Part shown: positions 1 to 64,000 of the stretch, one piece after another
Numbering within the stretch: the first letter of the stretch is position 1
Layout: the number at the start of each line of letters is the position of its first letter
From: Pirellulales bacterium
Lineage (GTDB): Bacteria; Planctomycetota; Planctomycetia; Pirellulales; PNKZ01
Direction: 5' to 3'
DNA: 64,000 bases
Assembly (NCBI GenBank): GCA_036268995.1
Contig: DATATB010000074.1
Span: 5,195 to 69,194 of the forward strand
Translations under genes and position numbers: made by a program
The notes under the pieces: generated by a model
Database searches by the model: none
What the model was told of the DNA's origin: nothing
Seen by the model: only the letters and a program-made list of their open reading frames with translations

Positions 1-368
1 GGCAATTATACACGGCCTCCCTCCTCCTGCACGCCAAAGTGCAGCAGGCGCTGGAGGTGCCGCTCACCGCCGAGCAGGCGCCCGTCTTCATGAAACTCTA
101 CGCGGACGTGCGCAGCGAGGATCAGCGCATTCAACTTGAGCGCGAGAAGCTGAGCTTTCGCGTTCAGCGCTGGGCACAGCGCCTAGCCCTGGCGCAGGCC
201 CGCGTCGATCTCGAACGGGAACGCCTGAACTTAGAACGCGATCGGGAGCCAAATTCTGGCCGCGGTACGTCATCGGTTGCCAATCCCGCAACCATCAATT
301 CGCCGAAAACCACTAGTTCGCCCGCAGCATCAGGTCGGATGGTTGCTCCATCCGACCAAGCAGCGTAA
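1..368 (+). CDS. hypothetical coiled-coil protein, possibly 5'-truncated by the window edge
   Basis: ORF track 39..368 (GTG start). The same frame stays open back to nt 3, so the gene may begin upstream of the window. Glu/Arg/Leu-rich text (LEREKLSF...RVDLERERLNLERDRE) with a Ser/Pro-rich tail. No family recognised. Confidence 0.35.
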   Translation, partial: QLYTASLLLHAKVQQALEVPLTAEQAPVFMKLYADVRSEDQRIQLEREKLSFRVQRWAQRLALAQARVDLERERLNLERDREPNSGRGTSSVANPATINSPKTTSSPAASGRMVAPSDQAA

Positions 369-394
369 TCCAAAACGAGAGAAAGGCGCGATGC

Positions 395-1879
395 ATGGAC
401 GCATGTTTTCGAACGTACCTAGCGCTCTGTAACAAGTACCAATTATCCCCGCCCTGGAATTGCCTCGAAACCGATCCGTGGGCCTTCCGTGGTCCTGCGG
501 AGCCGAGCGTCATCCTGCCGCTCCTCGGCCAACACCATCCAGAGCAGCAACTGCTCGCTGCAGGTCTTGCGCAGCGTAACGGCCAGGGACAACTTCAACT
601 GCATCGCTTTTTATCCATCCCCGACGTACTGCTCGTCGCACTGCGAGATCGGAAAGGGGCGGTCGTGAACCTAATGACGCTCGCTGGCTGCGTGACCGGC
701 GATGCCCGACCGCTGTTTGGAGTCTTTGCTGACCAGCACACGTACCAAGCGCTGGCAGGTCGATGGCGTCGGCTGTTGCTCACGAGCGACATGGAAGACG
801 CCATCCTGCTTCGCTCGGTTGGCCTGGCGGCCGCACCCATTACCGGCCTGGACGCGCTCAACGATCAGGGCCTCACACTGCTAAGCGAGATCTTCGGCAT
901 CCAGCGGGCGGCGAGTGATCACGAGTGGGAGGACACCCATGACGAGGGGCAGGCTGCCGCACTGCCGGACGCTCCCAGCGGGCCGGGCGACTTGGGGCAC
1001 GCGGCCGGTCCGCTTCCGATCCGGCCCACGCCAAGTGGACCGGCTGGTTTGGCTGCGGCGGCGCAGGTGCCCAGCCACCCCTATCTAATTCCAGGAACCG
1101 GGGACCTGGGAAAGGACGCCGATGAACACGTGCCGCTGACAATCGTCAAATGGTCGCCTCGGCTGCGCTCATCGACCGAACTCGAACCCGTCCGACGTGC
1201 CGTCCGCTATCTGGATGAGTTGCACCGATTCCGGGGTTTGGAACTGTTTGAGGTTGAGCACTGGGTGCGCGCAGAGGATGAGGTCGAGGCGCTGGAGTTT
1301 GCTCTTGATCGCGGAGAGCCTGGCTGGGTTAAGGAGGCGTTGCTCCAGAGCTTGGATACGAGCACGGGAAGTATCACAGTTCCTCAACGCCACGCGCTGG
1401 TCTCCACCGCGCCCTGCGACTTCTCAACCGCCGTCCAGCAGTTGCACGAGGCGCTGCTGGGGGATTCCGAGGGTCACATCAGTCGCGCCACACAGCGGCA
1501 GGCCCTGCGTGCCTATCACCGCCTAGCCAGCCAGCAAATTATCGAACCGATGCTCCGGCAGGCGGAGGCGGTCTCGGATCCGGTGGAGCGCTGCCTGCGG
1601 CTGCAGCTGGCGCAACTGAATGCCTTATTCCTCGAAAAGATGCCGACGGTTCGTGAGCGACTTCTGAGAAACGGCAGCCAGCCTGCTGCGGGCAGCCCTG
1701 AGTTGGGACATGACAAATCGATTTCGGAGTTGCTCGCAATCAGTAGCCAACTACTAAATATTGCCAAAGAAGTGAAAACATGGAATCGAAATACCAACCC
1801 GCCGCCCAAGCGGCCGCCGCGGACTCTGACGATCAATTCCCCACGCTTCGCAAACTCGGATGCAGTGTCGAAGAATTAG
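395..1879 (+). CDS. hypothetical protein (494 aa); weak Toprim-like patch near the N-terminus
   Basis: Long ORF with a GA-rich stretch (gagagaaagg) upstream of the ATG. The segment RLLLTSDMEDAILLRSVGLAAAPITGL resembles the Toprim (T/S)EGxxDA...G motif, but no DxD follows. No confident family call. Confidence 0.5.
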   Translation: MDACFRTYLALCNKYQLSPPWNCLETDPWAFRGPAEPSVILPLLGQHHPEQQLLAAGLAQRNGQGQLQLHRFLSIPDVLLVALRDRKGAVVNLMTLAGCVTGDARPLFGVFADQHTYQALAGRWRRLLLTSDMEDAILLRSVGLAAAPITGLDALNDQGLTLLSEIFGIQRAASDHEWEDTHDEGQAAALPDAPSGPGDLGHAAGPLPIRPTPSGPAGLAAAAQVPSHPYLIPGTGDLGKDADEHVPLTIVKWSPRLRSSTELEPVRRAVRYLDELHRFRGLELFEVEHWVRAEDEVEALEFALDRGEPGWVKEALLQSLDTSTGSITVPQRHALVSTAPCDFSTAVQQLHEALLGDSEGHISRATQRQALRAYHRLASQQIIEPMLRQAEAVSDPVERCLRLQLAQLNALFLEKMPTVRERLLRNGSQPAAGSPELGHDKSISELLAISSQLLNIAKEVKTWNRNTNPPPKRPPRTLTINSPRFANSDAVSKN

Positions 1880-2217
1880 CCATCCTGCGCCGCCAGTGGT
1901 ACCTCAGCCAGGAGCACCGGCTGGCCGGTAGAGCTGCGTATTGGCTGCTGCGGTTTCGGCACCGGGGAAGGATTCGGACGGTGTTCGTGGGCAACGATGA
2001 GCAACAACTCATGCGTGTGCGCACGGAACTTGCGCAGCTGCGCGCTGCGCGTGTGCACGCACTTGAACTAAGCCGGGCTGTTCGGCGGGGCCGCGCGGCC
2101 CTGCGAAAGGCCAAAGCGCAGGTGGCGCCGGTCCTTCTGCAGCTCGGAATGCATTATCACGGGGACACGCTGCGGCGGTTCCGCCGTCTGCCGACAATGG
2201 GTACGTCATCTCGGTAA
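1780..2217 (+). CDS. hypothetical basic protein (145 aa)
   Basis: ORF in the -1 frame relative to 395..1879, overlapping it by 100 nt. No alternative start lies after the overlap. Arg-rich, with YWLLRFRHRGRIRTVFVGNDEQQL followed by a coiled-coil-like tail. Confidence 0.4.
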   Translation: MESKYQPAAQAAAADSDDQFPTLRKLGCSVEELAILRRQWYLSQEHRLAGRAAYWLLRFRHRGRIRTVFVGNDEQQLMRVRTELAQLRAARVHALELSRAVRRGRAALRKAKAQVAPVLLQLGMHYHGDTLRRFRRLPTMGTSSR

Positions 2218-2238
2218 TCTTGGGAGGAAGAAATCGTC

Positions 2239-2649
2239 ATGGATGATGCAAACGTTCCGATTGAAGACACGCAACACATGGTCGCGGATGCCGTCCAGCC
2301 GTTGGACGACCCAGCCGTCGATTTGCACCCAGCAGAACCAGGCGACTGCGCGGTCGATGACCGATTGCGACGGATTCATGACCTTCGGCTCGAGGCTTTG
2401 GATCACCCGCATCCCTTGGCAGCCTGCTTGGGGGGAGTGAATTCTGACCTGATGGAAATGGAGCTGTATGTTAGGAATGCTCTGCGGCGGGCGATCGTTG
2501 CCGGTGATCGGACGATCGACGATGTCGAACAGCACTCGAAATCCTTCGATCTGCTAATTCGGCTGGCCAAGCAGATCTCCGTCGTCTCTCAGCTTGAGTT
2601 GCGATCGGCGAAACGGGAGTCTGGCGCACTGCCGACAAAGGCCAAATAG
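2239..2649 (+). CDS. hypothetical acidic protein (136 aa)
   Basis: ORF 22 nt after the previous stop on the same strand, with gggaggaag upstream of the ATG. No recognisable domain. Confidence 0.45.
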   Translation: MDDANVPIEDTQHMVADAVQPLDDPAVDLHPAEPGDCAVDDRLRRIHDLRLEALDHPHPLAACLGGVNSDLMEMELYVRNALRRAIVAGDRTIDDVEQHSKSFDLLIRLAKQISVVSQLELRSAKRESGALPTKAK

Positions 2650-2766
2650 CGAAGAAATCACAACTTGCGCTCCAACTAGGCTGGGGGGCAGGACGTGATG
2701 GTTTCTTCCAACGTGAGCTGGAAGCGGGCGGTATAGATGCTCTTTGACAATTTGGTGATAGTCGGC

Positions 2767-2799
2767 GCGAGTCCGGGGGCTGGCATCCTCCGGGCTCGC
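2767..2799. terminator. 13-bp stem / 7-nt loop hairpin between convergent genes
   Basis: GCGAGTCCGGGGG-CTGGCAT-CCTCCGGGCTCGC (11 Watson-Crick pairs plus 2 G:T). It lies about 120 nt after the stop at 2649 (+) and about 155 nt after the stop at 2955 (-). No U-run on either side. Confidence 0.3.
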
Positions 2800-2954
2800 T
2801 GACGGCCGTGGCATAAAGCTGTGCGGCCGCGCCAACAATGCTACTAGTCGTGGGAACCGACGATCGCCAACCGTTCCTCACGCTGCGCGAGCCGATCTCC
2901 AGATTGTCCGTCGCCCAGGAGATTGGGCCGAGCTCACGGCAACCGCCGCCAACT

Positions 2955-4349
2955 TTAGGCCGATTGCTGCTCGGCGGCGGCCACCTGGTTCAGCTTGTTG
3001 TACAGCGTTTTCAGGCTGATGCCGAGTTCTTCGGCGGCGCGGGGCTTGTTGCCTTTGTGCCGCTCGAGGGTCTGCTGAATGACCGATAGCTCGATTTCGC
3101 GCAGCGTCTGCGTGGTGCCGGCAATGGCCGGCTTGAAGTGCGGACCGCGCAGCTTCCGCTCGCCGAACTTATTGGGCAGTTGCGCGGCCGCGATCGGCCC
3201 TCGATCGCCGAGGATCGCGGCGTGTTCGATCACGTTGGCCAATTCGCGCACGTTGCCCGGCCAGGAATAGCCTTCGAGCGTTCGCAGGGCGTCGGGCTCG
3301 AACAGCTCATCGCCTGGCTTGAGCGTCGGGCGGAGCCGCTTGAGCAGATGCCGGGACAGCTCGGCAATGTCTTCGATCCGCTCGCGCAGCGCGGGCAGCC
3401 GGACTTCGAACGTGTTGATGCGGAACATCAGGTCCTGGCGAAATTCGCCGTCGGCCACCATTTGTTCCAGGTCGCGGTGCGTCGCGCATACGACCCGCAC
3501 GTCGACGACGAACGATTCGTTGTCCCCCACCCGGCGGATTTCGCCGCTTTCCAACACGCGCAGCAGCTTGGCTTGCATGGCCTTGGGCAGTTCGCCGATT
3601 TCGTCCAAAAATAGCGTGCCGCCGTTGGCCACTTCGAACAGGCCCACGCGGTGCTCGTCGGCGCCGGTAAAGGCGCCCTTGCGATGGCCGAACAGCTCGC
3701 TTTCGATCAGGCTTTCGGGCAAGCCGCCGCAATTGATCGCCACAAACGGCATCTCGGCCCGCAGGCTCTGATCGTGCAACGCCCGAGCCACCAGTTCCTT
3801 GCCGGTGCCGGTTTCGCCCAACACGAGCACGGTGGAATCGGTGGGCGCGATTTTCGAGATCATCTGCCGGACCTGCCGCATGCCGGCCGACGAGCCGATC
3901 AATTGCGAGCCGCCTTCCAGCCGCTCGAGCTGCCGCTTGACCGCGCGGTATTTGTTTGTGAGGTCGCGCTTCTCGGCCACGCGGGCCAGCAGCGCCTTGA
4001 GATCGATCAGCTTGCAGGGCTTGGTCAGATAGTCGAACGCCCCGTGCCGCAGCGCCGAGATCGCGCTGTCCATCGTCGATTTGCCGGTCAGCACCACCGC
4101 CTCGGTGTCGGGCGAAAGCTCCTTGGCCTTGGCGATCACGTCGATGCCCGAGGCGTGCGGCATGTTCAGATCGACGAGGATGCAGTCGTAGGTATTGCGC
4201 TCCAGCGCGGCGATGGCCGTAGCGCCGTCGGGGCAGACGGTGACTTCGTGCCCCAGTCGCGGCAGCTCGACGCTCATCAGCTCCTGCAGCGAGCGTTCGT
4301 CGTCGGCGAACAGCAGCTTGAGGCGATTATGCGGCTTGGTATCGATGAT
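2955..4349 (-). CDS. sigma-54-dependent response regulator (NtrC family: receiver + AAA+ + Fis-type HTH)
   Basis: Receiver domain (KLLFADDERS...ILVDLNMP...KP). AAA+ motifs GETGTGKE, GAFTGA and the ESELFGH loop. C-terminal HTH RAAEELGISLKTLYNKL. The start is uncertain: the ORF track gives ATG at 4499, deep inside the kinase gene. I place it at ATC 4349/4346, just after an AAGGAG at 4359-4354. Confidence 0.9.
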   Translation of the reverse strand: MIDTKPHNRLKLLFADDERSLQELMSVELPRLGHEVTVCPDGATAIAALERNTYDCILVDLNMPHASGIDVIAKAKELSPDTEAVVLTGKSTMDSAISALRHGAFDYLTKPCKLIDLKALLARVAEKRDLTNKYRAVKRQLERLEGGSQLIGSSAGMRQVRQMISKIAPTDSTVLVLGETGTGKELVARALHDQSLRAEMPFVAINCGGLPESLIESELFGHRKGAFTGADEHRVGLFEVANGGTLFLDEIGELPKAMQAKLLRVLESGEIRRVGDNESFVVDVRVVCATHRDLEQMVADGEFRQDLMFRINTFEVRLPALRERIEDIAELSRHLLKRLRPTLKPGDELFEPDALRTLEGYSWPGNVRELANVIEHAAILGDRGPIAAAQLPNKFGERKLRGPHFKPAIAGTTQTLREIELSVIQQTLERHKGNKPRAAEELGISLKTLYNKLNQVAAAEQQSA

Positions 4350-5919
4350 GGGTCTCCTTTTGATTTTGCACCAGAGGCAGCCGCACGCGGAACCGCGAGC
4401 CCCGGCCGGGCCCGGCGCTGCTGGCCTCGATCGAGCCGTCATGATCGGCCACGATGCGATAGGCGATCGACAGGCCCAGGCCCGTGCCCTGGCCGCCACG
4501 TCGCCGCGTGAAAAAGGGTTCGAACAAGTGTTCCAGCACGTCGGCCGTCATGCCGCAGCCATCGTCGACAAACGAGAGCACTGCTTCGCCGTCGCGCTCG
4601 TTGACCGAAATATGCACGCTGCCGCCCGGCTCCAGGGCGTCCAGGCCGTTGACCACCAGGTTCAGCACCACCTGCTTGATCTGCTGGGCGTTGACCGGCG
4701 CGATCACGGCCGGGCCTGGCGCCAGTTCGAGGTGCTTGTCTTCGTATTTGCCCATGTGCCGGATCATGTCGGCCACGTCCTGCACGAGTTGCTGTAGGTC
4801 GGTATCCTGCCGCTGGACGTCGCCGATGCGCGAAAAATCGAGCAGTTTTTCCGTGATCCCTTTGCAGCGAAAAGCCTCGGTCTGGATCATTTGCAGGTAA
4901 TTTCGCACCAGCGCGGCTTCTTTGTCGTCGGCCGGCGAGGCCTCGCCCAAGCGGTCTTCGAGCGATTCCGCGCACATGGCAATGGCGGCCAGCGGGTTGT
5001 TGATTTCGTGGGCTACTCCCGCGGCTAGGAAACCGACGCTCGCCAGTTGCTCGCTGCGGACCACCTGCTTGGTGCGCTCCTGCACCTGGCGGTCCAGGTC
5101 GTCGCGGATGTCCTGGAAGCGGCTGGTCATATCGTTCATGGCCCCGGCCAGCTCGGACATCTCGTCGTGCGTGTTCAGGTGAATGCGATAATTGAACTGG
5201 CCGCCGGCAACCCGCCGCGAACCCTTGATCAACACGCGCAGCGGCCGGAAGATCCATTGATAAAAGAGTTTGACGAATAGCGCGAACATGCTCACGGTGA
5301 AGACGCTGGTGATCCAGGTGAGCACCAGCAGCGTGCGGTATTGGTGCCGAGCGTGCTCTTTGAACTCGCTGATGTTCTCGTACAAATAGTTGGGCAGCTC
5401 GGCCGCCAGGCCTTGCAGGTATTCCAGTTCGGTGCGCAGCCGGCCGACGCGGATTTCGTCCAATAGCCAGCCCTCGTCTTCGCGCAGTTGCGAAATCCTT
5501 GCCAGCGACTCGTCGATGGCTTTGACGGTCTGCCATTCGCGACGGCTGTCGCCGATGCGGTCGTCGTCCGGGTTGTCTTCCAACTGTTGCCGATATTGCC
5601 GCAACGTGCCGTGGGCCATGTCCAGCTTGAGCCGAAACTCCTCGCGCACCAGGTGCAGTGCAAAGGGCGACACGTCCGCGCCGCTCAATTCCAGCTCGCG
5701 CGGGGCTTGCGTTTCGCTGAGCGCAATTCGCATATCGCTCACGTCCTGGCTGAAACGATTGGCCAGCGGCAGCTCGGGCACGCGGCGACTTAAGCTCCGG
5801 ACCAGGCTGCGATACGAATACAAGCCATGCAGCCCGCCCCAAGAGAGCAGGCCCACAATCACTAGCAGCAGCACGAGGCCGGCCAGCAGCTTGTAGCGAA
5901 TCGGCCATGTGGACAGCAC
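4327..5919 (-). CDS. sensor histidine kinase (2 TM, HAMP, HisKA, HATPase_c)
   Basis: H-box VAHEINNPLAAI, N-box LVVNGLDAL, and G-boxes DDGCGM and GTGLGLSI. A HAMP-like segment follows the second TM. Start chosen at GTG 5919, preceded by AGGGAGG. The track ATG at 6105 adds 62 non-membrane residues. Confidence 0.9.
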   Translation of the reverse strand: MLSTWPIRYKLLAGLVLLLVIVGLLSWGGLHGLYSYRSLVRSLSRRVPELPLANRFSQDVSDMRIALSETQAPRELELSGADVSPFALHLVREEFRLKLDMAHGTLRQYRQQLEDNPDDDRIGDSRREWQTVKAIDESLARISQLREDEGWLLDEIRVGRLRTELEYLQGLAAELPNYLYENISEFKEHARHQYRTLLVLTWITSVFTVSMFALFVKLFYQWIFRPLRVLIKGSRRVAGGQFNYRIHLNTHDEMSELAGAMNDMTSRFQDIRDDLDRQVQERTKQVVRSEQLASVGFLAAGVAHEINNPLAAIAMCAESLEDRLGEASPADDKEAALVRNYLQMIQTEAFRCKGITEKLLDFSRIGDVQRQDTDLQQLVQDVADMIRHMGKYEDKHLELAPGPAVIAPVNAQQIKQVVLNLVVNGLDALEPGGSVHISVNERDGEAVLSFVDDGCGMTADVLEHLFEPFFTRRRGGQGTGLGLSIAYRIVADHDGSIEASSAGPGRGSRFRVRLPLVQNQKETHHRYQAA

Positions 5920-6053
5920 GCGAGCGACCTCCCTGTCGCGCCCTCCGGTGGTTTGCGCGGCTCGAAGCGAGCGCGGCAGTTTGCTAGCAGTTTCCGGCGA
6001 GGGCGGAGGAGTGTACCAGCAGCCTCGCCGCCGCGGCAATACATGACTCGCAA

Positions 6054-6083
6054 TTGACACGCGCGCAAGCGCTGGGCTATGGT
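6054..6083 (+). promoter_or_regulatory. candidate sigma70-like promoter for the phosphatase/GT cluster
   Basis: TTGACA (6054-6059), an 18-nt spacer, then TATGGT (6078-6083), about 24 nt before the ATG at 6107. Planctomycete promoter rules are poorly known, so this is weak. Confidence 0.2.
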
Positions 6084-6106
6084 TCGGCCCCCGAAATGTC
6101 CGCAAG

Positions 6107-7474
6107 ATGTCCCGAGAAAGCGGCTCCGCTTTGATGGTCCGGCTAGCACGTATTGCCGCTGCCCTGAGGCCGCGTTCGGCGACTTCCGCCGGCTGCGTGC
6201 TGCTGGCATTGGTGCTCGCCGCGCTGCCAGCGTACCAGTTGTTTTGGCGCTACCAGCTCAAACGCTTTCAAGTGGTGCGGCCGGGCGTGTTGTACCGCTC
6301 GGGACAGCCGACGGAGTTCGGCCTCTCGCATTTGGCGCAGCGCGAAGGCGTGAAAACCGTCCTCTCGTTGCAGATGTTCGACCCCCTGCTCTACCGCGGG
6401 TGCTTCGATCCCGGCCGGGCCGACGGCGTCCGAGAGACCGCCTATCTGGAGTCGCTGGGTGTGCGGCTCGAGCAGTGGCCGCTGGGTGGCGAGTCGTATT
6501 GGCCTTGGATGACCCCCTGGCAGTTCGAAGCGTTCTTCCGCCTGCTCGACGATCCCGCCAATCTGCCGCTGGCCATGCACTGCTCCGGCGGCCGCCACCG
6601 CACCGGCACGCTGGCGGCCCTGTATCGCTTGGAATACGATCGCTGGCCGATCCAGCGGGCTTTGGACGAGATGTACTCGTTTACGTTCGGCCGGCCGATT
6701 CCCTTGCAGGAATACAATCTCCGGTCCTACGTGCCGCGGCCGCGGCCCGAGCCGGCCGAGTGGCAAGCCCTGCGCCAGGCTTTTTCGAATGCACAAGGCC
6801 TGGCCGACGACGACTACCAGTCGTTGGTGCGGCGACTGCGCGCAACGCGTAACTTGCCAGCGTGCCGGCAGGCGATTCAATCGTATCTGCGGCACGATGG
6901 CCCATTCGCATTGCCGCTGGCCGTGCGGTTGATTGACGCCCCAGCCGATCCGCTGGCAAATCTCGCCGCCAGCAAGGCGGCCGAATGTCTCGAGCGGCGG
7001 CATGCACCGCCGCACGATTGGCTGGCTGCGGCCGCACTGGTGGCCGATTTTGGCACCCCTGGGCAGCAATCGCGCCTGCTGGCACTGTTAAAAAACGAGG
7101 ACCGCAGGCGCGCCGTGACGCCGCGTTATGCCGCCGTCGTGTCGGGCATCAACAACCGCTACACGCGGAACCGCTTGCCATTCTTGCGCGTGGTCCTGGA
7201 CGACGTGCGCTGGTGTCCACAACCGGCGCTGAGGGACTGCCGTTTTTGCGACGTGGCGGTGGCCCATATCCTGGCAATCACCGACGAGCGCTCGATGGGC
7301 GACCAGGCGATCCGCGTGGCATGGGACGCGGCGCGGCGGCAAATCCGGCAATGGTTCGAGCGCCACGCCGATGCCGCGCAGCTTTGCCGGCTGATTCCCG
7401 CCGAAAACCGCAGCACGGTGATGGTCACCGACGGCCGCGGCGAAGACGAATTCAACTTGATCCATCGTTATTAG
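6107..7474 (+). CDS. protein tyrosine/dual-specificity phosphatase family protein with a helical-repeat C-terminal region
   Basis: N-terminal TM. CX5R active-site loop HCSGGRHRTGT preceded by VLYRSGQP...GVKTVLSL (Y_phosphatase3/Siw14-like pattern). The C-terminal roughly 200 aa are alpha-repeat-like. Confidence 0.75.
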   Translation: MSRESGSALMVRLARIAAALRPRSATSAGCVLLALVLAALPAYQLFWRYQLKRFQVVRPGVLYRSGQPTEFGLSHLAQREGVKTVLSLQMFDPLLYRGCFDPGRADGVRETAYLESLGVRLEQWPLGGESYWPWMTPWQFEAFFRLLDDPANLPLAMHCSGGRHRTGTLAALYRLEYDRWPIQRALDEMYSFTFGRPIPLQEYNLRSYVPRPRPEPAEWQALRQAFSNAQGLADDDYQSLVRRLRATRNLPACRQAIQSYLRHDGPFALPLAVRLIDAPADPLANLAASKAAECLERRHAPPHDWLAAAALVADFGTPGQQSRLLALLKNEDRRRAVTPRYAAVVSGINNRYTRNRLPFLRVVLDDVRWCPQPALRDCRFCDVAVAHILAITDERSMGDQAIRVAWDAARRQIRQWFERHADAAQLCRLIPAENRSTVMVTDGRGEDEFNLIHRY

Positions 7475-7486
7475 CAGGGAGGCGAG

Positions 7487-9199
7487 ATGCCAACGTCCGA
7501 TCCCACGTCCGGCCCCGATTTGCCAGCCTCGCAGCTCCTCGATCCGGGGCCTCATGCGCTCGGTTGGCGCGGTATTGCTCTGATCGTGGCGTTCGGGGCA
7601 TCCATGCTGCTGATCGGTTTGGGCGGTCGCCGGGTGCTGACGTATCACGAGGTGGTGTTCGCCGAACCGGCCAAGGAAATGCTGGCCACCGGCGACTGGG
7701 TGGTTCCGCACATCGGCGGAATTCCCTTCCTGGACAAGCCCCCCGGAACCGCCTGGGCGATCGCCGCCGCGATGACGCTGCTCGACAGCCACGCTGAGTT
7801 CGTCGTGCGCTTGCCGTCGGTTTTGGCCGCCTTGATTGCCGCGGTGGTGGCCGCGATGCTGGCGGCCCGCTGGTTTGGCCGCTCGTGCGGCCTGCTGACC
7901 GGGCTGTTGTATCTTTCCAGCGTTCACGTGCTGCTGCAGGCCCGGCTGGCCGAAGCCGACACGCTGCTGTCCGCAGGCGTGACGATCGCGATGAGCCTGT
8001 TCGGCCTGGCCATTGTGCCCGGCCCGAGACCGCGACTCGAGGCGCGCTGGGCTCCGTGGCTGTTCTATGCAGCCCTGGCGTGGTGCGCGCTGGCGAAGGC
8101 CGGGATTGGCGTGGCCTTCGTGCTGTTGTCCTGCGCAGCGTATTGCCTGCTGGCGCGCGATCGCCGCGGCGTGCGATTTCTGCTCAGCCCGATCGGCTTG
8201 GCGCTATTCTTCTCGGCCTCGCTTGGCTGGCTGGCATTGGCCGTGTGGCGCTGCCCGTTGGTTTGGGACATTATGGTGCTGCACCATTTTGGCCGCTTCT
8301 CCGGACAGCAGGGACATCACGAGCCGCTCTTCGCGTATTTTTACCTGGTGCCGCTGGTGATGCTGCCGTGGACGCCGCTGGTGGGCATGGGCCTGGCCAG
8401 CGTATTGCGCAAAGGCGGAGCCGCCGATCCGCGCTGGCGGTTTTTGGCCTGCTGGTTTGTGCCGGGCATGTGCCTGCTGATTGCCAGCGCCTATAAATCG
8501 CGGCATTACCCCATCCCGCTGCTGGTGCCGCTGACGATCCTGGCCGCGATGGGGCTGATGCAGTATCTGACCATGCGCTACCGGCTGCAGCGCCCGCGGT
8601 TGGGCCTGCTGGCGGCGCTGACCGTGGCCGGCTCGGCGACCGCGATCGTTATCATCGAGCGATTGCAAGTCAAAAGCTATCACGGCATCGCCGCCCTGGT
8701 GGCCGTGGTGGGAATCGGCCTGCTGGCAGCCATGTATTGCGAAGCGCGTCGCCGGGCGGTCTGGCAAATCGGTGCCATGCTGGCCACCGCCTGGTGCGTG
8801 GCCGTCGGTGTGCAACTGTGGGTGATTCCCGGCCACGACTCTTATCGCCACCAGGTTGAGCTGGCCGCGCGGATCAATCGCGCGGTGCCGGAAGGCAAGA
8901 CGCTGTACATGCTGACCCTGCCGGACAATCAGATCACGTTTTATCTCCAGCCCCATGTAACGCGGATCGACACGGCCATCTATTTCGCCGATCAGGCCGA
9001 ACACGATGCGCCGCAAGAATACTTCGTGCTCGCGCCGATTCACGTGGCGGAAATGCTTTGCGAGCGGGGCGAAGGAAAGCTGCTGGATCGGGCCTCGGAC
9101 ATCAACAGCCGTTACATGACCGAGCGCGACCGGCTGACGTTCCTCGTTTGGAAACCGACCGCCTCGGCAGCCCGCAGTTCGCAGCCGCTGGCCCGCTAG
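7487..9199 (+). CDS. GT-C fold glycosyltransferase, family 39/83 (ArnT/PMT-like)
   Basis: 570 aa and polytopic. N-terminal loop signature EVVFAEPAKEMLATGDWVVPHIGGIPFLDKPPG, typical of ArnT/PMT-type lipid-linked-sugar transferases. Confidence 0.8.
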   Translation: MPTSDPTSGPDLPASQLLDPGPHALGWRGIALIVAFGASMLLIGLGGRRVLTYHEVVFAEPAKEMLATGDWVVPHIGGIPFLDKPPGTAWAIAAAMTLLDSHAEFVVRLPSVLAALIAAVVAAMLAARWFGRSCGLLTGLLYLSSVHVLLQARLAEADTLLSAGVTIAMSLFGLAIVPGPRPRLEARWAPWLFYAALAWCALAKAGIGVAFVLLSCAAYCLLARDRRGVRFLLSPIGLALFFSASLGWLALAVWRCPLVWDIMVLHHFGRFSGQQGHHEPLFAYFYLVPLVMLPWTPLVGMGLASVLRKGGAADPRWRFLACWFVPGMCLLIASAYKSRHYPIPLLVPLTILAAMGLMQYLTMRYRLQRPRLGLLAALTVAGSATAIVIIERLQVKSYHGIAALVAVVGIGLLAAMYCEARRRAVWQIGAMLATAWCVAVGVQLWVIPGHDSYRHQVELAARINRAVPEGKTLYMLTLPDNQITFYLQPHVTRIDTAIYFADQAEHDAPQEYFVLAPIHVAEMLCERGEGKLLDRASDINSRYMTERDRLTFLVWKPTASAARSSQPLAR

Positions 9200-9209
9200 C
9201 AGTTGTGCC

Positions 9210-9275
9210 GTAGCGGAATTCGAGAGAATTCCGGGGGCGCACGATTGCGTCCGGAAGTCTCACGACTTCCGCTAC
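9210..9275. repeat. 66-bp GTAG...CTAC double-hairpin element (family C, copy 1)
   Basis: GTAG-CGGAATTC-GAGA-GAATTCCG ... CGGAAGTC-TCAC-GACTTCCG-CTAC. These are two inverted REP-like units. A near-identical copy is at 10506-10571 and a half copy at 39260-39299. Confidence 0.85.
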
Positions 9276-9277
9276 GG

Positions 9278-9299
9278 CCCACGGACCGCAGTTCGTGGG
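9278..9299. repeat. CCCACGGACCGC(G/A)GT(C/T)CGTGGG palindrome (family B, degenerate copy)
   Basis: cccacggaccgcagttcgtggg. Perfect or near-perfect copies occur at 15280-15303 and 16407-16430. Confidence 0.7.
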
Positions 9300-9431
9300 C
9301 TTGGTTGCGCGTGAAAGTGTGCTTTACCTCGCTGGGCGTGCGAGATAGCATGCTGCCGCGACCGGGGCGTGGATGTCCTGGTTTTGCTTACTGCGCGGCA
9401 CGCTTGAGAGCTCGAAGGAATCGAATCGCCG

Positions 9432-10496
9432 ATGCTCCGCTCGCCCAAGTTGATCTCGCTGGTCTTGCCGGTCTACAACGAGCAGGACGTGCTGCCGCTG
9501 TTGTTGCCGCGATTGCTGGCGCTGGCCGCCCAGTTGCCGTGCGCGGTCGAAATCATCTTTGTCAACGATGGCAGCCGCGATCGCACGGGCGTGCTGCTGG
9601 CCCAAGCGGCCGCCAGCCGGCCGGAAGTCAAGGTCATCGAGTTCTCGCGGAATTTCGGACACCAGGCCGCGATCACGGCCGGCACCGATTTCGCCAGCGG
9701 CGACGCCGTGGTGGTGATGGACGCCGATTTGCAAGACCCGCCGGAACTGGTCCTGGCGATGGTCGAGCAATACGGCCGCGGGTATGACGTGGTTTACGCC
9801 CAGCGGACGGCACGGCATGGCGAGACGCGCTTCAAGCGCGCGACGGCCGCCGTGTTTTACTGGCTGATGCAGCGGCTGGTTCACGAAGATCTGCCGGAAA
9901 ACGCCGGCGACTTCCGGCTGATGAGCCGCGAGGTGGTGGCGGCGCTGCGGCAGCTGCGCGAGCAGCACCGCTTTGTGCGCGGGATGGTCACGTGGGTCGG
10001 ATTTCGCCAGGTGGCGCTCCCCTTCGAGCGGCCGCCCCGTGCGGCCGGCCAGACCAAGTATCCGCTGCGAAAAATGCTGGCCTTCGCCTGGCGGGCGATC
10101 ACTTCATTTTCCGGCGTCCCTTTGCGATTGGCGCTATATGGAGGGGTTGCGCTCACTCTGCTCGCGCTCGGCTACGCCGGCTGGGCCGTGTACAAGGCAG
10201 TAGTGCTCGGCGAAACGGTGCGCGGCTGGGCCTCGCTGGTTTGCCTGCAAGTGGGCCTCTCGGGCATCACCTTCCTGATCATGGGGCTGGTGGGCGACTA
10301 CATCGCGCGCATCTACGAAGAAATCAAAGGCCGGCCGCTGTATATCGTGCGCGGGCTGGCCAACATCACGCTCGAAGGTGCGCAGCATCCGCTGCCACGG
10401 TCAGCCGTCTGCCTGCCCGCCGACGCTCCGGCCACGCTGCCGGCGCCGCACGCCCCACGCTGGGCCGCCGCGGAATCACGCGACGTGGCCGCCTGA
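9432..10496 (+). CDS. family 2 glycosyltransferase, polyprenyl-phosphate sugar synthase type (ArnC/GtrB/DPM1-like)
   Basis: SLVLPVYNE...IFVNDGSRDRT...VVMDADLQDPPE, followed by two C-terminal TM helices. This is the classic GtrB/ArnC architecture. Confidence 0.9.
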   Translation: MLRSPKLISLVLPVYNEQDVLPLLLPRLLALAAQLPCAVEIIFVNDGSRDRTGVLLAQAAASRPEVKVIEFSRNFGHQAAITAGTDFASGDAVVVMDADLQDPPELVLAMVEQYGRGYDVVYAQRTARHGETRFKRATAAVFYWLMQRLVHEDLPENAGDFRLMSREVVAALRQLREQHRFVRGMVTWVGFRQVALPFERPPRAAGQTKYPLRKMLAFAWRAITSFSGVPLRLALYGGVALTLLALGYAGWAVYKAVVLGETVRGWASLVCLQVGLSGITFLIMGLVGDYIARIYEEIKGRPLYIVRGLANITLEGAQHPLPRSAVCLPADAPATLPAPHAPRWAAAESRDVAA

Positions 10497-10505
10497 GTCC
10501 CGCCG

Positions 10506-10571
10506 GTAGCGGAATTCGTAAGAATTCCGAAATGTTGCCGAGAACGTCGGAAGTTTCACGACTTCCGCTAC
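10506..10571. repeat. 66-bp GTAG...CTAC double-hairpin element (family C, copy 2)
   Basis: GTAG-CGGAATTC-GTAA-GAATTCCG ... CGGAAGTT-TCAC-GACTTCCG-CTAC. Same length and orientation as copy 1. It sits 10 nt after the GT2 stop and 6 nt before the convergent PP2C stop. Confidence 0.85.
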
Positions 10572-10576
10572 AGCAT

Positions 10577-11866
10577 CTACGGCGCGTCGAGATCGACGGC
10601 GGGCTTGGCGCCGCGGGCTTGCTTGTTGCGCAGCTGCTGCATCATGAAGCTGATGGCGCGGCAGTAGGAGCGAATGGCGCCGGCGTAGTCTTGTGAAGTC
10701 ATGGCCGTTGATGCCTGGCGGCAGAGGCCGTCGAAGCGGGGCCAATCGATCTCCCAATGCTGTTGCACGGCTTCTTCGCGCAGCGGCTCGACCACGGCCG
10801 CCACGCGCTGGGCGGCGGCCAAATCGAGTTCGCAGACGTACGAACGGTGCGGTCCGCGGCCCAGGCGGGCGCCAGTACCCAGCGCCCGGTCTTCGCCTCC
10901 GCTGAAGCGGCGGAGAAACATTGTCAGCGCCGTGCCCAAGGCGGCAATGCCGAAGCCGGCCGCCGCGTAAAGCTGTTCGGTCAGGGCCAGCATGGCGGCG
11001 GCAAGAATCAAGACGCCCAGCGCGACCCACCAACCGGTCGCGATGGCCGGGCTGGAAGTCCCCCCGGATCGAGAAGCCACCACGCCCGGCGGCATCGACG
11101 CCACGCGCGCCACCAGCACGGTGATGTTGTCGGGACCGCCCCGCAGATTGGCCAGGTCTACCAGCGTGCGCGCCGCTTCCGCAGGCGGAAGCGTGGCCAG
11201 TATGATGCCCAAATCGGTATCGCCCACCGGCCCGCTCAGTCCGTCGCTGCACAGCAGAAACGTATCGCCGACGGCCAGCGGAAACGGCCCCTCGAGATCG
11301 ACTTGCACGTGGTCGGTCGGGCCCAGCGAGCGTGTGATGATATTCTTGGGAATGTAGCCCGGCATTTCGCCTTCGGTCAGCTTGTTGCCGGCCATCATCT
11401 CCCAGACCAGGCTATGGTCGAAGGATAACTGCTCCAGCCGATTGCCGCGCAGGCGATACACGCGGCTATCGCCCACGTGGGCCACGACGGCCCCCTCGGG
11501 CAGTAGCAGCAGCACGCTGGTGGTCGTGCCCATGCCTTTGAAGTCCGGATTGGCCTGACCGCCGGCGTGGATTTTGGCGTTGGCCTCTTCCACCGATTTG
11601 CGAATGGCGTCGGCCGGCGAGCGGTCGAGCAGCTTGTAGTAGGTCAGGCCGACGGTATCCACCGCCATTTTGCTGGCCAGTTCGCCGGCCGCATGAGCGC
11701 CCATGCCGTCGGCCACCATGAACAAGTGTCCGCGGCTCTGCCACTGATCCTGGGTGCCAGCCATGACCTGCTTCAGCGAATCCTGATTGTTCGAGCGGCG
11801 CAGGCCGACGTCGGTGACTTCAGCATGTTCCAAGAAGCTTTGCCAAGCAGGCAGATTGTTGTCCAT
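10577..11866 (-). CDS. PP2C-family Ser/Thr phosphatase with 2 TM and a C-terminal cytoplasmic domain
   Basis: TDVGLRRSNNQDS, FMVADGMGAHAAGE, GDSRVYRL, LLCSDGL and GGPDNITVLVARV. Start taken at the internal ATG 11866 (MDNNLPAWQ); the track ORF extends to 11932. Confidence 0.85.
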   Translation of the reverse strand: MDNNLPAWQSFLEHAEVTDVGLRRSNNQDSLKQVMAGTQDQWQSRGHLFMVADGMGAHAAGELASKMAVDTVGLTYYKLLDRSPADAIRKSVEEANAKIHAGGQANPDFKGMGTTTSVLLLLPEGAVVAHVGDSRVYRLRGNRLEQLSFDHSLVWEMMAGNKLTEGEMPGYIPKNIITRSLGPTDHVQVDLEGPFPLAVGDTFLLCSDGLSGPVGDTDLGIILATLPPAEAARTLVDLANLRGGPDNITVLVARVASMPPGVVASRSGGTSSPAIATGWWVALGVLILAAAMLALTEQLYAAAGFGIAALGTALTMFLRRFSGGEDRALGTGARLGRGPHRSYVCELDLAAAQRVAAVVEPLREEAVQQHWEIDWPRFDGLCRQASTAMTSQDYAGAIRSYCRAISFMMQQLRNKQARGAKPAVDLDAP

Positions 11867-11996
11867 CGTCGTCCTGGAAAACAGCCGATTGTGCTTTCTT
11901 GTGCCAAGTACCCAGCGTTTGGATTTTAACATGCCAGCATAACACGAAACAGCCGGACTTGTGCGGATCGTGGACTACTGGTCGCATCCTCCGGTC

Positions 11997-12050
11997 GTTG
12001 ACGCTCCCGGCTCGCCACGCCCCCCGGCTCGCCGTTCGCTAGCGAACGGC
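11997..12050. repeat. dispersed repeat (family H) ending in a 20-bp perfect palindrome
   Basis: gTTGACGCTCCCGGCTCGCC, an internal cccggctcgcc duplication, then the palindrome GCCGTTCGCTAGCGAACGGC (12031-12050). A reverse-complement copy of the TGACGCTCCCGGCTCGCC..CGTTCGC core is at 36283-36310. Confidence 0.7.
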
Positions 12051-12153
12051 AATCGGCCTGGATTGGCCCCTGGGGGGCGGCTATACTCCCGGCCCTTTCT
12101 AGCGCCGGCTCCGGTTCATGGCTTTTTCCGTTACACAATGACTCCCTGGGCTG

Positions 12154-12867
12154 ATGGCCTGGGGTTCGCCAGACGGCCGGTTCCGGAGACCGCCGACGTT
12201 TCAGTGGCCAGATGCGAGGTCGTGCGTGCCGCGTTGCCAGGCAAAATCGAGGCTGAGGGCCGCTTGCGCTCGCGGGCTGGCCTGGCTCTGCGCATCGAGC
12301 CTGCTCCTTTCAAGCGGCGGCTGCGTGCAGCGGCGGCTCACGATCCGCAGCAATCCGCCCGGCGCCCTGGTATATGTCGACAACTATGAGATCGGCACGA
12401 CGCCGGTCTCGACCGATTATATTTATTACGGCACGCGGCGCATCCGGCTGATCAAAGACGGCTATGCGACGCTGGATATCAAGCAGTGGATCCCGCCGCC
12501 GTGGTACGAGATCTTTCCGCTGGAATTCGTGTCTGAGAACCTGGTACCGGCCGAGATCCGCGACCATCGGGTGCTCGAGTTCCAGCTTGTGCCGCAAATG
12601 ATCGTGCCCACCGAGCAGTTGCTGGGCCGGGCCGAAAACCTGCGGCAGGGGAGCAAGGCGGAGACCTATGTGCCGCCGCCGACGATCAAGCAGCCCTTCG
12701 GCATCGTGCCACCGCCATGGCTGCCAGCCATTTCGGGCGGCGGGCCGACGACGACGCCCGCGCCCATTACCGTTCCACCGCCGATGGTCCCGCCGGCGAC
12801 GGAAATTCAGCCCGGCATGATGATGGGCCCCTCGGGTCCCCTGCCTCCGCCGGGAGCCGGCAGCTGA
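12154..12867 (+). CDS. PEGA-domain lipoprotein with a Pro-rich tail
   Basis: Lipobox-like LLLSSGGC, then a PEGA pattern LTIRSNPPGALVYVDNYEIGTTP...IRLIKDGY. Start ambiguous: ATG 12154 or in-frame GTG 12226. Confidence 0.7.
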   Translation: MAWGSPDGRFRRPPTFQWPDARSCVPRCQAKSRLRAACARGLAWLCASSLLLSSGGCVQRRLTIRSNPPGALVYVDNYEIGTTPVSTDYIYYGTRRIRLIKDGYATLDIKQWIPPPWYEIFPLEFVSENLVPAEIRDHRVLEFQLVPQMIVPTEQLLGRAENLRQGSKAETYVPPPTIKQPFGIVPPPWLPAISGGGPTTTPAPITVPPPMVPPATEIQPGMMMGPSGPLPPPGAGS

Positions 12868-12897
12868 GCGGGCGAACAGCCGCGACCGACGACGAGG

Positions 12898-12922
12898 CGC
12901 GACCAGCGGTCGCGGCTTTATG
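12898..12922. repeat. CGCGACC-AGC-GGTCGCG hairpin + GCTTTATG (family D)
   Basis: cgcgaccagcggtcgcggctttatg. Related copies at 36331-36346 and 39228-39252 (opposite orientation). Confidence 0.75.
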
Positions 12923-12933
12923 CCGGAGGACGC

Positions 12934-13155
12934 CTACTCGTCCAATTGGCCTTCGAACGAGTCGAGTCGGCGGTGAATTTCGCGGACCACGCTGCCGGCC
13001 AGGTCGTTGGGATCGGCCGAAAAGCCGCCGGTGAGCGTCACCTGCACCGTGATCTTGCCATCGGCGCCGCGCGCGGGCGTGATTACCAGCCAGGGGGCCA
13101 ACTGGTGCAGTTGGGCGGCCTCGCGCTCGAGTGCTTTCAAAGGATCGTCAGTCAT
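12934..13155 (-). CDS. small hypothetical protein (73 aa)
   Basis: ORF with internal ATG 13155 (MTDDPLKALEREAAQL...). No family recognised. Confidence 0.4.
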   Translation of the reverse strand: MTDDPLKALEREAAQLHQLAPWLVITPARGADGKITVQVTLTGGFSADPNDLAGSVVREIHRRLDSFEGQLDE

Positions 13156-13291
13156 GGACTCAACCTCGTTGTCGCAACCGCGCCCCACAACAGCCCCCAA
13201 TGCCGAGCGAACGATTCATCCGGTCGGCCGGAAACAGAAGATATCCCCTGCTCCACCGCGGGACAACCGCCAAAGATAGCGGGGCGCCGGG

Positions 13292-14395
13292 CTATTTGAT
13301 GCCCGAGCTGCGCCGCAGCGCGCCGCCCACGCCGATGAGTTCGGGATGCCGCGCGATCTTGTCGGTAAAGGCCCGGGCGTCGCGCAGCATGGGCTGCAGC
13401 TCGCACATCATCTGGTTGACGTTGGCGATCGTCTGGTTGACTTGCTGGTAGAGCTCGTCGTCCTTGAGCAAGTGGCCGATGGTTCCCTCGGGCGAGTTGA
13501 GCGCGCGGGTGAAGACGCTGAGGTCGCCGACCAGTCGGTTGACGCCGGCCGTGGCCGTCTCGATGTTCTGGACGAGCTGCGCTCCGCGCTCGCCCAGCGG
13601 CTTGGTGAGGCCTTCGAAGTTTCGAAGGTTGCGGTCGGCCGATTCGAAGGTGTTTTGCATGTGGTTGAGCACTTCGTTCATGCGGCCGACCGTGCGGGGA
13701 AATTCGGCCGCGGCGGCCAGCACGTTGTTACGCAGCGCCGGATCGCCCACCAGCAGGTTGGCGTTCTTCGAGGTTTCCTGCAGACTGTCGAGCGTGAGCT
13801 CGGCCTTGTTGATGACGCGGACCATCTGTTCGTTGTTATTCCGCAGGATGTCATTGACCCGGCGTGAGAGCAGGCCGATTTCGTCGCTGGTTTTGGCGAC
13901 CGAACGCAGGGCGCCGGCCAGGTTGCCCTGCAAATCGCTGATCACCTTCAAGGGATCGTTGGCCGTCTCGCCTTCGACCATTTCGCCCGGCTGGATGACC
14001 GGGCCGGCGCCTTTGGGAGGCTGGGTGGTACGATGCGCGCGGGCCGGCACCAATTGAATATACGCGTCGCCCAACAGCTCCTTCGAGATTTTCGGTACTT
14101 CGTTGCGGCGAATCTGGCGGTTGGCGTCGATCTGCAGCGTGATCACGACACCTTCGAGCTTGGGATCGAGGTCTTCGGCGAACTGCACCTTGCTGACTCG
14201 TCCGATCAGAATGCCGCTCTTGCGGACCGGCGTGCCGACGGAAATGTCCGGGGCCTCGGGAAAATCGACGTACACGGTGTACGGCCTTTCCACGAGGTTG
14301 GGAAAACCGTCGAACAGCACGACCAGGATGGCCGTGATGAACACGGTGGCCAGCACCATCACGCCTACACGGAATTGGACGACGCGTTCGTTCAT
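13292..14395 (-). CDS. mlaD: MlaD/MCE-family substrate-binding component of an ABC lipid transporter
   Basis: N-terminal TM, then an MCE fold text YTVYVDFPEAPDISVGTPVRKSGILIGRV and a long helical C-terminus. It lies last in the mlaE-mlaF-mlaD order. Confidence 0.85.
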   Translation of the reverse strand: MNERVVQFRVGVMVLATVFITAILVVLFDGFPNLVERPYTVYVDFPEAPDISVGTPVRKSGILIGRVSKVQFAEDLDPKLEGVVITLQIDANRQIRRNEVPKISKELLGDAYIQLVPARAHRTTQPPKGAGPVIQPGEMVEGETANDPLKVISDLQGNLAGALRSVAKTSDEIGLLSRRVNDILRNNNEQMVRVINKAELTLDSLQETSKNANLLVGDPALRNNVLAAAAEFPRTVGRMNEVLNHMQNTFESADRNLRNFEGLTKPLGERGAQLVQNIETATAGVNRLVGDLSVFTRALNSPEGTIGHLLKDDELYQQVNQTIANVNQMMCELQPMLRDARAFTDKIARHPELIGVGGALRRSSGIK

Positions 14396-14402
14396 GTCGG
14401 AA

Positions 14403-15239
14403 TCAGTTGCCTGCCGCTTGCTCGCGCATTTCCATCAGACGCTCGCCCGCCTCGCCGCGCACGAATTGCGTCACGCGGCGGTCCTTGCAGCGGTCAATCT
14501 CCTGCGGCGAGCCGTCGAAGAGCACCTGCGACTCGCCCTTCTTCAACCGCCCCAGCGGGTACAGCATGACGACGCGGTCCGCCACCTTGTGCGCCGTGTG
14601 CATGTCGTGCGTGACGACGATGCTGGTCACCGGGTAGCGCTGCCGCGTGCGGATAATCAGCTCGTTGATTACGTCGCTCATGATCGGATCCAGCCCCGTC
14701 GTCGGCTCGTCGTAGAGCACGATTTCGGGATTCATGGCCAGCGCCCGGGCCAATCCCACGCGTTTGCGCATGCCGCCGGACAACTCGGCCGGTTTCTTTT
14801 CAGCGGCGGAGGCGGGCAGACCCACCTCGGCCAGCCGTGCCAGCACAATCTCGCGGATTTCGGCCGACTTCTTTTCCGTGTGCTGACGCAGCGGAAAGCC
14901 GACGTTTTGGGCGATGGTCATGCTGTCGAACAGCGCGGCCTGCTGAAACACAAAACCAAAGCGAATCCGCTCCAGGGCCACCTGCCGCTCGTCGAGCGTC
15001 GCGAAATCCTTTCCGGCAAACCGCACCTGGCCTTCGCTCGGCCGCACCAATCCGATGATCGTCTTCAGCAGCACTGTCTTGCCGCAGCCGCTTTCGCCAA
15101 TGATGGCCACTGTTTGCCCGCGCGGGATCACGAGGCTGATGTCGCGCAGCACCCGCTGCCGGCCGAAAATGACGTGCAGGCCGTGCGTTTCGATGATCGG
15201 CCCCGAGTGCTCGGGGTTCTGCGCTTGTTCTTCGGCCAT
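14403..15239 (-). CDS. mlaF: ABC transporter ATP-binding protein (MlaF-like)
   Basis: Walker A GESGCGKT, signature LSGGMRKRV and Walker B IVLYDEPT. Start at ATG 15239 (MAEEQAQNPE). The track ORF to 15611 runs through the intergenic repeat and mlaE. Confidence 0.9.
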   Translation of the reverse strand: MAEEQAQNPEHSGPIIETHGLHVIFGRQRVLRDISLVIPRGQTVAIIGESGCGKTVLLKTIIGLVRPSEGQVRFAGKDFATLDERQVALERIRFGFVFQQAALFDSMTIAQNVGFPLRQHTEKKSAEIREIVLARLAEVGLPASAAEKKPAELSGGMRKRVGLARALAMNPEIVLYDEPTTGLDPIMSDVINELIIRTRQRYPVTSIVVTHDMHTAHKVADRVVMLYPLGRLKKGESQVLFDGSPQEIDRCKDRRVTQFVRGEAGERLMEMREQAAGN

Positions 15240-15279
15240 AGCGATCCACTGCGAAATCGAAATCAACGATTCGGGTGAA

Positions 15280-15303
15280 GCCCACGGACCGCGGTCCGTG
15301 GGC
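15280..15303. repeat. 24-bp perfect palindrome GCCCACGGACCGCGGTCCGTGGGC (family B) flanked by GTGAA direct repeats
   Basis: Perfect self-complementarity. GTGAA lies immediately on both sides (15275-15279 and 15304-15308). It sits in the 104-nt mlaE-mlaF gap. Confidence 0.85.
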
Positions 15304-15343
15304 GTGAAGGTCTCGAGCCGGCGCTTGCGGAGTAAAAATTGCA

Positions 15344-16219
15344 TCACAGCCCGATCGGCGAACTGCGATTCGGCCAGATCATCGTAGACAGTCCGTCCAG
15401 GAAGATGCCCAGTTCCAGGTCCAACATCAGGATCAGCACGAACGAAACGACAAAGGCGCTGGTGGCCGCCCGGCCGACGCCCTCGGCTCCGGGATCGCAA
15501 TGGAAGCCGCGATGGCAGCTCACCAAGGCAATGGCCCCGCCAAAAAACAGGCTCTTGAAGGCTCCCATGAAGAGGTCGAACGCTCCGACCGCCTTCTGCG
15601 AGTTGTCCCAATAGTGATGCTGATCGATGCCCAAGAGCATCGTGCTATAGAACCAGCCGCCGGCCACGCCCATGAAGTCGGCCATGATCGTCAGCGTTGG
15701 AATCAGCACCAGGCAGCCCAGAAACCGCGGCACGACGAGGTAATGCACGGGGTTGGCGCCCATCGCGCTGAGCGCATCGATCTGTTCGGTGACGCGCATG
15801 GTGCCCAACTCGGCCGCCATGGCGCTGCCGACGCGGCCAGCCAACATCGTGGCCGCCAGCACCGGGCCCAACTCGCGCACCAACGAAAGATTGATCACGC
15901 CGCCCAGCCGGGTTTCCAGGTGCAGCGAACGGAACTGACTATAACTCTGCACGGCCAGCACCATGCCGATAAACGTCCCGGTCAGCGCCACCACCGGCAG
16001 CGACAGCACGCCGATCTGGTAAAAGCTAGGCAGAATGGTGCCCCGCTGCGGCAGCCGCGTCACCAGCCAGCGCAGCGTGCGCAGGGCGAACAGCGCCACG
16101 TCGCCGATGCCGCCGACCCACGCCATTGCCACGTCGCCCACGTCCGAAATCCAATCGGCGATCGCGGCCGAGAATCGACGGCGCGGCTTGGCAGGTAGCG
16201 GCGAGCTGGCGCTGGACAT
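15344..16219 (-). CDS. mlaE: ABC transporter permease (MlaE family)
   Basis: 291 aa polytopic protein with the MlaE-type text [36 protein letters not shown]. Confidence 0.9.
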
Positions 16220-16406
16220 GTGCTGGCATCCCCGAGGCGTTCAAAGTCGAGAGTGTCCCCCGGAGGGCGCGCTAGCCCGGGGCACTTCCAGACAGTTCGA
16301 CAGGTCTGCCGTCAACGCTTTAACCGGAAATGCCGGATACACCGCTGGGGCAAGCTGTGCCGCCAATGACGGCGCGCGGAAACCGGTGAAATTGCCACGC
16401 GCACAA

Positions 16407-16430
16407 CCCCACGGACTGCGGTCCGTGGGG
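16407..16430. repeat. CCCCACGGACTGCGGTCCGTGGGG palindrome (family B)
   Basis: One central mismatch relative to the copy at 15280. It sits just downstream of the clpC terminator. Confidence 0.8.
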
Positions 16431-16434
16431 GCGC

Positions 16435-16480
16435 AAAAAAGCAGAGGGGCGTGCCACGCACTGGTCGCGGCACGCCCCTC
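16435..16480 (-). terminator. Rho-independent terminator of clpC
   Basis: On the minus strand: GAGGGGCGTGCC, a 13-nt loop, GGCACGCCCCTC, then TGCTTTTTTGCG. It lies 34 nt after the clpC stop. Confidence 0.7.
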
Positions 16481-16513
16481 GATGATGTCGCTGCTATCGC
16501 CAGCTAAGAAGCG

Positions 16514-19042
<2,529 letters not shown>

Positions 19043-19239
19043 ACCAATATCTCCGTGTTCGGCTCCAGCGCGAGTGATTCAGTAATTGACAAGCGTTCCA
19101 GGGTCAGGTTCGTTACGGGTTCGCGGGGCAGGCTCGCCTGCCTTGCTCTTGAACTGTCTAGATACGCAGCATGCTGTGGTTTTGTTCACGTCCCAAAGGC
19201 CGTTTCGTAATTCTAGGCCTCAAAATCTGCACGGGGGCT

Positions 19240-19806
19240 TCAAGCGGCTGCCCGCAGGGGCTGAATCTCGGCAGACTGATCGGCCATTTCCCGCACCGCC
19301 TGGCTAAGAAGGTCGTGTTCGGACTCGATTTCCTGCTTCCACTTTTCCGATCCGGCCAGCAGCGACAGTTCCTCCAGTTCGCGACGGGCCTCGTGCTGCC
19401 GCTTGGCCCGGCGGCAAGTCGTGGCCAACAGCAGCCGGGCTTCCAGGTCGGCCGGATTGAGTTTGAGCATCTGCTGGCAAAGCCGCTCAGCCTCAAACCA
19501 GTTCCCTCTTAAGTATTCCCCCGTGGCCAGCGGAAACAAGTCCTGCTGGGTTTCGTCGTTAAGTTCTTTTGTAGTAAGCGTTTGCCGCACGCCAATTGCG
19601 GCCGATGCCAACCCCATTCCGGTGGCCACTAGCGCCGCCAGCAGAATCTGGCCAGGCGGCGCCCATTCATTCCAGACGAGACTTCCGAGCACCACGAGAT
19701 CGACGAGCAGACCAAAACCGATCGCGGCCAACAAGCCGCCCGGGCTTCCTTGCCAAAGCTGCGCCAAACCTGGCCACAGACATAGGGCCCACCGACCAAC
19801 TCGCAT
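19240..19806 (-). CDS. membrane protein with a TPR-like C-terminal region
   Basis: Two or three predicted TM helices, then YLRGNWFEAERLCQQMLKLNPADLEARLLLA (TPR-like). Confidence 0.5.
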   Translation of the reverse strand: MRVGRWALCLWPGLAQLWQGSPGGLLAAIGFGLLVDLVVLGSLVWNEWAPPGQILLAALVATGMGLASAAIGVRQTLTTKELNDETQQDLFPLATGEYLRGNWFEAERLCQQMLKLNPADLEARLLLATTCRRAKRQHEARRELEELSLLAGSEKWKQEIESEHDLLSQAVREMADQSAEIQPLRAAA

Positions 19807-20003
19807 GCGGCTCGATTCCTTTCATCCAGGCGCTCGCCGGCGCCGGCTATCATGCGGTCAAGGCGCGGGAATTCTAACCCCCACAGGAAATCGAGGCAAG
19901 GCAACCAGAACCACGGCTTAGGCTTAGTGCGCTTGCCGCCACCCGCCAACGGCAGTCCTGGAGCCCGGTGGCTGAAATTCCCCCGCCAAAAAACGAAAAC
20001 ATT

Positions 20004-20102
20004 GAACAGAAGATCGCAAAGAGCGCAAAGACGATTTCATTCTGTGACTGACCTTCTCTCTTCTTCCTTTTCGTTCTTCGCGCTCTTCGCGATCTTCTGT
20101 TC
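20004..20102. repeat. imperfect ~31-bp inverted repeat (GAACAGAAGATCGCAAAGAGCGCAAAG family)
   Basis: The left arm at 20004-20034 pairs with the right arm at 20071-20102 (2 substitutions + 1 indel). A related, more diverged element is at 62609-62726. Confidence 0.75.
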
Positions 20103-20157
20103 GATCCTCCTCGTTTCTCGTGTTCCCAGTCGTCATGCGACGAGTTGAACGGCTCGT

Positions 20158-21771
20158 TTGGCGCGTGTTCCGCCAGCGTGCACAATGAAGCCAGCTATGC
20201 GATACACCTTAACTGATGCTGCCCAGCGCGCGGTGACTGCCGCCGCCGCTTGGAATCGATCGTCGCCAGATGCCGGCACTTTGGGTCCCCTGCTGCTGCT
20301 GGGGCTGCTGGCCGAAAGTGAATGCCGCGCGGCCGGCATGTTGACTTGCCATGCCGTCTCGGCCGAAAGCGTGCGCCAGCATTGGCCCGACATCCGGCCG
20401 GCCGAAAGCTCGAGCCCGGATCGAGCGGCCGAAGTCCACTTGTTGGAATTGCTGTCGCTGGTTTCCCAGCGGTTGCCCGACGGTGCGCTGCTGGCAGGCT
20501 TTGCCACCGAACATCTGCTGCTCGGTTTGCTGCTGGCCGGCGACGAAACGTCCGCCTGGCTGGGCGAGCAGGGCTTGTCAGCCGCCGATGTCGAAGCCGA
20601 GATCTGCCGCATTTATGGATGTGCCGCCGGACCGGCCGCGGCAATCGACTTTCCGCCTGGCGATGAAATCCTATCGGTGCCAGCAGTCGAGATTTCCGCC
20701 GGTCGGGCCGATCCGCCCAGCGGCAGCGTGCTGTTTCGCATTCTGGACGCTGCCGCCAATCGGGCACGCGAGGGGCTGCGCGTCGTCGAAGATTACGCCC
20801 GCTTCGGCCTCAACGACGCCGCGCTGACTGCGGAGCTCAAGACGTTGCGCCACGAGCTGGCCGGTGCGTTGGCCCACTTGCCGGCGGCCGCCTTGCTCGC
20901 CAGCCGCGACACGCCGGGCGACGTGGGCACGGCCATTTCGACCACGAGCGAAGCCCTGCGCGAAGGCATCGACGGCGTGCTGGCCGCCAATCTCAAGCGA
21001 CTGCAAGAAGCGTTGCGTAGCTTGGAAGAATACGGCAAGCTGGTCTCGCCCGCCGTGGGTCCAGCGCTGGAACGCCTGCGCTATCGCAGCTATTCCATCG
21101 AGCAGCGCGTGCAATTGGGTTCCCGGCCGCGACGGCTGCTGGTCGATGCACGATTGTATGTGCTGGTCGACGGGCGCGCGACGCTCGACGAGTTCACCGA
21201 GCTACTCAAAACTCTGATCGCGTCCGGTGTCGACGTGATCCAGCTTCGCGACAAATCGCTGCCGGATGCCGCCTTGATCGAGCGTGGGCAGCGGGCTCGT
21301 GAGCTGACGCGCGACAGCCAGACCCTGTTCATCATGAACGACCGGGCTGACCTGGCATTGGCCAGCGAAGCGGATGGCGTCCACGTGGGCCAGGACGAAT
21401 TGCCGGTGGCCCATGCGCGGAGCATGCTCGGCCAAGGCAGTTTGGTCGGCGTTTCGACGCATAGCCTGGAGCAGGCCTGCCAGGCCGCGCGGCAAGCGGC
21501 CGACTACATCGGCGTGGGCCCGGTGTTTCGCTCCGGCACCAAGGATTTTGCCAGCTTTCCCGGACTGGAGCTACTGCGCGAGGTCCGCAGCCACACGCAG
21601 CTTCCGGCCTTTGCCATCGGCGGCATCGATCTGGGCAATGTTTCCCGCGTGCTGGAAACCGGCTTTCGCCGCATCGCCGTCTCCGGCGCCGTCTGCCGCG
21701 CCTTGGACCCGGCCGCCGCCGTAGCGCGTCTGCGAGTTGCACTCGATGCCGCGTGTTCGGCATCTCAGTAG
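20158..21771 (+). CDS. thiE: thiamine-phosphate synthase (ThiE) fused to an N-terminal double Clp_N-like repeat and a helical linker domain
   Basis: C-terminal ThiE text: LYVLVDG...GVDVIQLRDK...GVHVGQDELP...VGVSTHS...DYIGVGPVF...FAIGGI. The N-terminus carries two Clp_N-like repeats (LLLLGLLAES..; TEHLLLGLLLAGDE). The middle segment ILDAAANRAREGLRVVEDYARF matches long-form ThiE N-extensions. Start uncertain (20158 or a nearby ATG). Confidence 0.8.
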   Translation: MARVPPACTMKPAMRYTLTDAAQRAVTAAAAWNRSSPDAGTLGPLLLLGLLAESECRAAGMLTCHAVSAESVRQHWPDIRPAESSSPDRAAEVHLLELLSLVSQRLPDGALLAGFATEHLLLGLLLAGDETSAWLGEQGLSAADVEAEICRIYGCAAGPAAAIDFPPGDEILSVPAVEISAGRADPPSGSVLFRILDAAANRAREGLRVVEDYARFGLNDAALTAELKTLRHELAGALAHLPAAALLASRDTPGDVGTAISTTSEALREGIDGVLAANLKRLQEALRSLEEYGKLVSPAVGPALERLRYRSYSIEQRVQLGSRPRRLLVDARLYVLVDGRATLDEFTELLKTLIASGVDVIQLRDKSLPDAALIERGQRARELTRDSQTLFIMNDRADLALASEADGVHVGQDELPVAHARSMLGQGSLVGVSTHSLEQACQAARQAADYIGVGPVFRSGTKDFASFPGLELLREVRSHTQLPAFAIGGIDLGNVSRVLETGFRRIAVSGAVCRALDPAAAVARLRVALDAACSASQ

Positions 21772-21811
21772 GTCCGGCGAGCCGAGCCGGACTTGGGCCA
21801 CAGCAGCGCGA

Positions 21812-22456
21812 TTAGTGCCCCAGTGCCGCTCGGCTCGCGGCACCTATTTGGGCGGCACCGACGGAGTTGGTCGCTGGCTTAGCTGCCGGCTGGGCGGGCG
21901 TGCTGAGCAGCTCGCGGAGCAGGCTGTCGATCTCGACGACGGTTTCGGAGCCGAAGCCGACCCATCGGCCGCGTATCTGGCCTTCGCCGTCCAGGACCAG
22001 CGTCGTGGGGTAGCCGCGAAAACCAATCGCGTCGGAAACGGCCTTACGCGTCCGCCAATGGGCGTCGGTATAAATCGGCATATCGGCCGGACTGCTTTTG
22101 AGGAAGTTGGCCGTCTGCTGACGCAGCTCGGGCACGTTCTCTTCCCCGGGGCTGCACGACACCAAGGCCGCCTGGAAACGGGGCGAGTCCTGCCAATGGC
22201 GGCTCAGCTCGACCATGTGCGGAAATTCGACGCGGCAAGGGGCGCACCAGGTGCCCCAGAAATTCAGCAGCACGATCTTGCCCCGCAGGTCGGCCAGATC
22301 GAGCGGGCGGCCGCCACCGACCAGCGGCTGCAAGTCCACGTCGGTCAGTTTGGCCTGCTTCTGCGGAACGCTGATCCAAGCCAACAGCAGGCCGGCGACC
22401 AGCAGGACCGCGACCGCGCCATTCAGCCAATTGATCGAAAAGCGGGAACCCAACAC
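21812..22456 (-). CDS. TlpA/ResA-like thiol-disulfide oxidoreductase (redoxin)
   Basis: Signal anchor, then LLNFWGTWCAPCRVEFP (CxxC thioredoxin fold). Confidence 0.85.
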   Translation of the reverse strand: MLGSRFSINWLNGAVAVLLVAGLLLAWISVPQKQAKLTDVDLQPLVGGGRPLDLADLRGKIVLLNFWGTWCAPCRVEFPHMVELSRHWQDSPRFQAALVSCSPGEENVPELRQQTANFLKSSPADMPIYTDAHWRTRKAVSDAIGFRGYPTTLVLDGEGQIRGRWVGFGSETVVEIDSLLRELLSTPAQPAAKPATNSVGAAQIGAASRAALGH

Positions 22457-22628
22457 GCGAAACTCCCCAAAACAGGTAAAACCGGCCGCACCTGCCTAAT
22501 TCTAGGTTATTTCCGTCTCTGCTGGGCGGCACAATTGGGGGGTGCGTATGACGATCGGCGGCCCCGCCGTTACAATAGCAGCGGACCGGCGGAACTCGCT
22601 TGCCGGCAGCCCGTTTTGTGGGGATTTC

Positions 22629-24023
22629 ATGAATTTGACCGGCTGGCTGATCATTCTGCTAATGGTCGCCCTCAATGCCGTCTTTGCTGCCTACGAGATT
22701 GCCCTGGCCAGCGTATCGGCCGCTCGGCTGCAGGCGCTAGCCGACCAGCATCGCCGCGGTGCCCGCTCGGCCCTGCAAATGAAGCAGAACATCGAGGCCA
22801 GCCTGGCTGTCATCCAATTGGGTATCACGCTGGCGATGGTGATCTCCGGGGCCACCGGCGGTGCGCGCGCCGAAGAGTGGGTTGCGCCGATCTTGGAAAG
22901 ACTCGGGCTCTCGGCCGGCGCCGTCAACTTTTTCAGCGTGGTTTTGATTGTCATTCCGCTGAGTGCTTTCATGCTGGTGGCCGGCGAGCTGCTGCCCAAG
23001 GTTTTTGCACTGAAGAATAAGGAATGGGTCTGCCTGAAGCTCTCGCCCGCCATGCAAATCACGTCGCGCGTGGCCTATCCGGCGGTGTGGATCTTGGAGG
23101 CGAGCGTCACCACCATGCTCGACTGGCACGCTCGGCGTTGGCAGCCAGGGCTCGAAGGTCACAAGGCCGAAGTCACCGAGATGCAAGAGCTACGAGCCGT
23201 CGTGGCGCTGGCCCGCACCAGCCGGCTGATAGGCGGGCAGGAAGAAAAGATCATCCTCGGGGCGGCCCGGATGTCGGCCCGGCGGATTTCCGAGATCATG
23301 ATTCCCGTCGATGAGATCGTGACGCTCGACTTGCGGCATTCGATGTCCGAGAGCCTGGTGCTGGCCCATGCCGACATGCACACGCGATTTCCGGTCTGCG
23401 GCGAGCCGGGCAATCTACAATCGATTTGCGGCTACGTAAATTTCAAGGACATCGTCTCGGAGTTGAGGTTGAGCCCCAATCAGCCTTCGCTGCGCGGCAT
23501 CATGCGGGCGATTCCCGAATTGTCCGACGATTTGTCGATCGCCACCAGCTTGCAGCGGATGATTCGCGGCCACGTCCACATCGCCGTGGTGCGAAATGCC
23601 CAGCGGCAGATCGTGGGCATGGTCACGCTCGAAGATATTCTCGAAGAGTTGGTGGGCGAAATTCACGATGAATACGATCGCGCGCCGGGCCATGTGGCCG
23701 AGAGCGGGCTGGGCTGGGTGATGGGCGGCGGTATTTCGCTCGACCGGTTAGAACAGGTCACCGGCGTGCTGCTGGATCGCCAGGCCCTGCCCCCCGACTG
23801 CCGCACGCTCCACGACTGGGTGCGCGTGCAGCTCGATCGTCCCGTCCGCGGTGGCGACATCATCCGCCATTCGGGCTTGCGGGTGCTGGTGCGCAAAGTC
23901 CGCCGGTCGCAGGTGCTCGAAGCTCAAGTATCGAAAGACGAAAGCGCGCCGCCGTCGCAGCCTCTGGCCGACAACAGCCTGGCAAGCCCCAATCCGCAGC
24001 CCGAATCAGCCGGGCACTCCTGA
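22629..24023 (+). CDS. CNNM/CorC/HlyC-family transporter (DUF21 + CBS pair + CorC_HlyC)
   Basis: DUF21 N-terminus (LNAVFAAYEIALASVS), the GELLPK motif, CBS-pair text and a C-terminal transporter-associated domain. Start at ATG 22629 (MNLTGWLII). Confidence 0.85.
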   Translation: MNLTGWLIILLMVALNAVFAAYEIALASVSAARLQALADQHRRGARSALQMKQNIEASLAVIQLGITLAMVISGATGGARAEEWVAPILERLGLSAGAVNFFSVVLIVIPLSAFMLVAGELLPKVFALKNKEWVCLKLSPAMQITSRVAYPAVWILEASVTTMLDWHARRWQPGLEGHKAEVTEMQELRAVVALARTSRLIGGQEEKIILGAARMSARRISEIMIPVDEIVTLDLRHSMSESLVLAHADMHTRFPVCGEPGNLQSICGYVNFKDIVSELRLSPNQPSLRGIMRAIPELSDDLSIATSLQRMIRGHVHIAVVRNAQRQIVGMVTLEDILEELVGEIHDEYDRAPGHVAESGLGWVMGGGISLDRLEQVTGVLLDRQALPPDCRTLHDWVRVQLDRPVRGGDIIRHSGLRVLVRKVRRSQVLEAQVSKDESAPPSQPLADNSLASPNPQPESAGHS

Positions 24024-24038
24024 AGGAAAATGCGGAAG

Positions 24039-24056
24039 GATGAATGATGAATGCGG
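24039..24056. repeat. GATGAATGATGAATG short dispersed repeat
   Basis: The same 15-mer occurs at 30858-30872. An A/T-richer motif in intergenic DNA. Confidence 0.6.
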
Positions 24057-24158
24057 AATGGAAAACGCGCTTGAGTCGTACGCCGATTTTTTTCCATAGC
24101 CCGGTCCTTCAGGGCCGGTAACCGCAGCCGCAGCCGCCATCATCGGGACCACCCTTCC

Positions 24159-24734
24159 ATGCCGCTCGAGGTCGAACAAAAATATCGGCTGGAGAATCCG
24201 GCCGCAGTTTGGGAGCGGCTGGCGGCCTTAGGCGCGCGCTGGAATGCGGACCAGCAGCAGGCAGACCGCTACTTCAATCATCCGGCCCATGATTTTGCGC
24301 GATCGGACGAGTCGCTGCGCATTCGCACGATCGGCGACGACAATTTCATCACCTACAAAGGGCCGAAGCTCGATCAAACCACCAAAACCCGGCGCGAGAT
24401 CGAACTGCCGCTGGTGGCCGGAGCGAAAGCGGCAGAGCAATATGCCGAACTGCTCGCAGCGCTCGGCTTCCGCTTCGTGGCCGAAGTTAACAAATGCCGC
24501 CGGCCGGGCACGCTGGCCTGGGAGGGGTTCGAGGTCCAACTGGCCTGGGACCAGATCGAGCGGCTCGGCTCATTTCTCGAGCTTGAACTGATCACCGAGG
24601 AATCGGGCCAGCAGCAAGCCAAAGCCTGCCTCGCCTCGCTCGCCCATGAGCTGGCCTTAAAGCAATCCGAAAGGCGCAGCTATTTGGAGCTGCTGTTAAC
24701 AGCCGATCCGTCCGCCGCGCCGGTCAAACCGTAA
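24159..24734 (+). CDS. CYTH-domain protein (class IV adenylate cyclase / triphosphatase family)
   Basis: N-terminal EVEQKY (ExExK) motif and LRIRTIGDDNFITYKGPK...TRREIE, typical of CyaB/ThTPase folds. Confidence 0.8.
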   Translation: MPLEVEQKYRLENPAAVWERLAALGARWNADQQQADRYFNHPAHDFARSDESLRIRTIGDDNFITYKGPKLDQTTKTRREIELPLVAGAKAAEQYAELLAALGFRFVAEVNKCRRPGTLAWEGFEVQLAWDQIERLGSFLELELITEESGQQQAKACLASLAHELALKQSERRSYLELLLTADPSAAPVKP

Positions 24735-24880
24735 AGTCTGCGTGGGGGCGGCGAGATAATTCGAAAGAGTTGTTTACAGCGCGCGGCTGATTTCCGATAC
24801 TACTCCGACTAGCGCGGCCGGGAAGAGCCCGGCATCGGCACCTCTCGCCGAGTGCAGGCGATCAGAAGGAGCGACGCGAG

Positions 24881-25687
24881 ATGGCCCGCCTGTCGATGAA
24901 CGAAATGACGACCTTTCGCTGGTCGCTGGACGAGGATATCGCCCACTATCGCGCGGCTGGCATCGGGGCCATCGGCATCTGGCGGCAGAAGCTCGCCGAT
25001 TTCGGCGAAGAAAAAGGCTTGGAGCTTTTGGCCGAGAGCGGGCTGAAAGTTTCGAATCTGCTGTGGGCCGGCGGTTTTACCGGCAGCGACGGCCGCAGTC
25101 TCAAAGACAGCATCGAAGACGCCCTGGACGCCGTGCGCCTGGCGGCCGAGTTGCAGGCTTCGGCCCTGGTGGTCTACAGCGGATCGCGTGCCGGGCATAC
25201 GCACAGTCACGCCCGGCGGCTGGTGAAAGACGCCTTGGGAAAAATGCTGCAACTGGCCGACGAGCTCGACGTGACGCTGGCCCTGGAGCCGATGCACAGC
25301 GACTGTGCCGGCGAATGGACTTTTCTCACCTGCTTGGACGATACGCTGGCACTGCTCGAATCCGTGGCCCATCCGCGGCTGAAGCTGGCGTTCGACACGT
25401 ATCATCTCGGCTGGGACCCGAAAACACTGGCGCGGATTCCGGAACTCGCGCCGCGAGTGGGTATCGTGCATCTGGGCGATGGCCGCCGCCCGCGCGATCG
25501 CGAGCAGGACCGCAGCCCGCTCGGTTGCGGCGCGATTCCGCTGCGCGAGATTGTCTCGTCTCTCCGCGCGGCCGGCTACGACGGCTACTACGACGTCGAG
25601 CTGATCGGCCCTGAAATCGAAACGGCCGACTATCACGATCTACTGCGGCGCAGCAAAGAGACCTTTGAGCAGCTCATCGCGCCGTAA
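24881..25687 (+). CDS. sugar phosphate isomerase/epimerase (xylose-isomerase-like TIM barrel)
   Basis: 268 aa. ALEPMH...FDTYHLG...VHLGD pattern of the AP_endonuc_2 / TIM-barrel family. Confidence 0.8.
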   Translation: MARLSMNEMTTFRWSLDEDIAHYRAAGIGAIGIWRQKLADFGEEKGLELLAESGLKVSNLLWAGGFTGSDGRSLKDSIEDALDAVRLAAELQASALVVYSGSRAGHTHSHARRLVKDALGKMLQLADELDVTLALEPMHSDCAGEWTFLTCLDDTLALLESVAHPRLKLAFDTYHLGWDPKTLARIPELAPRVGIVHLGDGRRPRDREQDRSPLGCGAIPLREIVSSLRAAGYDGYYDVELIGPEIETADYHDLLRRSKETFEQLIAP

Positions 25688-25707
25688 GGGCGTTGGCCGT
25701 TCAGTGT

Positions 25708-25778
25708 GTAGGGTGGGCACTGCCCACCGTTTGCGCCCCGCATGAATCGGGGCCAATGGTGGGCAGTGCCCACCCTAC
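25708..25778. repeat. 71-bp GTAG...CTAC element with 21-bp perfect inverted arms (family E); likely bidirectional terminator
   Basis: GTAGGGTGGGCACTGCCCACC, a 29-nt spacer, then GGTGGGCAGTGCCCACCCTAC. Each arm is itself a small hairpin. It lies between convergent stops at 25687 and 25792. Confidence 0.85.
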
Positions 25779-25791
25779 GATTCGAGTTGCT

Positions 25792-27333
25792 CTACAAGGC
25801 AAACGCCAGGTCGATGGCCGCCAGCCTGGCGCTGAATTCGTCCGCCGACGTGTCATCCGCGGTCGACGCGTCGTCGTTCGATGAATCGAGAGATGCTGCC
25901 GCGCTGGCTATCGGCGCGATCGGCTGCTGCGCCGATACGATTGCCGTACTGACCGATGGATTGGTGACGATCGTGGCCGCGGGGACATTCAGCGTGACCA
26001 CCTGCGCCGCCATGATGACCGGCAGCGCCTGCGTCACCTGGGAGGAAACTGACTCAACCGTAGTCGGCTCCGGCTGAGCCGGCGCGGAGGCGGGCGGTTG
26101 CGGAGTGTGGTCGGCATCGACCACAACCAGGTCAAACGTGAATGGCCCAGCGGCGCTGCTACTCGTTGCATCGGCGCCCACGACCAAGAGGCTATCGTTG
26201 CTACCGAGCGCAACGCCGGATTCCATATAAAGGGCCGACGGTTCGCTCGCGAAACCGCCGTCACCGTAGTTCGTATCGAGGCTTCCGTCGGCGTAAAAGG
26301 TTGCTGCGGACAGGCCGGATTGGAATCCCGTGACCGGTGATGTAGCGGACGTGACCACAATCTTGCCGTCGCTTTGAACAATCATCCCGGCAATATCCGT
26401 CGGGATGGTCTCGTTAGGAATGTCCGCCGTGACGATTCCGGTGCCGTTGAAACTAGTATCAAGGCTGCCATTGTCGTTGAAGCGGAGCAGCTCATATTCC
26501 GCGGCCCCGGTCGATTGATCCACGCCCGTCGTCGCCAGCAAGATTTTGCCGTCGGGCTGTACCGTAATAGCTTCTTTGTTCCCCCGAGCAGAATCGAACG
26601 GGGCCGTTAAATTGCCTGACTGCCCGAACGTGGTATCAACGGACCCATCGCTGTTGAGCCGAATCAAGTGCAGGCCGTCGGAGCTGTCGCCGATCAAAAG
26701 AATCCGCCCTTGCGCGTCTACCGTCATTGGCGCACCGGGAAGAAGGTCAGAATCCAAACGCGCCGCATCAAAGTGAAACGTCGTGTCGAGCGTGCCATCG
26801 GCGTTAAAGCGCTCAAGCGTTGCCGAACCCGTGACACTTGCGCCGACCAGGATCTTCCCATCGTTTTGAAACGCCACCGAGGGGAGCACGGCCGGGTCGT
26901 TGAGCGAGAGCTCGCCTCCATCGCCGAATGAAGTGTCTACCGATCCGTCCGCCTCAACGTGAATGAGCGTCGTAGTGGGCAGTTGGCCGTTGTTGAGGTT
27001 AGCCTGGCCAAGGACATAAAATGAGCCGTCGCTCTCCAGGTGAATCTGTTGAACTTCCTCCAGGTTGAGATTGCCGGAGCTCGTCACGCCACCAGCACCG
27101 AAGCTCGTGTTCAGCGTGCCATCGGAGTTATAGCGCGCGATTTGCAAACCGCCATTATCAATGCCGGCGACCAGGATCGTGCCGTCCGGTTCCTGGGCCA
27201 CCGCTTGCGAAAGGCCGGGGACCTGCGGCTGGTCCGCAGGCGTGGTCGACGTGCTGGCCGACATCAGCATGCGGTCTTCCAAGACCTCGAAGCGCAAGAG
27301 CCGGTCGACGCATATCGCCTTGGAACTGCTCAT
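25792..27333 (-). CDS. secreted delta-60-repeat (beta-propeller-like) protein
   Basis: N-terminal LRFEVLEDRMLMSA motif, common in planctomycete exported proteins. At least 6 repeats of the type DG(S/T)(L/V)DT(S/T)FG.GG spaced about 55-60 aa apart. Ser/Ala/Pro-rich tail. Confidence 0.7.
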   Translation of the reverse strand: MSSSKAICVDRLLRFEVLEDRMLMSASTSTTPADQPQVPGLSQAVAQEPDGTILVAGIDNGGLQIARYNSDGTLNTSFGAGGVTSSGNLNLEEVQQIHLESDGSFYVLGQANLNNGQLPTTTLIHVEADGSVDTSFGDGGELSLNDPAVLPSVAFQNDGKILVGASVTGSATLERFNADGTLDTTFHFDAARLDSDLLPGAPMTVDAQGRILLIGDSSDGLHLIRLNSDGSVDTTFGQSGNLTAPFDSARGNKEAITVQPDGKILLATTGVDQSTGAAEYELLRFNDNGSLDTSFNGTGIVTADIPNETIPTDIAGMIVQSDGKIVVTSATSPVTGFQSGLSAATFYADGSLDTNYGDGGFASEPSALYMESGVALGSNDSLLVVGADATSSSAAGPFTFDLVVVDADHTPQPPASAPAQPEPTTVESVSSQVTQALPVIMAAQVVTLNVPAATIVTNPSVSTAIVSAQQPIAPIASAAASLDSSNDDASTADDTSADEFSARLAAIDLAFAL

Positions 27334-27552
27334 GGCGAATCCTTACGGTTTCTGACGTGCAGTGATGACCAGGGCCGCTTCGAGTGGCTGGCAAGCCACG
27401 ATTGCCCCGTTCCGCAGAAACAAAACCCACCTATTGCCAGCCGGCGCGTCTACTTTAGGCATGTTTTGTGATTGCGCCAAGTCCGCGGCCACTGATCCGC
27501 GTTTTTCCTGGCCGGAGAAACCGCCAACGAAAAGCCGCCGGCGGCGTTTGCG

Positions 27553-28419
27553 TCAGAACTCGATCTGCCGGGCGTTGAAGATCGGGCCTTCGACGCAGGT
27601 GCGGCGATAGTCCCAGCCGCCCGCTTCGTCGCGGACGCGGGTCACGCAACTGAAGCAGATGCCGATGCCGCAGGCCATTGGCGTCTCGAGCGAGATCTGG
27701 CAGGGCACGTCAAAGCGGGCCGTCAGCTCGGCCACGGCGTGCATCATCGGCTCGGGGCCGCAGCAGACAACGCGGCAGCCGGCTTTGGATTCTTCGAGCA
27801 TTTCGCGCAGCAACTCGGTCACCAGCCCGTGGCGGCCGGCAGAGCCGTCGTCGGTGCTGATGCGTACTTCGACGCCCAAATGGAGAAAGTCGTCGACGCC
27901 AGCCAGATATGCGGCCGAGCGCGTGCCGTAGCACAGCGTGACACGGCCGGCGCGCGGCACGCTGCGCACCGGATTGCCGAACTTGGCCTGCCCGGCGTAC
28001 TCGCGTGCCAGTGCCAGAAACGGCGTCTGGCCAATGCCGCCGGCTACCATCAACAAATGCTCGGTCGCTGCCGGGGCAAAACCATTGCCCAGCGGGCCCC
28101 AGACCTCGAGCTGATCCCCCGGCACCGCACGCGCCAGCCGGCCGGTGAGCTTGCCCACCACCAGGTACACAATATCCAGGCCATCGGGCAGCCCGGCCGC
28201 GTCGGGCACGACATCGTACAAGGCCAGCGGCCGGGCCAGCAGCGGATCGTTCGAGCCGGCCAGCCGCAGCATGATGAACTGGCCGGGCACGATGCGCCGG
28301 GCAATCTGTGGGCAGCGGAACCGCACGCGAAACGTATCGCGGGCCAAGCGCACGTTTTCTTCGACAGCCACGACCCCTTGCCAGGCGCCGTCGGCATAAC
28401 AGGCGGCATGCGCGCTCAT
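27553..28419 (-). CDS. pyrK: PyrK-like ferredoxin-reductase-type electron transfer subunit (FAD/NAD + 2Fe-2S)
   Basis: RPLALYD (the FAD-binding RxxS/Y motif position), MVAGGIGQTP (NAD site) and a C-terminal cluster motif MACGIGICFSC. Confidence 0.8.
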   Translation of the reverse strand: MSAHAACYADGAWQGVVAVEENVRLARDTFRVRFRCPQIARRIVPGQFIMLRLAGSNDPLLARPLALYDVVPDAAGLPDGLDIVYLVVGKLTGRLARAVPGDQLEVWGPLGNGFAPAATEHLLMVAGGIGQTPFLALAREYAGQAKFGNPVRSVPRAGRVTLCYGTRSAAYLAGVDDFLHLGVEVRISTDDGSAGRHGLVTELLREMLEESKAGCRVVCCGPEPMMHAVAELTARFDVPCQISLETPMACGIGICFSCVTRVRDEAGGWDYRRTCVEGPIFNARQIEF

Positions 28420-29423
28420 CGGCCCGAATGTCCGGGGCGGGAACCGAAGCGTTTCGGCCCGTTGCCGCTGCGCCCGCCAGCCCGTTTCGGGGCACGGCCA
28501 ACCGCCGGCTTGCGGCGCGGCGATTCGGCCTTCTTCGGCTTGAATGGGCGACTCGCTTCGTTGACGTCGGCCGACGGGTCATCAGCGTCTGGACGAGCGC
28601 CCGGTCCGGCGTGATGGCGCGTGGCATAGCGCAGTTCGCGCAGCTCTTCACCGCTCAGCCGGCGGCAATCGCCCGGCTCGAGATCTTTGAGCCGCACGGG
28701 CCCCAGGGCGATGCGCTTCAAACGCAGCACTTTGTGACCCACCTTGGCCAGCAGCCGGCGGATTTCGCGATTGCGGCCTTCGTTGAGCACAATCTCCAGG
28801 ACCGTGCTCTTCTTGTGCCGCGATTTGACCCGCACGCTCACGACCCGCGCCGGCCCTTCGGCCAGATGGATGCCCTGCCGCAACTGCTCGAAGACCGCGG
28901 GCTCGGGCATGCCGGCCACGAGCACCTGGTACGTCTTCTCCACGCCGTAGCGCGGGTGGGCCAGGCGATTGGCCAGCTCGCCGTCGTTGGTGACCAGGAT
29001 CAGCCCCTCGCTCGAAAGATCGAGCCGGCCGACCGTGAACAACCGCTCCTTGGTCTGCGGCACCAGATCGATCACGCGGGGGCGGCCCGACGGATCGGAG
29101 TTCGTCGAGACCGCGCCCATTGGCTTGTTGACCAGATAATACAGCTTGCGCGAACGGCCGAGCACCACGCCGTCGACGCGGATTTCGTGCTGCGTGATAT
29201 CGACCTTGGTGCCCAGCTCGGCGACCGTCTTGCGATCGACTTCCACGCGGCCGGCCAGGATCAACTCTTCGCAATGGCGCCGGCTGCCGATGCCGGCGGC
29301 GGCCATGACTTTTTGCAAGCGTTCTTCCGCCGGCAGTTTGGCGGGCGAGCCGGAGGGCGCGCTGCCCGGTTTTCCCGGTTTGCGGCGACGGCGTGGAGGC
29401 CGCGGTCGAGATTCTGTAGGCAT
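28416..29423 (-). CDS. rluB: 23S rRNA pseudouridine synthase (RluB/RsuA family) with basic tails
   Basis: S4 domain (RLQKVMAAAGIGSRRHCEELI), catalytic motif TVGRLDLSSEGLILVTNDG and KTYQVLV. The stop overlaps the pyrK start (4-nt overlap). Start at ATG 29423; the track ORF runs to 29486. Confidence 0.85.
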   Translation of the reverse strand: MPTESRPRPPRRRRKPGKPGSAPSGSPAKLPAEERLQKVMAAAGIGSRRHCEELILAGRVEVDRKTVAELGTKVDITQHEIRVDGVVLGRSRKLYYLVNKPMGAVSTNSDPSGRPRVIDLVPQTKERLFTVGRLDLSSEGLILVTNDGELANRLAHPRYGVEKTYQVLVAGMPEPAVFEQLRQGIHLAEGPARVVSVRVKSRHKKSTVLEIVLNEGRNREIRRLLAKVGHKVLRLKRIALGPVRLKDLEPGDCRRLSGEELRELRYATRHHAGPGARPDADDPSADVNEASRPFKPKKAESPRRKPAVGRAPKRAGGRSGNGPKRFGSRPGHSGR

Positions 29424-29528
29424 AGCGGCAGACGCCGAAGTGGGTGGGATCATAAGAGCCCACCCATCATACTGTCTGCCGCCCAATTAACCCAGGGGCT
29501 GGAAATGCCGGGAAGCGCCCGGCCGGCG

Positions 29529-29681
29529 CTACTTAAGATAGAAGTCGTGGAAGAAAACGTCGTCCGGCAGGTAGCGCCGAGCAGCCCATTGAATCAGCCA
29601 GGCAAGGCATGCCACCAGGAACACGACAAGAAATGCCGCCCGCAGACTGAACCGGAATCGGCGGCGGAGTCTCTCGTCCAT
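29529..29681 (-). CDS. small membrane protein (50 aa)
   Basis: MDERLRRRFRFSLRAAFLVVFLVACLAWLI: an RFSLR + TM N-terminus of a type seen repeatedly in planctomycete small proteins. This is only the distal part of the track ORF 29529..29933. Confidence 0.35.
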   Translation of the reverse strand: MDERLRRRFRFSLRAAFLVVFLVACLAWLIQWAARRYLPDDVFFHDFYLK

Positions 29682-29751
29682 GAGAGAAGTATAACGGGGG
29701 CGAGGATCTGCAATCCACTTCGCGCGACAGCCGAGGGCTTCGGTCTGGTGG

Positions 29752-29991
29752 TTATTGCAATTCCATTGCCGGACGATTCGCGCGTAGAAATTCTGCCCGG
29801 CCACGGTCCGCGAGGATCTGCCACGACGCCTGTTCGTCGGCATCCTCGAGGAACCCCTTGATGCGCTCGTATACGTCGGCGGCGACCGCAACGTAGATCT
29901 TTTGAGTGCTCGGGTCGAGGATGCGGGGCTCATGCTCCTTGTGGAGCATGTCCGCTTGCTCGGGCGTCAAATGGATGTAATGACTCTCCAT
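29752..29991 (-). CDS. small hypothetical protein (79 aa)
   Basis: ATG-initiated ORF, acidic, with no recognisable domain. Confidence 0.4.
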   Translation of the reverse strand: MESHYIHLTPEQADMLHKEHEPRILDPSTQKIYVAVAADVYERIKGFLEDADEQASWQILADRGRAEFLRANRPAMELQ

Positions 29992-30050
29992 AGCCCCGAT
30001 TATATCACGCCGGGAGATCGTCGCGACAGCCAGTCGGTGCGCAAGGCGGT

Positions 30051-30335
30051 TTAGGGTACCGGCTCGGCCGAGTCGACGCCTTCGAGCGCGGCGTCGGCAT
30101 TGGTTTGCAACCGTTTGACTTCAGATGACGGCTTGTCGAAGCCGCGCGGGCGGATGCCATCGACGTTGATGTTGCTCGGCCCGAGTTGTTCTTCGGCGTA
30201 GGGATCGAAGCGCTCGGCCCGGGCCTGCTGATAGCCTTCGGTGCCGGGATGGAGGAAGTAAGGCGGGGCGATTCGTGTACAGCCGCACGGCATCGACATC
30301 AACATCATGACGATCACGCGCCGCTTGTGCGACAT
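30051..30335 (-). CDS. small lipoprotein, paralog 2
   Basis: MSHKRRVIVMMLMSMPCGC (lipobox-like). It shares ERFDPY...VDGIRPRGF with the upstream gene. Confidence 0.5.
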   Translation of the reverse strand: MSHKRRVIVMMLMSMPCGCTRIAPPYFLHPGTEGYQQARAERFDPYAEEQLGPSNINVDGIRPRGFDKPSSEVKRLQTNADAALEGVDSAEPVP

Positions 30336-30352
30336 GGCATTTGATCCATCAA

Positions 30353-30634
30353 TTATTGCCCCGCGTCGGGGCTGTAGTGCTGCTGGCCGAACTGCCACCA
30401 CCGGCCGCGAGTCGGCTCGGCCGGCGGATCGGCAAAATCGCGGGGCCGGATGCCGTCGACTTTGTTGCTGTTGTTGCTGATATCGACTTCAGGGTACGGG
30501 TCGAATTGTTGGGCTTGGTAGCGCTGCACCCGTGACGGGGGCTGTCGGCCAAACCTGGGAAACTGCGTTCCCTGGCAGCCGGCGGCAACGGCAAACCCCA
30601 TCGTCAGCAGCAGCTTCGCCCATCGCCTCGACAT
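30353..30634 (-). CDS. small lipoprotein, paralog 1
   Basis: MSRRWAKLLLTMGFAVAAGC (lipobox), with QQFDPYPEVDISNNSNKVDGIRPRDF matching the downstream paralog. Confidence 0.5.
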   Translation of the reverse strand: MSRRWAKLLLTMGFAVAAGCQGTQFPRFGRQPPSRVQRYQAQQFDPYPEVDISNNSNKVDGIRPRDFADPPAEPTRGRWWQFGQQHYSPDAGQ

Positions 30635-31009
30635 GGCAGACTCCTCGGCCAGTACGACCGCGGAATCGGGGCGAAGTATAGAGAGAATCGCCAAGCGCTA
30701 GAAGGCGAATCGCTGGCCGCTTCCGTGGCCCAAAGGTGGCGAGCCGAGCTTGTCATCCGGACTTGCCCATTTTCTGGCCCGCCTTGGCGCCGCTGATAGC
30801 ATCGACTGCCGCCGCCAGGCCACTTGAGGAGCGAAGGAGGAATGATGAGTGCCGAGTGATGAATGATGAATGACGTATGCGGAACGGACGACTGGTAACG
30901 GCAAATCCTGCCTTCCACACGGTGACTTTTCCGTAACGTCCAACGGCGCAGCGAACTTTGCCCCCCACTCCGACGTTTCAATAAGTATTCGGATTGGGGG
31001 GCGATTGAC

Positions 31010-34006
31010 ATGCTGGCCGGAATTCCGAAGGGCGCGCTGGGGAGGATCCTGATTGCCTGGCTGGCACTCGCGGCGCTGCCGGCCGGCAGCCGAGCCGACA
31101 CACCCGGCATCACGCCAATTCTTGCATTGGATGCGGCTGGGCATACCGGTTGGATCACCCAGTTGCTGCTGCTGCCCAGCTACGAACCCAGGCTCATCTC
31201 CACCGGGCACGACAAGGCAGTCCGCTTCTGGGATCTCGCGTCCGGCGAGCCTTTGAAAACGTGGCGGCCCGCCGTTGATCGGGGCGAAGTCGGTGCCATC
31301 TACGCCGCGGCCCTCTCGCCCGACGGACATTTGCTGGCCATTGCCGGCCGCACGGCGCAGGTGCCCGCTGGCGAGCAAGTGATCCTGATCGTGGATCCCG
31401 ACAGCGACGCCGTGGTGCGAAGTTTGCGCGCCATCAGCGGACCCATTCGCGGCCTGGCTTTCTCGCCCGACGGGCATTGGCTGGCCGCGTGTAGCGATGA
31501 CGCGGTGATCCGGCTGTGGGATCCTCACACCGGCAGGCTCACGCGCGAATTGCGCGGGCACACCGACCGCGTCTACGCTTTGGCCTTTAGTCCCGATGGC
31601 CGGCGGCTGGCGAGCGGTTCTTGGGATGCCACGAGCCGGCTGTGGTCCATTCCCGACGGCGCATCGCTGGCTGTGATGGGCGGGCAGGTCAAAAATGTGA
31701 TGCGCGTGGCTTGGAGCCCCGACGGCCGCACCATTGCCACGGGCGGTGCGGGCCCGGCAGTTTTTCTCTATGAGCCCGACGGCCGGTTTCGTTATGCCTG
31801 GAACAACTTCGGCACGGGCGTGTCCGGCGATAGCAAGACGTCGATCAGCTTGCTTGAATTCTCGCCCGATTCGCGAACGCTACTAGCCGGCTGGGCCTCG
31901 CGCACTCACCCAACAAAAGCGGCCGTCGTGCTGGACATGACCGACGGACACGTTCACTACCAGCTTCCCAAGCTCCCGGCTTCGCCGATGTGCGGGCTGT
32001 TCTTGCCGGGCGGGAGCCAATATGCGGTCGGCTATTCGTCGGGCGACATCTTGTTCTATTCGTCCAGCGACGGCCACGTAGTCCGCACTTTGCGCCCGCG
32101 GGCCCGCTCCCACGTTGCCGTGGGCTGGAGTCCCGATGGGCGGGCCATTGCCTGGGGCGATTCCAACAATCGTGGATCGGGCATCAAAGGTACTCATCCA
32201 CTCGCGCATGCCTTCTGTCTGGAAACGCTCGACATGGCCCCGCCGCCCGATGCCAATTATCAACGTAGCATCGGCAATTGGGGTGAGTGGTCGATTCAGC
32301 GCGTCAAGAATTCCGTCGTACGGGTCGATCGCGGCAACATGCCGGTTTCTCGGTTTAAAATCCCCGAACCCGACGACCGCGTGCGCTGCCGCAGCTTGCT
32401 TTCGCAGGACCGGGCAGTCGTCGGTTCGCAGCATGGCGTGTACGTGTTTCAAGCGTCGACCGGCCGGCCGATTTACCAATTGCCCGGCCATACGGACACC
32501 GTCTGGTGCGTGACCCCTTCCCCCAACGGCCGCTATCTACTGACCGGCAGCAGCGACATGACGCTGGAGATTTGGAATCTGGATCGCTACGAGCTGGTGG
32601 TGTCGTTGTTTGTGGCCGGCGATGAATGGATCGCTTGGACTCCGCAAGGTTATTACGCGGCCTCGATCGGCGGCGAAGGCTTGATGGGCTGGCATGTGAA
32701 TCGCGGGCCTGACGCATTGGCCGATTTTTTTCCTGCCTCGCAATTTCGCGGTCGCTTCTATCGCCCCGACGTGATTCGCCGCGTCTTGGAAACCGGTGAC
32801 CCTTGGTCGGCCGTTGACGCCGCCAATCGCGATCGGCAGCAGGCAACGAGCCGGCTGACCATCGCGGCCGCCATTCCGCCTGAAGTCCAGGCGCGGCTGC
32901 TTGACTCGGGCGAGCAGCGGCCCGCGGGCACGACTTCCTTGTCGGCCACGGCCCGCCGCCGCGGCGACGAGCCGATCTTGGGGCTGCAATTGATTGTCGA
33001 CGGCCGCCCGCAGGATTTTCGCCCGGCCCCGCTGGCAGAGCACGCGGCCGGTCAGCCTGTGCCGCTGCCGGATAAGTTCGAAGCAACTTGGAACATCAAG
33101 CTGCCGCCGGGCGAGCATTCGCTGGTGGTCGAAGCGCAAACCGCTGCCAGTTCTCAATTGAGCAAACCGATCGCGGTACACGTCCCCGGCCTGGCGACGA
33201 AGCCCGATCTCTATGTGCTGTCGATTGCGGCGGCCGACGGCGCGCAGCCGCCTCTGGCGCCCTTTGCCGAAGCCGACGCCGTGAGCCTCGCGCAGCGCTT
33301 GGCCCAGGATTCCGGCAAGTCGTACGCTCGCGTGACGACGCGCATGCTCACCGGCGGCCAGGTGACTGCCGCCAATCTTGCTCGCGAACTCGAGTGGCTT
33401 CGCAATACGGCCCGGGCGGAAGATACGGTGGTCGTATTTTTCGCCGGGCGCGCCGCGGTTGACGATCGGGCTCAGGTGCAGTTCCTTGGTGCCCCCAGCC
33501 CCTCGACGCCGCTGGGCGAACAGGTGCTCTCGGGCGATGCACTCAAAGCCTCGCTCGCGCGGACACGGGGCCACGTGTACTTTTGGACCGACGCCCGCTG
33601 GGCTGGCCAACTCAAAGTAGCGTCTCGGCAAGTCGCACGCGTCCACGACTATTGCTGCGGCGACCTCAGCGTGAGCCGACAAATCGGCGCCGCAGCACCA
33701 TCGCGCCACGCGATGGTCGACTTGTTGCGCGAACTCGCCAGGCCGGGCGTGGGAGTTGCCGGGCTGGCAGCCGCCAGCGGCCGCAAATCGGCCCAGGACG
33801 ACACAGGCCAGCGGCACGGACTACTGACCTTATCGCTCGTCGATGGTCTCGCCGGACGCGCCGACGCGGACGGCGACGGCCGCATCACTTGGGCCGAGCT
33901 CGAGCAGTTTCTCACGCGAGACATCGATACACGTTCGGCTGGTCAGCAGCGTCCCGTCATTGCCACGCCCGACCTGCTGCCTTCCGATGCGCTCGTGCGC
34001 CCGTGA
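31010..34006 (+). CDS. secreted WD40-repeat protein with a C-terminal caspase-like (peptidase C14 fold) domain lacking the catalytic His/Cys
   Basis: Signal peptide, then at least 10 WD40-like blades (e.g. HDKAVRFWD, SDDAVIRLWD, SWDATSRLWS, SSDMTLEIWN) and an Ig-like middle segment. The C-terminus has a C14 layout, but FFAGRAA replaces fsGHG and FWTDARWAG replaces lDaCHSG. The GLLTLSLVDGLAGRADADGDGRITWAELEQF tail is typical of C14. Confidence 0.85.
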   Translation: MLAGIPKGALGRILIAWLALAALPAGSRADTPGITPILALDAAGHTGWITQLLLLPSYEPRLISTGHDKAVRFWDLASGEPLKTWRPAVDRGEVGAIYAAALSPDGHLLAIAGRTAQVPAGEQVILIVDPDSDAVVRSLRAISGPIRGLAFSPDGHWLAACSDDAVIRLWDPHTGRLTRELRGHTDRVYALAFSPDGRRLASGSWDATSRLWSIPDGASLAVMGGQVKNVMRVAWSPDGRTIATGGAGPAVFLYEPDGRFRYAWNNFGTGVSGDSKTSISLLEFSPDSRTLLAGWASRTHPTKAAVVLDMTDGHVHYQLPKLPASPMCGLFLPGGSQYAVGYSSGDILFYSSSDGHVVRTLRPRARSHVAVGWSPDGRAIAWGDSNNRGSGIKGTHPLAHAFCLETLDMAPPPDANYQRSIGNWGEWSIQRVKNSVVRVDRGNMPVSRFKIPEPDDRVRCRSLLSQDRAVVGSQHGVYVFQASTGRPIYQLPGHTDTVWCVTPSPNGRYLLTGSSDMTLEIWNLDRYELVVSLFVAGDEWIAWTPQGYYAASIGGEGLMGWHVNRGPDALADFFPASQFRGRFYRPDVIRRVLETGDPWSAVDAANRDRQQATSRLTIAAAIPPEVQARLLDSGEQRPAGTTSLSATARRRGDEPILGLQLIVDGRPQDFRPAPLAEHAAGQPVPLPDKFEATWNIKLPPGEHSLVVEAQTAASSQLSKPIAVHVPGLATKPDLYVLSIAAADGAQPPLAPFAEADAVSLAQRLAQDSGKSYARVTTRMLTGGQVTAANLARELEWLRNTARAEDTVVVFFAGRAAVDDRAQVQFLGAPSPSTPLGEQVLSGDALKASLARTRGHVYFWTDARWAGQLKVASRQVARVHDYCCGDLSVSRQIGAAAPSRHAMVDLLRELARPGVGVAGLAAASGRKSAQDDTGQRHGLLTLSLVDGLAGRADADGDGRITWAELEQFLTRDIDTRSAGQQRPVIATPDLLPSDALVRP

Positions 34007-34036
34007 ACTGCCATGGCTCGCGTAGGCTGCTGCTTG

Positions 34037-35008
34037 CTACGGCAAATGGGCAGCGAGGAGCACGGCCGGGCCCTGTGCAGGCGATACGGTATATGTTGAA
34101 GTTGCCGGTAAGACGGCCGTGGTGCCTGGCGGCCAAACTTCGCAAAAGCCCTCGCCGGCCGCCTCGACGCTGCCGGACTGAACGGCCACGACGCGGCACA
34201 TCTGATCGCCGCCGGTCTTTTGCGGCTCTGCCAGCCGCCAGCGCTCCAGCACAAAGTGTTCGGTGGCCACGAGCCGCTCGACTTGCGGCCGACTGGTGGA
34301 CTGCGGCGCGATCGGCCTCAGCGGGCCGAGACCATAGTCAATCGCATCCAGCCCTTGCTCGAGCTGTAGCGTACGCGGCCGGCCTTGGGCATCGCGCCGA
34401 TTCCAATCGAACAGCCGATAGGTGCAATCGCTGGGCTGTTGCAATTCGGCCACGGCCACTCCCGCCCCCAACGCGTGGACGCTGCCGGCCGGCAGCCAGA
34501 AGCAGTCGCCGGCTTGAGGGTACCAGGCATGCAGACATTCCGGGCAGCGCCCCTCGGCCAGCGAACGCTCGAGCGCCTGACGATCGACACCGACTTTGAG
34601 GCCGGCATACAGCAGGCTGCCCGGCTCGGCGGCCAGCACGACCCAGGTTTCGCTCTTACCACACTGGGTCGGTTCGAGCCGGGCCGCGCGCGCGTCGTCG
34701 GGATGCACCTGCACGCTGAGCGAATGCCGCGCGTCGAGAAATTTTAACAACAGCGGAAAGCGAGCCTGCGGCCAATGCCGGCCCAGCAGATCCTCCCCGC
34801 GCTCGCGCACCAGATCGCTCAGCAGGCTGCCGGCCAGCGGTCCGGCGGCCACGCGGCTTTGATGCACGCCGTGGTCGGCCACTTCCCAGCTCTCGGCATA
34901 ATCGTCGCCGGGCGGCAGATGCTTGCCCAACAAGCTCTCCAGCCGCCGCCCGCCCCAGGGCAAGCGCCGAAAGAAGGGCTCGAATCGCAAGGGATAAAGC
35001 GGCGTCAT
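34037..35008 (-). CDS. manA: class I mannose-6-phosphate isomerase
   Basis: LPWGGRRL, ESWEV, LSVQVHPDD and GKSETWVVL motifs of bacterial type I PMI (cupin). Start at ATG 35008. Confidence 0.8.
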   Translation of the reverse strand: MTPLYPLRFEPFFRRLPWGGRRLESLLGKHLPPGDDYAESWEVADHGVHQSRVAAGPLAGSLLSDLVRERGEDLLGRHWPQARFPLLLKFLDARHSLSVQVHPDDARAARLEPTQCGKSETWVVLAAEPGSLLYAGLKVGVDRQALERSLAEGRCPECLHAWYPQAGDCFWLPAGSVHALGAGVAVAELQQPSDCTYRLFDWNRRDAQGRPRTLQLEQGLDAIDYGLGPLRPIAPQSTSRPQVERLVATEHFVLERWRLAEPQKTGGDQMCRVVAVQSGSVEAAGEGFCEVWPPGTTAVLPATSTYTVSPAQGPAVLLAAHLP

Positions 35009-35224
35009 ACCTGAAACACCCGCGGCGGCAGTGGGAGGCTTCCCCTCCATCATCCTTGGCCCGGCGTGCTTTGCAACCGTTGGATTTTGTCGATCGCACG
35101 GGTTGAAAGGGCCGTCGGTTGTCGCTGCGGGGGGCCGCGGTTATGATCGGCTACAGCGTGCGATTGTCCGCCCTCTTACCGATCCGCGTCCTCATTTCAG
35201 CCGCTCGCCCCACGCCCATCCGCC

Positions 35225-36262
35225 GTGAAACAAGACGAAGACCTATTCTCCGACACCACGATGACCTTCGGGGAACACCTCGATGAGTTGCGGACGGCAC
35301 TGTTCAAGGCCGTCGCCGGTCTGGCCGTCGGCATGCTGCTGGGCCTGCTGGTAGGCAAGCAAATGGTGGCCGTGATCGAGGCTCCGCTCACCAAAGCGCT
35401 CGGCACCTATTACCAAAGCGACGCCACCGAAAAGTACGAAGACCTGAAAGCCGAGGTCGAGCGTCACGGACATTCGCTCCCCTACACGTACGATCAGGTC
35501 GATAACCTGGTCAACAAGCAGCGCATGCTGTACGAAGTCCGCCTGGTCGATCCCGCGCAGATGGCCCACCTGGCAAAGACCTCGCCGGCGAAGGGCCCCC
35601 CCGAGTCGTCGCCAGAGAGCTCGTCTGCCGACGCGGCCGTTTCTCTGGTGCCGATCATGCTGTGGCACTCGCTGGATGACGACGAGCGTACGCATCCGAA
35701 GGCGTTTGCCATGGGCGAACCCTTTTCGATGTGGATGAAGGCTTCGCTCGTCGTCGGCGTGATCATCTCCAGCCCCTGGGTGTTTTATCACATCTGGTCG
35801 TTTGTGGCGGCCGGACTGTATCCGCACGAAAAACGCTATGTGCATATTTTCCTCCCCTTCAGCTTGGGCTTGTTTCTGCTGGGGGCGGCCACGGCCTATC
35901 TGTTCGTGTTTCAGCCGGTGCTGGACTTTTTGCTCAGTTTCAATCGCTGGCTCAATCTCGGTCCCGAGCCGCGCATCAGCGAATGGTTGAGCTTCGTGCT
36001 GCTGCTGCCGCTGGGCTTCGGCGTGAGCTTTCAATTGCCGCTGGTGATGCTGTTTCTGGAGCGGATTGGCATCTTCAGCATCAAGACGTATTTGCAGAAA
36101 TGGCGATTGTCGGTCCTTGTGATCTTCATCCTCTCGGCCGTGCTCACTCCGGCCGATCCCTACAGCCTGCTGCTCATGGCCCTGCCGCTCAGCTTCCTCT
36201 ACTTCGGCGGCATCCTCCTCTGCCGCCTGATGCCGCGCACCAAAAGCGAATTCGACGTTTGA
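35225..36262 (+). CDS. tatC: twin-arginine translocase subunit TatC with an enlarged first periplasmic loop
   Basis: FGEHLDELRTALFK N-terminus, 6 TM helices, and the PFSLGLFLLGAATAYLFVFQPVLDFLL and VLTPADP motifs. About 105 aa lie between TM1 and TM2, versus about 20 in E. coli TatC. GTG start. Confidence 0.9.
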   Translation: MKQDEDLFSDTTMTFGEHLDELRTALFKAVAGLAVGMLLGLLVGKQMVAVIEAPLTKALGTYYQSDATEKYEDLKAEVERHGHSLPYTYDQVDNLVNKQRMLYEVRLVDPAQMAHLAKTSPAKGPPESSPESSSADAAVSLVPIMLWHSLDDDERTHPKAFAMGEPFSMWMKASLVVGVIISSPWVFYHIWSFVAAGLYPHEKRYVHIFLPFSLGLFLLGAATAYLFVFQPVLDFLLSFNRWLNLGPEPRISEWLSFVLLLPLGFGVSFQLPLVMLFLERIGIFSIKTYLQKWRLSVLVIFILSAVLTPADPYSLLLMALPLSFLYFGGILLCRLMPRTKSEFDV

Positions 36263-36282
36263 CGCGCTGGCAGCGCCCACAC

Positions 36283-36346
36283 GCGCGAACGGGCGAGCCG
36301 GGAGCGTCAGCGACCGGAGTCCGCAACCACCGGTCGCGGCTTTATG
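36283..36346. repeat. composite of family H (reverse orientation) and family D repeats after tatC
   Basis: gcgaacgggcgagccgggagcgtcag is the reverse complement of the 11997 family core. It is followed by cggtcgcggctttatg (family D), whose TTA supplies the polX stop codon on the minus strand. Confidence 0.7.
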
Positions 36347-38069
36347 CGTGTTCGCGCCCGATGAGTTTTTGAAGTATCGTCCACGGGCGCGTATTCGCCA
36401 CGTCGGCTACGGTCAGCCCGGCGCGTCGCGCTTGCAGGATGCCGTAGCGCAGCTTGTCCAGATCGCCCGTGCTGTGGGCGTCGGTCGAAATCACGATCGG
36501 AATGCCGTGCGCCTTGGCCGCCGCACAGTGGATGTCGTCTAAATCCAGCCGGGCCGGGTTGGCGTTGAGTTCGAGCAGCTTGCCGTAGTCACTGGCCGCG
36601 CGGAATACCTGGTCGAGATCGACTTCGTAGCTTTTGCGCCGATTGATGATCCGGCCCGTCGGATGGGCGATGGCCGAGACGTGGGGATTGCGGATCGCAT
36701 CGACGATCCGCTTCGTGATCTGCTCGCCCGGCTGCTTCTGCCCATAGTGAACGCTGGCCACGACCCAATCGGCCTGGGCCAGCACGTCGTCGTCCAGATC
36801 GAGGCCGCCTTTTTCCAGAATATCGACCTCGATGCCTTTGAGCACCTGGATGCCCGGATGGCGGCGGTTGAGCGCATCGATCGTTTTCCACTGCTCCAGC
36901 GCCCGGGCGTTATCCAATCCATTGGCCATGCTCACCCGCTTCGAGTGATCGGTGATGGCGATGTAGCGCAGGCCGCGGTCGCGGGCGGCGGCGATCATTT
37001 CATCCAGCGTGGCCTTGCCGTCAGTGGCCGTGGTGTGCATGTGCAAGTCGCCGACGATGTCCTGCTCTTCGATCAGCTTGGGCAGCGGACCGGCCGCGGC
37101 CCATTGAAATTCGAACCGGCCTTCGCGGATTTCCGGCGGGAAGCAAGGCAGATCGAGCGTGGCATATACGTCCGCCTCCGTGCGGCCGGCGATGGACTCG
37201 TCGTCGCGATACACGCCGTATTCGTTGATCTTCAGCCCCTTGGCCTTGGCCATGCCGCGCAGCACGACGTTGTGCTGCTTGCTGCCGGTGAAATATTGCC
37301 AGGCGGCGCCGAAACTTTCCTCCGGCACGACGCGCAGGTCGAGTTGCAAGCCGGTCGCCAGCCGGACCGAAGTTTTCGTATTACCCCGGGCCAGCACTTC
37401 GGCCACGCCGGCAAAATTCACCAGCCGCTCCATCGCCGGCGTGGGGTCGGCGGCGATAGCCAGCAGATCGATGTCGCCCACCGTCTCCTGCCCGCGGCGA
37501 TAGCTGCCGGCCGCTTCGACGCGTGCAATGGCCGGCGAGCCGCGCAGGTATTCCAACAGCGTCTGCACATGAATGTCGGCTTCGGCCCAGTACATGCGAT
37601 CCTGCGCCGCGGCGGCCATCGGCAGCCCGGCCAGGATGGTCTGCTCGGTTTTTTCGCCAAAGCCTTTCAGCCCGCGCAGGCGCTGGCCTTCGCACGCGGC
37701 CCGTAAATCATCGAGCGTGCGGATGCCCAGCTCTTTGAGCAGCACGGCCGCCTTCTTGGCTCCCAGCCCCGGGACGCGAAGCATCTCCAGCGCCGTGCGC
37801 GGCACCTCGCACAGCAGCGTGCCGTGCATTTCCAGCGCGCCGGTTTCCAGCAACTCCGCGATCTTGCCGGCCAGATCCTTGCCGATGCCCGGGATGCCCG
37901 TCAGCGTGCGCTCAGGATCGGCCGCAATGCTAGCCAACGGCTCGGCCAGCTCGCGAATCGCCCGCGCCCCATTGCGATATGCGCGTACCCGGAACGGATT
38001 GGCATCGGTGAATTCCAGCAGATCGGCCACTTCGTCCAGCACGGCCGCGATCTCAGCATTGTTCAGCAT
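36342..38069 (-). CDS. polX: DNA polymerase X family protein with a C-terminal PHP phosphoesterase domain
   Basis: MLNNAEIAAVLDEVADLLEF..NPFRVRAYRNGAR (HhH), GSYRRGQETVGDIDLL (PolX catalytic Asp pair) and PHP motifs GDLHMHT and ISTDAH. Start at ATG 38069. Confidence 0.9.
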   Translation of the reverse strand: MLNNAEIAAVLDEVADLLEFTDANPFRVRAYRNGARAIRELAEPLASIAADPERTLTGIPGIGKDLAGKIAELLETGALEMHGTLLCEVPRTALEMLRVPGLGAKKAAVLLKELGIRTLDDLRAACEGQRLRGLKGFGEKTEQTILAGLPMAAAAQDRMYWAEADIHVQTLLEYLRGSPAIARVEAAGSYRRGQETVGDIDLLAIAADPTPAMERLVNFAGVAEVLARGNTKTSVRLATGLQLDLRVVPEESFGAAWQYFTGSKQHNVVLRGMAKAKGLKINEYGVYRDDESIAGRTEADVYATLDLPCFPPEIREGRFEFQWAAAGPLPKLIEEQDIVGDLHMHTTATDGKATLDEMIAAARDRGLRYIAITDHSKRVSMANGLDNARALEQWKTIDALNRRHPGIQVLKGIEVDILEKGGLDLDDDVLAQADWVVASVHYGQKQPGEQITKRIVDAIRNPHVSAIAHPTGRIINRRKSYEVDLDQVFRAASDYGKLLELNANPARLDLDDIHCAAAKAHGIPIVISTDAHSTGDLDKLRYGILQARRAGLTVADVANTRPWTILQKLIGREHA

Positions 38070-38082
38070 GAAAACTCCAGGG

Positions 38083-38193
38083 GAAGTGAATAGTGGAAAG
38101 TGAAAAGTGAAAAATGAAAAATGTCGGACAAGGGTCGCTCGCCGAAGCACTCGTTCTTTTACTTTCCACTTTTCACTGTTCACTTTTCACTTC
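38083..38193. repeat. ~37-bp imperfect inverted repeat (GAAGTGAAAAGTGAA family) filling the whole intergenic gap
   Basis: The left arm gaagtgaatagtggaaagtgaaaagtgaaaaatgaaaa pairs with ttttactttccacttttcactgttcacttttcacttc, with a spacer of about 36 nt. It occupies 111 of the 124 nt between the GTPase stop and the polX start. Confidence 0.8.
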
Positions 38194-39186
38194 TTACGTG
38201 TGCATCTCCACAATGTCGCGGTCGTGCATGACGTGGTCGCCTTTGACGGCGGTGCCGTCGTGGACGCCGGTGCCCCAGATGCGGGCGAACTTGAGTTGCT
38301 CGGCCAGCTCCTTGTGCACCAAGGCCGCCACGTCGGCCAACGTGCTGCCGCGCGGCACGGTAAACGGCCGCTCCATGTCCGGCTCTTTGGCCTTGGGCAG
38401 CTTGGTGTAGACGCGGATGATGTCCAGCGACTCGTAAATCGCCTGCTTGAGCGGCTCGAGTGCCGTAGCCTGCTCGGCCGACACGGCGAGTTCCGGCAGT
38501 TGCAGCGGCGACATCTCGTGCCACAACTCGACGCGCTCCTTGAAATCCGGCAAGTCGCTTTTGTTGAGTACCGAGATTGTTCGCGTGTACGACAAGCCAA
38601 TGTCGTCTTCGTCCAGAGACGAGGCGGCGGCCAGTCGCGTCTTAGTCTGGTTCAATTTGTCGATGCAGGCCAGGCAATGTTCGATGCCATCGTCGCTGCC
38701 CAGGTCGACGACGAGCAAGGCCAGATCGGCGCCGCGGATCAGACCCTGCATGTAAGGTTCGAGAAAATCGCCCGTGATCGGCGGGGTGTCGATGAGCTGC
38801 ACCATCACGTCTTGCCAGGGCATCATGCCCGGCAGCGGGGTGCGGGTTGTGAAGGGATAGATGGCCACCTCGGGCGTGGCCCTGGTGAGCCGGGCCAGCA
38901 GTTGGCTTTTGCCGGCATTGGGCCCGCCCAGGATGACCACCGTGCCGGCTCCCTGCCGCGGGATGCGGACGGCGTGGCCTTTGTTGCCGGCCTTGCGCTC
39001 GGCCTCGGCGTCCTTTTTCGCCCGGCTGATCTTCTGCTTGAGTTCCGACTGAAGTTTTTCCGAAGCTTTGTGCTTCGGCATTTCGCGGAACATGACCTCG
39101 AGCCACTTGAGCTCTTCTTCCTTGGTCGCGGCCCGGCGATACTGCTCCTCGGCGCGGTGATACTGCGGTGTAAGATTCGTGGCCAT
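38194..39186 (-). CDS. OBG-class GTPase of the DRG/Rbg type with a C-terminal TGS domain
   Basis: Helical N-terminus resembling DRG (QYHRAEEQYRRAATKEEELKWLE...). G1 GGPNAGKS, G2 FTT, G3 DTPP, G4 NKSD. TGS-like end IRVYTK...FTVPRGSTLADVAALVH...ARIWG. Start at ATG 39186. Confidence 0.8.
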   Translation of the reverse strand: MATNLTPQYHRAEEQYRRAATKEEELKWLEVMFREMPKHKASEKLQSELKQKISRAKKDAEAERKAGNKGHAVRIPRQGAGTVVILGGPNAGKSQLLARLTRATPEVAIYPFTTRTPLPGMMPWQDVMVQLIDTPPITGDFLEPYMQGLIRGADLALLVVDLGSDDGIEHCLACIDKLNQTKTRLAAASSLDEDDIGLSYTRTISVLNKSDLPDFKERVELWHEMSPLQLPELAVSAEQATALEPLKQAIYESLDIIRVYTKLPKAKEPDMERPFTVPRGSTLADVAALVHKELAEQLKFARIWGTGVHDGTAVKGDHVMHDRDIVEMHT

Positions 39187-39227
39187 GCGGCCATTATAAA
39201 GCCGCGATCGAGACTGGCGAACCCAAC

Positions 39228-39299
39228 GCATAAAGCCGCGACCGCTGGTCGCGAGCGGACGGAATTCTCACGAGACGGAATTCTCACGAATTCCGCTAC
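39228..39299. repeat. family D hairpin plus a half/duplicated family C unit
   Basis: cataaagccgcgaccgctggtcgcg (39228-39252), then cggaattctcacgaga-cggaattctcacgaattccgctac ending in CTAC (39260-39299). The loop read in GTAG orientation is GTGA. Confidence 0.75.
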
Positions 39300-39416
39300 G
39301 ACAAAAAAACAGCCGCGGAGCCATCCGAAGATGACCCCGCGGCCGGCGTGGGTCTCCGTGCAAGACGGAAAGTCGAAATCGCCGGCGGGCTTGGCGTTGG
39401 CCCCGCCGCGGCGTTG

Positions 39417-40550
39417 TTAGCGGTTCGAAGCCCGCCAGCCGTCTTCGTCGGCCAGCGGCATGATCGTGGTGGTCGGGCCGACGCCTGTGTCTGCGGCGGC
39501 CGGAGTCAGATCGGGTGCATTCCAAGCGACCGGCGTATACGGATAGCTCGGGATGCTGGTCGTGCGGTTTTCGGGATCCAGCAGCCGCAAATGGCTCGAA
39601 GAGTTCACCTTCGAGCCCGGCGTCAGATTCGGATCCGGAATCGGCCGCATCGGCTGTTGCGTGCTGCCGGGTGCGGTGTTATTCGGGTTCGCGGGCGGCG
39701 TGCCGCCCTGGTTTGCCGGCGCCGACGTGTTCGGAGCAGCCCCGTAGCCGCTCGTGGCCGGATAGCCGGGATTGGCGTACTGCTGGGCCGGATAGTTCGA
39801 CGTTGCGGCGGGTGCTGAACCCGGATTGCCGTACGTCGGTCCGGCGCTAGCCTGCGGCGCGAACGTGGAAGGCGTGCTGTAATTGGGTGCGCCGTACGTT
39901 GGCGCGCCATAGTTCGGCGCTCCGTAGGGCGGCGTGTAGGGTGCGGGAGTCGGCGGCAGTGCCGAAGCCGATCCGTACGTCGGCACGCGATAAGCCGGCG
40001 CTTGCAACAGCGAGGGCGCGCCGGTCGCGGCGCCATAGGTTGCCGTGCCGCCCGGGCAAGTCGGGCAGGCAGCCGGAGCGGCGTAGGTGGCCGGTGCGAC
40101 GGCTTGCGGGGCGTAGCTGGTCGGCACATAGGTCGTCGAAGGCACGTACGTGGTGGTGGCAGCCACGGGCGCCGGGCAAACCGTGCACGGCCGATTGCTG
40201 TACACCAGCCGATACGAGGTAAACGGCACCATCCGCGTTTGCTGCACGAAGCTCGTCACCGGCTTGTAGCTGGTGACGGGGCAGCCCGAGCAAGGATCAG
40301 AGCTGACCACCGGCTGGTAGCTGGTGACCGGCACTGTGACCGACTGGCAGCGATAACTGGTCTGCGGCACGTAGCTCACCGTCTGCGCTTGAGCGCACGG
40401 GTTGCAGGCCACCGCGGCGGGCTGTTGGCACGAATTGCATTTCTTGCATTTGAACAAGTCGCACAGGCTAGCGTGACTCTCACCGGGCAGCGCCAAGAGC
40501 ATCGCCAGGCCCGCCAGCGCGGCCAGCCATCGATGATTGCGGATGTTCAT
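39417..40550 (-). CDS. secreted low-complexity Cys/Tyr/Pro/Thr-rich protein
   Basis: Signal peptide MNIRNHRWLAALAGLAMLLALPGESHA. A Cys-rich head (CDLFKCKKCNSCQQPAAVACNPC) is followed by repeated (V/T)SY.P / TYG.P motifs. No enzyme motif. Confidence 0.6.
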   Translation of the reverse strand: MNIRNHRWLAALAGLAMLLALPGESHASLCDLFKCKKCNSCQQPAAVACNPCAQAQTVSYVPQTSYRCQSVTVPVTSYQPVVSSDPCSGCPVTSYKPVTSFVQQTRMVPFTSYRLVYSNRPCTVCPAPVAATTTYVPSTTYVPTSYAPQAVAPATYAAPAACPTCPGGTATYGAATGAPSLLQAPAYRVPTYGSASALPPTPAPYTPPYGAPNYGAPTYGAPNYSTPSTFAPQASAGPTYGNPGSAPAATSNYPAQQYANPGYPATSGYGAAPNTSAPANQGGTPPANPNNTAPGSTQQPMRPIPDPNLTPGSKVNSSSHLRLLDPENRTTSIPSYPYTPVAWNAPDLTPAAADTGVGPTTTIMPLADEDGWRASNR

Positions 40551-40947
40551 GATTTCAACTCCCCTTAAACAGCCTACCAGGTGTCATGCAACAGAAACTG
40601 GCGAGTGCGTGATGACGGATCGTGATCCGAGGCCTTCGTCCGCTCTATTGTTTGTGGTGCCTGGCAAGCCAGGTGTCAACGCGCGCCTTGAGAGAAACCG
40701 TCATTTGGTTGCAAATACAGCGCGGCGAAAGTGTATCGTGTGTGATGGTTGTAATGGCTGCATCGATTGCAGTGCCAGCAGCACGCTGATGCCGTCATTT
40801 ACCACGTGTAAACGACCACGCACTCAACAAGTGTACGCAGTGCAACGCAAAAGCGTAGGTCACGGGCGCCACAATGTCGAATTGCCGCCAGCGAAAGAGT
40901 GTCAGCAGACGAGCGCTCGTGGGACGTCACCATCCGCCCAACCGGCA

Positions 40948-41574
40948 TCAACCGTCGTCCCGCGAGGCATTGGCCGTAGGGCGGCGCGCTTCGTAGAGAT
41001 CATAGAGTTGGAACAGCGCCTCGCGCAGGTTGCCCCGGCTGGCTTCCAAAGCGGGCAGAACTTCGCCCGGCTCGACACTCCCGTGCTCGCCAACCAGCTC
41101 GCGCACGATGTCCACGGCCACGGCCGGATCGACGCGGGTTTCGGTCACGCGCGGCAAGCCGCTGGTGCGATGCGTCGTCACCAGCAAGCCGCACTGGCGG
41201 CGGCGGCAAGCCGTGCGCAGCATCCAGCGGGCCCAGCCCGAGAGTTGCTCATAGCCGTCGACAATCACCACGGTGCCCGGCCCGGCCGCGGCCAGTTGCT
41301 CTCCGCCGTGCGGCAGACGCCGCGCGCCTTCGCCCAGCGTGAACAACATCACGCGCCGCCCGACCGCTTCCAACGCAGGCACTAGCGTCGCCAGCAGCGT
41401 GCTCTTGCCGCTACCGTGCGGACCGACAATCTCGCCGCGCCAATTGCAAGCCTTCAGGCGGTCGAGAAATTCGGCCACTCCACCAGCAGGCCAGCGATAA
41501 CTGATGGCCCCGGGGCGCACATAGCGCGTCGCAAACGGATTGGATAGCGGATCGGCCACAGGCGGAATCCTCAA
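40948..41574 (-). CDS. small P-loop NTPase (AAA-like), function unknown
   Basis: Walker A GPHGSGKST and Walker B VVIVDGYEQL; about 208 aa. It lies 27 nt downstream of the beta-sandwich gene. The start is uncertain (TTG 41574 in the track; no clear RBS). Confidence 0.6.
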   Translation of the reverse strand: MRIPPVADPLSNPFATRYVRPGAISYRWPAGGVAEFLDRLKACNWRGEIVGPHGSGKSTLLATLVPALEAVGRRVMLFTLGEGARRLPHGGEQLAAAGPGTVVIVDGYEQLSGWARWMLRTACRRRQCGLLVTTHRTSGLPRVTETRVDPAVAVDIVRELVGEHGSVEPGEVLPALEASRGNLREALFQLYDLYEARRPTANASRDDG

Positions 41575-41601
41575 TTATGTAAGCTCACATGCGGGCGGTC
41601 A

Positions 41602-42048
41602 TCACGTCGAGGCGGAATGTTCGGAGGGTTGATCGGTATGGTCGCGCCGGCCGAAGACCGCCGCGGCCGGCGGCACGTGGCCCAGGCGAAACGGCTGCTC
41701 GCTGACGATCTCACGCCCGCGCGCCAGAAACAATCGCACGCGTACGCACCACCGAATTTTGACAATCACACCTTCATACGACAGCGGGCTGGCGGGCAGC
41801 CGGGTGCTGAAGCGGTACGGCCGGCGCAGATCGACGCCGCTGCTCTCGTCGCTCGCCAGGCGATTGAAGTAATGCACGGCCAGGTCTTCTTCGCCCTTGC
41901 CTTCGGTATACCACAAGACCGAGATCTCAAGCGCCCGCGGCTCCAATAGCGATAGCGGCTCGATGCGGCATTCGGCCGAGAGCACGTCGCCAGGCAGAAA
42001 CGTCCGCTGGTGGCGGTCGAGCGTAATCAGCACGTGCGGGTCGCTCAT
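41602..42048 (-). CDS. arrestin-N/Spo0M-like beta-sandwich protein (148 aa), function unknown
   Basis: MSDPHVLITLDRHQRTFLPGDVLSAECRIEP...LEISVLWYTEGKGEED...LPASPLSYEGVIVKIRWCVRVRL. This strand pattern resembles arrestin-like folds. ATG 42048 overlaps the upstream stop (ATGA). Confidence 0.5.
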   Translation of the reverse strand: MSDPHVLITLDRHQRTFLPGDVLSAECRIEPLSLLEPRALEISVLWYTEGKGEEDLAVHYFNRLASDESSGVDLRRPYRFSTRLPASPLSYEGVIVKIRWCVRVRLFLARGREIVSEQPFRLGHVPPAAAVFGRRDHTDQPSEHSAST

Positions 42049-43406
42049 GATTGCAGGCCCGCATGCAGATCGGGATACACGGTGACGGAGTAGGCCCGCT
42101 CCAGCGGCGGCCACTGCACCACGTCACCGGTGACTAGCAGCTTCCAGCAGATTGTGTTGTGCTCGCTTTTGAAAGAGTGCATAGCCGTGCGCGGCACTTC
42201 GAACTCGCACTCGGCCTCGAACGGTTTTTCCGGTTTGACGACAAACCGCTCGTGCCGGGCGATCTGGCTGGTGTACACGCGCCGCGATTCGGTTCGCACG
42301 TTGGTGCCCTGGCGAAACACGGCTTCTTCGTCACACACGAGCGAAACGGTGAGCGACTCGAACGCCAGCCGCCCGGCCTGCGCGAAGAACAAGCGATAGC
42401 GGCCGCCCGGCCGCAGTGGATGCCGATCGATTTCGACGATCGTGGGCCCCGCCCCGGTCATGGCCAGCAATTGTTTGATCACCAGCGCCGTCAGCCACAC
42501 GCCGATCAGCACAAACGGCACCAGCACGATCGTGAGAAACCATTCCGGATCGTTGTCCGCATGACTTTTGGCGGCGATGATCAGAAACACCGAAACGGTG
42601 CCGTTCCAGAACAGGCAGATTAATAACGTCCCGATCAGCCGCCAACTCGGCGTGGCCGAAGGCAGGCGATAGCTCAGCCGCGTGCCGGGGCTATTGGTCT
42701 GGTTCTCCAAGCCCGGCACGTGCGGAAACCTTTCGGCCACCGCCTTCTCTCCCAGGAACGGATCCAGTTCGGCTGCCCGTTGGGCCATGGCTGCCCGTCG
42801 TTCGGCACTTTTGCCCCAGTTGAACAGCGTGTACACCAGGCCGCCGCCGCCCAGGGCGATGAACGAGCCGGGCAGAATCAGAATCAGCCAGGCAAACAAG
42901 CTGTATTCGCGAGCCAGCACGGCTTGCGCGGGATCGAACGGATCGTACCAGCAGGGATATTGCTTGCCGACTTCGAACTGGTCGAGCATCGCCTGGCTGG
43001 CCGGCCGGTCATTCGTCGACAGTTTCGGAATTTCGTAGGTCCAGACCTGGTAGGGCCGGCCGCCTACTTCGTAGCGAATATGAAAGTCGGGCCGATAGCG
43101 CGGGCCCGAGCCCTCTTCGACGATTCGTTTTTCGAGCACCTGGCAAGTGGTCTCGACGAATTTGTGCTTGGCCCGCCAATCGGGAATCGTGACCTGCACC
43201 AGGCACACGCCCAGCGCCGCGCAACCGGCGAGAAACACGGCCGCGAAAAACAGTCCCAAGCTCGCGCCGCCCAGCTTCTCGGAGCGCATGTTCCGCGCCC
43301 CGCGCTTCTTGCCGAAGAAGCGGCGCACGATTCGGGCCAGGACCGAAGTCCGCCCGAAGCTGCCGATTGCGTCGCCCGGTCGACGACTCGCCATGCGTGG
43401 TTCCAC
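42045..43406 (-). CDS. polytopic membrane protein with a DUF3592-type domain and a C-terminal beta-sandwich
   Basis: TM, then TTCQVLEKRIVEE...RYRPDFHIRYEVGGRPYQVWTYE...GKQYPCWYDPFDPAQAVL (DUF3592-like, from memory). More TM helices follow. The C-terminal roughly 120 aa parallel the downstream 148-aa protein (LTVSLVCDEE...VPRTAMHSFKSEHNTICWKLLV). Confidence 0.65.
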   Translation of the reverse strand: MEPRMASRRPGDAIGSFGRTSVLARIVRRFFGKKRGARNMRSEKLGGASLGLFFAAVFLAGCAALGVCLVQVTIPDWRAKHKFVETTCQVLEKRIVEEGSGPRYRPDFHIRYEVGGRPYQVWTYEIPKLSTNDRPASQAMLDQFEVGKQYPCWYDPFDPAQAVLAREYSLFAWLILILPGSFIALGGGGLVYTLFNWGKSAERRAAMAQRAAELDPFLGEKAVAERFPHVPGLENQTNSPGTRLSYRLPSATPSWRLIGTLLICLFWNGTVSVFLIIAAKSHADNDPEWFLTIVLVPFVLIGVWLTALVIKQLLAMTGAGPTIVEIDRHPLRPGGRYRLFFAQAGRLAFESLTVSLVCDEEAVFRQGTNVRTESRRVYTSQIARHERFVVKPEKPFEAECEFEVPRTAMHSFKSEHNTICWKLLVTGDVVQWPPLERAYSVTVYPDLHAGLQS

Positions 43407-43565
43407 TTATCGCCGATTCGCCGCGCTGACCCCGATTCACCGTTTATAACACAAACGGCCATCGTCGGCGTCCCGCCCCATTGCGAACCGCACCTGCCGC
43501 CAATGATTATGCTAAATTGTCGCCGCAGACGGCTTGTGTCCTGCCCCGAGAATAGGAATGCGCCG

Positions 43566-44942
43566 ATGGCCCCAGTGCCGAGATCCTCGTTGTCGATGGC
43601 CCGCTGCTTCCGCCTGGCGGTTTTACTCGTGTTGGCCGCAGCGCCCGGCCCGGTCGTTGGGCAATCGGCCGCGAAAGAGCCAGCCGGCTGCAATGCGTGG
43701 CCGGCCTGGCGGGGTGCGCACGGCGACGGCGTAGCGACCGGCTGCAAGCTGCCTGATTCTTGGCCCGAGCAGCCGCTGCCGGTGGTCTGGGACGCGCCGC
43801 TCGAGAAGGGCTGGTCGTCACCGGTCGTCGCCGATGGCCGGGTGTTCGTCTCGGATCGTCGACTCGATGTCGAACGCTTGCAGGCCTTCGATGCCCAGAC
43901 CGGCCGGCAATTGTGGCAGCTCAAGCATCCGGTCGACTTCGATCCGCATCCAGTCGGCCGCCGGCATGGCAATGGCCCCAAGAGCACGCCGGTGGTTGCC
44001 GGCGGCCGCGTGTATTGGCTGGGCATCGCCGGTTGGCTCGAGTGTGTCGACGCGCGCGACGGCACCTCGCAGTGGCACTTGGATTTGCCCGCCGAGTTTG
44101 GCCGGCATCAGCCGTTGGCGTCGAATCGGGCTTTTGTCGATCGCGAAGAAGCGGTGATCGTGCCGGTCGGCAAAGGCGAAGGCGCGGCCGTGCCGCTATT
44201 CGGCTACACCGGCTCGCCGCGGGTCGACGACGGCCGGCTGATTTGCCCCATCGGCCAACCGGGGGCAGGAACTTTTGCCGCACTCGACGTTGCGACCGGC
44301 CGCATGCTGTGGCACGCGCTGGACGAGCATGTCTCGTATTCTTCGCCGATCATTGTCGAGCTGGCCGGCGTGCGGCAGGTCGTGGCGATGACTGGCCCAC
44401 GGGTCGTGGGATTGGCGTGCAAAGATGGCGGACTGCTCTGGAGCCATCCCTTCCAGATTCAATACGACGAAAGCATCAGTACGCCCGTCGTGTCGGACGA
44501 CATGGTGATCGTGTCCGGCGAGGGGCATCCGACGACGGCGTTGAAGATCAGCGCCGACGGCGCCGGCCAATCGGCAACGATGGTGTGGGAGAATTTCGAT
44601 CTGACCAGCTACTTGTCGAGCATGCTGGCCTACGGGGGGCACATCTACGGCATGAACGACGGCGGCGAGCTGTGCTGCGTGCGCGCCAGCGACGGCAAAA
44701 CGCTGTGGAGCGGCGGCAAGCACGGATACTATTGCACGCCGCTGCTGGCCGACGGAAAACTGCTATGCCTCAACGAGCGTGGCACGCTGCTCGTGGTGGC
44801 GGCCGATCCTGGCGGCTACCGCGTGTTGGGCGAAAGCCAACTGACCGACGCGGCCACATGGACCACGCCGGCTCTGGTTGGCCAACAGCTATTTATCCGC
44901 AGCGCCGACGGCCTGCGCTGCTTGAGCCTCGCGCGCCCCTAA
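43566..44942 (+). CDS. secreted PQQ-like (BamB-type) beta-propeller repeat protein
   Basis: Signal peptide (MARCFRLAVLLVLAAAPG). WPAWRG..GDG, SSPVVADGRVFV and repeated G..LW patterns typical of PQQ_2/PQQ_3 repeat proteins. Start at 43566 or 43596. The track ORF from 42720 is an antisense run-on. Confidence 0.8.
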   Translation: MAPVPRSSLSMARCFRLAVLLVLAAAPGPVVGQSAAKEPAGCNAWPAWRGAHGDGVATGCKLPDSWPEQPLPVVWDAPLEKGWSSPVVADGRVFVSDRRLDVERLQAFDAQTGRQLWQLKHPVDFDPHPVGRRHGNGPKSTPVVAGGRVYWLGIAGWLECVDARDGTSQWHLDLPAEFGRHQPLASNRAFVDREEAVIVPVGKGEGAAVPLFGYTGSPRVDDGRLICPIGQPGAGTFAALDVATGRMLWHALDEHVSYSSPIIVELAGVRQVVAMTGPRVVGLACKDGGLLWSHPFQIQYDESISTPVVSDDMVIVSGEGHPTTALKISADGAGQSATMVWENFDLTSYLSSMLAYGGHIYGMNDGGELCCVRASDGKTLWSGGKHGYYCTPLLADGKLLCLNERGTLLVVAADPGGYRVLGESQLTDAATWTTPALVGQQLFIRSADGLRCLSLARP

Positions 44943-44998
44943 ACCCAGGGTTTGCAAACCCTGGGGACTCCAAGCGCGATCTACATCTACAATGCCCG

Positions 44999-45271
44999 TC
45001 AGGCGATCGCAGGCTGCCGCTTGTGCTTGCGCAAAAAGCCGATGCTCTCCAACGCCTTGTAGACTTCTTCGAGCGTCTTTTCGCCGAAGTTCGAAATGCT
45101 CAAGAGGTCGTCGCGGGTGCAGTGCAGCAGATCGTTGACCGTGAAGATGCCGCGCTCTTCGAGGCAATTGGTCGTGCGGACCGACAGGCCGATTTCGGCC
45201 GTGCTCATTTCCAAGCGGTCTTTGAGGCCTTTGGCTTGCTCGTCGGCTGCGCTGAGGCGGATGCGGGTCAT
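44999..45271 (-). CDS. stand-alone RNA polymerase alpha-subunit C-terminal-domain-like protein
   Basis: LSVRTTNCLEERGIFTVNDLLHCTRDDLLSISNFGEKTLEEV matches the RpoA alpha-CTD helix-hairpin-helix text. GGGAGGG RBS before ATG 45271. Confidence 0.7.
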   Translation of the reverse strand: MTRIRLSAADEQAKGLKDRLEMSTAEIGLSVRTTNCLEERGIFTVNDLLHCTRDDLLSISNFGEKTLEEVYKALESIGFLRKHKRQPAIA

Positions 45272-45605
45272 GGGTTCCCTCCCAAGAAAGTGCACGATGT
45301 CTTTGATTGCCGGCAGTCCGATTCGCCGGCCTCAGCGCCGGATTATAACAGCGTCCGATTGTTACCCAACAGTTTTTCCACAAAAATTCGGGTTTTTGCT
45401 GCGCATGCAACGCTAGCCCGGCTAGCGGTTTATGTCGCGAAGCCGCGGCGAACTCCCACACGTGGCTTTGGCCGGCGTCTGAATTCGTACGCAACAGGGG
45501 TTCGAGGGTTCGGCGCCGAGGCGATTCCAAACTATTAGCGGGCAGCGGTTGGCTTATAATGGTGGTCTGGCCGCAGGTTCTCTGGAGGTGGCACGCGAAG
45601 GCCTC

Positions 45606-46208
45606 ATGCTCATGAATGCCAGCGGGTTGCCTGGCAGCGAGTCGGTTTCACTCAGCACGCTCCAGCGCTTGCGTTTAGGCGACTCGCGGGCTTGGACTCG
45701 CTTGACAACGATCTTTTCGCCGCTGGTATTTCATTGGGTCCTCAAATCCCAAGTGAACCGGCAGGACGCGCCCGACATCGTGCAAGAGGTGTTCAGCGTC
45801 GTGGCACAGCGCGTCGCCGAGTTTCGCCGCGATCAGCCGGGCGCGACTTTTCGCGGCTGGCTCTTTAGCATCACGCGGAACAAAGTGCTGGCGTATCGGC
45901 GGCGCAGCCGCACCACGGCGCAGCCGACGGGAGGTTCCGATGCCAGGCACTTTTTCGAGCAACTTTCCGAACCCGCGGAGCCAGATTTCGACGCGGACGA
46001 AGGCATTGAGTCGCTGTGTCAGCGGGCCATCGCATTTGTCCGCGAGGAATTCAGCGAAAGGGCGTGGCAAGCCTTTTCCCGCGTGGTGATCGACGATCAG
46101 CCGCCCGACGCGGTGGCCCGCGAACTGGAAATCAGCGTCAATTCGGTCTACCTGGCCAAGAGCCGGATTCTCCGCCGCTTGCGCCAGGAGATCGGCTCGT
46201 TGGAATAG
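45606..46208 (+). CDS. ECF-type sigma-70 family sigma factor
   Basis: Region 2 (DAPDIVQEVFSVVAQRVAEFRRDQPGATFRGWLFSITRNK) and region 4 (VARELEISVNSVYLAKSRILRRLRQE). Start at ATG 45606 or the track TTG 45549. Confidence 0.85.
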   Translation: MLMNASGLPGSESVSLSTLQRLRLGDSRAWTRLTTIFSPLVFHWVLKSQVNRQDAPDIVQEVFSVVAQRVAEFRRDQPGATFRGWLFSITRNKVLAYRRRSRTTAQPTGGSDARHFFEQLSEPAEPDFDADEGIESLCQRAIAFVREEFSERAWQAFSRVVIDDQPPDAVARELEISVNSVYLAKSRILRRLRQEIGSLE

Positions 46209-46305
46209 CCGCGGCCATAGATCCACAAGCCGGCCCGAGAGAAAATCGTGGCTCGGGGATATTATGTTATTGGAACCAACCTAATCTAAAGCTGGGTTCC
46301 TCGCA

Positions 46306-49194
46306 GTGGGTTGGCCGTCCATGAATCATCCAGCGCTAGACGCGGACCAACCGTTCGGATGTCCGACGATGGCCGAACTCGAGCGGTTTGGCCTGGGAGA
46401 CTTGCCGGACGAAACGCTGGAGACGATTGCGCAGCACGTGGCCTTTTGCGCCGCTTGCGAACAGAGGCTTGGCCGCCTGTCGTCGTGCGACGACCGGGTC
46501 ACGATGGCGCTGCGTGCCCAGGTCGCGCCGCCGGCCTACGACGAAGCCGAGCTGGCGCGCGTCGTCCGCCAAATCGACGAGGTGTCGCGGACGCCCGCCC
46601 CCCCTGCCGACGCCCAAGCGCCGGACGCATTGACCTCATCGATCGTCATCCAACCGATGCCACGGGAGATCGAGCCGCTGGTGCGGTCCTTGCTGGCCAG
46701 CGGCTTGATTGGGGCGGACGAATTGACACGCTTGCGCTCAAATCTTCCGTCCGCCGATCCCGGGCGCGAAGCCGAACAACTGGCGCTCGAATTGGTACGT
46801 TGCGGCAAGCTCACGCGCTACCAGGCGGCCGTGCTGTATCAGCAGCGGCGCGATCCGCTGGTGCTGGGAGAGTATGTCGTGCTCGATCGGATCGGCGCGG
46901 GCGGAATGGGTCAGGTGTTCAAAGCCCGGCACGGCCGCATGGATCGGCTGGTGGCGATCAAGCTAGTCAGCCCGAGCCTGGTCGACGCGCCCGAAGCGGT
47001 CGATCGGTTTCAGCGCGAGGTTCGCGCGGTTGCCCGGCTCGAGCATGCGAACATCGTGACCGCGTTCGATGCCGGCGAACTGGATGGCACGCCGTTCCTG
47101 GTGATGCAGCTTGTCGACGGCAGCGACCTGTCGTCAGTGGTCAAGCAACGCGGCCCACTGGCCGTCCCCGTCGCGATCGAGTGCATCCGGCAGGCAGCCA
47201 AGGGGCTGGCCTACGCGCATCGCAAGGGGGTGATTCACCGCGATGTTAAGCCATCGAACATGCTGCTGGACGCCGACGGCACGATCAAAATCTTGGACCT
47301 GGGCCTGGCACGCTTCGAGGACGCCGGCGACGGGCTGACGTGTTCCGACCAGGTGATGGGCTCGATCGACTACATGAGTCCCGAGCAAGCGGTCGACTCC
47401 AGGCAAGCCGATGCCCGCTCGGATATCTACAGTCTGGGCTGCACGCTGTGGCATCTGCTCTCGGGGCGGAAGCTCTACCAGGCGGACACGCCGGTCACGC
47501 GCATCTTGCGCCATCGCGAAGCGCCGATCCCTTCGCTTTGTCAGGAGCGCGATGACGTGCCTGCCGCGCTGGACGGGGTCTTTCGCAAGCTGGTCGCCAA
47601 GCAACCGGCCGACCGCTATCAATCGATGGACGAAGTCGCCGCAGCGCTGGAGCAGTTGCAGGCCCAAATCCCCTCGCAAGCCGGCCAGCGCTCGAAGATA
47701 TTGGCCGAATTGCACGCAGCCGCCGCGATCGCTGGCGGAAATCGCCCTGTCGAGCCGACAGCCGAAGTGAAAGGGCCGCCGCCGGCGATTGAGGCCACCG
47801 CGAGCTATGCGGCTGCTGAGGTCGAAACGGATCCCACAAGTGAATGGGTTGTCCCTCGGCTCGCGGAACAAGGTAAAGACGAACGGGAGCCGGTCCCGCA
47901 CGGCGCTCGCCGGCACAGGCCGCGCGGCATGCTGATGGCCGGCGCATCGCTGCTCGGGCTGATCGCGGTTCTGGGCTTGATCGTAGCGCTGCGCTTGCGC
48001 CCGGCGGAGCATGCGGCCGACGTGCGCAACCTCGCGGCGAGCCGCGACCGCAACGCAGCGGCTCCATCGAGCGCGTCCCCGCAACTCGCCGCGCTGACGC
48101 CTGGCGTTCGCCCCTCGCCGATTGATCCGCCCGACCCATTGGTCGCTCCCTTCGACGCCCAGCAAGCCCACGCCGGTCAGGAGGCCTGGGCCAAATACTT
48201 GAACACGGGCGTCGAGCAGACCAACTCGATCGGCATGACGCTGGTGCTGATCCCGCCCGGTGAGTTCATGATGGGCAGCGCGCCCGAGCAGGCCGCCGGG
48301 GGCGCGAAACTGGCCGAGGACGCCAAACTAACACCCAGTGACTACCTTTGGACACGGTTGAAAGAGGAAGGGCCACAACATCGGGTCGCGATCACGAAAC
48401 CCTACTGGCTTGGCGCGACGGAAGTGACGATCGGCCAGTTCAAGAAGTTTGTCGAGGCCACCGGGTACGTGACCGAGGCCGAGCAGTTCGGGTTCGGCAA
48501 TTCAAGCGCGACGAACGTGGATGACAAGGTGACGCCGGAAATGAAGAAGATAACCTGGCGCGCACCAGGCTACCCCGTTACCGACGATTCCCCGGTAACG
48601 CAAATCACCTGGAACGATTGCATCGTGTTCTGTAATTGGTTGAGCGAACAAGAAAAGTTGCAGCCCTGTTATCAGCAAGATGCCAACGCCGGCTGGGAAC
48701 TGAATGTAGCAGGCACACTCCGTGTGCCGTCGCCACGCAGCGAGGAAGGTCGCGACACACGGAGTGTGCCTACTACATTCGAAGATTTCGGCTACCGGCT
48801 ACCGACCGAAGCCGAGTGGGAATACGCCTGCCGCGCCGGCACGACGACGCAGTTTTCATTCGGCGACGATCCGGCCATGCTCGACATCTATGGGTGGTTC
48901 AATAAGAACGCCGGTGAAAGTGCCCATCCCGTGGGCTCGAAGGCCGCAAATCCATTTGGCCTGTTTGACATGCACGGCAACGTCTACGAGTGGTGCCACG
49001 ATTTCTACGCGGCGGACTACTACTCGAAGTCCCCGCCACGCGACCCAGTCGGCCCGTCTTCTGGTAGGTATCGCGTGAGCCGTGGCGGTTTCTGGTGCGT
49101 CTATCCGGTTTGCTGCCGCTCGGCGTTTCGCTACCCCTACAAGCCCGCCCTCCGACACGAGAGCTTCGGTTTTCGGGTGCTGCGGGGGAAATAG
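46306..49194 (+). CDS. Ser/Thr protein kinase with an N-terminal Cys-motif region, a TM and a C-terminal FGE/SUMF1-type domain
   Basis: N-terminal HVAFCAACEQRL. Kinase motifs GAGGMGQVFKA, HRDVKPSNMLL, DLGLAR and SPEQ. A TM (LMAGASLLGLIAVLGLIVAL). FGE-sulfatase domain (GMTLVLIPPGEFMMGS, RLPTEAEWEYACRAGT, GNVYEWCHD, RGGFW). Start at GTG 46306 or ATG 46321. Confidence 0.9.
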   Translation: MGWPSMNHPALDADQPFGCPTMAELERFGLGDLPDETLETIAQHVAFCAACEQRLGRLSSCDDRVTMALRAQVAPPAYDEAELARVVRQIDEVSRTPAPPADAQAPDALTSSIVIQPMPREIEPLVRSLLASGLIGADELTRLRSNLPSADPGREAEQLALELVRCGKLTRYQAAVLYQQRRDPLVLGEYVVLDRIGAGGMGQVFKARHGRMDRLVAIKLVSPSLVDAPEAVDRFQREVRAVARLEHANIVTAFDAGELDGTPFLVMQLVDGSDLSSVVKQRGPLAVPVAIECIRQAAKGLAYAHRKGVIHRDVKPSNMLLDADGTIKILDLGLARFEDAGDGLTCSDQVMGSIDYMSPEQAVDSRQADARSDIYSLGCTLWHLLSGRKLYQADTPVTRILRHREAPIPSLCQERDDVPAALDGVFRKLVAKQPADRYQSMDEVAAALEQLQAQIPSQAGQRSKILAELHAAAAIAGGNRPVEPTAEVKGPPPAIEATASYAAAEVETDPTSEWVVPRLAEQGKDEREPVPHGARRHRPRGMLMAGASLLGLIAVLGLIVALRLRPAEHAADVRNLAASRDRNAAAPSSASPQLAALTPGVRPSPIDPPDPLVAPFDAQQAHAGQEAWAKYLNTGVEQTNSIGMTLVLIPPGEFMMGSAPEQAAGGAKLAEDAKLTPSDYLWTRLKEEGPQHRVAITKPYWLGATEVTIGQFKKFVEATGYVTEAEQFGFGNSSATNVDDKVTPEMKKITWRAPGYPVTDDSPVTQITWNDCIVFCNWLSEQEKLQPCYQQDANAGWELNVAGTLRVPSPRSEEGRDTRSVPTTFEDFGYRLPTEAEWEYACRAGTTTQFSFGDDPAMLDIYGWFNKNAGESAHPVGSKAANPFGLFDMHGNVYEWCHDFYAADYYSKSPPRDPVGPSSGRYRVSRGGFWCVYPVCCRSAFRYPYKPALRHESFGFRVLRGK
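48706..48776. repeat. 71-bp GTAG...CTAC double-hairpin element embedded in frame inside the kinase-FGE gene
   Basis: GTAGCAGGCACACTCCGTGTG, a 29-nt spacer, then CACACGGAGTGTGCCTACTAC. The arms are 21 bp with 1 mismatch. This is the same 21/29/21 geometry as the intergenic element at 25708-25778. It translates as ..VAGTLRVPSPRSEEGRDTRSVPTT.. Confidence 0.85.
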
Positions 49195-49341
49195 CTTTCG
49201 CTTCTGGCCCAGTCGCCCCGCTCCCGGCTCGCGCCGCCGGTCTGGCTCCGAGAAACGCAAGTCGCGTGGCTCGAATGTGATGCAGCTTTCCCGAAAAATC
49301 GTGACAGGCTCGCGGAATAGATATAGGCGGAGGGGCATGCG

Positions 49342-49782
49342 ATGAACGAACCGATCCGCGAAGAGCTTTGGCGATCGGTGGCGCCGCTGCTGGCCGGGCA
49401 AAAAAAGGTCGGTGCCGGCAGGCCCAAGATCGACGACCGGCTGGTCCTGGGCGGGATTGTCTTTGTGCTGCGGACAGGAATCCCCTGGGCCCGCCTGCCT
49501 CGGCGGGCAGGCTTGGGCTCGGGCATGACCTGCCTGCGACGCTTGCGCGCCTGGCAGGCGGCGGGCCGCTGGCCGGAAATCGAGCAGTTGCTCAAACGAC
49601 ATCTCCCATTCGCCCAGGAAATCGACTGGCAGCGCGCGTACCACGACCGTCGACAACGACGCGGCGGCTTGCGGTCCCGCGCGGCCGCCATGCCGGCTCG
49701 GCCGAACCATTACGAGTTTCGCACCGATCGCCTGAGCACGTTGGCCCAAGGCCTGTTGGATAACTTCGAGGTCGTGCAATGA
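49342..49782 (+). pseudogene. truncated IS5-family (DUF4096-type N-terminus) transposase remnant
   Basis: ELWRSVAPLL..GRPKIDDRLVLGGIVFVLRTGIPWARLP...MTCLRRLRAWQAAGRWPEI matches the N-terminal region of IS5/IS4-type transposases. Similarity ends after IDWQRA..GG. No DDE domain is visible in any frame downstream. Confidence 0.6.
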
Positions 49783-50082
49783 TCCCGGAATCTTGCTCCG
49801 AAAATGACCAACGACAATCCGCTGCGATGCCGGCCCCGCAGCATGCGGGCGGCCGATCCGATCGCCCGAAACCGGTTTCGCGGGTCACGAGATCATCCGC
49901 GCTGGCCACGCTGCGCTTCCTGCTGGCCTGCCCTTTCCTGCTGGCAGGCATTGGACTGGTGCTGGCCGGCCGCATCCTTCTGGAGCGCGAAGACCGCCGC
50001 GGTTTTGACCGGCAATACTTCGGGCCAAGGGAGCAGCCGGCTTCGGACCGCTGACGCCGTCGAACCGATATCGTCGAAAACT

Positions 50083-51117
50083 TCAAAAACGGCCGTCGCG
50101 CGTCTCGAAGTGCGTGGGCTTGCCGTGGCGCTGGCCGCCGCGACGAATCCAGTCGGCAATCCACTGGAGCATCTGCTCGACGCCGACGTGCGGATATCCA
50201 AAGCGCGCGATGGCCCGGCCGCTGTTGCTCAGCAGGGCATCGCGCGCTTCCTGGCCGACGAAGTGAACCGGCTTGTCGAGCAGTTCGCCGAACTGCCGGC
50301 ACACGCGCCGCACGCTCAGCATTTCGGGCCCGGCCAGGTTCAAGACCAGCGGCGGCGTGCTGGCGTGCAGCAGGGCCAGCAGGGCCGCGGCGTTGGCGTC
50401 CTGTTGCCAGATGGCGTTGAAGTTGCCCATTGCCAGGTCGATCGTTTCGCCGCGGTCGACGCGCTCGGCCAGGTCCACGAGCACGCCGTAGCGCAGCTCG
50501 GTGGCGTAGTTCAAACGCAGAATGGCCAAGGGAAATCCCAGCGTGCGGCCAAAATGCTCGAACATCCGCTCGCGCCCCAGCGCGCTCATCGCGTATTCGC
50601 CCACCGGCCGCGGTTCGTCCTCTTCGCGCGAGCCGCCCTGCTCGATTGGCGTCAGCGGATAAACGTTGCCGGTACTGAAGGCCACGATCCGGCTGCCGCA
50701 GAAGCGCTCACAGATCAGGCCCGCCACAAAGGCGTTCATGGCCCAGGTCAGCGGCTCCTGGCCGGTCGAGCCGAATTTCATACCGGTCATCGAAACGATA
50801 TTCGGCGCCTCGGGCAGTTGAGCCAGTTGCCGCCGGTCGAGCAGATCGGCCCGAATTGTGACGACACCGTGGCGCTCGAGTGCCGGCTGTTGGGCCGGAT
50901 CGCTGAAGCGTGCCACGCCGATGACTTGCCGCCGCACGCCCGCCGCCTCGGAAGCCCGCACCGCCATCCGCGCCAGCGTCGGCCCCATCTTGCCGCTGGC
51001 GCCCAGCACCAGCACGTCCCCCTCGGTCTGCCGCATCGCCTCGACAACCGCGGGCGTGGGCCGGCTCAGTCGCTCTTCCAACGCCTCGACCGATTCAATG
51101 GCTGGCTCGATCGGCAT
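50083..51117 (-). CDS. NAD(P)-dependent epimerase/dehydratase (SDR) family protein
   Basis: Rossmann motif VLVLGASGKMGPTLA, with YAMSALGRE as a candidate catalytic YxxxK position (S/Y/K spacing not verified). Start at ATG 51117; the track ORF runs to 51186. Confidence 0.7.
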   Translation of the reverse strand: MPIEPAIESVEALEERLSRPTPAVVEAMRQTEGDVLVLGASGKMGPTLARMAVRASEAAGVRRQVIGVARFSDPAQQPALERHGVVTIRADLLDRRQLAQLPEAPNIVSMTGMKFGSTGQEPLTWAMNAFVAGLICERFCGSRIVAFSTGNVYPLTPIEQGGSREEDEPRPVGEYAMSALGRERMFEHFGRTLGFPLAILRLNYATELRYGVLVDLAERVDRGETIDLAMGNFNAIWQQDANAAALLALLHASTPPLVLNLAGPEMLSVRRVCRQFGELLDKPVHFVGQEARDALLSNSGRAIARFGYPHVGVEQMLQWIADWIRRGGQRHGKPTHFETRDGRF

Positions 51118-51242
51118 CAACGATACTCCGCCGGCGTACAGGCTATTAACCTGGCCAACCTTAATCTCCGTTCGAGCCGGCTGCAAACGTTACGCCCAAG
51201 AGCGCCTTGCATACCGACGCGGTCGAGATCGCGGCGCATGGT

Positions 51243-53450
51243 CTAGTCGGTGAGTAGCCGGTCGCCGGCCATCCGCCCCAGGCGATGGATGGGCGTGAAT
51301 CCGACTTGGACGGCAGAGCGGCCGCTCGACGTCGTTCGGTAGACATCCGAGAAGGCCATCCGCCCAGTGGGCCGGCTCGACTGGTAGAAGAGTCCCACCC
51401 TGCCGTTGCTTTGCGGCAATTGGTCGGTAGGCAGGTAGCTCATAATGAAGCCGTCGACGAAACCCAGAATCCAGCGGTCGGTCCGGAGCAATCGTACTTG
51501 TACTGCCGGTCGATCCTGCAGGACCACGTTATGGAACAACATGGGCGAAAGCTTGCCGTCGCGCATCACGTGCCAATACCAACGCCCTTCGCGGAACGTC
51601 AACATGCCGTAATCGCGTTCTCCCTGGTAGTCGAAGAGCATTCCGCCGGTGCCGCTATTCGCTAATTTGAGATCGAGCTGGACCATGGTGTCCGCTGGCT
51701 TGCTGACGACAAAGCCTGTCCCTTCCTTGAGATCGCCAGTCGGTGGCTCGCTGTACAGACCCTCGGAAGTTTTCCTGAAGCGCGTGTTGTGCAATTGAAA
51801 CTCGACCGGCTCGCATCGCCCGCTTGTCCCAGGCGATTGAGCGATGGTTCCCAGATAGGCGACATCGTCGATGGCGTGCAGATACAGGCGGGTTGCTTCC
51901 GCTGGCGCCAAGAGATAGTGCCGCGACAGCGCCAAATCGACGCCGGCGGCTTTGGTCCATTCCAGGGAGTCGGGCTCGCCTGGTTTAAGAGGCGGCAGCG
52001 TCCCGCCATAGGCGTATTCGGGGTGGCTGCTGAGAAACTTATGTGCCTTGTGGATAACGTCGTGGGCCAGCCGCGCGCTGGCCGGGACGTGCGCGCTGGC
52101 GAACGCCTCGACTCGCAACGTGTTGCCGGCACCAAGAACCACGAGATAGCCGGCCAGGGCCATCGCCGCGATTCGCCCCACCATCGACCTGGACGATCGC
52201 AGGGCATACAGCCCCCAACCTAGCAGCAACGCGACAAAAAAGTTGGCGATTCCATAGTAATACGTGGCCTCTTCCAAGTAGTTCATTCCCCGCATGGCCC
52301 CGCGCAGCAGCCCAACTCCGAAGATCAGCCCGAACAGGCCGAGTATCGCGGTCAGCCCAATGCCGTACATCGCCTGATCGCGGTTTCTGCGCAGGTTTCT
52401 GAGGCACCATGCCGCGGCGCAAAACAGCGCAAGAATGAGCCCGCCGCCGAGCCACTCGTTGGCCACGCCATGGATCGGGATGCCTAACATGCCGGATGGT
52501 GTTTGAATCGCCCCCGACCATGGCCCAGCGAGGGTCGCGGTGACCAGTGCCGCGGCGTACTGCAAGACCTCATGAATGTTCGACCAATGCAGTTGCCGAT
52601 CTTGGGCGTGAAACAATGGGCCAGGCTGATACCAGGCATAATCGGCCGCGTCGAGCAGGAAATAGAGCGATATGGCTGCCAACAGAGGACGTACCCAGCG
52701 GCGCGAATCAATGGCCAATGGAGCGGATTCCGCCGCCAGTGGCCGCCAAAAATGCGTGACTGCCAAGGCGGGTAACAGCGCGCACTCGACGACGAGGGCG
52801 ATCTCGTGGAACAGCGCTGCCGCCAGCAGCGAGGCCGCTGTGACCAGCATGCTCGAGCGCTGGGACCGCGAAACCAGCAGTCGCCGCAGCCCGATCGCCA
52901 AAAAAGCCGGCGCGAACAAGTAGCCAGAAATATGCCGCCAGGCAATCAACTCGACGCCCGTGAATTGGATGAGGTAGACCGAGGCCGCGAGAATCGCCCA
53001 ACCTCGTGGCAACACGACCGAAAGCAGCCGGTAGCAACAGAACCCGGCAAACGCCTGAAACACGAAGCTGAGAAAGCCGACCGCAGCTCGGTTTTCTCGC
53101 AGGACAATGTCTTCTAGCGCCAAAACGCCGAGAGTCAGTGGCCGGAAGATGTAATGGTCGCCCTGGGCGATGAAACGTGCCCGCGATAAGGATTTGACGT
53201 GCAGAAACCAATCCCAATCGGATCCGACGAGGCCGCGCTCGGCAATGACGGACGGATGATCACGCTTCGGCAGGTCGTACAGATAGTTGCGGTAAACGAG
53301 CGACGTAAAAGCTAAAAAACCGACAAAAATCAGCAGCAGGGAGCGCCAATCGTCTCGCCCATAGCCGGCTTCGGCGCCCCGCTCGTTCATTTGGCCGGTT
53401 TGGGCACGGAACTGCCGCGGCTTCGAGCTCGGTGCAAGTAAAACAGACAT
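51243..53450 (-). CDS. large polytopic membrane protein with a C-terminal extracytoplasmic beta-rich domain (possible GT-C-like)
   Basis: 735 aa. About 12 hydrophobic segments lie in the first roughly 450 aa. The C-terminal roughly 250 aa are soluble (...FREGRWYWHVMRDGKL...RVGLFYQSS...), LamG/DUF1080-like by eye. No catalytic motif identified. Confidence 0.55.
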   Translation of the reverse strand: MSVLLAPSSKPRQFRAQTGQMNERGAEAGYGRDDWRSLLLIFVGFLAFTSLVYRNYLYDLPKRDHPSVIAERGLVGSDWDWFLHVKSLSRARFIAQGDHYIFRPLTLGVLALEDIVLRENRAAVGFLSFVFQAFAGFCCYRLLSVVLPRGWAILAASVYLIQFTGVELIAWRHISGYLFAPAFLAIGLRRLLVSRSQRSSMLVTAASLLAAALFHEIALVVECALLPALAVTHFWRPLAAESAPLAIDSRRWVRPLLAAISLYFLLDAADYAWYQPGPLFHAQDRQLHWSNIHEVLQYAAALVTATLAGPWSGAIQTPSGMLGIPIHGVANEWLGGGLILALFCAAAWCLRNLRRNRDQAMYGIGLTAILGLFGLIFGVGLLRGAMRGMNYLEEATYYYGIANFFVALLLGWGLYALRSSRSMVGRIAAMALAGYLVVLGAGNTLRVEAFASAHVPASARLAHDVIHKAHKFLSSHPEYAYGGTLPPLKPGEPDSLEWTKAAGVDLALSRHYLLAPAEATRLYLHAIDDVAYLGTIAQSPGTSGRCEPVEFQLHNTRFRKTSEGLYSEPPTGDLKEGTGFVVSKPADTMVQLDLKLANSGTGGMLFDYQGERDYGMLTFREGRWYWHVMRDGKLSPMLFHNVVLQDRPAVQVRLLRTDRWILGFVDGFIMSYLPTDQLPQSNGRVGLFYQSSRPTGRMAFSDVYRTTSSGRSAVQVGFTPIHRLGRMAGDRLLTD

Positions 53451-53809
53451 TTCATGAGCTCCTGCCGGAAACTTTGCCCCCCGGGAGCCTTATATCGAAT
53501 GCATTCACTTACGCTCAATCCCAGTCTTTTACTGGCCGTTGCCATGCATGTTTTCGCATCATCGGCCACTGCGCCCCGTCGCTAGCAACCCCGCCCTGCT
53601 CTGCCAGCCGATTCGTCACCGTGCCGGATGGCGTTCGCAGGCCACACGACGTTTGGGGGGGCATTGGTCCGGAGTTCTACTCATTGAAAACTCGGGGCCG
53701 ATCGGCCAAGCTTAAGCCGCGCGAACAAGCGGTAGACGCGGCGAAGGGGGTTTCGAGGCCTCCGGCCGGCTGGTCGCGGTCGAGTGGAACCCATATTTAA
53801 AGGTCCGGC

Positions 53810-55102
53810 ATGCGCAAAACACGCGATCTCGAACATCCGCGCGACGCGATTTTACGCTGTATCGAGCGGATTTACCGCTACCGCATGACGACCACCTCCG
53901 GTGGCAACCTGTCGGTCCGCGAGGCCAGCGGCGATATCTGGATCACGCCGGCCCGCATCGACAAGGGCTCGCTTACCCGCGACCACATCGTCTGCTGCCG
54001 GTCCGACGGCACGCAGGGCGGCGGGCATTGCCCTTCGTCCGAGCTGCCGTTTCATCGGGCCATTTACCAGGCCCGGCCCGATATCCGCGGCATTGTCCAT
54101 GCCCACCCGGTCGGGCTGGTGGCCTTCAGCATTGCCGGCCTCGTGCCCGACACCAGCGTGCTGTATCAGGCGTTCGACACCTGCGGCCGCGTGAGTTTTG
54201 CCCGCTATGCGCTGCCCGGCAGCGAGGCGCTCGGGCGGAATATTGCCGAAGCGTTCGCGGCCGGCGCGGATTGCGTGGTGCTGGAGAATCATGGCGTGGT
54301 CACGGCCGGCACGAGCCTGCAAGCGGCGTTCGAGCGGTTCGAGACGTTGGAGTTCACCGCGGCCACGCTGCTCGAAGCTCGGCAGTTGGGCACGGCGCGC
54401 ACGCTGGCGGCCGAGGAACTGGAGATCAAGCACCGTGCGCCGGCCGGCCATGCCCTGCTGCGTGCCGGCGAAGCCACGAGCCACGAGAAGGAGCTGCGGC
54501 GCGAGCTGAGCGAGTTTGTGCGCCGCGCATATCGTCAGCGGTTGATGATCAGCACCGAAGGCGCCTTTTCCGCACGGTTAGAAGATGATGCGTTTTTGAT
54601 TACGCCACACGCGGTCGATCGCGATCGGCTCGAGCCGGGCGAGGTCGTGCTGGTGCGGGCCGGCGCGGCTGAAGAAGGACGCATGGCCAGCAACAACGCC
54701 CGCGTGCATCGGGCGATTTACGCCCGGCATCCGGAAATTTCGTCGATCATCAATGCTTATCCGGTTAGCGCCACGGCTTTCAGCCTCACCGGCGCGGCGC
54801 TCGACGCGCGCACGATTCCAGAAAGTTATTTGTTACTGCGCGAGATTCAGCGGCTGCCACGGGCAGTGCAATACTCGGATCCGGATGCGGTGGGTGCCGC
54901 CGCGTCGCTTGCCAATCCGATCACGATCTTGGAAAACGACGGCGTGCAGATCTGCGGCACCAGCGTGCTGGACGCCTTCGATCGGCTGGAAGTGCTGGAG
55001 TCGACGGCCCGCGCGATCATTCGTGCCCGTTCGCTGGGAGACCTCGTGCCGCTGTCGGCCGAGGCGATTGCCGAGCTGCGCAAGGCCTTCCAAGTTGATT
55101 AA
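53810..55102 (+). CDS. tandem class II aldolase/adducin-domain protein (second copy lacks the metal-ligand His residues)
   Basis: Domain 1: TTSGGNLSVRE...HRAIYQARPDIRGIVHAHP. Domain 2: STEGAFSARL...HRAIYARHPEISSIINAYP, where the HxH pair is replaced by NxY. Confidence 0.8.
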   Translation: MRKTRDLEHPRDAILRCIERIYRYRMTTTSGGNLSVREASGDIWITPARIDKGSLTRDHIVCCRSDGTQGGGHCPSSELPFHRAIYQARPDIRGIVHAHPVGLVAFSIAGLVPDTSVLYQAFDTCGRVSFARYALPGSEALGRNIAEAFAAGADCVVLENHGVVTAGTSLQAAFERFETLEFTAATLLEARQLGTARTLAAEELEIKHRAPAGHALLRAGEATSHEKELRRELSEFVRRAYRQRLMISTEGAFSARLEDDAFLITPHAVDRDRLEPGEVVLVRAGAAEEGRMASNNARVHRAIYARHPEISSIINAYPVSATAFSLTGAALDARTIPESYLLLREIQRLPRAVQYSDPDAVGAAASLANPITILENDGVQICGTSVLDAFDRLEVLESTARAIIRARSLGDLVPLSAEAIAELRKAFQVD

Positions 55103-55187
55103 GACGGTTGACTAACGCACACGATTCATTCAGAACAAGGCGGCGCGGGGCCTGGGGACGGCGGAGCAAAAAAGGAGTTTGAGCGCT

Positions 55188-56207
55188 ATGCAATTGGGAA
55201 TGATCGGCCTGGGACGAATGGGTTCGAACATGGTTCGCCGGCTGATGAAAGCCGGGCACGAATGCGTGGTCTACGACGTGCACGCCGACGCGGTGGCCCA
55301 ATTGGTGAAAGAGGGCGCGGTCGGCGCCAAGTCGCTCGATGAACTGGTGCAAAAACTGCGCAAGCAGCGGGCCATCTGGCTGATGGTGCCGGCCGCCGTG
55401 GTCGATCGCAGCATTGCCGACCTGCAATCGCGGCTCGAGCGCGACGATATTCTGATCGACGGCGGCAATTCGTATTACATCGACGACATTCGCCGCGCCG
55501 GCGAACTGCGCGAAAAAGGGATTCATTACGTCGACGTGGGCACCAGCGGCGGCGTGTGGGGTTTGGAGCGCGGCTATTGCGAGATGATCGGCGGCGAAGC
55601 GGCGATCGTGAAGCATTTGGATCCGATCTTTGCGACGCTGGCGCCATCAATGGATGCCGCCCCGCGCACGCCCGGCCGCGAGGGCATCGGCGGCACGGCC
55701 GAGAAGGGCTATCTGCACTGCGGACCCAATGGGGCCGGCCATTTTGTCAAAATGGTGCATAACGGTATCGAGTACGGCGTGATGGCCGCGTATGCCGAGG
55801 GGCTGAACATCCTGCGGCATGCCAACGTCGGCCACCAGCAGCAGGAGAGCGATGCGGAGACCACGCCGCTGCGCGATCCCGAGCTGTATCAGTACGACCT
55901 GAACCTGCGCGACATTACCGAAGTCTGGCGTCGCGGCAGCGTCATCGCTTCGTGGCTGCTGGATCTGACCGCCGCCTCGCTGGTCAAGGACGAGGAACTG
56001 TCCGATTTCACCGGGCGCGTGTCCGACTCGGGCGAAGGCCGCTGGACGATCAAGGCCGCCATCGACGAGGCCGTGCCCGCGCCAGTGCTGACGGCCGCCT
56101 TGTTCGAGCGGTTTTCCAGCCGCGGCGAGGCCGATTACGGGGATCGTCTGTTGTCGGCCATGCGATTGCAGTTCGGGGGCCACATGGAGAAGAAGGCCGC
56201 TAAATAA
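55188..56207 (+). CDS. gnd: 6-phosphogluconate dehydrogenase, decarboxylating, short (GndA/YqeC-like) form
   Basis: [19 protein letters not shown] Rossmann motif, [15 protein letters not shown] and [22 protein letters not shown] lies 9 nt before ATG 55188; the track begins at TTG 55179. Confidence 0.85.
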
Positions 56208-56255
56208 AGCGTTGAAACTTTCCCGCGGGGCCTGGAAAACTCAAGGAGTGGTGGC

Positions 56256-57635
56256 GTGAATGCTCAAAAATCCGACGCCCTGGTTTTCTTCGGAGCCACC
56301 GGCGATCTGGCCTATAAAAAGATTTTCCCAGCCCTGCAATCGATGGCGCGCCGCGGGCATCTGGACGTGCCGGTGATCGGCGTGGCCAAAGCCGGCTGGA
56401 ATCTGGATAAGCTGCGCGAGCGGGCGCGAGACAGCCTGGAAAAGCACGGCGGCGTCGACGAGCACGCCTTCGCAACGCTCTGCGACCGCATGCGCTACGT
56501 CGACGGCGATTACCAGGACGCCGAAACCTTCAAAAGGCTGCGCACCGCGTTGGGCCCCGCCAAGCACCCGGCCCATTACCTGGCGATTCCGCCCAACTTG
56601 TTTCCCGTCGTGGTCGACCAGCTTGGCAAATCCGGCTGCGCCCAGGGCGCGCGGGTCATCGTGGAAAAACCCTTCGGCCGCGACCTGGCCAGCGCACAAA
56701 AACTGAATCAGACGCTACTGAGCAATTTCGACGAGGCGTCGATCTTTCGCATCGACCACTACCTGGGCAAGGACCCGGTGCAGAACCTGCTCTTTTTTCG
56801 CTTCGCCAATTCGTTTCTCGAGCCGGTCTGGAACCGCAACCACGTCTCGAGCATGCAGATTACGATGGCCGAGAGTTTCGGCGTCGAGGGGCGCGGGGCG
56901 TTTTACGAAGAGGCCGGCACCATTCGCGACGTCGTCGAAAATCACCTACTGCAAATCCTCGCCAACTTGACGATGGAACCGCCGGTGGGCACCGACAGCG
57001 AGTCGATCCGCGACGAAAAGACCAAGATCCTCAAGGCCATTCCGCCGTTGGGACCCGGCTCGGTGGTCCGCGGGCAGTTCAAGGGCTATCGCGACGAAAA
57101 GGGCGTGGCGCCCGAATCGCAGGTCGAGACCTTCGCGGCGATGCGCATGGAAATTCATTCGTGGCGCTGGCAAGGCGTGCCGTTTTCCATTCGGGCCGGC
57201 AAGAAGCTGCCGGTCACCTGCACCGAGGTGATCGTCGAGTTCCGCTCGCCGCCGCCCTTGTTTGTCCGCACGCGACACCCCAACTATCTGCGCTTCCGCG
57301 TGAGTCCCGACGTGACCATCGGCCTGGCGGCGCTGACCAAGCAGCCCGGCGAAGAAATGATCGGCAACCAGGTCGAACTGCTGGCTACGCACCATTCTCG
57401 CACGGGCGAAATGGATGCCTACGAGCGGCTGTTGGGCGACGCCATGCACGGCGATCCCACGCTGTTTGCTCGCGAAGACTATGTCGAGGCGGCCTGGAAG
57501 ATCGTCGATCCCATCCTGAACAACAAGACGCCGCTGTTTTTCTACGAGCCCAATACGTGGGGCCCGACCGAAGTCGAGAGCCGGATTGTGCCGCCCCGTG
57601 GCTGGCACGATCCGCAAGTCCCCGAGCCGGTCTAG
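56256..57635 (+). CDS. zwf: glucose-6-phosphate 1-dehydrogenase
   Basis: [32 protein letters not shown] and [11 protein letters not shown] start with AAGGAG upstream. Confidence 0.95.
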
Positions 57636-57645
57636 ACTGAATTCT

Positions 57646-57702
57646 GGGAGGGCGAGGCTCCTGCCGAGCCGCATGATGGCTCGGCAGGAGCCTCGCCCTC
57701 CC
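57646..57702. repeat. 25-bp perfect-stem hairpin (7-nt loop) between zwf and rpiA
   Basis: GGGAGGGCGAGGCTCCTGCCGAGCC-GCATGAT-GGCTCGGCAGGAGCCTCGCCCTCCC. The right side continues as GCTAC (CTAC end at 57704-57707). No U-run follows. Confidence 0.85.
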
Positions 57703-57729
57703 GCTACGTGAAAACCCTTGTTATGAGGA

Positions 57730-58428
57730 TTGCGCATGGGTCCATCGTCCTCCGGGCTGCGGGCGATCGCCGCACGTGCCTTGGAGTACGTGACCGACGG
57801 AGACGTCGTGGGCTTGGGCACCGGTCATGCGGCCACCGCGTTCATCGAGGCCCTGGGCCAGCGCGTGGCTGATGGCTTGGGCATTCGCGGCATCGCCACC
57901 AGCGAGGCTACGGCCGAACTGGCCGGCCGCTTGGGCATTCGGCTGACGAATTTCGCCGAAGCGGACACAATCGACGTCGACGTGGACGGCGCCGACGAAG
58001 TCGATCCGCAGTTGAATCTCATCAAGGGCTATGGCGCGGCGCTACTGCGTGAGAAGGTCGTGGCTTCGGCCAGCCGACGCGTGGTGATCCTCGTCGGTCC
58101 AGAAAAGCTCGTGCCCGTATTGGGCTCGCGCGGCAAGCTGCCGGTGGAGGTCGTGCCCTTCGGCCTCGCCTGGTGTGCGCGCCAACTGGAGCGGCTCGGC
58201 CTTTCCTCCGAGCCGCGCAGGACCGCCGACGGCGGTTTGCTGCTGACGGACAACGGCAATGCGATCCTCGATTGCCGCGTGGGCCCCATCGACGATCCGG
58301 CGCAACTCGACCAGCAATTGCGTGCCATTCCCGGCGTCGCCGGCACCGGGTTGTTCATCGCCACGGCCCACACCGTGCTCGTCGATCGTGGCGACCACGT
58401 GGAAGCCCGCCACCGGAGCGGCGCATGA
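57730..58428 (+). CDS. rpiA: ribose-5-phosphate isomerase A
   Basis: VVGLGTGHAATAFIEAL, DGADEVDPQLNLIKGYGAALLREK. Start at TTG 57730 or ATG 57736. The stop overlaps the ackA start (ATGA). Confidence 0.9.
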   Translation: MRMGPSSSGLRAIAARALEYVTDGDVVGLGTGHAATAFIEALGQRVADGLGIRGIATSEATAELAGRLGIRLTNFAEADTIDVDVDGADEVDPQLNLIKGYGAALLREKVVASASRRVVILVGPEKLVPVLGSRGKLPVEVVPFGLAWCARQLERLGLSSEPRRTADGGLLLTDNGNAILDCRVGPIDDPAQLDQQLRAIPGVAGTGLFIATAHTVLVDRGDHVEARHRSGA

Positions 58429-59633
58429 GCGGTTCCGTGCTCTCCGTCAACGGCGGCTCCTCCAGCATCAAGTTCGCCCTCTATAAAAGGGGTCAGAACT
58501 ATTTTTCGCAGAAAAATAGTTCTGACCCCTTTATTTCGGGGCAGATCGAGCGGATCGGGTCGGCGGAGGCGCGGCTGCGGGTCGGGGACGAGCGGCGGGC
58601 GGTCGCGGCGGCCGATCATGCGCAGGCGGTGCTGCGGTTGGTCGAGTGGTTTCAAGAGCACGGCGGGCTGGACGACGTGGCGGCCATCGGGCATCGCATC
58701 GTGCACGGCGGACAGCACTACGTGCAGCCGGCGCGGGTCACGCCCGAAATGCTGGCAGAGCTCAAGCGGCTGGTGCCGATCGATCCGACGCACCTGCCCG
58801 GCGAGATCGCGCTCATCGAGGCCTTCGAGCGCCACCTGCCCAAGGTGCCGCAAGTGGCCTGTTTCGACACGGCCTTTCATCGCCAACTGCCGCGCGTGGC
58901 CTGGCTGCTGCCGCTTCCCCGCCGTTACGCGGCGCAGGGCGTGCGGCGCTACGGCTTTCACGGCTTGTCGTTCACCTATCTGATGGCCGAGCTCGCGCGT
59001 TTGGATCCGGCGGCGGCTGGCGGCCGCGTGGTGCTGGCCCATCTCGGGTCGGGAGCGAGCATGGCGGCCGTGCGCGGCGGCCAGCCGATCGACACCACCA
59101 TGTCGTTCACGCCGGCCGCCGGCCTGGTGATGGGCACGCGCACCGGCGACATCGATGCTGGCGTGCTCACGTACTTGATGCGGACCGAGGGGCTGAACGC
59201 CGATCAAATCGACGACCTGGTGAACCATCAATCCGGCCTGCTGGGCATGTCCGAGACCAGCGCCGACATGCGCGATTTGCAAGCACGCCGCCACGAAGAT
59301 CCACGGGCCGACGACGCAGTGACCGGCTTTTGCTATTCGGCCCGCAAATGGATCGGAGCACTGACCGCGATCCTGGGCGGAATCGAGACTCTGGTGTTCA
59401 GCGGCGGCATCGGCGAGAACGCGCCGGCTGTCCGAGCCGAAATCTGCCAGGGGCTCGAACATCTCGGCATGCGCTTGGACGCCGGGCGCAATGAACAGAC
59501 CGAAGCGGTGATTTCGTCCGGCGAGAGCCCCTGCTGCGTGCGGGTTATCCACACCAATGAGGAAGCGGTGATCGTGGAACAGGTGCGGCAATTGATCGCC
59601 GGCCCATCGGTAAAGAAAGGCAGCACGGCATGA
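58425..59633 (+). CDS. ackA: acetate kinase
   Basis: [46 protein letters not shown] and GGIGEN. ATG 58425 overlaps the rpiA stop, and the ackA stop overlaps the xfp start. Confidence 0.9.
58485..58531. repeat. AT-rich 21-bp perfect inverted repeat (5-nt loop) embedded in frame in ackA
   Basis: AAAGGGGTCAGAACTATTTTT-CGCAG-AAAAATAGTTCTGACCCCTTT. About one-third GC within a GC-rich gene. It encodes ..[19 protein letters not shown].. in the variable loop between the SSSIKF motif and IERIG. Confidence 0.9.
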
Positions 59634-61993
59634 CGGCCAACGCGATCCCCGACGAACTGTTGCAAAAAATCGACGCGTATTGGCGGGCCGCCAACTACCT
59701 GTCCGTGGGACAGATCTACCTGTACGACAATCCGCTGCTCAAAGCGCCGCTGGCGCCGGCCCACATCAAGCCGCGTCTGCTGGGTCATTGGGGCACCACG
59801 CCGGGCCAGAATTTTATTTACGCCCATCTCAACCGCGTGATCAAGCAGTATGACTTGAACATGATCTACATCTCCGGCCCGGGACACGGCGGGCCGGCTC
59901 TAGTGGCCAACACGTATCTCGAAGGCACGTACAGCGAGGTCTATCCGAACATTTCGCAGGACGAAGCGGGGCTCCAGCGGCTGTTCAAGCAGTTCTCGTT
60001 TCCCGGCGGAATTCCCAGCCACGTGGCGCCCGAAACGCCCGGCTCGATCCACGAAGGCGGCGAGTTGGGCTACAGCCTCAGCCATGCCTACGGCGCCGTG
60101 TTCGACAATCCCGATCTGCTCGTGGCGTGCGTCATTGGCGACGGCGAGGCCGAGACCGGGCCGCTGGCCACGAGCTGGCACGGCAACAAATTTTTGAATC
60201 CCGCGACTGACGGCGCGGTGCTGCCGATCCTGCACTTGAACGGCTACAAAATCGCCAATCCCGCCGTACTGGCGCGCGTGGGGCACGAAGAGTTGGGGCT
60301 GCTGTTGCGCGGCTACGGCTACGAGCCCTGCTTCGTGGCCGGCGACGATCCGGCGCGCATGCACCGCCTGATGGCCGAGACGCTCGACAAAGTCGTGGGC
60401 CAGATTTCGCGCATCCAGCGCCAAGCCCGGACCGAGGGTTTTCAGCATCGCCCGCGCTGGCCGATGATCGTGCTCGATTCGCCCAAGGGCTGGACCGGAC
60501 CGAAGGTGGTCGACGGCTTGCCGGTCGAAGGCACGTTCCGCGCGCACCAGGTGCCGCTATCGCAGCCGCGCGACAATCCGCAGCACCTGGCGATGCTCGA
60601 TGCCTGGATGCGCAGCTACCGGCCCGAGGAGCTGTTCGATGCCGACGGTCGTTTGCGCGCCGAGCTGGCCGAGCTGGCGCCACGCGGGCCGCGGCGGATG
60701 GGCGCCAATCCCAATGCCAACGGCGGCCTGCTGCTCAAAGCGTTGCGGCTGCCCGATTTTCGAGACTTTGCCGTCGACGTGCCCAGCCCCGGCCAGGTGG
60801 ATGCGGCCGACACCGCCGTGTTGGGCACGTATCTGCGCGACGTGCTCAAGGTCAACGACGACCGCAAGAACTTTCGCATCTTCGGGCCCGACGAAACGAT
60901 GAGCAACCGCTTGTCGGCCGTCTTCGAAACGACCGAGCGGCAATGGACGGCCGAAACCATTCCCATCGACGATCACCTGGCGCCGATCGGCCGTGTGGTC
61001 GAAATGCTCAGCGAACATCAGTGCGAGGGCTGGCTCGAAGGCTACCTGCTGACCGGCCGCCACGGGCTGTTCAATTCGTACGAGGCATTCATCCACATCA
61101 TCGATTCGATGTTCAACCAGCACGCCAAGTGGCTGAAGGTCACGCGGCAGATTTCGTGGCGGCGGCCGATCGCTTCGCTGAATATCCTGCTGGCTTCGCA
61201 CGTCTGGCGGCAGGACCACAACGGCTTCACGCACCAGGATCCCGGCTTTATCGACCTGGTGGCCAACAAGAAGGCCGAGATCATTCGCGTGTATTTGCCG
61301 CCCGATGCCAACACGCTGCTGTCGGTCATGGCCCATTGCCTGGCCAGCCAGAATTACGTGAACGTGATCGTGGCCGGCAAGCACCCGGCGCCGCAATGGC
61401 TGTCGATGGACGCGGCCGTGAAGCATTGCACCGGGGGCATCGGCATTTGGGATTGGGCCAGCAACGACCAGGGCTCGGACCCCGACCTGGTAATGGCGGC
61501 CGCCGGCGACGTGCCCACGCTCGAATGTCTGGCTGCCATCTCGATTCTGCGCGAGAAGTTGCCCACGCTGAAAATCCGGATGATCAACGTCGTCGACCTG
61601 ATGCGGCTCGAGCCGACGAGCGAACATCCGCACGGCATGAGCGACCGCGACTTCGACACGCTGTTCACGCGCGACAAGCCGGTGATCTTCGCCTATCACG
61701 GCTATCCTTGGCTAATCCACCGGCTGACGTACCGCCGCACCAACCATCGCAACATCCACGTTCGCGGTTACAAGGAAGAGGGCACGATCACCACGCCGTT
61801 CGACATGGCGGTGCTCAACGACCTGGACCGCTTTCATCTCGTGGCCGACGCCGTCGATCGCCTGCCGCAACTGGGCGCGAGTGCCGCGTATATTAAGCAG
61901 TGGTGCCGCGATAAATTGATCGAGCATCGCCAGTACATTTATCAATACGGAGAGGACATGCCCGAGATTCTGAATTGGCGTTGGAAGTCGTAA
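59630..61993 (+). CDS. xfp: xylulose-5-phosphate/fructose-6-phosphate phosphoketolase
   Basis: [33 protein letters not shown] and GDGEAETGP; 787 aa. Typical XFP family text. Confidence 0.95.
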
Positions 61994-61994
61994 G

Positions 61995-62591
61995 ATGAAT
62001 CCATCACTGCCGCATATTTACTTGGCCCGGCATGGCGAAACGGCCTGGAGCGCGTCGGGCCAGCACACGAGCGTCACCGATTTGCCGCTCACCGAGCGTG
62101 GCGAGCGCAGCGCCGCGCTGCTGGTTGGGCGGCTGGCGGGCGTTCGCTTCGACCTGGTGCTGTGCAGTCCCCTGCTGCGGGCTCGGCGCACCTGCCAATT
62201 GGCGGGATTCAGTGATCGGGCCGAAATCGAGCCGCGGCTGGCCGAGTGGAACTACGGCCAGTATGAGGGGCTCACCACGCCCGAAATTCAAGGCCAGCGA
62301 CCCGATTGGGAATTATTTCGCGACGGCTGTCCGGCGGGCGAGTCGATCGTGCAAGTGGCCCAACGGGCCGAAGGCGTCATCCAGCGGCTGCGGTCGGCGG
62401 GTGGCAATGGGCTCGTTTTTTCCAGCGGGCATATTCTGCGCGTGCTGGCGGCCCGCTGGCTGGGACTCGATGCGGCCTGTGGCCGGCTGCTTTTTCTTTC
62501 CACCGCCAGCTTGAGTATCTTGGGCTACGACCATAATCTGTCGGAGCCGATCGTCCACTTGTGGAACGACGCTCGGCCGGCGAATGTGTGA
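61995..62591 (+). CDS. histidine phosphatase (phosphoglycerate mutase) superfamily protein
   Basis: LARHGETAWS (RHG catalytic motif), LTERGERSA and SSGHILRVL. It starts 1 nt after the xfp stop. Confidence 0.85.
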   Translation: MNPSLPHIYLARHGETAWSASGQHTSVTDLPLTERGERSAALLVGRLAGVRFDLVLCSPLLRARRTCQLAGFSDRAEIEPRLAEWNYGQYEGLTTPEIQGQRPDWELFRDGCPAGESIVQVAQRAEGVIQRLRSAGGNGLVFSSGHILRVLAARWLGLDAACGRLLFLSTASLSILGYDHNLSEPIVHLWNDARPANV

Positions 62592-62608
62592 AAATCGAAA
62601 CAAAGGAA

Positions 62609-62726
62609 TTTGAACAGGAGAACGCGAAGGACGCTAAGAAGGAAGAAAAAAGGACGAGCTTATGGACGATTCCGCGCGTCGCGTGAGCCACCTTTACCTT
62701 TGCGTGCTTTGCGATCTTCTGTTCAA
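62609..62726. repeat. diverged copy of the GAACAGAAGATCGCAAAG inverted-repeat family
   Basis: The left arm tttgaacaggagaacgcgaaggacgctaag (62609-62638) pairs with ctttgcgtgctttgcgatcttctgttcaaa (62697-62726) with about 5 mismatches. It lies between the phosphatase stop and the pgm start. Confidence 0.65.
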
Positions 62727-62760
62727 ACTCTTTGTCTAAGAGCAACTGAAAAGGAACGTG

Positions 62761-64000
62761 ATGGCGATTCATCCCTTGGCGGGTCAGCCGGCGCCGGCTT
62801 CGGTCCTCGTGGATCTGGCTCAGCTCGACCGGGCGTATCATGAGACCCGGCCCGACACGTCCGACCCGACCAAGCTGGTCAGCTTCGGCACCAGCGGACA
62901 TCGCGGCAGCTCGCTCGACGGCACGCTGACCGAAGCGCACATCCTGTCCATCACGCAAGCGATTTGCGATTACCGCCGACAGCAAGGCATTGACGGCCCG
63001 CTGTACATGGGCAAGGACACGCACGCGCTATCCGGACCCGCGCAGCGCACGGCGCTCGAGGTGCTGGCCGCCAACGAGGTGAGCACGATCATCGAGCACG
63101 ACGAGGGCGTGACGCCCACGCCGGTCATCTCGCGAGCCATTCTCGTTCACAATCGCGGCCGCACCGCCGGGCTGGCCGACGGCATCATTATCACCCCCTC
63201 GCACAATCCGCCCGAAGACGGCGGCTTCAAATATAATCCCACCGGTGGCGGCCCGGCCGATACGGATGTTACCAGTTGGATTCAAGACCGCGCCAACACG
63301 CTACTCAAGGCCGGCAATACCGATGTCAAACGCGTGCCGTACGAGCGAGCCTTGCGGGCCGTCACGACCAAGGCCGAGGACCTGGCGACGCCCTACGTGC
63401 GTGACCTGGTCAATGTCGTCGACATCGAGGCCATTCGCTCTTCGGGATTGCGGATGGCGGCCGATCCGCTGGGCGGGGCGAGCGTCCGTTATTGGGAACT
63501 TATCCAGGCCACATACCGGCTCGACATCAAGGTGGTCAACACGCACGTCGATCCCACGTTCTCGTTCATGACGCTCGACCACGACGGCAAAATCCGCATG
63601 GACTGCTCGAGTCCCTATGCGATGGCCCGGCTGGTCGGGTTGAAGGACCAATATCAGCTAGCTTTCGCCAACGATCCGGACGCGGACCGGCATGGGATTG
63701 TCACGCCGACTTCGGGGCTGATGAATCCCAACCATTACCTGGCCGTGGCGATCGACTATCTGCTCGCGCATCGGCCCGGTTGGCCAGCGCAGGCTGCCGT
63801 GGGCAAGACGCTGGTCAGCAGTAGCACCATCGACCGCGTGGTGGCCGCCCTGGGGCGAAAGGTGTCGGAAGTGCCGGTCGGGTTCAAATGGTTCGCTCCG
63901 GGATTGTTCGACGGCTCGATCTGCTTCGGCGGCGAAGAGAGTGCCGGAGCCAGCTTTTTGCGCCGCGACGGCACGGTTTGGACCACGGACAAAGACGGCA
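62761..64000 (+). CDS. pgm: phosphoglucomutase, alpha-D-glucose-phosphate-specific (3' end outside the window)
   Basis: My own translation from ATG 62761: [22 protein letters not shown]...[10 protein letters not shown]...[19 protein letters not shown] (active-site Ser loop). The frame is open to the window end, which is why it is absent from the closed-ORF track. Confidence 0.9.

Follow-up and report, generated by a model that had tools for sequence, protein, structure and literature searches.

REP elements are stem-loop units of 20-40 bp that typically occur in >100 copies per genome, and RAYTs, which are related to TnpA-REP, are single-domain proteins of ~150-220 aa that bear an HUH motif and a catalytic tyrosine within Y-x3-NP. 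The usual picture is that REPIN populations are lineage-specific and strictly vertical in their inheritance. Among the closest described systems is that of R. baltica, with its GTAG REPs (GTAG-20 to -22) and the published RAYT RB11751 (Di Nocera, De Gregorio and Rocco 2013, PMC3733652). Only in the E. coli, S. maltophilia and Marinomonas systems has a RAYT been demonstrated to bind and cut single-stranded REPs in a strand-specific manner (PMC8266576). In vitro, TnpA-REP of S. maltophilia cuts only if GTAG, an unbroken stem and a G as first loop base are present; GTTG and GTAC mutants are dead, and the loop G (G13) is needed on single-stranded DNA (PMC8266576). The E. coli REP/BIME system with its TnpA-REP (PDB 4ER8; PMC3333891, PMC3479197) combines an HUH/Y1 enzyme with a 5' GTAG and inverted pairs joined by short linkers, while REPINs of P. 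fluorescens consist of two inverted REPs around a short spacer, with singletons as remnants (Bertels and Rainey 2011, PMC3116915).

Here we describe 2 elements of 66 bp within a 64-kb stretch of metagenome contig, hereafter referred to as the window. These elements are very probably REPINs, that is, inverted, GTAG-outside doublets of a 24-nt REP unit, moved in trans by a RAYT, independent of one another and passively inherited. Stem covariation, coupling of tag and loop, a bias towards doublets, and the flanking of RAYT genes by the unit in three other genomes each support the REP/REPIN reading. The family is known in kind (GTAG REPs, Di Nocera 2013) and widespread in Planctomycetota and Verrucomicrobiota; it is real but ordinary.

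The upstream element, doublet A (9210-9275), reads GTAG CGGAATTC GAGA GAATTCCG / GGGGCGCACGATTGCGTC / CGGAAGTC TCAC GACTTCCG CTAC, and the downstream element, doublet B (10506-10571), reads GTAG CGGAATTC GTAA GAATTCCG / AAATGTTGCCGAGAACGT / CGGAAGTT TCAC GACTTCCG CTAC. Both are laid out as GTAG, an 8-bp stem with a 4-nt loop, 18 nt of spacer, an inverted unit and CTAC, and they are equal in length and orientation, just as the sequence-only reading had described them. The general form of the unit is GTAG-CGGAANTC-NNNN-GANTTCCG; searched with ≤3 mismatches, the pattern GTAGCGGAANTCNNNNGANTTCCG gave 7 matches in the window against 0.04 expected, corresponding to 5 units plus 2 palindromic self-hits. 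Doublet A comprises a plus-strand unit at 9210..9233 (GTAG + CGGAATTC-GAGA-GAATTCCG, with 0 mismatches to the unit pattern), an 18-nt spacer at 9234..9251 (GGGGCGCACGATTGCGTC) with a 4-5-bp mini-hairpin of its own, and a minus-strand unit at 9252..9275 (minus-strand GTAG + CGGAAGTC-GTGA-GACTTCCG). As single-stranded DNA, single 24-nt units folded at -7.8 and -8.6 kcal/mol with z = -5 to -6, the former value being that of 9210..9233, which alone forms an 8-bp hairpin with z = -6.5, and the latter that of 9252..9275. Doublet B likewise comprises a plus-strand unit at 10506..10529 (GTAG + CGGAATTC-GTAA-GAATTCCG), an 18-nt spacer at 10530..10547 (AAATGTTGCCGAGAACGT), whose homologue at the orthologous position of a relative, L221, is a spacer of 20 nt, and a minus-strand unit at 10548..10571 (GTAG + CGGAAGTC-GTGA-AACTTCCG) with one stem mismatch, the L221 orthologue of which has a perfect stem. 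Position 6 of the stem is a T-A pair in the left unit and a G-C pair in the right unit of both doublets. The fifth unit is a minus-strand singleton at 39276..39299 (GTAGCGGAATTCGTGAGAATTCCG), part of which (16 nt) is repeated in tandem just before it, at 39260..39275 (CGGAATTCTCACGAGA). Read on the GTAG strand, the loops of the five units are GAGA, GTGA, GTAA, GTGA and GTGA, and thus fall within the three sequences noted earlier.

Doublets A and B are identical at 46 of 66 positions, with 22/24 in the left units, 23/24 in the right units and 1/18 in the spacers, and the longest unbroken identical run is 16 nt. Since their spacers are unrelated, the 2 doublets do not both derive from a single 66-bp master, nor do they give direct evidence of whole-doublet copying in this genome.

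The window resembles the R. baltica system in phylum, in the 5' GTAG and ~8 bp stem, in its GTAG-outside ('HH') heterodimers, in having several families per genome with intragenic, in-frame copies among them, and in the clade of the associated RAYT. It differs in its uncultured, Pirellulales-like host and in its stem, which is CGGAAKTC as opposed to CCGAATTC for GTAG-21, the latter being deduced from REP-encoded peptides in the supplement of PMC3733652 together with locus L121, in which GTAG-CCGAATTC-GCCA, one swapped base pair away from the window unit, flanks a RAYT with 60% identity to RB11751. With REPtron Sm of S. maltophilia (Corneloup et al. 2021, PMC8266576) the family shares GTAG, an 8-bp perfect palindrome and a short loop, and the need for a loop G in that system agrees with both the conservation of this base and the coupling of tag to loop strand described below. 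In contrast to REPtron Sm, the loop is 4 nt (G-Y-N-A) instead of 3 nt, kinship between the RAYTs is distant, and the PVC clade is known from sequence. The window also departs from the E. coli system, where REP palindromes are bulged and imperfect and BIME linkers consist of defined motifs: its stems are perfect and its spacers unrelated.

The 24-nt unit was found in >114 stretches of Planctomycetota genomes, and in a few of Verrucomicrobiota. Five units of the family lie within the 64-kb window, and among the matches listed, up to at least ~17 separate 8-kb blocks with the unit came from one genome assembly. The free stem pair was Watson-Crick in 153 of 157 exact units (G-C 67, T-A 40, C-G 39, A-T 7), and 38 of the 61 two-mismatch units were compensatory pair swaps compared to ~1.5% expected; compensatory changes touch two stem pairs of the unit. 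The GTAG/CTAC termini were likewise conserved over many copies, as had been proposed: perfect hairpins identified with a self-complementary stem pattern carried the exact tag in 191 of 201 cases and a one-base variant in the other 10, although these counts are biased by the fetching of loci with a pattern containing GTAG. Free of this bias is the coupling of tag to loop, the tag lying on the side predicted by loop orientation in 172/172 informative hairpins. Close pairs of units (n=107) were GTAG-outside in 61 cases, GTAG-inside in 16 and tandem in 30, the commonest spacer length being 15-18 nt, and 51 of the 61 GTAG-outside doublets were heterodimers, as are both copies in the window; the units occur singly and in tandem as well. 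Spacers were homologous within some genomes (JAIEMG01, CAVVPN01), indicating that there the whole doublet was copied, spacer included, as in P. fluorescens and unlike the window doublets, which are without spacer similarity.

Loops outside the window did not follow the GNRA rule that had been drawn from the window, and which is true of its 5 units only. The consensus of 263 units is G(88%)-Y(92%)-N-A(89%), with C at position 3 in 98 of them (37%), and GCCA is as common family-wide as GTGA. Beside RAYT genes of the RB11751 clade, 109/125 four-base loops were G..A and 51/125 (41%) were GNRA. On these counts we rejected the GNRA tetraloop, an RNA motif, as the constraint. By analogy, the conserved loop G parallels G13 of the S. 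maltophilia TnpA-REP substrate and does not speak for an RNA tetraloop.

A tie between the family and RAYT genes, also anticipated from the sequence, is borne out in other genomes. With the RB11751 sequence taken from the PMC3733652 supplement as query, a 195-aa ORF in L071 was matched (phmmer 1.3e-46) that has units of the family on both sides, and the unit adjoining it is identical to the window 24-mer at 9252..9275. In L225 (Akkermansiaceae), GTAG-CGGAATTC-GTGA units that match the window singleton at 39276..39299 exactly flank RAYT gene P0002, and in L224 (Planctomycetaceae) it is the covariant CCGAA[G/C]TC that flanks RAYT P0051. Overall, GTAG with a perfect hairpin was present at 36/64 RB11751-clade RAYT loci compared to 0-4 in shuffles. 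An alignment of 28 clade sequences has MPDHxH and Y-x3-NPxR invariant (Y108, N112, P113, R115), and the sole PDB match of the clade profile is 4ER8 (TnpA-REP; E = 4.6e-7), with the HUH motif and catalytic tyrosine aligned. All 28 members match NCBIfam REP_Tyr_transpos (NF047646), but they score under curated thresholds (38-44 bits vs 80; 20.6 bits vs 23 for Pfam Y1_Tnp), and the proteins are named RayT by JGI and 'hypothetical' at NCBI. Judged by these matches, the RB11751-type proteins that NCBI calls 'hypothetical' are RAYTs; given their names and sub-threshold scores, the clade is probably under-counted.

A search with the RB11751 sequence found no RAYT gene in the 64-kb window, nor did motif regexes and an E. 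coli RayT sequence yield anything convincing among the ORFs translated in six frames from the window and from 114 loci. With the RAYT alignment as query, no RAYT from the samples of the window (Ga0376688, Ga0376646, Ga0376690, Ga0376669) was among the matches listed, at least 80 metagenome loci; RAYTs P0101, P0091, P0030, P0017 and P0016 came from samples unrelated to it. P0107, from the same JGI series (Ga0376668), was considered as the RAYT of the window organism and rejected: its contig is 57% GC compared to 63.7% and has different long GTAG palindromes, and thus belongs to another organism.

By homology with characterised REP systems, each unit would fold as single-stranded DNA into an 8-bp hairpin, to which a RAYT would bind in trans. 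This enzyme, whose presence and catalysis in this genome we infer by analogy, would belong to the RB11751 clade of HUH/Y1 single-strand endonucleases, distant kin of E. coli TnpA-REP, and would recognize GTAG on the 5' side together with a perfect stem and a loop with G first and A last. A nick nearby followed by strand rejoining would spread units or doublets to intergenic DNA without target-site duplication; the copies in the window, which lie just past stop codons, would be passively inherited and slowly decaying by point mutation.

A different view, which we consider improbable, is that the hairpins are chiefly host RNA elements with GNRA loops, acting as 3'-end stabilisers, attenuators or terminators of the neighbouring genes, and that their repetition reflects selection for this role. 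Their placement speaks for this view. Doublet A lies 10 nt past the stop codon of a PMT_2 (GT-C type) glycosyltransferase gene (7487..9199, plus strand). Doublet B starts 9 nt past the stop codon of the GT2 gene (9432..10496, plus strand), which is of the polyprenyl-phosphate glycosyltransferase type (Pfam Glycos_transf_2, 3.2e-32), and is itself followed at 5 nt by the stop codon of a convergent PP2C phosphatase gene (10577..11932, minus strand). All 3 loci of the family in the window occupy intergenic DNA past a stop codon, as all 6 extragenic GTAG elements in the window are at gene 3' ends; the full doublets fold stably (-26.2 and -17.4 kcal/mol); and both stem mutations of doublet B (window, L002) are G-T wobbles on the GT2 sense strand. 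Di Nocera 2013 made the same argument for REPs generally. However, there is no T-tract or terminator-like site on either strand in 9000-10800 and no T run past either doublet, on which grounds an intrinsic (Rho-independent) terminator was rejected, and the singleton at 39276 adjoins a separate hairpin with a T7 terminator-like site instead of standing in its stead. Likewise, a promoter/terminator scan around the doublets returned nothing, and Rfam at gathering thresholds gave no match in the whole window. Units carry the G..A loop on their GTAG strand, so that in a given transcript of any doublet the loop of one half is UNNC, and GNRA loops are a minority near RAYT genes. Finally, identical or near-identical units flank transposase genes, copies vary between close relatives, and mutations of both tag and stem are present. 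A secondary, co-opted effect of the doublets on mRNA decay may exist alongside the REPIN reading.

Because same-orientation doublets occupy the adjacent intergenic regions on either side of GT2, the sequence-only reading had raised deletion or duplication of the gene by recombination between direct copies, and had looked to related strains for its presence or absence. The corresponding idea of a functional cassette, excised, duplicated or transferred in this way, also draws on L222, in which an 84%-identical GT2 orthologue is between two direct copies of a different repeat. The comparison of strains and relatives went the other way: among near-identical contigs, GT2 is never missing (6/6) and both doublets are kept wherever the flanks are covered. 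In L221 (GT2 93% identical), doublet B is orthologous and decaying while doublet A is absent, a difference that, without an outgroup, fits insertion and deletion alike; the 24-bp palindrome GCCCACGGACCGCAGTTCGTGGGC adjoining doublet A at 9277..9300, a separate, untagged repeat family also present at 15280 and 16407, is missing there as well. No close relative of the window was found by blastn among the fetched genome loci. Since L221 has doublet B without doublet A, the 2 doublets were probably not acquired together, they do not make up a unit around GT2, and, judging from these sequences, they are probably independent insertions of different age. Their spacers are unrelated, 16 nt of identity is short for homologous recombination, and GT2 has homologues (by JGI names) that are chromosomal and widespread among Pirellulales and other Planctomycetes. 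We therefore rejected the repeat-bounded cassette, which is very unlikely; GT2 is a resident gene like any other, its place between the doublets is fortuitous, and nothing ties them to it.

Conventional MITEs, with GTAG...CTAC as terminal inverted repeats for a DDE transposase, would account for the inverted termini and small size, and in some strains the end of a DDE transposase (IS) lies 15 nt from doublet A, but this explanation is scarcely credible given that neither doublet has a target-site duplication in its flanks, that the repeated module is the 24-nt unit, also found single and in tandem, and not the 66-bp element with its unrelated spacers, that the stem shows covariation and the loop strand specificity, that the associated gene encodes an HUH/Y1 enzyme, and that the IS (L002) has nothing in common with the doublet.

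RAYTs that are ~50-60% identical carry REPs one compensatory base pair apart. It is possible, albeit doubtful, that GTAG, the 8-bp stem C-S-GAA-N-TC, the G-Y-N-A loop and an RB11751-type RAYT extend near-unchanged across several Planctomycetota orders into Verrucomicrobiota. If so, either the REPIN-RAYT partnership is an unusually ancient, vertical one whose DNA code is almost frozen throughout the PVC superphylum, or horizontal transfer has carried the REPtron from phylum to phylum on more than one occasion, and either option would fit poorly with the lineage-specific, strictly vertical picture. The spread of the unit over Planctomycetota and Verrucomicrobiota provides a natural data set for RAYT-substrate co-evolution and for choosing substrates for biochemistry.

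Several distinct GTAG-hairpin families coexist in the window, as was suggested beforehand: perfect hairpins of ≥7 bp preceded by GTAG number 9, compared to 0.75 in shuffles. For annotation, the doublets and at least 4 other GTAG-tagged families of the window are to be masked as REP/REPIN, so that they are not taken for terminators, small ORFs or regulatory sites. The three additional sites named in the earlier reading are real. At 25708..25778, between convergent genes, is a GTAG...CTAC doublet of two GTAG-GGTGGGC-ACT-GCCCACC units, the unit also being present in Pirellulales genome loci L065, L086 and L103, and at 48706..48776 a third doublet family (GTAG-nA-GGCACAC-TCC-GTGTGCC) lies in frame within a kinase/FGE-sulfatase ORF. 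The minus-strand element at 57646..57707, whose CTAC end is at 57707, is a perfect hairpin with a 25-bp stem and a GTAGC tag, and long GTAG-tagged palindromes of its type flank the P0107 RAYT gene in L219. A fourth doublet family was found at 21768..21846 (GTAG-GTCCGGC-GAGCCGA-GCCGGAC and ATAG-GTGCCGC-GAGCCGA-GCGGCAC); the same family is present in L030, and the TAG of its tag doubles as the stop codon of the upstream gene.

The sequence at 9210-9275 (doublet A) and 10506-10571 (doublet B) agrees with the sequence-only reading of two GTAG-hairpin inverted doublets. Doublet A reads GTAG-CGGAATTC-GAGA-GAATTCCG, an 18-nt spacer, then CGGAAGTC-TCAC-GACTTCCG-CTAC; doublet B follows the same plan; its left loop is GTAA, and its right unit has one stem mismatch. 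A singleton REP unit on the minus strand (39276-39299) adjoins a 16-nt partial duplicate. Allowing up to 3 mismatches, the 24-nt pattern was matched 7 times in the window versus 0.04 expected by chance, corresponding to these five units plus two palindromic self-hits. Likewise, perfect hairpins of 7 bp or longer with GTAG ahead of them numbered 9 in the window versus 0.75 in shuffles. The units of the two doublets are alike at 22/24 and 23/24 positions and their spacers at 1/18, indicating that the repeated module is the 24-nt unit and its architecture, not the 66-bp sequence.

We scanned species-representative genomes for the exact pattern. Among the matches listed, the unit was found in more than 114 8-kb stretches, almost all from Planctomycetota (Pirellulales, Gemmataceae, Planctomycetaceae) with a few from Verrucomicrobiota. 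The pattern fixes all stem pairs but one, and this one was Watson-Crick in 153 of 157 exact units (G-C 67, T-A 40, C-G 39, A-T 7). When up to 2 mismatches were allowed (263 units), compensatory stem-pair swaps accounted for 38 of the 61 two-mismatch units, compared to the ~1.5% expected of random double changes. In these same 263 units the loop reads G (88%), Y (92%), N, A (89%). Position 3 is C in 37%, and GCCA is as common as GTGA; thus, the GNRA rule proposed from the window fails family-wide and reflects a small-sample effect. The stem pattern reads identically on both strands, so tag and loop each give the orientation independently. GTAG lay 5' of the strand whose loop reads G..A in all 172 of 172 informative hairpins, indicating that the unit is strand-specific.

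Paired units carried GTAG outside in 61 cases, inside in 16 and in tandem in 30, mostly separated by spacers of 11-22 nt (mode 15-18). Partners differed at the covarying sixth stem pair in 51 of the 61 GTAG-outside doublets, as they do in both window doublets, which weakens a long cruciform relative to two small hairpins. In JAIEMG01 and CAVVPN01, spacers were homologous among copies and were present in either orientation, as whole-doublet copying predicts.

RB11751 of R. baltica has been classed as a RAYT, with its sequence given in the supplement (Di Nocera et al. 2013, PMC3733652). With it as query, the six-frame ORFs from all DNA fetched gave one strong match (1.3e-46), in L071, a locus from a Verrucomicrobiia assembly. 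The RAYT gene in L071 has the REP family of the window on both sides: upstream, a GTAG-inside pair contains GTAGCGGAAGTCGTGAGACTTCCG, a 24-mer identical to the minus strand of window 9252-9275, and downstream there is a GTAG-outside doublet, the TAG of whose tag is the RAYT stop codon. GTAG-CGGAATTC-GTGA/GCGA units, the same as the window singleton, lie on either side of RAYT P0002 (Akkermansiaceae, locus L225), and RAYT P0051 (Planctomycetaceae, locus L224) is flanked by the covariant CCGAA[G/C]TC, so that the proposed tie between this REP family and RAYT genes is borne out in these other genomes. GTAG with perfect hairpins was found at 36 of 64 loci bearing a RAYT of the RB11751 clade (0-4 in shuffles). 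Loops were 4 nt long in 125 of 137 such hairpins, 109 of these 125 reading G..A, and stems varied from RAYT to RAYT (CCGAATTC, CTGAATTC, GGATCTT, CGGAAGCG, CGGCTTTC, AGCGGAC and others).

The RB11751-type protein family comprises at least 275 clusters with invariant MPDHxH and Y-x3-NPxR motifs. Among PDB entries only 4ER8, the TnpA-REP of E. coli, was hit (E = 4.6e-7); the HUH motif and the Tyr align. NCBIfam REP_Tyr_transpos was matched by 28 of 28 sampled members, and the clade (PVC superphylum; P0001-P0120) scores below the curated cut-offs of both Pfam Y1_Tnp and NCBIfam REP_Tyr_transpos. These proteins are named 'hypothetical protein' by NCBI and RayT by JGI.

By homology with characterised systems, we infer that a RAYT of the RB11751 clade would recognise the folded single-stranded unit and nick next to it. 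The REP of S. maltophilia consists of GTAG, an 8-bp perfect stem and a 3-nt loop; in vitro, its cleavage needs GTAG (mutants GTTG and GTAC are dead), an unbroken stem and G as the first loop base, and binding is abolished by a reverse-complement loop (PMC8266576). The conserved loop G, tag-loop strand coupling and perfect stems of the window family fit this model. GTAG-tagged REPs are known from R. baltica, where they fall into several families, form GTAG-outside heterodimers, also lie within genes and have RAYTs dedicated to them (PMC3733652). The window locus is a further member of this type, in an uncultured Pirellulales-like genome. Of most interest are a unit that two phyla share in near-identical form and a RAYT clade under the Pfam and NCBIfam curated thresholds.

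Doublet A starts 10 nt past the stop codon of a PMT_2 (GT-C type) glycosyltransferase gene (7487-9199, plus strand). Doublet B starts 9 nt past that of the GT2 polyprenyl-phosphate glycosyltransferase gene (9432-10496, plus strand), whose homologues point to Pirellulales; the stop codon of a convergent PP2C phosphatase gene (10577-11932, minus strand) lies 5 nt beyond the doublet. The window belongs to a JGI metagenome contig that exists in versions of 131 kb and 530 kb. Such placement directly past stop codons would suit a primary role as RNA stabiliser or terminator. That role is not supported, since the doublets lack a T-tract, the loop rule follows the DNA strand and not the transcript, and the same units flank transposase genes. 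A scan around both doublets found no promoter-like or terminator-like sites, and Rfam gave no match across the whole window. At the singleton, a terminator-like GC-rich hairpin plus T7 (by eye; ~39305-39345, minus strand) ends the minus-strand gene 39417-40550; the REP lies directly downstream and is thus not itself the terminator there. A secondary RNA effect of the doublets is possible.

A further rival reading takes GT2 as a repeat-bounded cassette, open to recombination between its flanking copies. This view is contradicted by its retention in all six near-identical contigs, along with both doublets where covered, and by what appear to be different ages of the doublets. In L221, a locus of the same sample series with GT2 93% identical, the orthologous site has doublet B, with a degenerate left unit (GTAC tag, two stem changes), a perfect right unit and a spacer homologous to that of the window but 2 nt longer; L221 has neither doublet A nor the 24-bp palindrome next to it. 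Thus, GT2 and the two doublets do not belong together as one unit. Scattered point changes separate the near-identical contigs: in L003, doublet A has CAAC for CTAC (GTTG when read on the tag strand), and in L002-L006, doublet B carries a stem C to T and an altered spacer. A different repeat lies on either side of GT2 in locus L222 (84% identical), and no flanking repeat was present at GT2 in locus L223 (71%). A DDE-type MITE is excluded, as the doublets lack a target-site duplication and their spacers are unrelated.

In L222, the GT2 orthologue lies between direct copies (380-571 and 1637-1730) of a ~60-nt repeat, CCCTCACCTRGCCTCTCCC...GGGAGAGGGATTTGG...GTTATTTTTCGG, which suggests that in several lineages these intergenic spaces are receptive to small repeats. 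In L002 (1-608), L005 and L006, other strains of the same population, the end of the PMT_2 gene is replaced by the C-terminal part of a DDE (IS4/IS1634-like) transposase gene and an IS end; 15 nt separate this IS from doublet A, which lies downstream (junction, window 9195), and the 530-kb contig breaks within the IS. The untagged 24-bp palindrome GCCCACGGACCGCGGTCCGTGGGC occurs three times (9277-9300, 15280-15303, 16407-16430); its first copy adjoins doublet A and is missing along with it in L221.

Two members of other GTAG...CTAC families cited in the sequence-only reading are present. The doublet at 48706-48777 lies in frame in ORF 46306-49194 (Pkinase + FGE-sulfatase), adding 24 residues (VAGTLRVPSPRSEEGRDTRSVPTT) right before the conserved YRLPTEAEWEYA motif. 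It has the appearance of a REP that inserted within the gene and is tolerated by a loop in the FGE-sulfatase domain. The hairpin at 57646-57707 has a perfect 25-bp stem and a GTAGC tag on the minus strand, 10 nt past a G6PD gene. Long GTAG-tagged palindromes of like style flank RAYT P0107 in L219 (~2885-2960 and 3600-3672), a contig of the same JGI sample series as the window and of another organism (GC 57%). A fourth GTAG doublet family (21768-21846) has two units that differ by compensatory stem changes (GTCCGGC/GCCGGAC vs GTGCCGC/GCGGCAC) and have a common loop, GAGCCGA; the TAG of its tag (21769-21771) is the stop codon of a ThiD2/TMP-TENI gene, and the L071 RAYT gene ends likewise. A perfect 22-bp palindrome, AAAGGGGTCAGAACTATTTTTC / GAAAAATAGTTCTGACCCCTTT, lies at 58486-58532, with a near-identical one in the Pirellulales locus L118. 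Intergenic AT-rich low-complexity inverted repeats lie at 38083-38193 and 20001-20105 (arms 31-37 nt, GTGAAAAGTGAAAA-type and GATCGCAAAGAGCGCAAAGA-type), and related TGAATGATGAATG-type direct repeats at 24031 and 30829-30886.

Follow-up and report, generated by a model that had tools for sequence, protein, structure and literature searches.

Host gene and anatomy of the palindromic element

The window, which is the whole 64-kb stretch of DNA that was analyzed, carries a gene for a Ser/Thr protein kinase with an FGE-sulfatase-like domain, and a palindromic element lies within the coding sequence of the latter (see Table 1). The kinase domain corresponds to residues 190–439 (Pfam, 1.9e-47) and the FGE-sulfatase match to residues 645–960 (Pfam, 4.8e-54), the second match being one continuous stretch that runs across the element. 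Assignment of this domain to PF03781 (FGE-sulfatase/SUMF1-EgtB-PvdO) is indicated by its sequence, with matches to the PDB entries 2y3c and 6muj, and by its predicted fold, with Foldseek placing the domain model in the FGE fold (2q17 and 6s07, E about 1e-21). An ECF sigma factor is encoded upstream of the kinase gene.

Table 1. Coordinates of the kinase gene, of its palindromic element and of the other GTAG dimers in the window
Feature	Position	Strand	Details
Family-A GTAG dimer	9210..9275	.	Stem GGAATTC; intergenic, just 3' of PMT_2 glycosyltransferase gene
Second family-A GTAG dimer	10506..10571	.	Just 3' of GT2 glycosyltransferase gene (9432-10496)
Family-B GTAG dimer	25708..25778	.	71 nt; stem GGTGGGCA
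Host gene	46306..49194	+	962 aa; Ser/Thr protein kinase with FGE-sulfatase-like domain (ORF list, Pfam)
Full inverted repeat with A/T-rich flanks	48702..48780	.	GAAT...ATTC; 28-nt arms
Net insertion	48706..48777	+	72 nt = 24 codons; VAGTLRVPSPRSEEGRDTRSVPTT, residues 801-824
Left arm	48706-48726		21 nt; GTAGCAGGCACACTCCGTGTG
Left REP unit	48706..48728	+	GTAG head + CA + hairpin GGCACAC-TCC-GTGTGCC
Spacer between the two 23-nt units	48729..48753	.	GTCGCCACGCAGCGAGGAAGGTCGC
Right REP unit, inverted	48754..48776	-	GTAGTAGGCACACTCCGTGTGTC on the minus strand
Right arm	48756-48776		21 nt; CACACGGAGTGTGCCTACTAC

The element (48706–48776, 71 nt) is composed of two inverted GTAG-headed hairpin units. 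A first-pass annotation of this DNA had described two 21-nt arms with a single mismatch, separated by 29 nt and lying in frame in the 962-aa gene, and the sequence reads exactly so, with the open reading frame unbroken through the element and the conserved FGE motifs present downstream. The insertion starts at a codon boundary (GTA|GCA), because of which the TAG of the GTAG head is out of frame and is not read as a stop. Inside each arm is a small hairpin, GGCACAC-TCC-GTGTGCC, with a stem of 7 bp and a loop of 3 nt, and at the start of both arms the GTAG head is unpaired and adjoins the palindrome, as is characteristic of GTAG-type REPs. The two inverted REP units with their short spacer could form one long hairpin, which is the anatomy of a REPIN, and the inverted repeat can be extended to arms of 28 nt with 93% complementarity (48702–48729 and 48753–48780).

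Arm matches were absent from 100 shuffles, the number expected by chance being zero. As RNA, a 91-nt region folds with −52.1 kcal/mol (z = −8.8), and the corresponding values for DNA are −31.4 kcal/mol and z = −8.5. An intrinsic terminator inside the kinase gene was considered and rejected, as the element has no T-tract and no terminator was called at its position, and a search of the whole window against Rfam gave no family at the gathering threshold.

Other GTAG dimers in the window

Units made of a GTAG head and a hairpin show an approximately ninefold enrichment in the window, and the dimers present there indicate that several GTAG-REP families coexist in the genome. The dimers of families A and B directly follow real genes or separate convergent ones, with that of family B lying between genes 24881–25687 (+) and 25792–27333 (−). 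The latter dimer has the same 21/29/21 geometry as the element in the kinase gene, as had been noted in the first-pass annotation, and both are indeed 71 nt long. No common rule follows from this, however, as the two belong to different families and the agreement is a coincidence; a length of 71 nt is not a constant of the family of the element in the kinase gene (family C hereafter, with stem GGCACAC and loop TCC) because its dimers at other loci span 49–198 nt. It was also considered whether the two family-A dimers delimit a REPtron, which was rejected since the gene between them encodes a GT2 glycosyltransferase and no transposase is present.

Distribution and conservation of family C

The dimer in the kinase gene is the only family-C copy in the window. 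In other sequences, the exact 23-mer arm was found at no fewer than 120 loci, with at least 168 exact units and several loci per MAG. Its range covers the Planctomycetota and the Poribacteria, as well as single contigs from bins assigned to Verrucomicrobiales and Alcaligenaceae, and the near-invariant 23-mer spans Planctomycetia, Phycisphaerae, Brocadiia and Poribacteria. The left REP unit of the window has the exact sequence of the most frequent family unit (GTAGCAGGCACACTCCGTGTGCC, counted 87 times among the loci listed), and the right unit differs by one mismatch from the second commonest.

The units usually occur as inverted dimers, at least 65 of which were identified at other loci, with spacers varying in both length and sequence. 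Position counts over 65 dimers gave a flank consensus of AAA|GTAG..CTAC|TTT, with which the GAAT...ATTC flanks of the element in the kinase gene agree. Among 57 distinct units, each position of the head (G1, T2, A3 and G4) is conserved at 90% or more, and the 7-bp stem shows covariation, with compensatory changes in six of its seven pairs and 90% of cells paired; the covariation score was reached in none of 500 shuffles and was far lower in slid controls. Most elements of the family (135 of 181) lie outside any long stop-free stretch, so that family C is mainly extragenic. At one locus (L044), dimers are located approximately 100 nt 3' of FGE genes, and three dimers of 165–167 nt at this locus have a conserved spacer. 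The spacer of the element in the kinase gene has no second copy in the 1.3 Mb compared (window and related loci), and the same was found for the spacer of the copy at locus L001 described below.

A mobile element with terminal inverted repeats and a target-site duplication of fixed length does not describe the 65 dimers: 42 have no direct repeat and the others have repeats of 1–4 nt, with no consistent duplication among them. Scanning for the HUH...YxxNP motifs gave no RAYT/Y1 transposase in the window or in 200 related loci (~1.3 Mb), and the best tblastn match to Escherichia coli RayT in the same sequence had an E value of 0.24. One weak match, at locus L065, was rejected on inspection as not being a transposase. 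RAYTs are usually present as a single copy per genome.

Homologues and predicted structure of the FGE-like domain

The first-pass annotation had proposed to look for a gap of about 24 aa in related kinase-FGE proteins at the site of the element and to map the insertion onto a structure model, and both checks support its reading. The loop from the W..A..FCNW motif to YRLPTEAEWE is 27 aa long, the modal length, in 26 homologues of the closest subfamily and 51 aa long here; therefore, exactly 24 codons (48706–48777) have been added. The same loop varies naturally from 8 to 60 aa across 240 retrieved FGE proteins, of which just two carry the element. In the AlphaFold (AF2) model of the domain, with a pLDDT of 91.9, low values (53–68) are restricted to domain residues 161–190, in which the insert occupies 162–185 and no secondary structure is present. 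The insert is thus modeled as coil following a beta-hairpin, in the length-variable loop.

Searches for close relatives with an empty site were made in several ways. The collections yielded no closely related empty site, the best identity being 51–63%, and a metagenome scan gave a best identity of 51%. A homology search with the junction peptides returned short fragments of up to 156 aa, none with the REP peptides, and also missed the protein P0006 described below, so that it is of little value for judging recurrence. HMMER with the 32-aa insert region against 1.84 billion representatives gave no match at E≤0.001 with this query, which is too short for an informative result.

In-frame copies in other genes

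Family C occurs in frame in at least four further genes of other genomes. Three of these are unrelated to the kinase-FGE gene, namely one in which the element lies between PSD4 and PSCyt3 Pfam matches (L005), one for an HI0933-like flavoprotein (L109) and one for a DEAD helicase (L077), the last two with Pfam matches on either side of the element. At L001, the element is found in a distant kinase-FGE homologue (P0006) at the identical loop and in the identical codon phase as in the window. A syntenic orthologue of P0006 (P0104, locus L203), with DNA identity of 70–75%, has the standard 27-aa loop and no element, and the L001 insertion is for this reason probably independent of that in the window.

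The left arm of the L001 copy has two paired substitutions that replace Thr with Ser and Val with Glu and preserve the hairpin. Compensatory evolution in situ was considered for this arm and dropped, as the identical variant unit is also present at locus L028. FGE genes were likewise considered as an insertion hot-spot, and no further family-C unit was found inside an FGE gene among the 120 loci sampled.

Origin of the insertion

Taken as a whole, the data make it likely that a GTAG-REP doublet with REPIN-like anatomy entered the region coding for the FGE-like domain and is tolerated there as a disordered loop. Of the three options offered by the first-pass annotation, a tolerated loop insertion is the best supported; positive support for exaptation was not obtained. 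By analogy with other GTAG REPs, the doublet of GTAG-headed palindromes would have reached the kinase gene by single-strand transposition involving a RAYT-type HUH enzyme; this enzyme can only be inferred, since no RAYT/Y1 was found in the sequence searched. Three features would explain why the insertion persists, namely the start at a codon boundary that keeps the TAG from being read, the addition of exactly 24 codons, and the landing in a loop of naturally variable length after a small beta-hairpin. In such a loop, the insert can be expected to be disordered and exposed at the surface, with the fold undisturbed. The insertion would be close to neutral for the protein, and the stable mRNA hairpin (−52 kcal/mol) could have a side effect on translation or mRNA stability.

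The agreement between the window and L001 in loop, codon phase and 71-nt length is explained only in part by a selection filter. There is a small chance that insertion is instead directed to a site, in which case the GTAG-hairpin unit conserved across phyla would target a pre-existing GTN-GCN (Val-Ala) that resembles its GTAGC head. Such targeting could account for the same loop, phase and size in two independent insertions, and would be comparable to the tetranucleotide targets of IS200/IS605. If true, it would offer a natural system of filled and empty sites for the mechanism of REP insertion.

It is improbable that both copies derive from one ancient insertion in an ancestral kinase-FGE gene, kept in the lineages of the window and L001 and precisely lost elsewhere, with selection, or gene conversion involving further copies in the genome, holding the arms close to the consensus. 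Such a history would fit the total of 71 nt in both copies, which is rare among the 65 dimers, as well as their shared loop, codon phase and GTCGCC extension after the left hairpin, and the kinase-FGE architecture and upstream ECF sigma factor common to the two genes. However, each insert-bearing domain has closer relatives with no insert: P0006 shares 70% identity with P0104, which has the clean standard loop, and 69% with P0014, and the domain of the window shares 63% with P0007, whereas identity between the two insert-bearing domains is only 59%. Moreover, the insert is bordered by different residues in the two genes (WELN|..|FEDFGY versus WI|..|LGY), the central 19 nt of the two copies are identical only at the level of random sequence, and the element would have to have been precisely excised at least two or three times.

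Exaptation, with a selected function for the peptide (VAGTLRVP...GTRSVPTT) or for the mRNA hairpin, for example as a regulatory pause, an RNase site or an interaction loop, is decidedly improbable. The presence of near-consensus arms at the same loop of two distant kinase-FGE genes, the extreme stability of the mRNA hairpin and the conservation across phyla of a 23-mer with a covarying stem could all be read in its favor. Nevertheless, it is the DNA or hairpin that is conserved and not the peptide, as the substitutions at L001 alter residues and keep the hairpin; the presence of the same arm at L028 makes it a variant of the family. The central peptides of the window and L001 genes are unrelated, the insert is predicted to be disordered, and in unrelated proteins family C is translated in other frames. 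The element has neither a terminator-like tail nor an Rfam family, and its presence in so few of the retrieved FGE proteins also argues against a selected role.

The probability is almost negligible that the element is an artefact of assembly or sequencing, or a palindrome that arose by chance in a loop already present in the ancestor. The exact 962-aa protein is not on record, for which reason no independent assembly of the exact locus could be compared. The frame is, however, exactly preserved and followed by the conserved FGE motifs, the arm matches exactly a repeat family with hundreds of copies, the expectation for a chance palindrome is zero, and L001, as an independent assembly of a different organism of the kind proposed as a check, has the same type of element in frame in the same loop.

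Relationship to known repeat systems

GTAG REPs consist of a GTAG head adjoining a stem-loop with a stem of 6–9 bp, and occur mostly as inverted dimers with variable spacers of 20–100 bp, most copies being intergenic and located 3' of ORFs or between convergent ORFs (Di Nocera, De Gregorio and Rocco, 2013; BMC Genomics 14:522, PMC3733652). A minority of the dimers reside inside known genes, where they encode 20–30 aa; in O. terrae, of the PVC superphylum, a GTAG-18 dimer forms a 24-aa insert in Oter_0490 (PMC3733652). The view of the first-pass annotation that REPs are normally extragenic is therefore true as a general rule, with in-frame intragenic dimers as an exception already documented in that study. 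The element of the window is like the intragenic GTAG REPs described there in its head, stem-loop, inverted dimers and genomic placement, and in the minority of copies within genes. The stem GGCACAC with loop TCC and the encoded peptides do not appear in the text and supplements of the article, which are the parts compared, as distinct from the consensus list of 24 families in its Figure 1. These parts likewise do not describe a kinase-FGE host or two distant homologues that carry the element in one and the same loop.

The element also resembles REPIN-RAYT systems, with two inverted REP hairpins that form a larger hairpin, a GTAG head, and several families in one genome. In these systems, the GTAG head is reportedly recognized by RAYT HUH-tyrosine transposases. 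The REPINs of Pseudomonas have a conserved spacer and length, replicate as a unit and have a cognate single-copy RAYT, and classic REPIN families are lineage-specific. In contrast, family C has spacers that are unrelated across loci and total lengths of 49–198 nt, its near-identical unit is shared by several classes and phyla, and no RAYT turned up in the sequence examined. The earlier label of REP/REPIN-like thus holds for the anatomy, with the arms belonging to a large family of GTAG hairpins, while strict membership of the REPINs is unproven as no RAYT was found.

Rickettsia palindromic elements (RPEs) are said to be palindromic selfish repeats that lie in frame in protein-coding genes. The extra peptide falls in regions where the fold can accommodate it, and the host genes stay intact. 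The likeness of the present element to RPEs is functional only, namely an in-frame insertion that leaves the ORF and the predicted fold intact, and membership is not claimed; RPE-1, which is reported to be longer (roughly 100–150 bp), to occur only in Rickettsia and to have an unrelated sequence, is set apart by description. Of the other RPEs, RPE-4 and RPE-6 correspond to CGTC-type and not GTAG-type REPs (PMC3733652). A literature search for the hairpin sequence gave no match.

The element is a genuine and tolerated insertion of a selfish repeat, and as such adds one more case to a phenomenon known from related bacteria; no new kind of system is revealed. It extends the intragenic GTAG REPs to a repeat family common to Planctomycetota and Poribacteria, and the absorption of a selfish palindromic repeat as a disordered loop is one route to new protein loop sequence. 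The filled site at L001 and the empty site at L203, together with the window, provide a starting point for studying how REPs choose their insertion sites. It should also be noted that the peptide motifs VAGTLRVP, GTRSVP[AT]T, SRHTPCA and RHTECA[CY]Y are to be recognized as repeat-derived in annotation, as they may turn up in genuine proteins as well as in small spurious ORFs.

The element and its host gene

The element under study, a palindromic GTAG dimer of sequence family C, has 21-nt inverted arms (GTAGCAGGCACACTCCGTGTG and CACACGGAGTGTGCCTACTAC) with one mismatch and 29 nt between them. This agrees with the first-pass annotation, which described the same sequence and 21/29/21 layout and took the element for a REPIN-like double hairpin. 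When extended, the inverted repeat has 28-nt arms (48702-48729 and 48753-48780) which are 93% complementary, and a smaller 7-bp hairpin, GGCACAC-TCC-GTGTGCC, lies within each arm. In its anatomy the element is a GTAG-REP dimer. No chance match to the arm was obtained for the window in 100 shuffles. Folding of the region gave −52.1 kcal/mol as RNA (z = −8.8) and −31.4 kcal/mol as DNA (z = −8.5). The mRNA hairpin has no U-tract and was not called as a terminator, though it is very stable, and it may affect translation.

Pfam analysis of the host protein identified a protein kinase domain (residues 190-439) and a single unbroken FGE-sulfatase match (residues 645-960) spanning the element. The element begins at a codon boundary (AAT/GTA GCA GGC...) and encodes the peptide VAGTLRVPSPRSEEGRDTRSVPTT (residues 801-824). 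The reading frame is kept, and the in-frame placement inside the FGE domain that had been claimed from sequence was borne out by the open frame and the one domain match across the element.

It should also be noted that the ORF directly downstream matches DUF4096, which forms the N-terminal portion of IS4/IS5-family transposases. This ORF looks like a fragment of an IS, and other mobile elements would then have been active at the kinase-FGE locus. Whereas the window has one ORF, the kinase and FGE parts form two overlapping ORFs in three metagenome-assembled relatives (L001, L202 and L203), which are either real split genes or assembly frameshift errors.

Coordinates and annotation of repeats and genes
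Feature	Location	Strand	Description
Host ORF	46306-49194	+	962 aa; contains the element
DUF4096 ORF	49342-49782	+	146 aa; E = 5.8e-20
Family C	48706-48776		Element under study
Family A	9210-9275, 10506-10571, 39299		Stem GGAATTC (GTAGCGGAATTCG..GAATTCCG); two 66-nt inverted dimers, partial cluster 39260-39299
Family B	25708-25778		Stem GGTGGGCA (GTAGGGTGGGCA-CT-GCCCACC); 71-nt dimer
Inverted repeat	20001-20105		Arms AGAAGATCGCAAAGAGCGCAAAGA-type, 31 nt
Inverted repeat	38098-38192		A-rich palindrome, AAGTGAAAAGTGAAAAATG-type, 26 nt
Inverted repeat	57646-57702		Perfect 25-nt arms GGGAGGGCGAGGCTCCTGCCGAGCC
Inverted repeat	58486-58532		Perfect 22-nt arms AAAGGGGTCAGAACTATTTTTC
Family C dimer	L001 11075-11145		71 nt, in P0006
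B-like unit	L001 about 11609-11628	-	GTAGTGTGGGCATTGCCCAC
Overlapping kinase and FGE ORFs	L001 9147-11563, L202 4917-7770, L203 4754-7137		
Tandem family C arrays	L019 569-780 and 3513-3779, L058 3930-4072		L019: Poribacteria chromosome OY282374.1
FGE paralogues	L044 449-1312, 2717-3613		In tandem
Family C dimers	L044 1506-1672, 3716-3882, 6143-6307		165-167 nt
Family C units	L116 4606-4688	-	Three in tandem, read in frame as GTRRVASTEDGTRSVPTTKDGTRSVPDT
Palindromic unit	L116 1945-1973		29 nt, in neighbouring ResIII-helicase frame
Gene with element	L005		PSD4, element, PSCyt3 and PSD2 (Pfam)
Gene with element	L109		HI0933-like flavoprotein (Pfam)
Gene with element	L077		DEAD-box helicase, single family C unit (Pfam)

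Insertion into a variable loop of the FGE domain

Homologues of the C-terminal 362 aa of the window protein were retrieved (120 proteins), and loop length was taken as the distance from motif W..A..FCNW to motif YRLPTEAEWE. The first-pass annotation had suggested looking for a gap of about 24 aa in homologues; in the closest subfamily 26 proteins have a loop of 27 aa and 7 others one of 24-26 aa, against 51 aa in the window protein, an excess over 27 aa of exactly 24 aa or 72 nt (48706-48777). By sequence comparison, the element is thereby identified as an insertion. Among 240 FGE-family proteins the length of this segment varies between 8 and 60 aa, which shows the loop to be naturally variable in length, and 2y3c, the closest solved structure, has a long segment of unrelated sequence at this place.

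Residues 640-962 were modelled with AlphaFold2 on an alignment of 71 sequences; the model had a mean pLDDT of 91.9 and a pTM of 0.90 and matched the FGE fold structures 2q17, 6s07 and 6muj in Foldseek (E about 1e-21). Its only low-confidence blocks (pLDDT 53, 55 and 68) cover domain residues 161-190. The insert (162-185) comes after a beta-hairpin (residues 150-160) and is predicted to lack secondary structure. The proposed mapping onto the fold thus places the insert in a predicted disordered stretch of a length-variable loop.

Family C in other genomes

A scan for the 23-mer GGCACACGGAGTGTGCCTRCTAC with one genome per species detected at least 120 loci, which among the matches listed belong to Pirellulales, Gemmataceae, Thermoguttaceae, Planctomycetaceae, Tepidisphaeraceae, Kuenenia and Poribacteria, the last including complete chromosomes. 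Verrucomicrobiales and Alcaligenaceae gave single contigs each, short MAG contigs which could be mis-binned. These loci carry at least 168 exact units, most commonly as inverted dimers (at least 65, of 49-198 nt in total) with spacers differing in length and sequence. The dimers show a flank preference of AAA/GTAG...CTAC/TTT, which the AAT and ATT flanks in the window fit, and no consistent target-site duplication was found around them. Among 57 distinct units from the matches listed, the 7-bp stem was paired in 90% of cells and compensatory changes occurred in six of the seven stem pairs, with a covariation reached by 0 of 500 shuffles and far lower in slid controls, which indicates that the small hairpin is the conserved structural unit. 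No Rfam family matched the element.

Same-orientation tandem arrays (L019 and L058) were also seen, with a period of about 40-42 nt made up of the 23-nt unit and a 17-19-nt spacer; unlike the inverted dimers, these could pass for a mini-CRISPR array. In L044, three dimers with a conserved long spacer lie downstream of tandem FGE paralogues, at a distance of about 100 nt. Repetition of a whole dimer together with its spacer was seen nowhere else among the matches listed, and could be due to segmental duplication or to a genuine REPIN-like unit.

A second kinase-FGE case

The homologous protein P0006, encoded on a metagenome-assembled contig (L001) by a kinase-FGE gene pair with an ECF sigma factor upstream, carries a family C dimer (peptide VAGSLREPSPEPAQANGTRSVPTT) in the same loop and codon phase as the window. 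The two host genes have diverged widely, with FGE domains 58% and kinase domains 43% identical in amino-acid sequence and a DNA identity of 63-68%. The right arms are identical, the left arm in L001 has two paired substitutions (GGCTCAC/GTGAGCC), and the central 19 nt are unrelated. This left arm is no evidence of compensation in situ, as L028 has the identical variant, which makes it a family variant.

With the inserts removed, P0006 was nearest to P0104 (70%) and P0014 (69%) and the window protein to P0007 (63%), all three without insert, with only 59% identity between the two insert-bearing domains. P0104 (in L203) is syntenic with P0006 at 70-75% DNA identity (in order, a gene of ~455 aa, one of 136 aa on the other strand, the kinase gene and the FGE gene) and has the standard loop W-L-V-A-A-L-A-D-G-Y with the element absent, which makes the L001 insertion younger than the P0006/P0104 split. 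These comparisons are most parsimoniously read as two independent insertions. L001 gained a net 19 aa, which implies a loss of about 5 loop residues as well, against a clean 24 aa in the window. The common length of 71 nt would then be a mild coincidence, which we put at roughly 1 in 20 when the in-frame constraint and the family C dimer length distribution are taken into account. Neither spacer had a second copy in 1.3 Mb of related loci. A family B-like unit also lies just past the FGE-gene stop codon in L001.

Family C units in other genes

Among the matches listed, long stop-free stretches contain 46 of 181 family C elements. Because GC-rich DNA often has long ORFs that are spurious, the ten longest stretches were checked with Pfam; three (L005, L109 and L077) have domain matches flanking the element on either side and are clearly genuine genes. 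The frame differs by gene (VAGTLRVP / GTRSVPAT or SRHTPCA / RHTECACY), and the frame turning GTAG into a TAG stop is never used by gene-borne units. Besides the window and L001, no further unit was found in an FGE gene among the matches listed. In L116, three units are found towards the C-terminal end of a stop-free frame of 1143 aa, in which Pfam domains for a DNA methylase (PF01555) and SAP also occur.

Relation to known elements, mobilisation and effect on the protein

In-frame insertion is known classically from the Rickettsia palindromic elements. They are cited by Di Nocera et al. (2013; PMC3733652), who defined GTAG-tagged REPs by a GTAG head and a 6-9 bp stem, found dimers with variable spacers of 20-100 bp mostly 3' of ORFs, and reported such REPs from Planctomycetes and the PVC bacterium Opitutus terrae. 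A minority of their copies are intragenic, with dimers coding for 20-30 aa. The element is alike in its GTAG head, 7-bp stem and dimer form, and its 24 aa equal the GTAG-18 dimer insert in Oter_0490 (PMC3733652, supplement). Family C (stem GGCACAC) was not found in the text of PMC3733652, in those of its supplements that were searched, or in the searchable literature; the consensus figure of that paper might list it. The interpretation as a real, inserted element of REPIN-like anatomy is supported, and the element is a fresh example of a known phenomenon and no new kind of system, raised slightly above routine by the spread of family C over several phyla and by the probably independent insertion at the same loop and phase in a distant homologue (L001).

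By analogy with other GTAG REPs, the element was probably mobilised by a RAYT-type HUH tyrosine transposase, which would act on single-stranded hairpin DNA. RAYTs are usually single-copy per genome, and one may lie elsewhere in the source genome. A HUH...YxxNP motif scan of the window and 200 loci detected none, and tblastn with E. coli RayT against the same sequences gave a best E of 0.24. A weak hit in L065 was not a transposase. Most likely the protein tolerates the insert and gains nothing from it: the two kinase-FGE cases have unconserved central peptides, it is the hairpin and not the peptide that is conserved, and just 2 of 240 FGE proteins carry the insert.

Other repeats in the window

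Eleven GTAG-plus-hairpin units were observed in the window against 1.3 in shuffles (about 9-fold enrichment), forming at least three sequence families. The family A and B dimers are intergenic, the former just 3' of PMT_2 and GT2 glycosyltransferase genes and the latter between the convergent genes AP_endonuc_2 and DUF5122. In our reading, peptides encoded by the GAATTC stem of family A would be similar to those listed for R. baltica GTAG-21 (SRIRQEF...; PMC3733652, supplement). Four further strong inverted repeats have no GTAG heads and probably represent more repeat families of the source genome.

Follow-up and report, generated by a model that had tools for sequence, protein, structure and literature searches.

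RAYT-like genes flanked by long TIRs have been described under the name of "TIRtrons" and their transposases under that of "TIRYTs"; many of these TIRs share the motif GGGGWSAS, and some of them constitute moderately abundant repeat families (Di Nocera et al., 2013; PMC3733652). The TIRYTs correspond to subclass 2.1 of TnpA_REP, again with the GGGGWSAS motif (Quentin et al., 2018; PMC6006769). In these systems, a Y1/HUH gene is bracketed by long TIRs and not by GTAG REPs, the transposase exhibits HUH, WQ, and YIxxNP motifs together with a C-terminal extension, and TIRs are also found, in moderate abundance, scattered singly, as dimers, or in clusters (PMC3733652; PMC6006769). Palindromic DNA residing in frame within genes has been reported for the Rickettsia palindromic elements (PMC3733652).

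The palindrome analyzed here is located in ackA of a Pirellulales bacterium, within a window of 64 kb, by which we mean the whole stretch of DNA under study. Several other systems are close enough to be compared with it. The IS200/IS605 transposons rely on Y1/HUH chemistry acting on single-stranded hairpins, produce no target-site duplication, and give rise to short non-autonomous derivatives, three features that recur here; their ends are asymmetric subterminal hairpins, unlike paired long perfect TIRs. In REPIN-RAYT systems, a single Y1 transposase gene is reportedly flanked by repeats and the system is said to persist over the long term in a lineage, and we liken the family of the ackA palindrome to it in both respects. 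Finally, the Rickettsia palindromic elements reportedly measure about 100–150 bp, carry a CGTC tag, have no known dedicated transposase, and are found in frame in housekeeping genes, in which they are translated as additional surface peptide and tolerated.

We consider it probable that the ackA palindrome is a minimal, non-autonomous member of a TIRtron family of Pirellulales, maintained in frame as a protein loop. The TIRtron transposase would mobilize such a unit in trans as a single-stranded DNA hairpin, as in IS200/IS605 and REP/RAYT. The copy would have entered ackA either by this mobilization or through recombination involving an allele in which it was already present, the native loop codons that had become redundant would have been deleted afterwards, and the element would now simply be translated as a tolerated surface loop. 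A by-product would be an mRNA in which a U-rich tail follows a 22-bp hairpin, possibly slowing ribosomes or causing premature termination if translation becomes uncoupled.

The coordinates of the element and of the neighboring genes are given in Table 1. The initial annotation had reported a perfect inverted repeat of 21 bp with a 5-nt loop at 58485–58531, 60 nt into ackA. The repeat does exist, but a closing C:G pair had been missed: the arms are 100% complementary over 22 nt on either side of a 3-nt loop and lie one base further to the right (58486–58532), 61 nt after the start. Its composition had rightly been described as strikingly different from this GC-rich gene: the GC content is 0.38 in the element, whereas it reaches 0.67 over the remainder of ackA and 0.64 over the window. 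Folded as RNA, the hairpin reached −33.7 kcal/mol, compared with −9.3 ± 2.3 for shuffled sequences (z = −10.5), and 100 shuffles of the window that preserved dinucleotides yielded not one match to the arm, even with up to 3 mismatches. The octamer GGGGTCAG, at 58489–58496 with its complement at 58522–58529, exactly fits GGGGWSAS. The same palindrome was recovered in three independent JGI assemblies, 3300036818, 3300037258 (gene and protein identical), and 3300036795 (96%-identical), so that an assembly artefact is very unlikely.

Table 1. Features of the element and of the surrounding genes (positions in the window)
Feature	Position	Strand	Description
rpiA	57730..58428	+	lies upstream in the operon; its stop and the ackA start overlap in ATGA
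ackA, acetate/propionate kinase	58425..59633	+	intact, 402 aa; PF00871, E 1e-110; best PDB match 7fj7, E 5e-86
Whole miniature element	58485..58532	+	48 nt = left TIR + 3-nt spacer + right TIR
Left TIR AAAGGGGTCAGAACTATTTTTC	58486..58507	+	22 nt; read as (K)RGQNYFS; carries GGGGTCAG
Spacer/loop GCA	58508..58510	+	minimal form
Right TIR GAAAAATAGTTCTGACCCCTTT	58511..58532	+	22 nt; read as (Q)KNSSDPF; third frame with TAG and TGA
U-rich tail TTTATTTCGG	58530..58539	+	after the stem; pattern match
xfp, phosphoketolase	59630..61993	+	start overlaps the ackA stop

We found no second copy of the palindrome within the window or its flanks. Elsewhere, the arm 19-mer GGGGTCAGAACTATTTTTC occurred in at least 120 exact-match stretches of metagenome contigs and gave 75 exact matches in the GTDB one-genome-per-species collection, about 4 being expected by chance in 596 Gb. 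Nearly all of the MAGs carrying it (30 out of 34) were planctomycetal, with a Pirellulales, Thermoguttaceae, Bythopirellula, or other planctomycete label. The number of exact arms per genome varied from 1 to about 15, and in some MAGs the 19-mer was present on about ten contigs. Carriage by phages was considered and rejected, since the same 19-mer had no match in 2.9 million viral contigs.

Loci were retrieved by the exact 19-mer (1.1 Mb fetched) and then searched for arms with up to 4 mismatches, which yielded 135 unique arm(+)-spacer-arm(−) units and 96 unpaired arms. The resulting TIR consensus, RAAAAAGGGGTCAGAACTATTTTTC, extends one or two A/T past the 22-nt arms (TIRs of 22–25 nt); conservation ends sharply on either side, flanks and spacers being unconserved, and the conservation of the arms themselves is partly built into a sample retrieved in this way. 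Spacer length varied between −1 and 99 nt, the modes being 31–37, 11, and 5 nt, and the units measured 47–140 nt. The ackA copy, with its 3-nt spacer, belongs to a minimal class together with the units of loci L146, L191, L062, L043, and L079. Flanking direct repeats were lacking in 127 of 134 units and never exceeded 2 nt; there is thus no target-site duplication, and the element is not a DDE-type MITE.

Identical or closely related spacers were observed at unrelated sites within one MAG (L147/L189, L158/L181a/L181b, L162/L171, and L186/L192), indicating that the arm-spacer-arm unit was copied as a whole. In this respect the family behaves like REPINs, in which two inverted units are copied as one hairpin-forming non-autonomous unit. 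Paired units numbered 9 in CSMAG_2310 and 11 in MEGAHIT-3.47. Dispersal is therefore demonstrated for the family in other MAGs, and in the present organism the ackA copy is the only one visible in the 64 kb and flanks.

At 16 loci, the arms enclosed a gene in a constant arrangement: arm(+), about 26 nt, an ORF of about 705 nt (about 235 aa), and arm(−), the TAG stop of the ORF being located inside the right arm (GAA AAA TAG, protein end ...EK). The protein matched Y1_Tnp (PF01797, IS200-like) with an E-value of 2.6e-16 over a Pfam core of 121 positions and continued beyond this core in a C-terminal extension. The motifs NHFHLLL (HUH), HVWQGRF (WQ), and RYIEANP were present in 16 of the 16 proteins. 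Judged by sequence, the arms are the TIRs of a TIRtron with a RAYT-like Y1/HUH transposase of the TIRYT type. TIRYT activity is not known to have been demonstrated biochemically, and both PMC3733652 and PMC6006769 ask for such work. A TIRYT gene inside the window was also looked for and rejected, the best tblastn hit in the 64 kb having an E-value of about 3.

The family thus shares with the published TIRtrons the RAYT-like gene bracketed by long TIRs, the GGGGWSAS motif, here as GGGGTCAG, the repeats found as singles, dimers, and clusters, and the motifs and C-terminal extension of the transposase. It differs in that neither its TIR sequence nor its distribution in Pirellulales and Thermoguttaceae is found in the papers searched, in the very variable spacers of its inverted dimers, and in the presence of about one fifth of its copies in frame in genes, a habit that these papers report for REPs and for the Rickettsia elements and not for TIR repeats. 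Both the TIR family and its in-gene habit in planctomycetes appear to be undescribed in the literature searched. With respect to IS200/IS605, the transposase falls instead in the RAYT-like branch. The element is not a canonical REP either, because the arm AAAGGGGTCAGAACTATTTTTC lacks the 5′ GT[AG]G tag and is not self-complementary. Canonical REPINs are usually described as overwhelmingly extragenic. The copies described here are few per genome. True GTAG REPs are present elsewhere in the window.

The Rickettsia elements differ from this family in sequence, size, and host, and share with it the in-frame residence in genes alone. The element combines REPIN-like mobility with a life inside genes similar to that of the Rickettsia palindromes. 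This means that translated palindromic DNA in essential genes also occurs in free-living planctomycetes with large genomes and, unlike in Rickettsia, that it is tied there to an identifiable Y1/HUH (TIRYT) transposase. The family offers a tractable case for studying by what route hairpin elements get into coding DNA and stay there, in what way protein loops tolerate them or are replaced by them, and whether the resulting mRNA hairpins influence operon expression. On the practical side, assemblies can break at the arms, which can also lead to proteins being annotated with "novel" loop insertions that are spurious; the conserved 25-mer serves conveniently as a marker of the clade.

To assess residence in genes, the coding frame on each side of a unit was called from GC3-GC2 periodicity in stop-free flanks of 210 nt. 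Among 107 evaluable units, 23 lay between coding sequences that share a frame, with this frame open through the element; eight same-strand coding units had a shifted frame or carried a stop, and the remaining evaluable units were intergenic or at gene ends. About one fifth of the evaluable copies are thus in frame inside real genes. Pfam scans of ten ORFs spanning the element placed domains on both its flanks or across it; the genes concerned encode UvrA, IspG, a DEAD-box helicase, PrmC, TsaD, PBP2, LeuRS, an Eco57I-type methylase, an FtsX permease, and PheT. Each arm is free of stops in at least two of three frames, the left arm giving KRGQNYF, KGVRTIF, and KGSELFF and the right arm KNSSDPF and KIVLTPF, with a TAG and a TGA in its third frame.

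The main inference of the initial annotation, that of a mobile or dispersed palindromic element inserted into a coding region where it is tolerated, is supported by these results: about 30 planctomycete MAGs contain the arms, at hundreds of loci; the arms flank a Y1 transposase gene and recur as whole units at unrelated sites within a genome, many copies are in frame inside genes, and AckA orthologues exist without the element. An excess of frame-preserving, stop-free copies (23 versus 8, the neutral expectation for the same frame being one third) is expected if the element is translated and not if it is spliced out or bypassed. This bears on a reading in which the element would be removed from the mRNA or skipped by ribosomes, as an intron or the gap of T4 gene 60. 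A very stable hairpin in essential genes could suggest such a process, and excision by RNase III and a ligase would be possible in principle, but constraint on frame and stops is needed only if the in-gene copies are translated, and the ackA copy amounts to exactly 16 sense codons. We therefore regard an untranslated element as very unlikely.

Several in-gene copies occupied the same site in orthologous genes over flanks of 75–90% identity, namely in IspG (L037/L160/L075/L058), PheT (L084/L123), and PBP2 (L146/L191). In these sets, the arms differed at 0–5 positions and the spacers could not be aligned. The spacer of L102 corresponded to the reverse complement of that of L195 (26 of 29 positions identical), which indicates that the unit was flipped in place.

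As a complement to the loci found through an exact arm match, 120 IspG orthologues were sampled independently of the arm sequence; about 11 of them contained the element or one arm, again with near-invariant arm peptides and different spacers. The native 11-aa loop of IspG (RLLxPxExxxG) was absent from all element-bearing alleles, whose loop was about 16 aa, i.e., two arms, longer than the empty one. As some residues of the two looked similar, we considered the possibility that the spacer is captured DNA of the host loop and rejected it, four spacers aligned semi-globally with two empty IspG loops giving p-values of 0.09–0.76 against shuffles. In a neighbor-joining (NJ) tree, unbootstrapped and computed without the loop, the element-bearing alleles were scattered among empty ones, and an element-bearing (L075) and an empty (L202) allele had almost identical flanks. 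This scattering is not explained by plain transposition and suggests allele exchange or recurrent replacement. Two further palindromic families have likewise inserted into this IspG loop.

In AckA, the segment from FAL[YF] to G-x-[IVL]-ERIG had 11 aa in 58 of the 63 aligned sequences, compared with 18 aa in the window and in relative P0001 and 16 aa in P0002 (76% identity). The element, counting one extra A at its left end, accounts for exactly 16 sense codons (K21–F36), and the native loop is reduced to "IS" in the element-bearing copy, so that the element replaced about nine native codons and was not a plain addition of 16. The initial annotation was borne out in placing the translated element between SSSIKF and IERIG (in the ackA frame, SSSIKFALY to GQIERIG), but it had anticipated a loop about 15 aa shorter in orthologues; it is in fact 7 aa shorter, most of the native 11-aa loop having been replaced. 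With a difference of just 7 aa, at least one additional deletion or replacement event must be assumed. The recurrence of an ackA-like loop replacement in IspG points to later deletion of loop codons, to recombination between alleles, or to a replacement mechanism that is not yet understood.

That the copy reached this ackA by homologous recombination with a bearing allele of a related strain (patch conversion), and not by transposition in this lineage, is a lesser possibility. It would agree with the coexistence in IspG of bearing and empty alleles with near-identical flanks (L075 versus L202), with the junctions and related spacers shared by IspG alleles that are nonetheless scattered in the NJ tree, and with the lack of both a transposase gene and another copy in the window. 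On the other hand, the element is known from only two AckA lineages, to which one possible remnant may be added, and the IspG tree was unbootstrapped.

A more ambitious reading is that TIRYT and hairpin form a persistent partnership that specifically takes over surface loops of housekeeping proteins, through homing-like replacement or active maintenance; we hold this to be improbable. Three observations favor it: at the IspG, PheT, and PBP2 sites (flanks of 75–90% identity) the arms have remained nearly intact and the spacer has been scrambled or inverted in place; the native loop has been replaced and not extended in both ackA and IspG; and, among close relatives, bearing alleles alternate with empty ones. 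Another possibility is a role of the arms at the level of the host, for instance in translation-coupled attenuation or as a protein-binding site.

In an AF2 model of this AckA built from 63 sequences (mean pLDDT of 85), strands were predicted at residues 4–10, 15–20, and 37–42, residues 21–36 being coil, with an average pLDDT of 69 for the ten-residue block 21–30. According to this model, the element forms the β2-β3 hairpin loop of AckA. All residues invariant in the AckA family were present, and the dN/dS ratio of 0.14 relative to the 96%-identical orthologue corresponds to purifying selection, indicating that ackA is in use.

P0002 (L002) shares with the element the 9-mer CAGAAAAAT at the homologous position, spanning the junction between spacer and right arm (local score of 18, shuffle p of about 0.003). 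The rest of the P0002 loop was at random level and had no fold, and we rejected it as a clear decayed copy, the similarity being limited to CAGAAAAAT. It may be a decayed remnant, on thin sequence evidence, in which case the insertion would predate the split of P0002. When the N-terminal 152 aa were used to look for intermediate AckA relatives, only fragments with at most 55% identity were returned, and thus no intermediates.

The same 9-mer, in a loop of 16 aa, could also be regarded as the ancestral seed of a palindrome of local origin: intrastrand template switching (quasi-palindrome correction) in an AckA loop that was longer beforehand would have produced it, and no mobile element would have been involved. 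This is effectively refuted by the identical arms at hundreds of unrelated loci and by their flanking a transposase gene; a local event cannot yield the same 22-mer as the family consensus; beyond the 9-mer, moreover, the P0002 loop is unlike the element and does not fold. We grant this origin next to no credence.

At the RNA level, the hairpin resembles an intrinsic terminator in its build, and the stem followed by TTATTTCGGG was the sole terminator-like site in 57400–59800, with 20 bp counted by the scan for a stem of up to 22. The hairpin could slow elongation, be a target of RNase III, or terminate transcription when ribosomes lag. A known RNA family was considered and rejected, as no Rfam family was reached near its threshold; generic long-hairpin matches to miRNA precursor models had 20–29 bits versus gathering thresholds of 70–95.

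A co-opted regulatory hairpin, which whatever its origin would tune ackA-xfp expression by translation-coupled attenuation or by offering RNase III a site near the ackA start, is nevertheless improbable as the explanation. The uniqueness of this terminator-like site and its stability favor it, as do its position early in the second gene of the overlapping rpiA-ackA-xfp operon and the nearly intact arms, with fully diverged spacers, of orthologous in-gene copies. Against it, copies of the element occur in many unrelated genes as well as between genes, so that no role specific to ackA is needed. Starting 61 nt downstream of the AUG, the hairpin lies beyond the footprint of the initiating ribosome and should therefore not hinder initiation. 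The identity of the element to that of the 96% orthologue (0 differences, against 55 in the 1209 nt of the whole gene) is not significant, about 2.2 substitutions being expected in 48 nt (P of about 0.11). Any polarity caused by the hairpin would affect xfp.

The TIR units are dispersed Pirellulales repeats made of two inverted arms around a spacer. We compared the orthologous loci L102 and L195, in which the arms of the unit were identical and the flanks were about 90% identical. The 29-nt spacer of the L102 unit matched the reverse complement of the L195 spacer at 26 of 29 positions, so the unit has been flipped at its site, within its own pair of inverted repeats. Partial arm cores (AAAGGGGTCA...) were often found in tandem directly outside a full unit, and some units were nested or doubled (see table); these nested and doubled copies suggest repeated insertion of TIR units into or beside existing ones.

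Coordinates of palindromic features and of the loci compared
Feature	Sequence	Location	Description
GTAG-tagged palindromic repeat	GTAGCGGAATTC...	window 9204-9281, 10506-10571, 39288-39299	distinct from the TIR family
Imperfect palindrome	GTAGGGTGGGCACTGCCCACC...	window 25708-25778	long; arms 30 nt, 90%
Imperfect palindrome	GAATGTAGCAGGCACACTCCGTGTGCC...	window 48702-48780	long; arms 28 nt, 93%
Perfect inverted repeat	GGGAGGGCGAGGCTCCTGCCGAGCC / complement	window 57646-57702	25 nt, arms separated by 7 nt; zwf-rpiA intergenic gap
Orthologous TIR units		L102:5632-5704; L195:3561-3633	spacer inverted
Tandem partial cores, nested or doubled units		L148:3017-3160; L192:1132-1270; L024; L085; L087; L095; L110	

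The IspG surface loop is a hot spot for palindromic elements, with the TIR hairpin present in some lineages and insertions of two other repeat families in others. The latter, an RVRETH...THPT insertion in the orthologues P0251, P0258, P0300, P0302, and P0308 and an ...ENGTVPF... insertion in P0351 and P0353, are apparently palindromic repeat families as well. For AckA, the contig encoding the relative P0003 (78% identity; L006, GCA_036272995.1, DATAXO010000810.1) begins at position 1 exactly with the RIG that follows the loop. Such a start would fit an assembly break at a palindrome in that genome too, but this contig does not include the loop.

The TIR element of ackA is housed in a compact sugar-phosphate gene cluster (window about 53800-64000; also at L003), in the order class II aldolase-family protein, gnd, zwf, rpiA, ackA, xfp, histidine phosphatase, pgm, ROK kinase, pgi, DUF2090, and rpe, with overlapping stop and start codons at several junctions. 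The palindrome between zwf and rpiA belongs to another dispersed family, since one of its 20-mers recurs at two unrelated Pirellulales loci (L175 and L178). The GTAG-tagged repeat was found in five copies within the window against 0.3 expected, with inverted pairs formed twice, and looks like a canonical REP family sharing the genome with the TIR family.

A few TIR-family matches came from MAGs that bear the labels Gammaproteobacteria, Arenicellales, Chthoniobacterales, and Omnitrophota (L188, L193, L196, and L200). These could be due to mis-binning or to real spread past planctomycetes; complete paired units were present at two of the four loci (L196 and L200).
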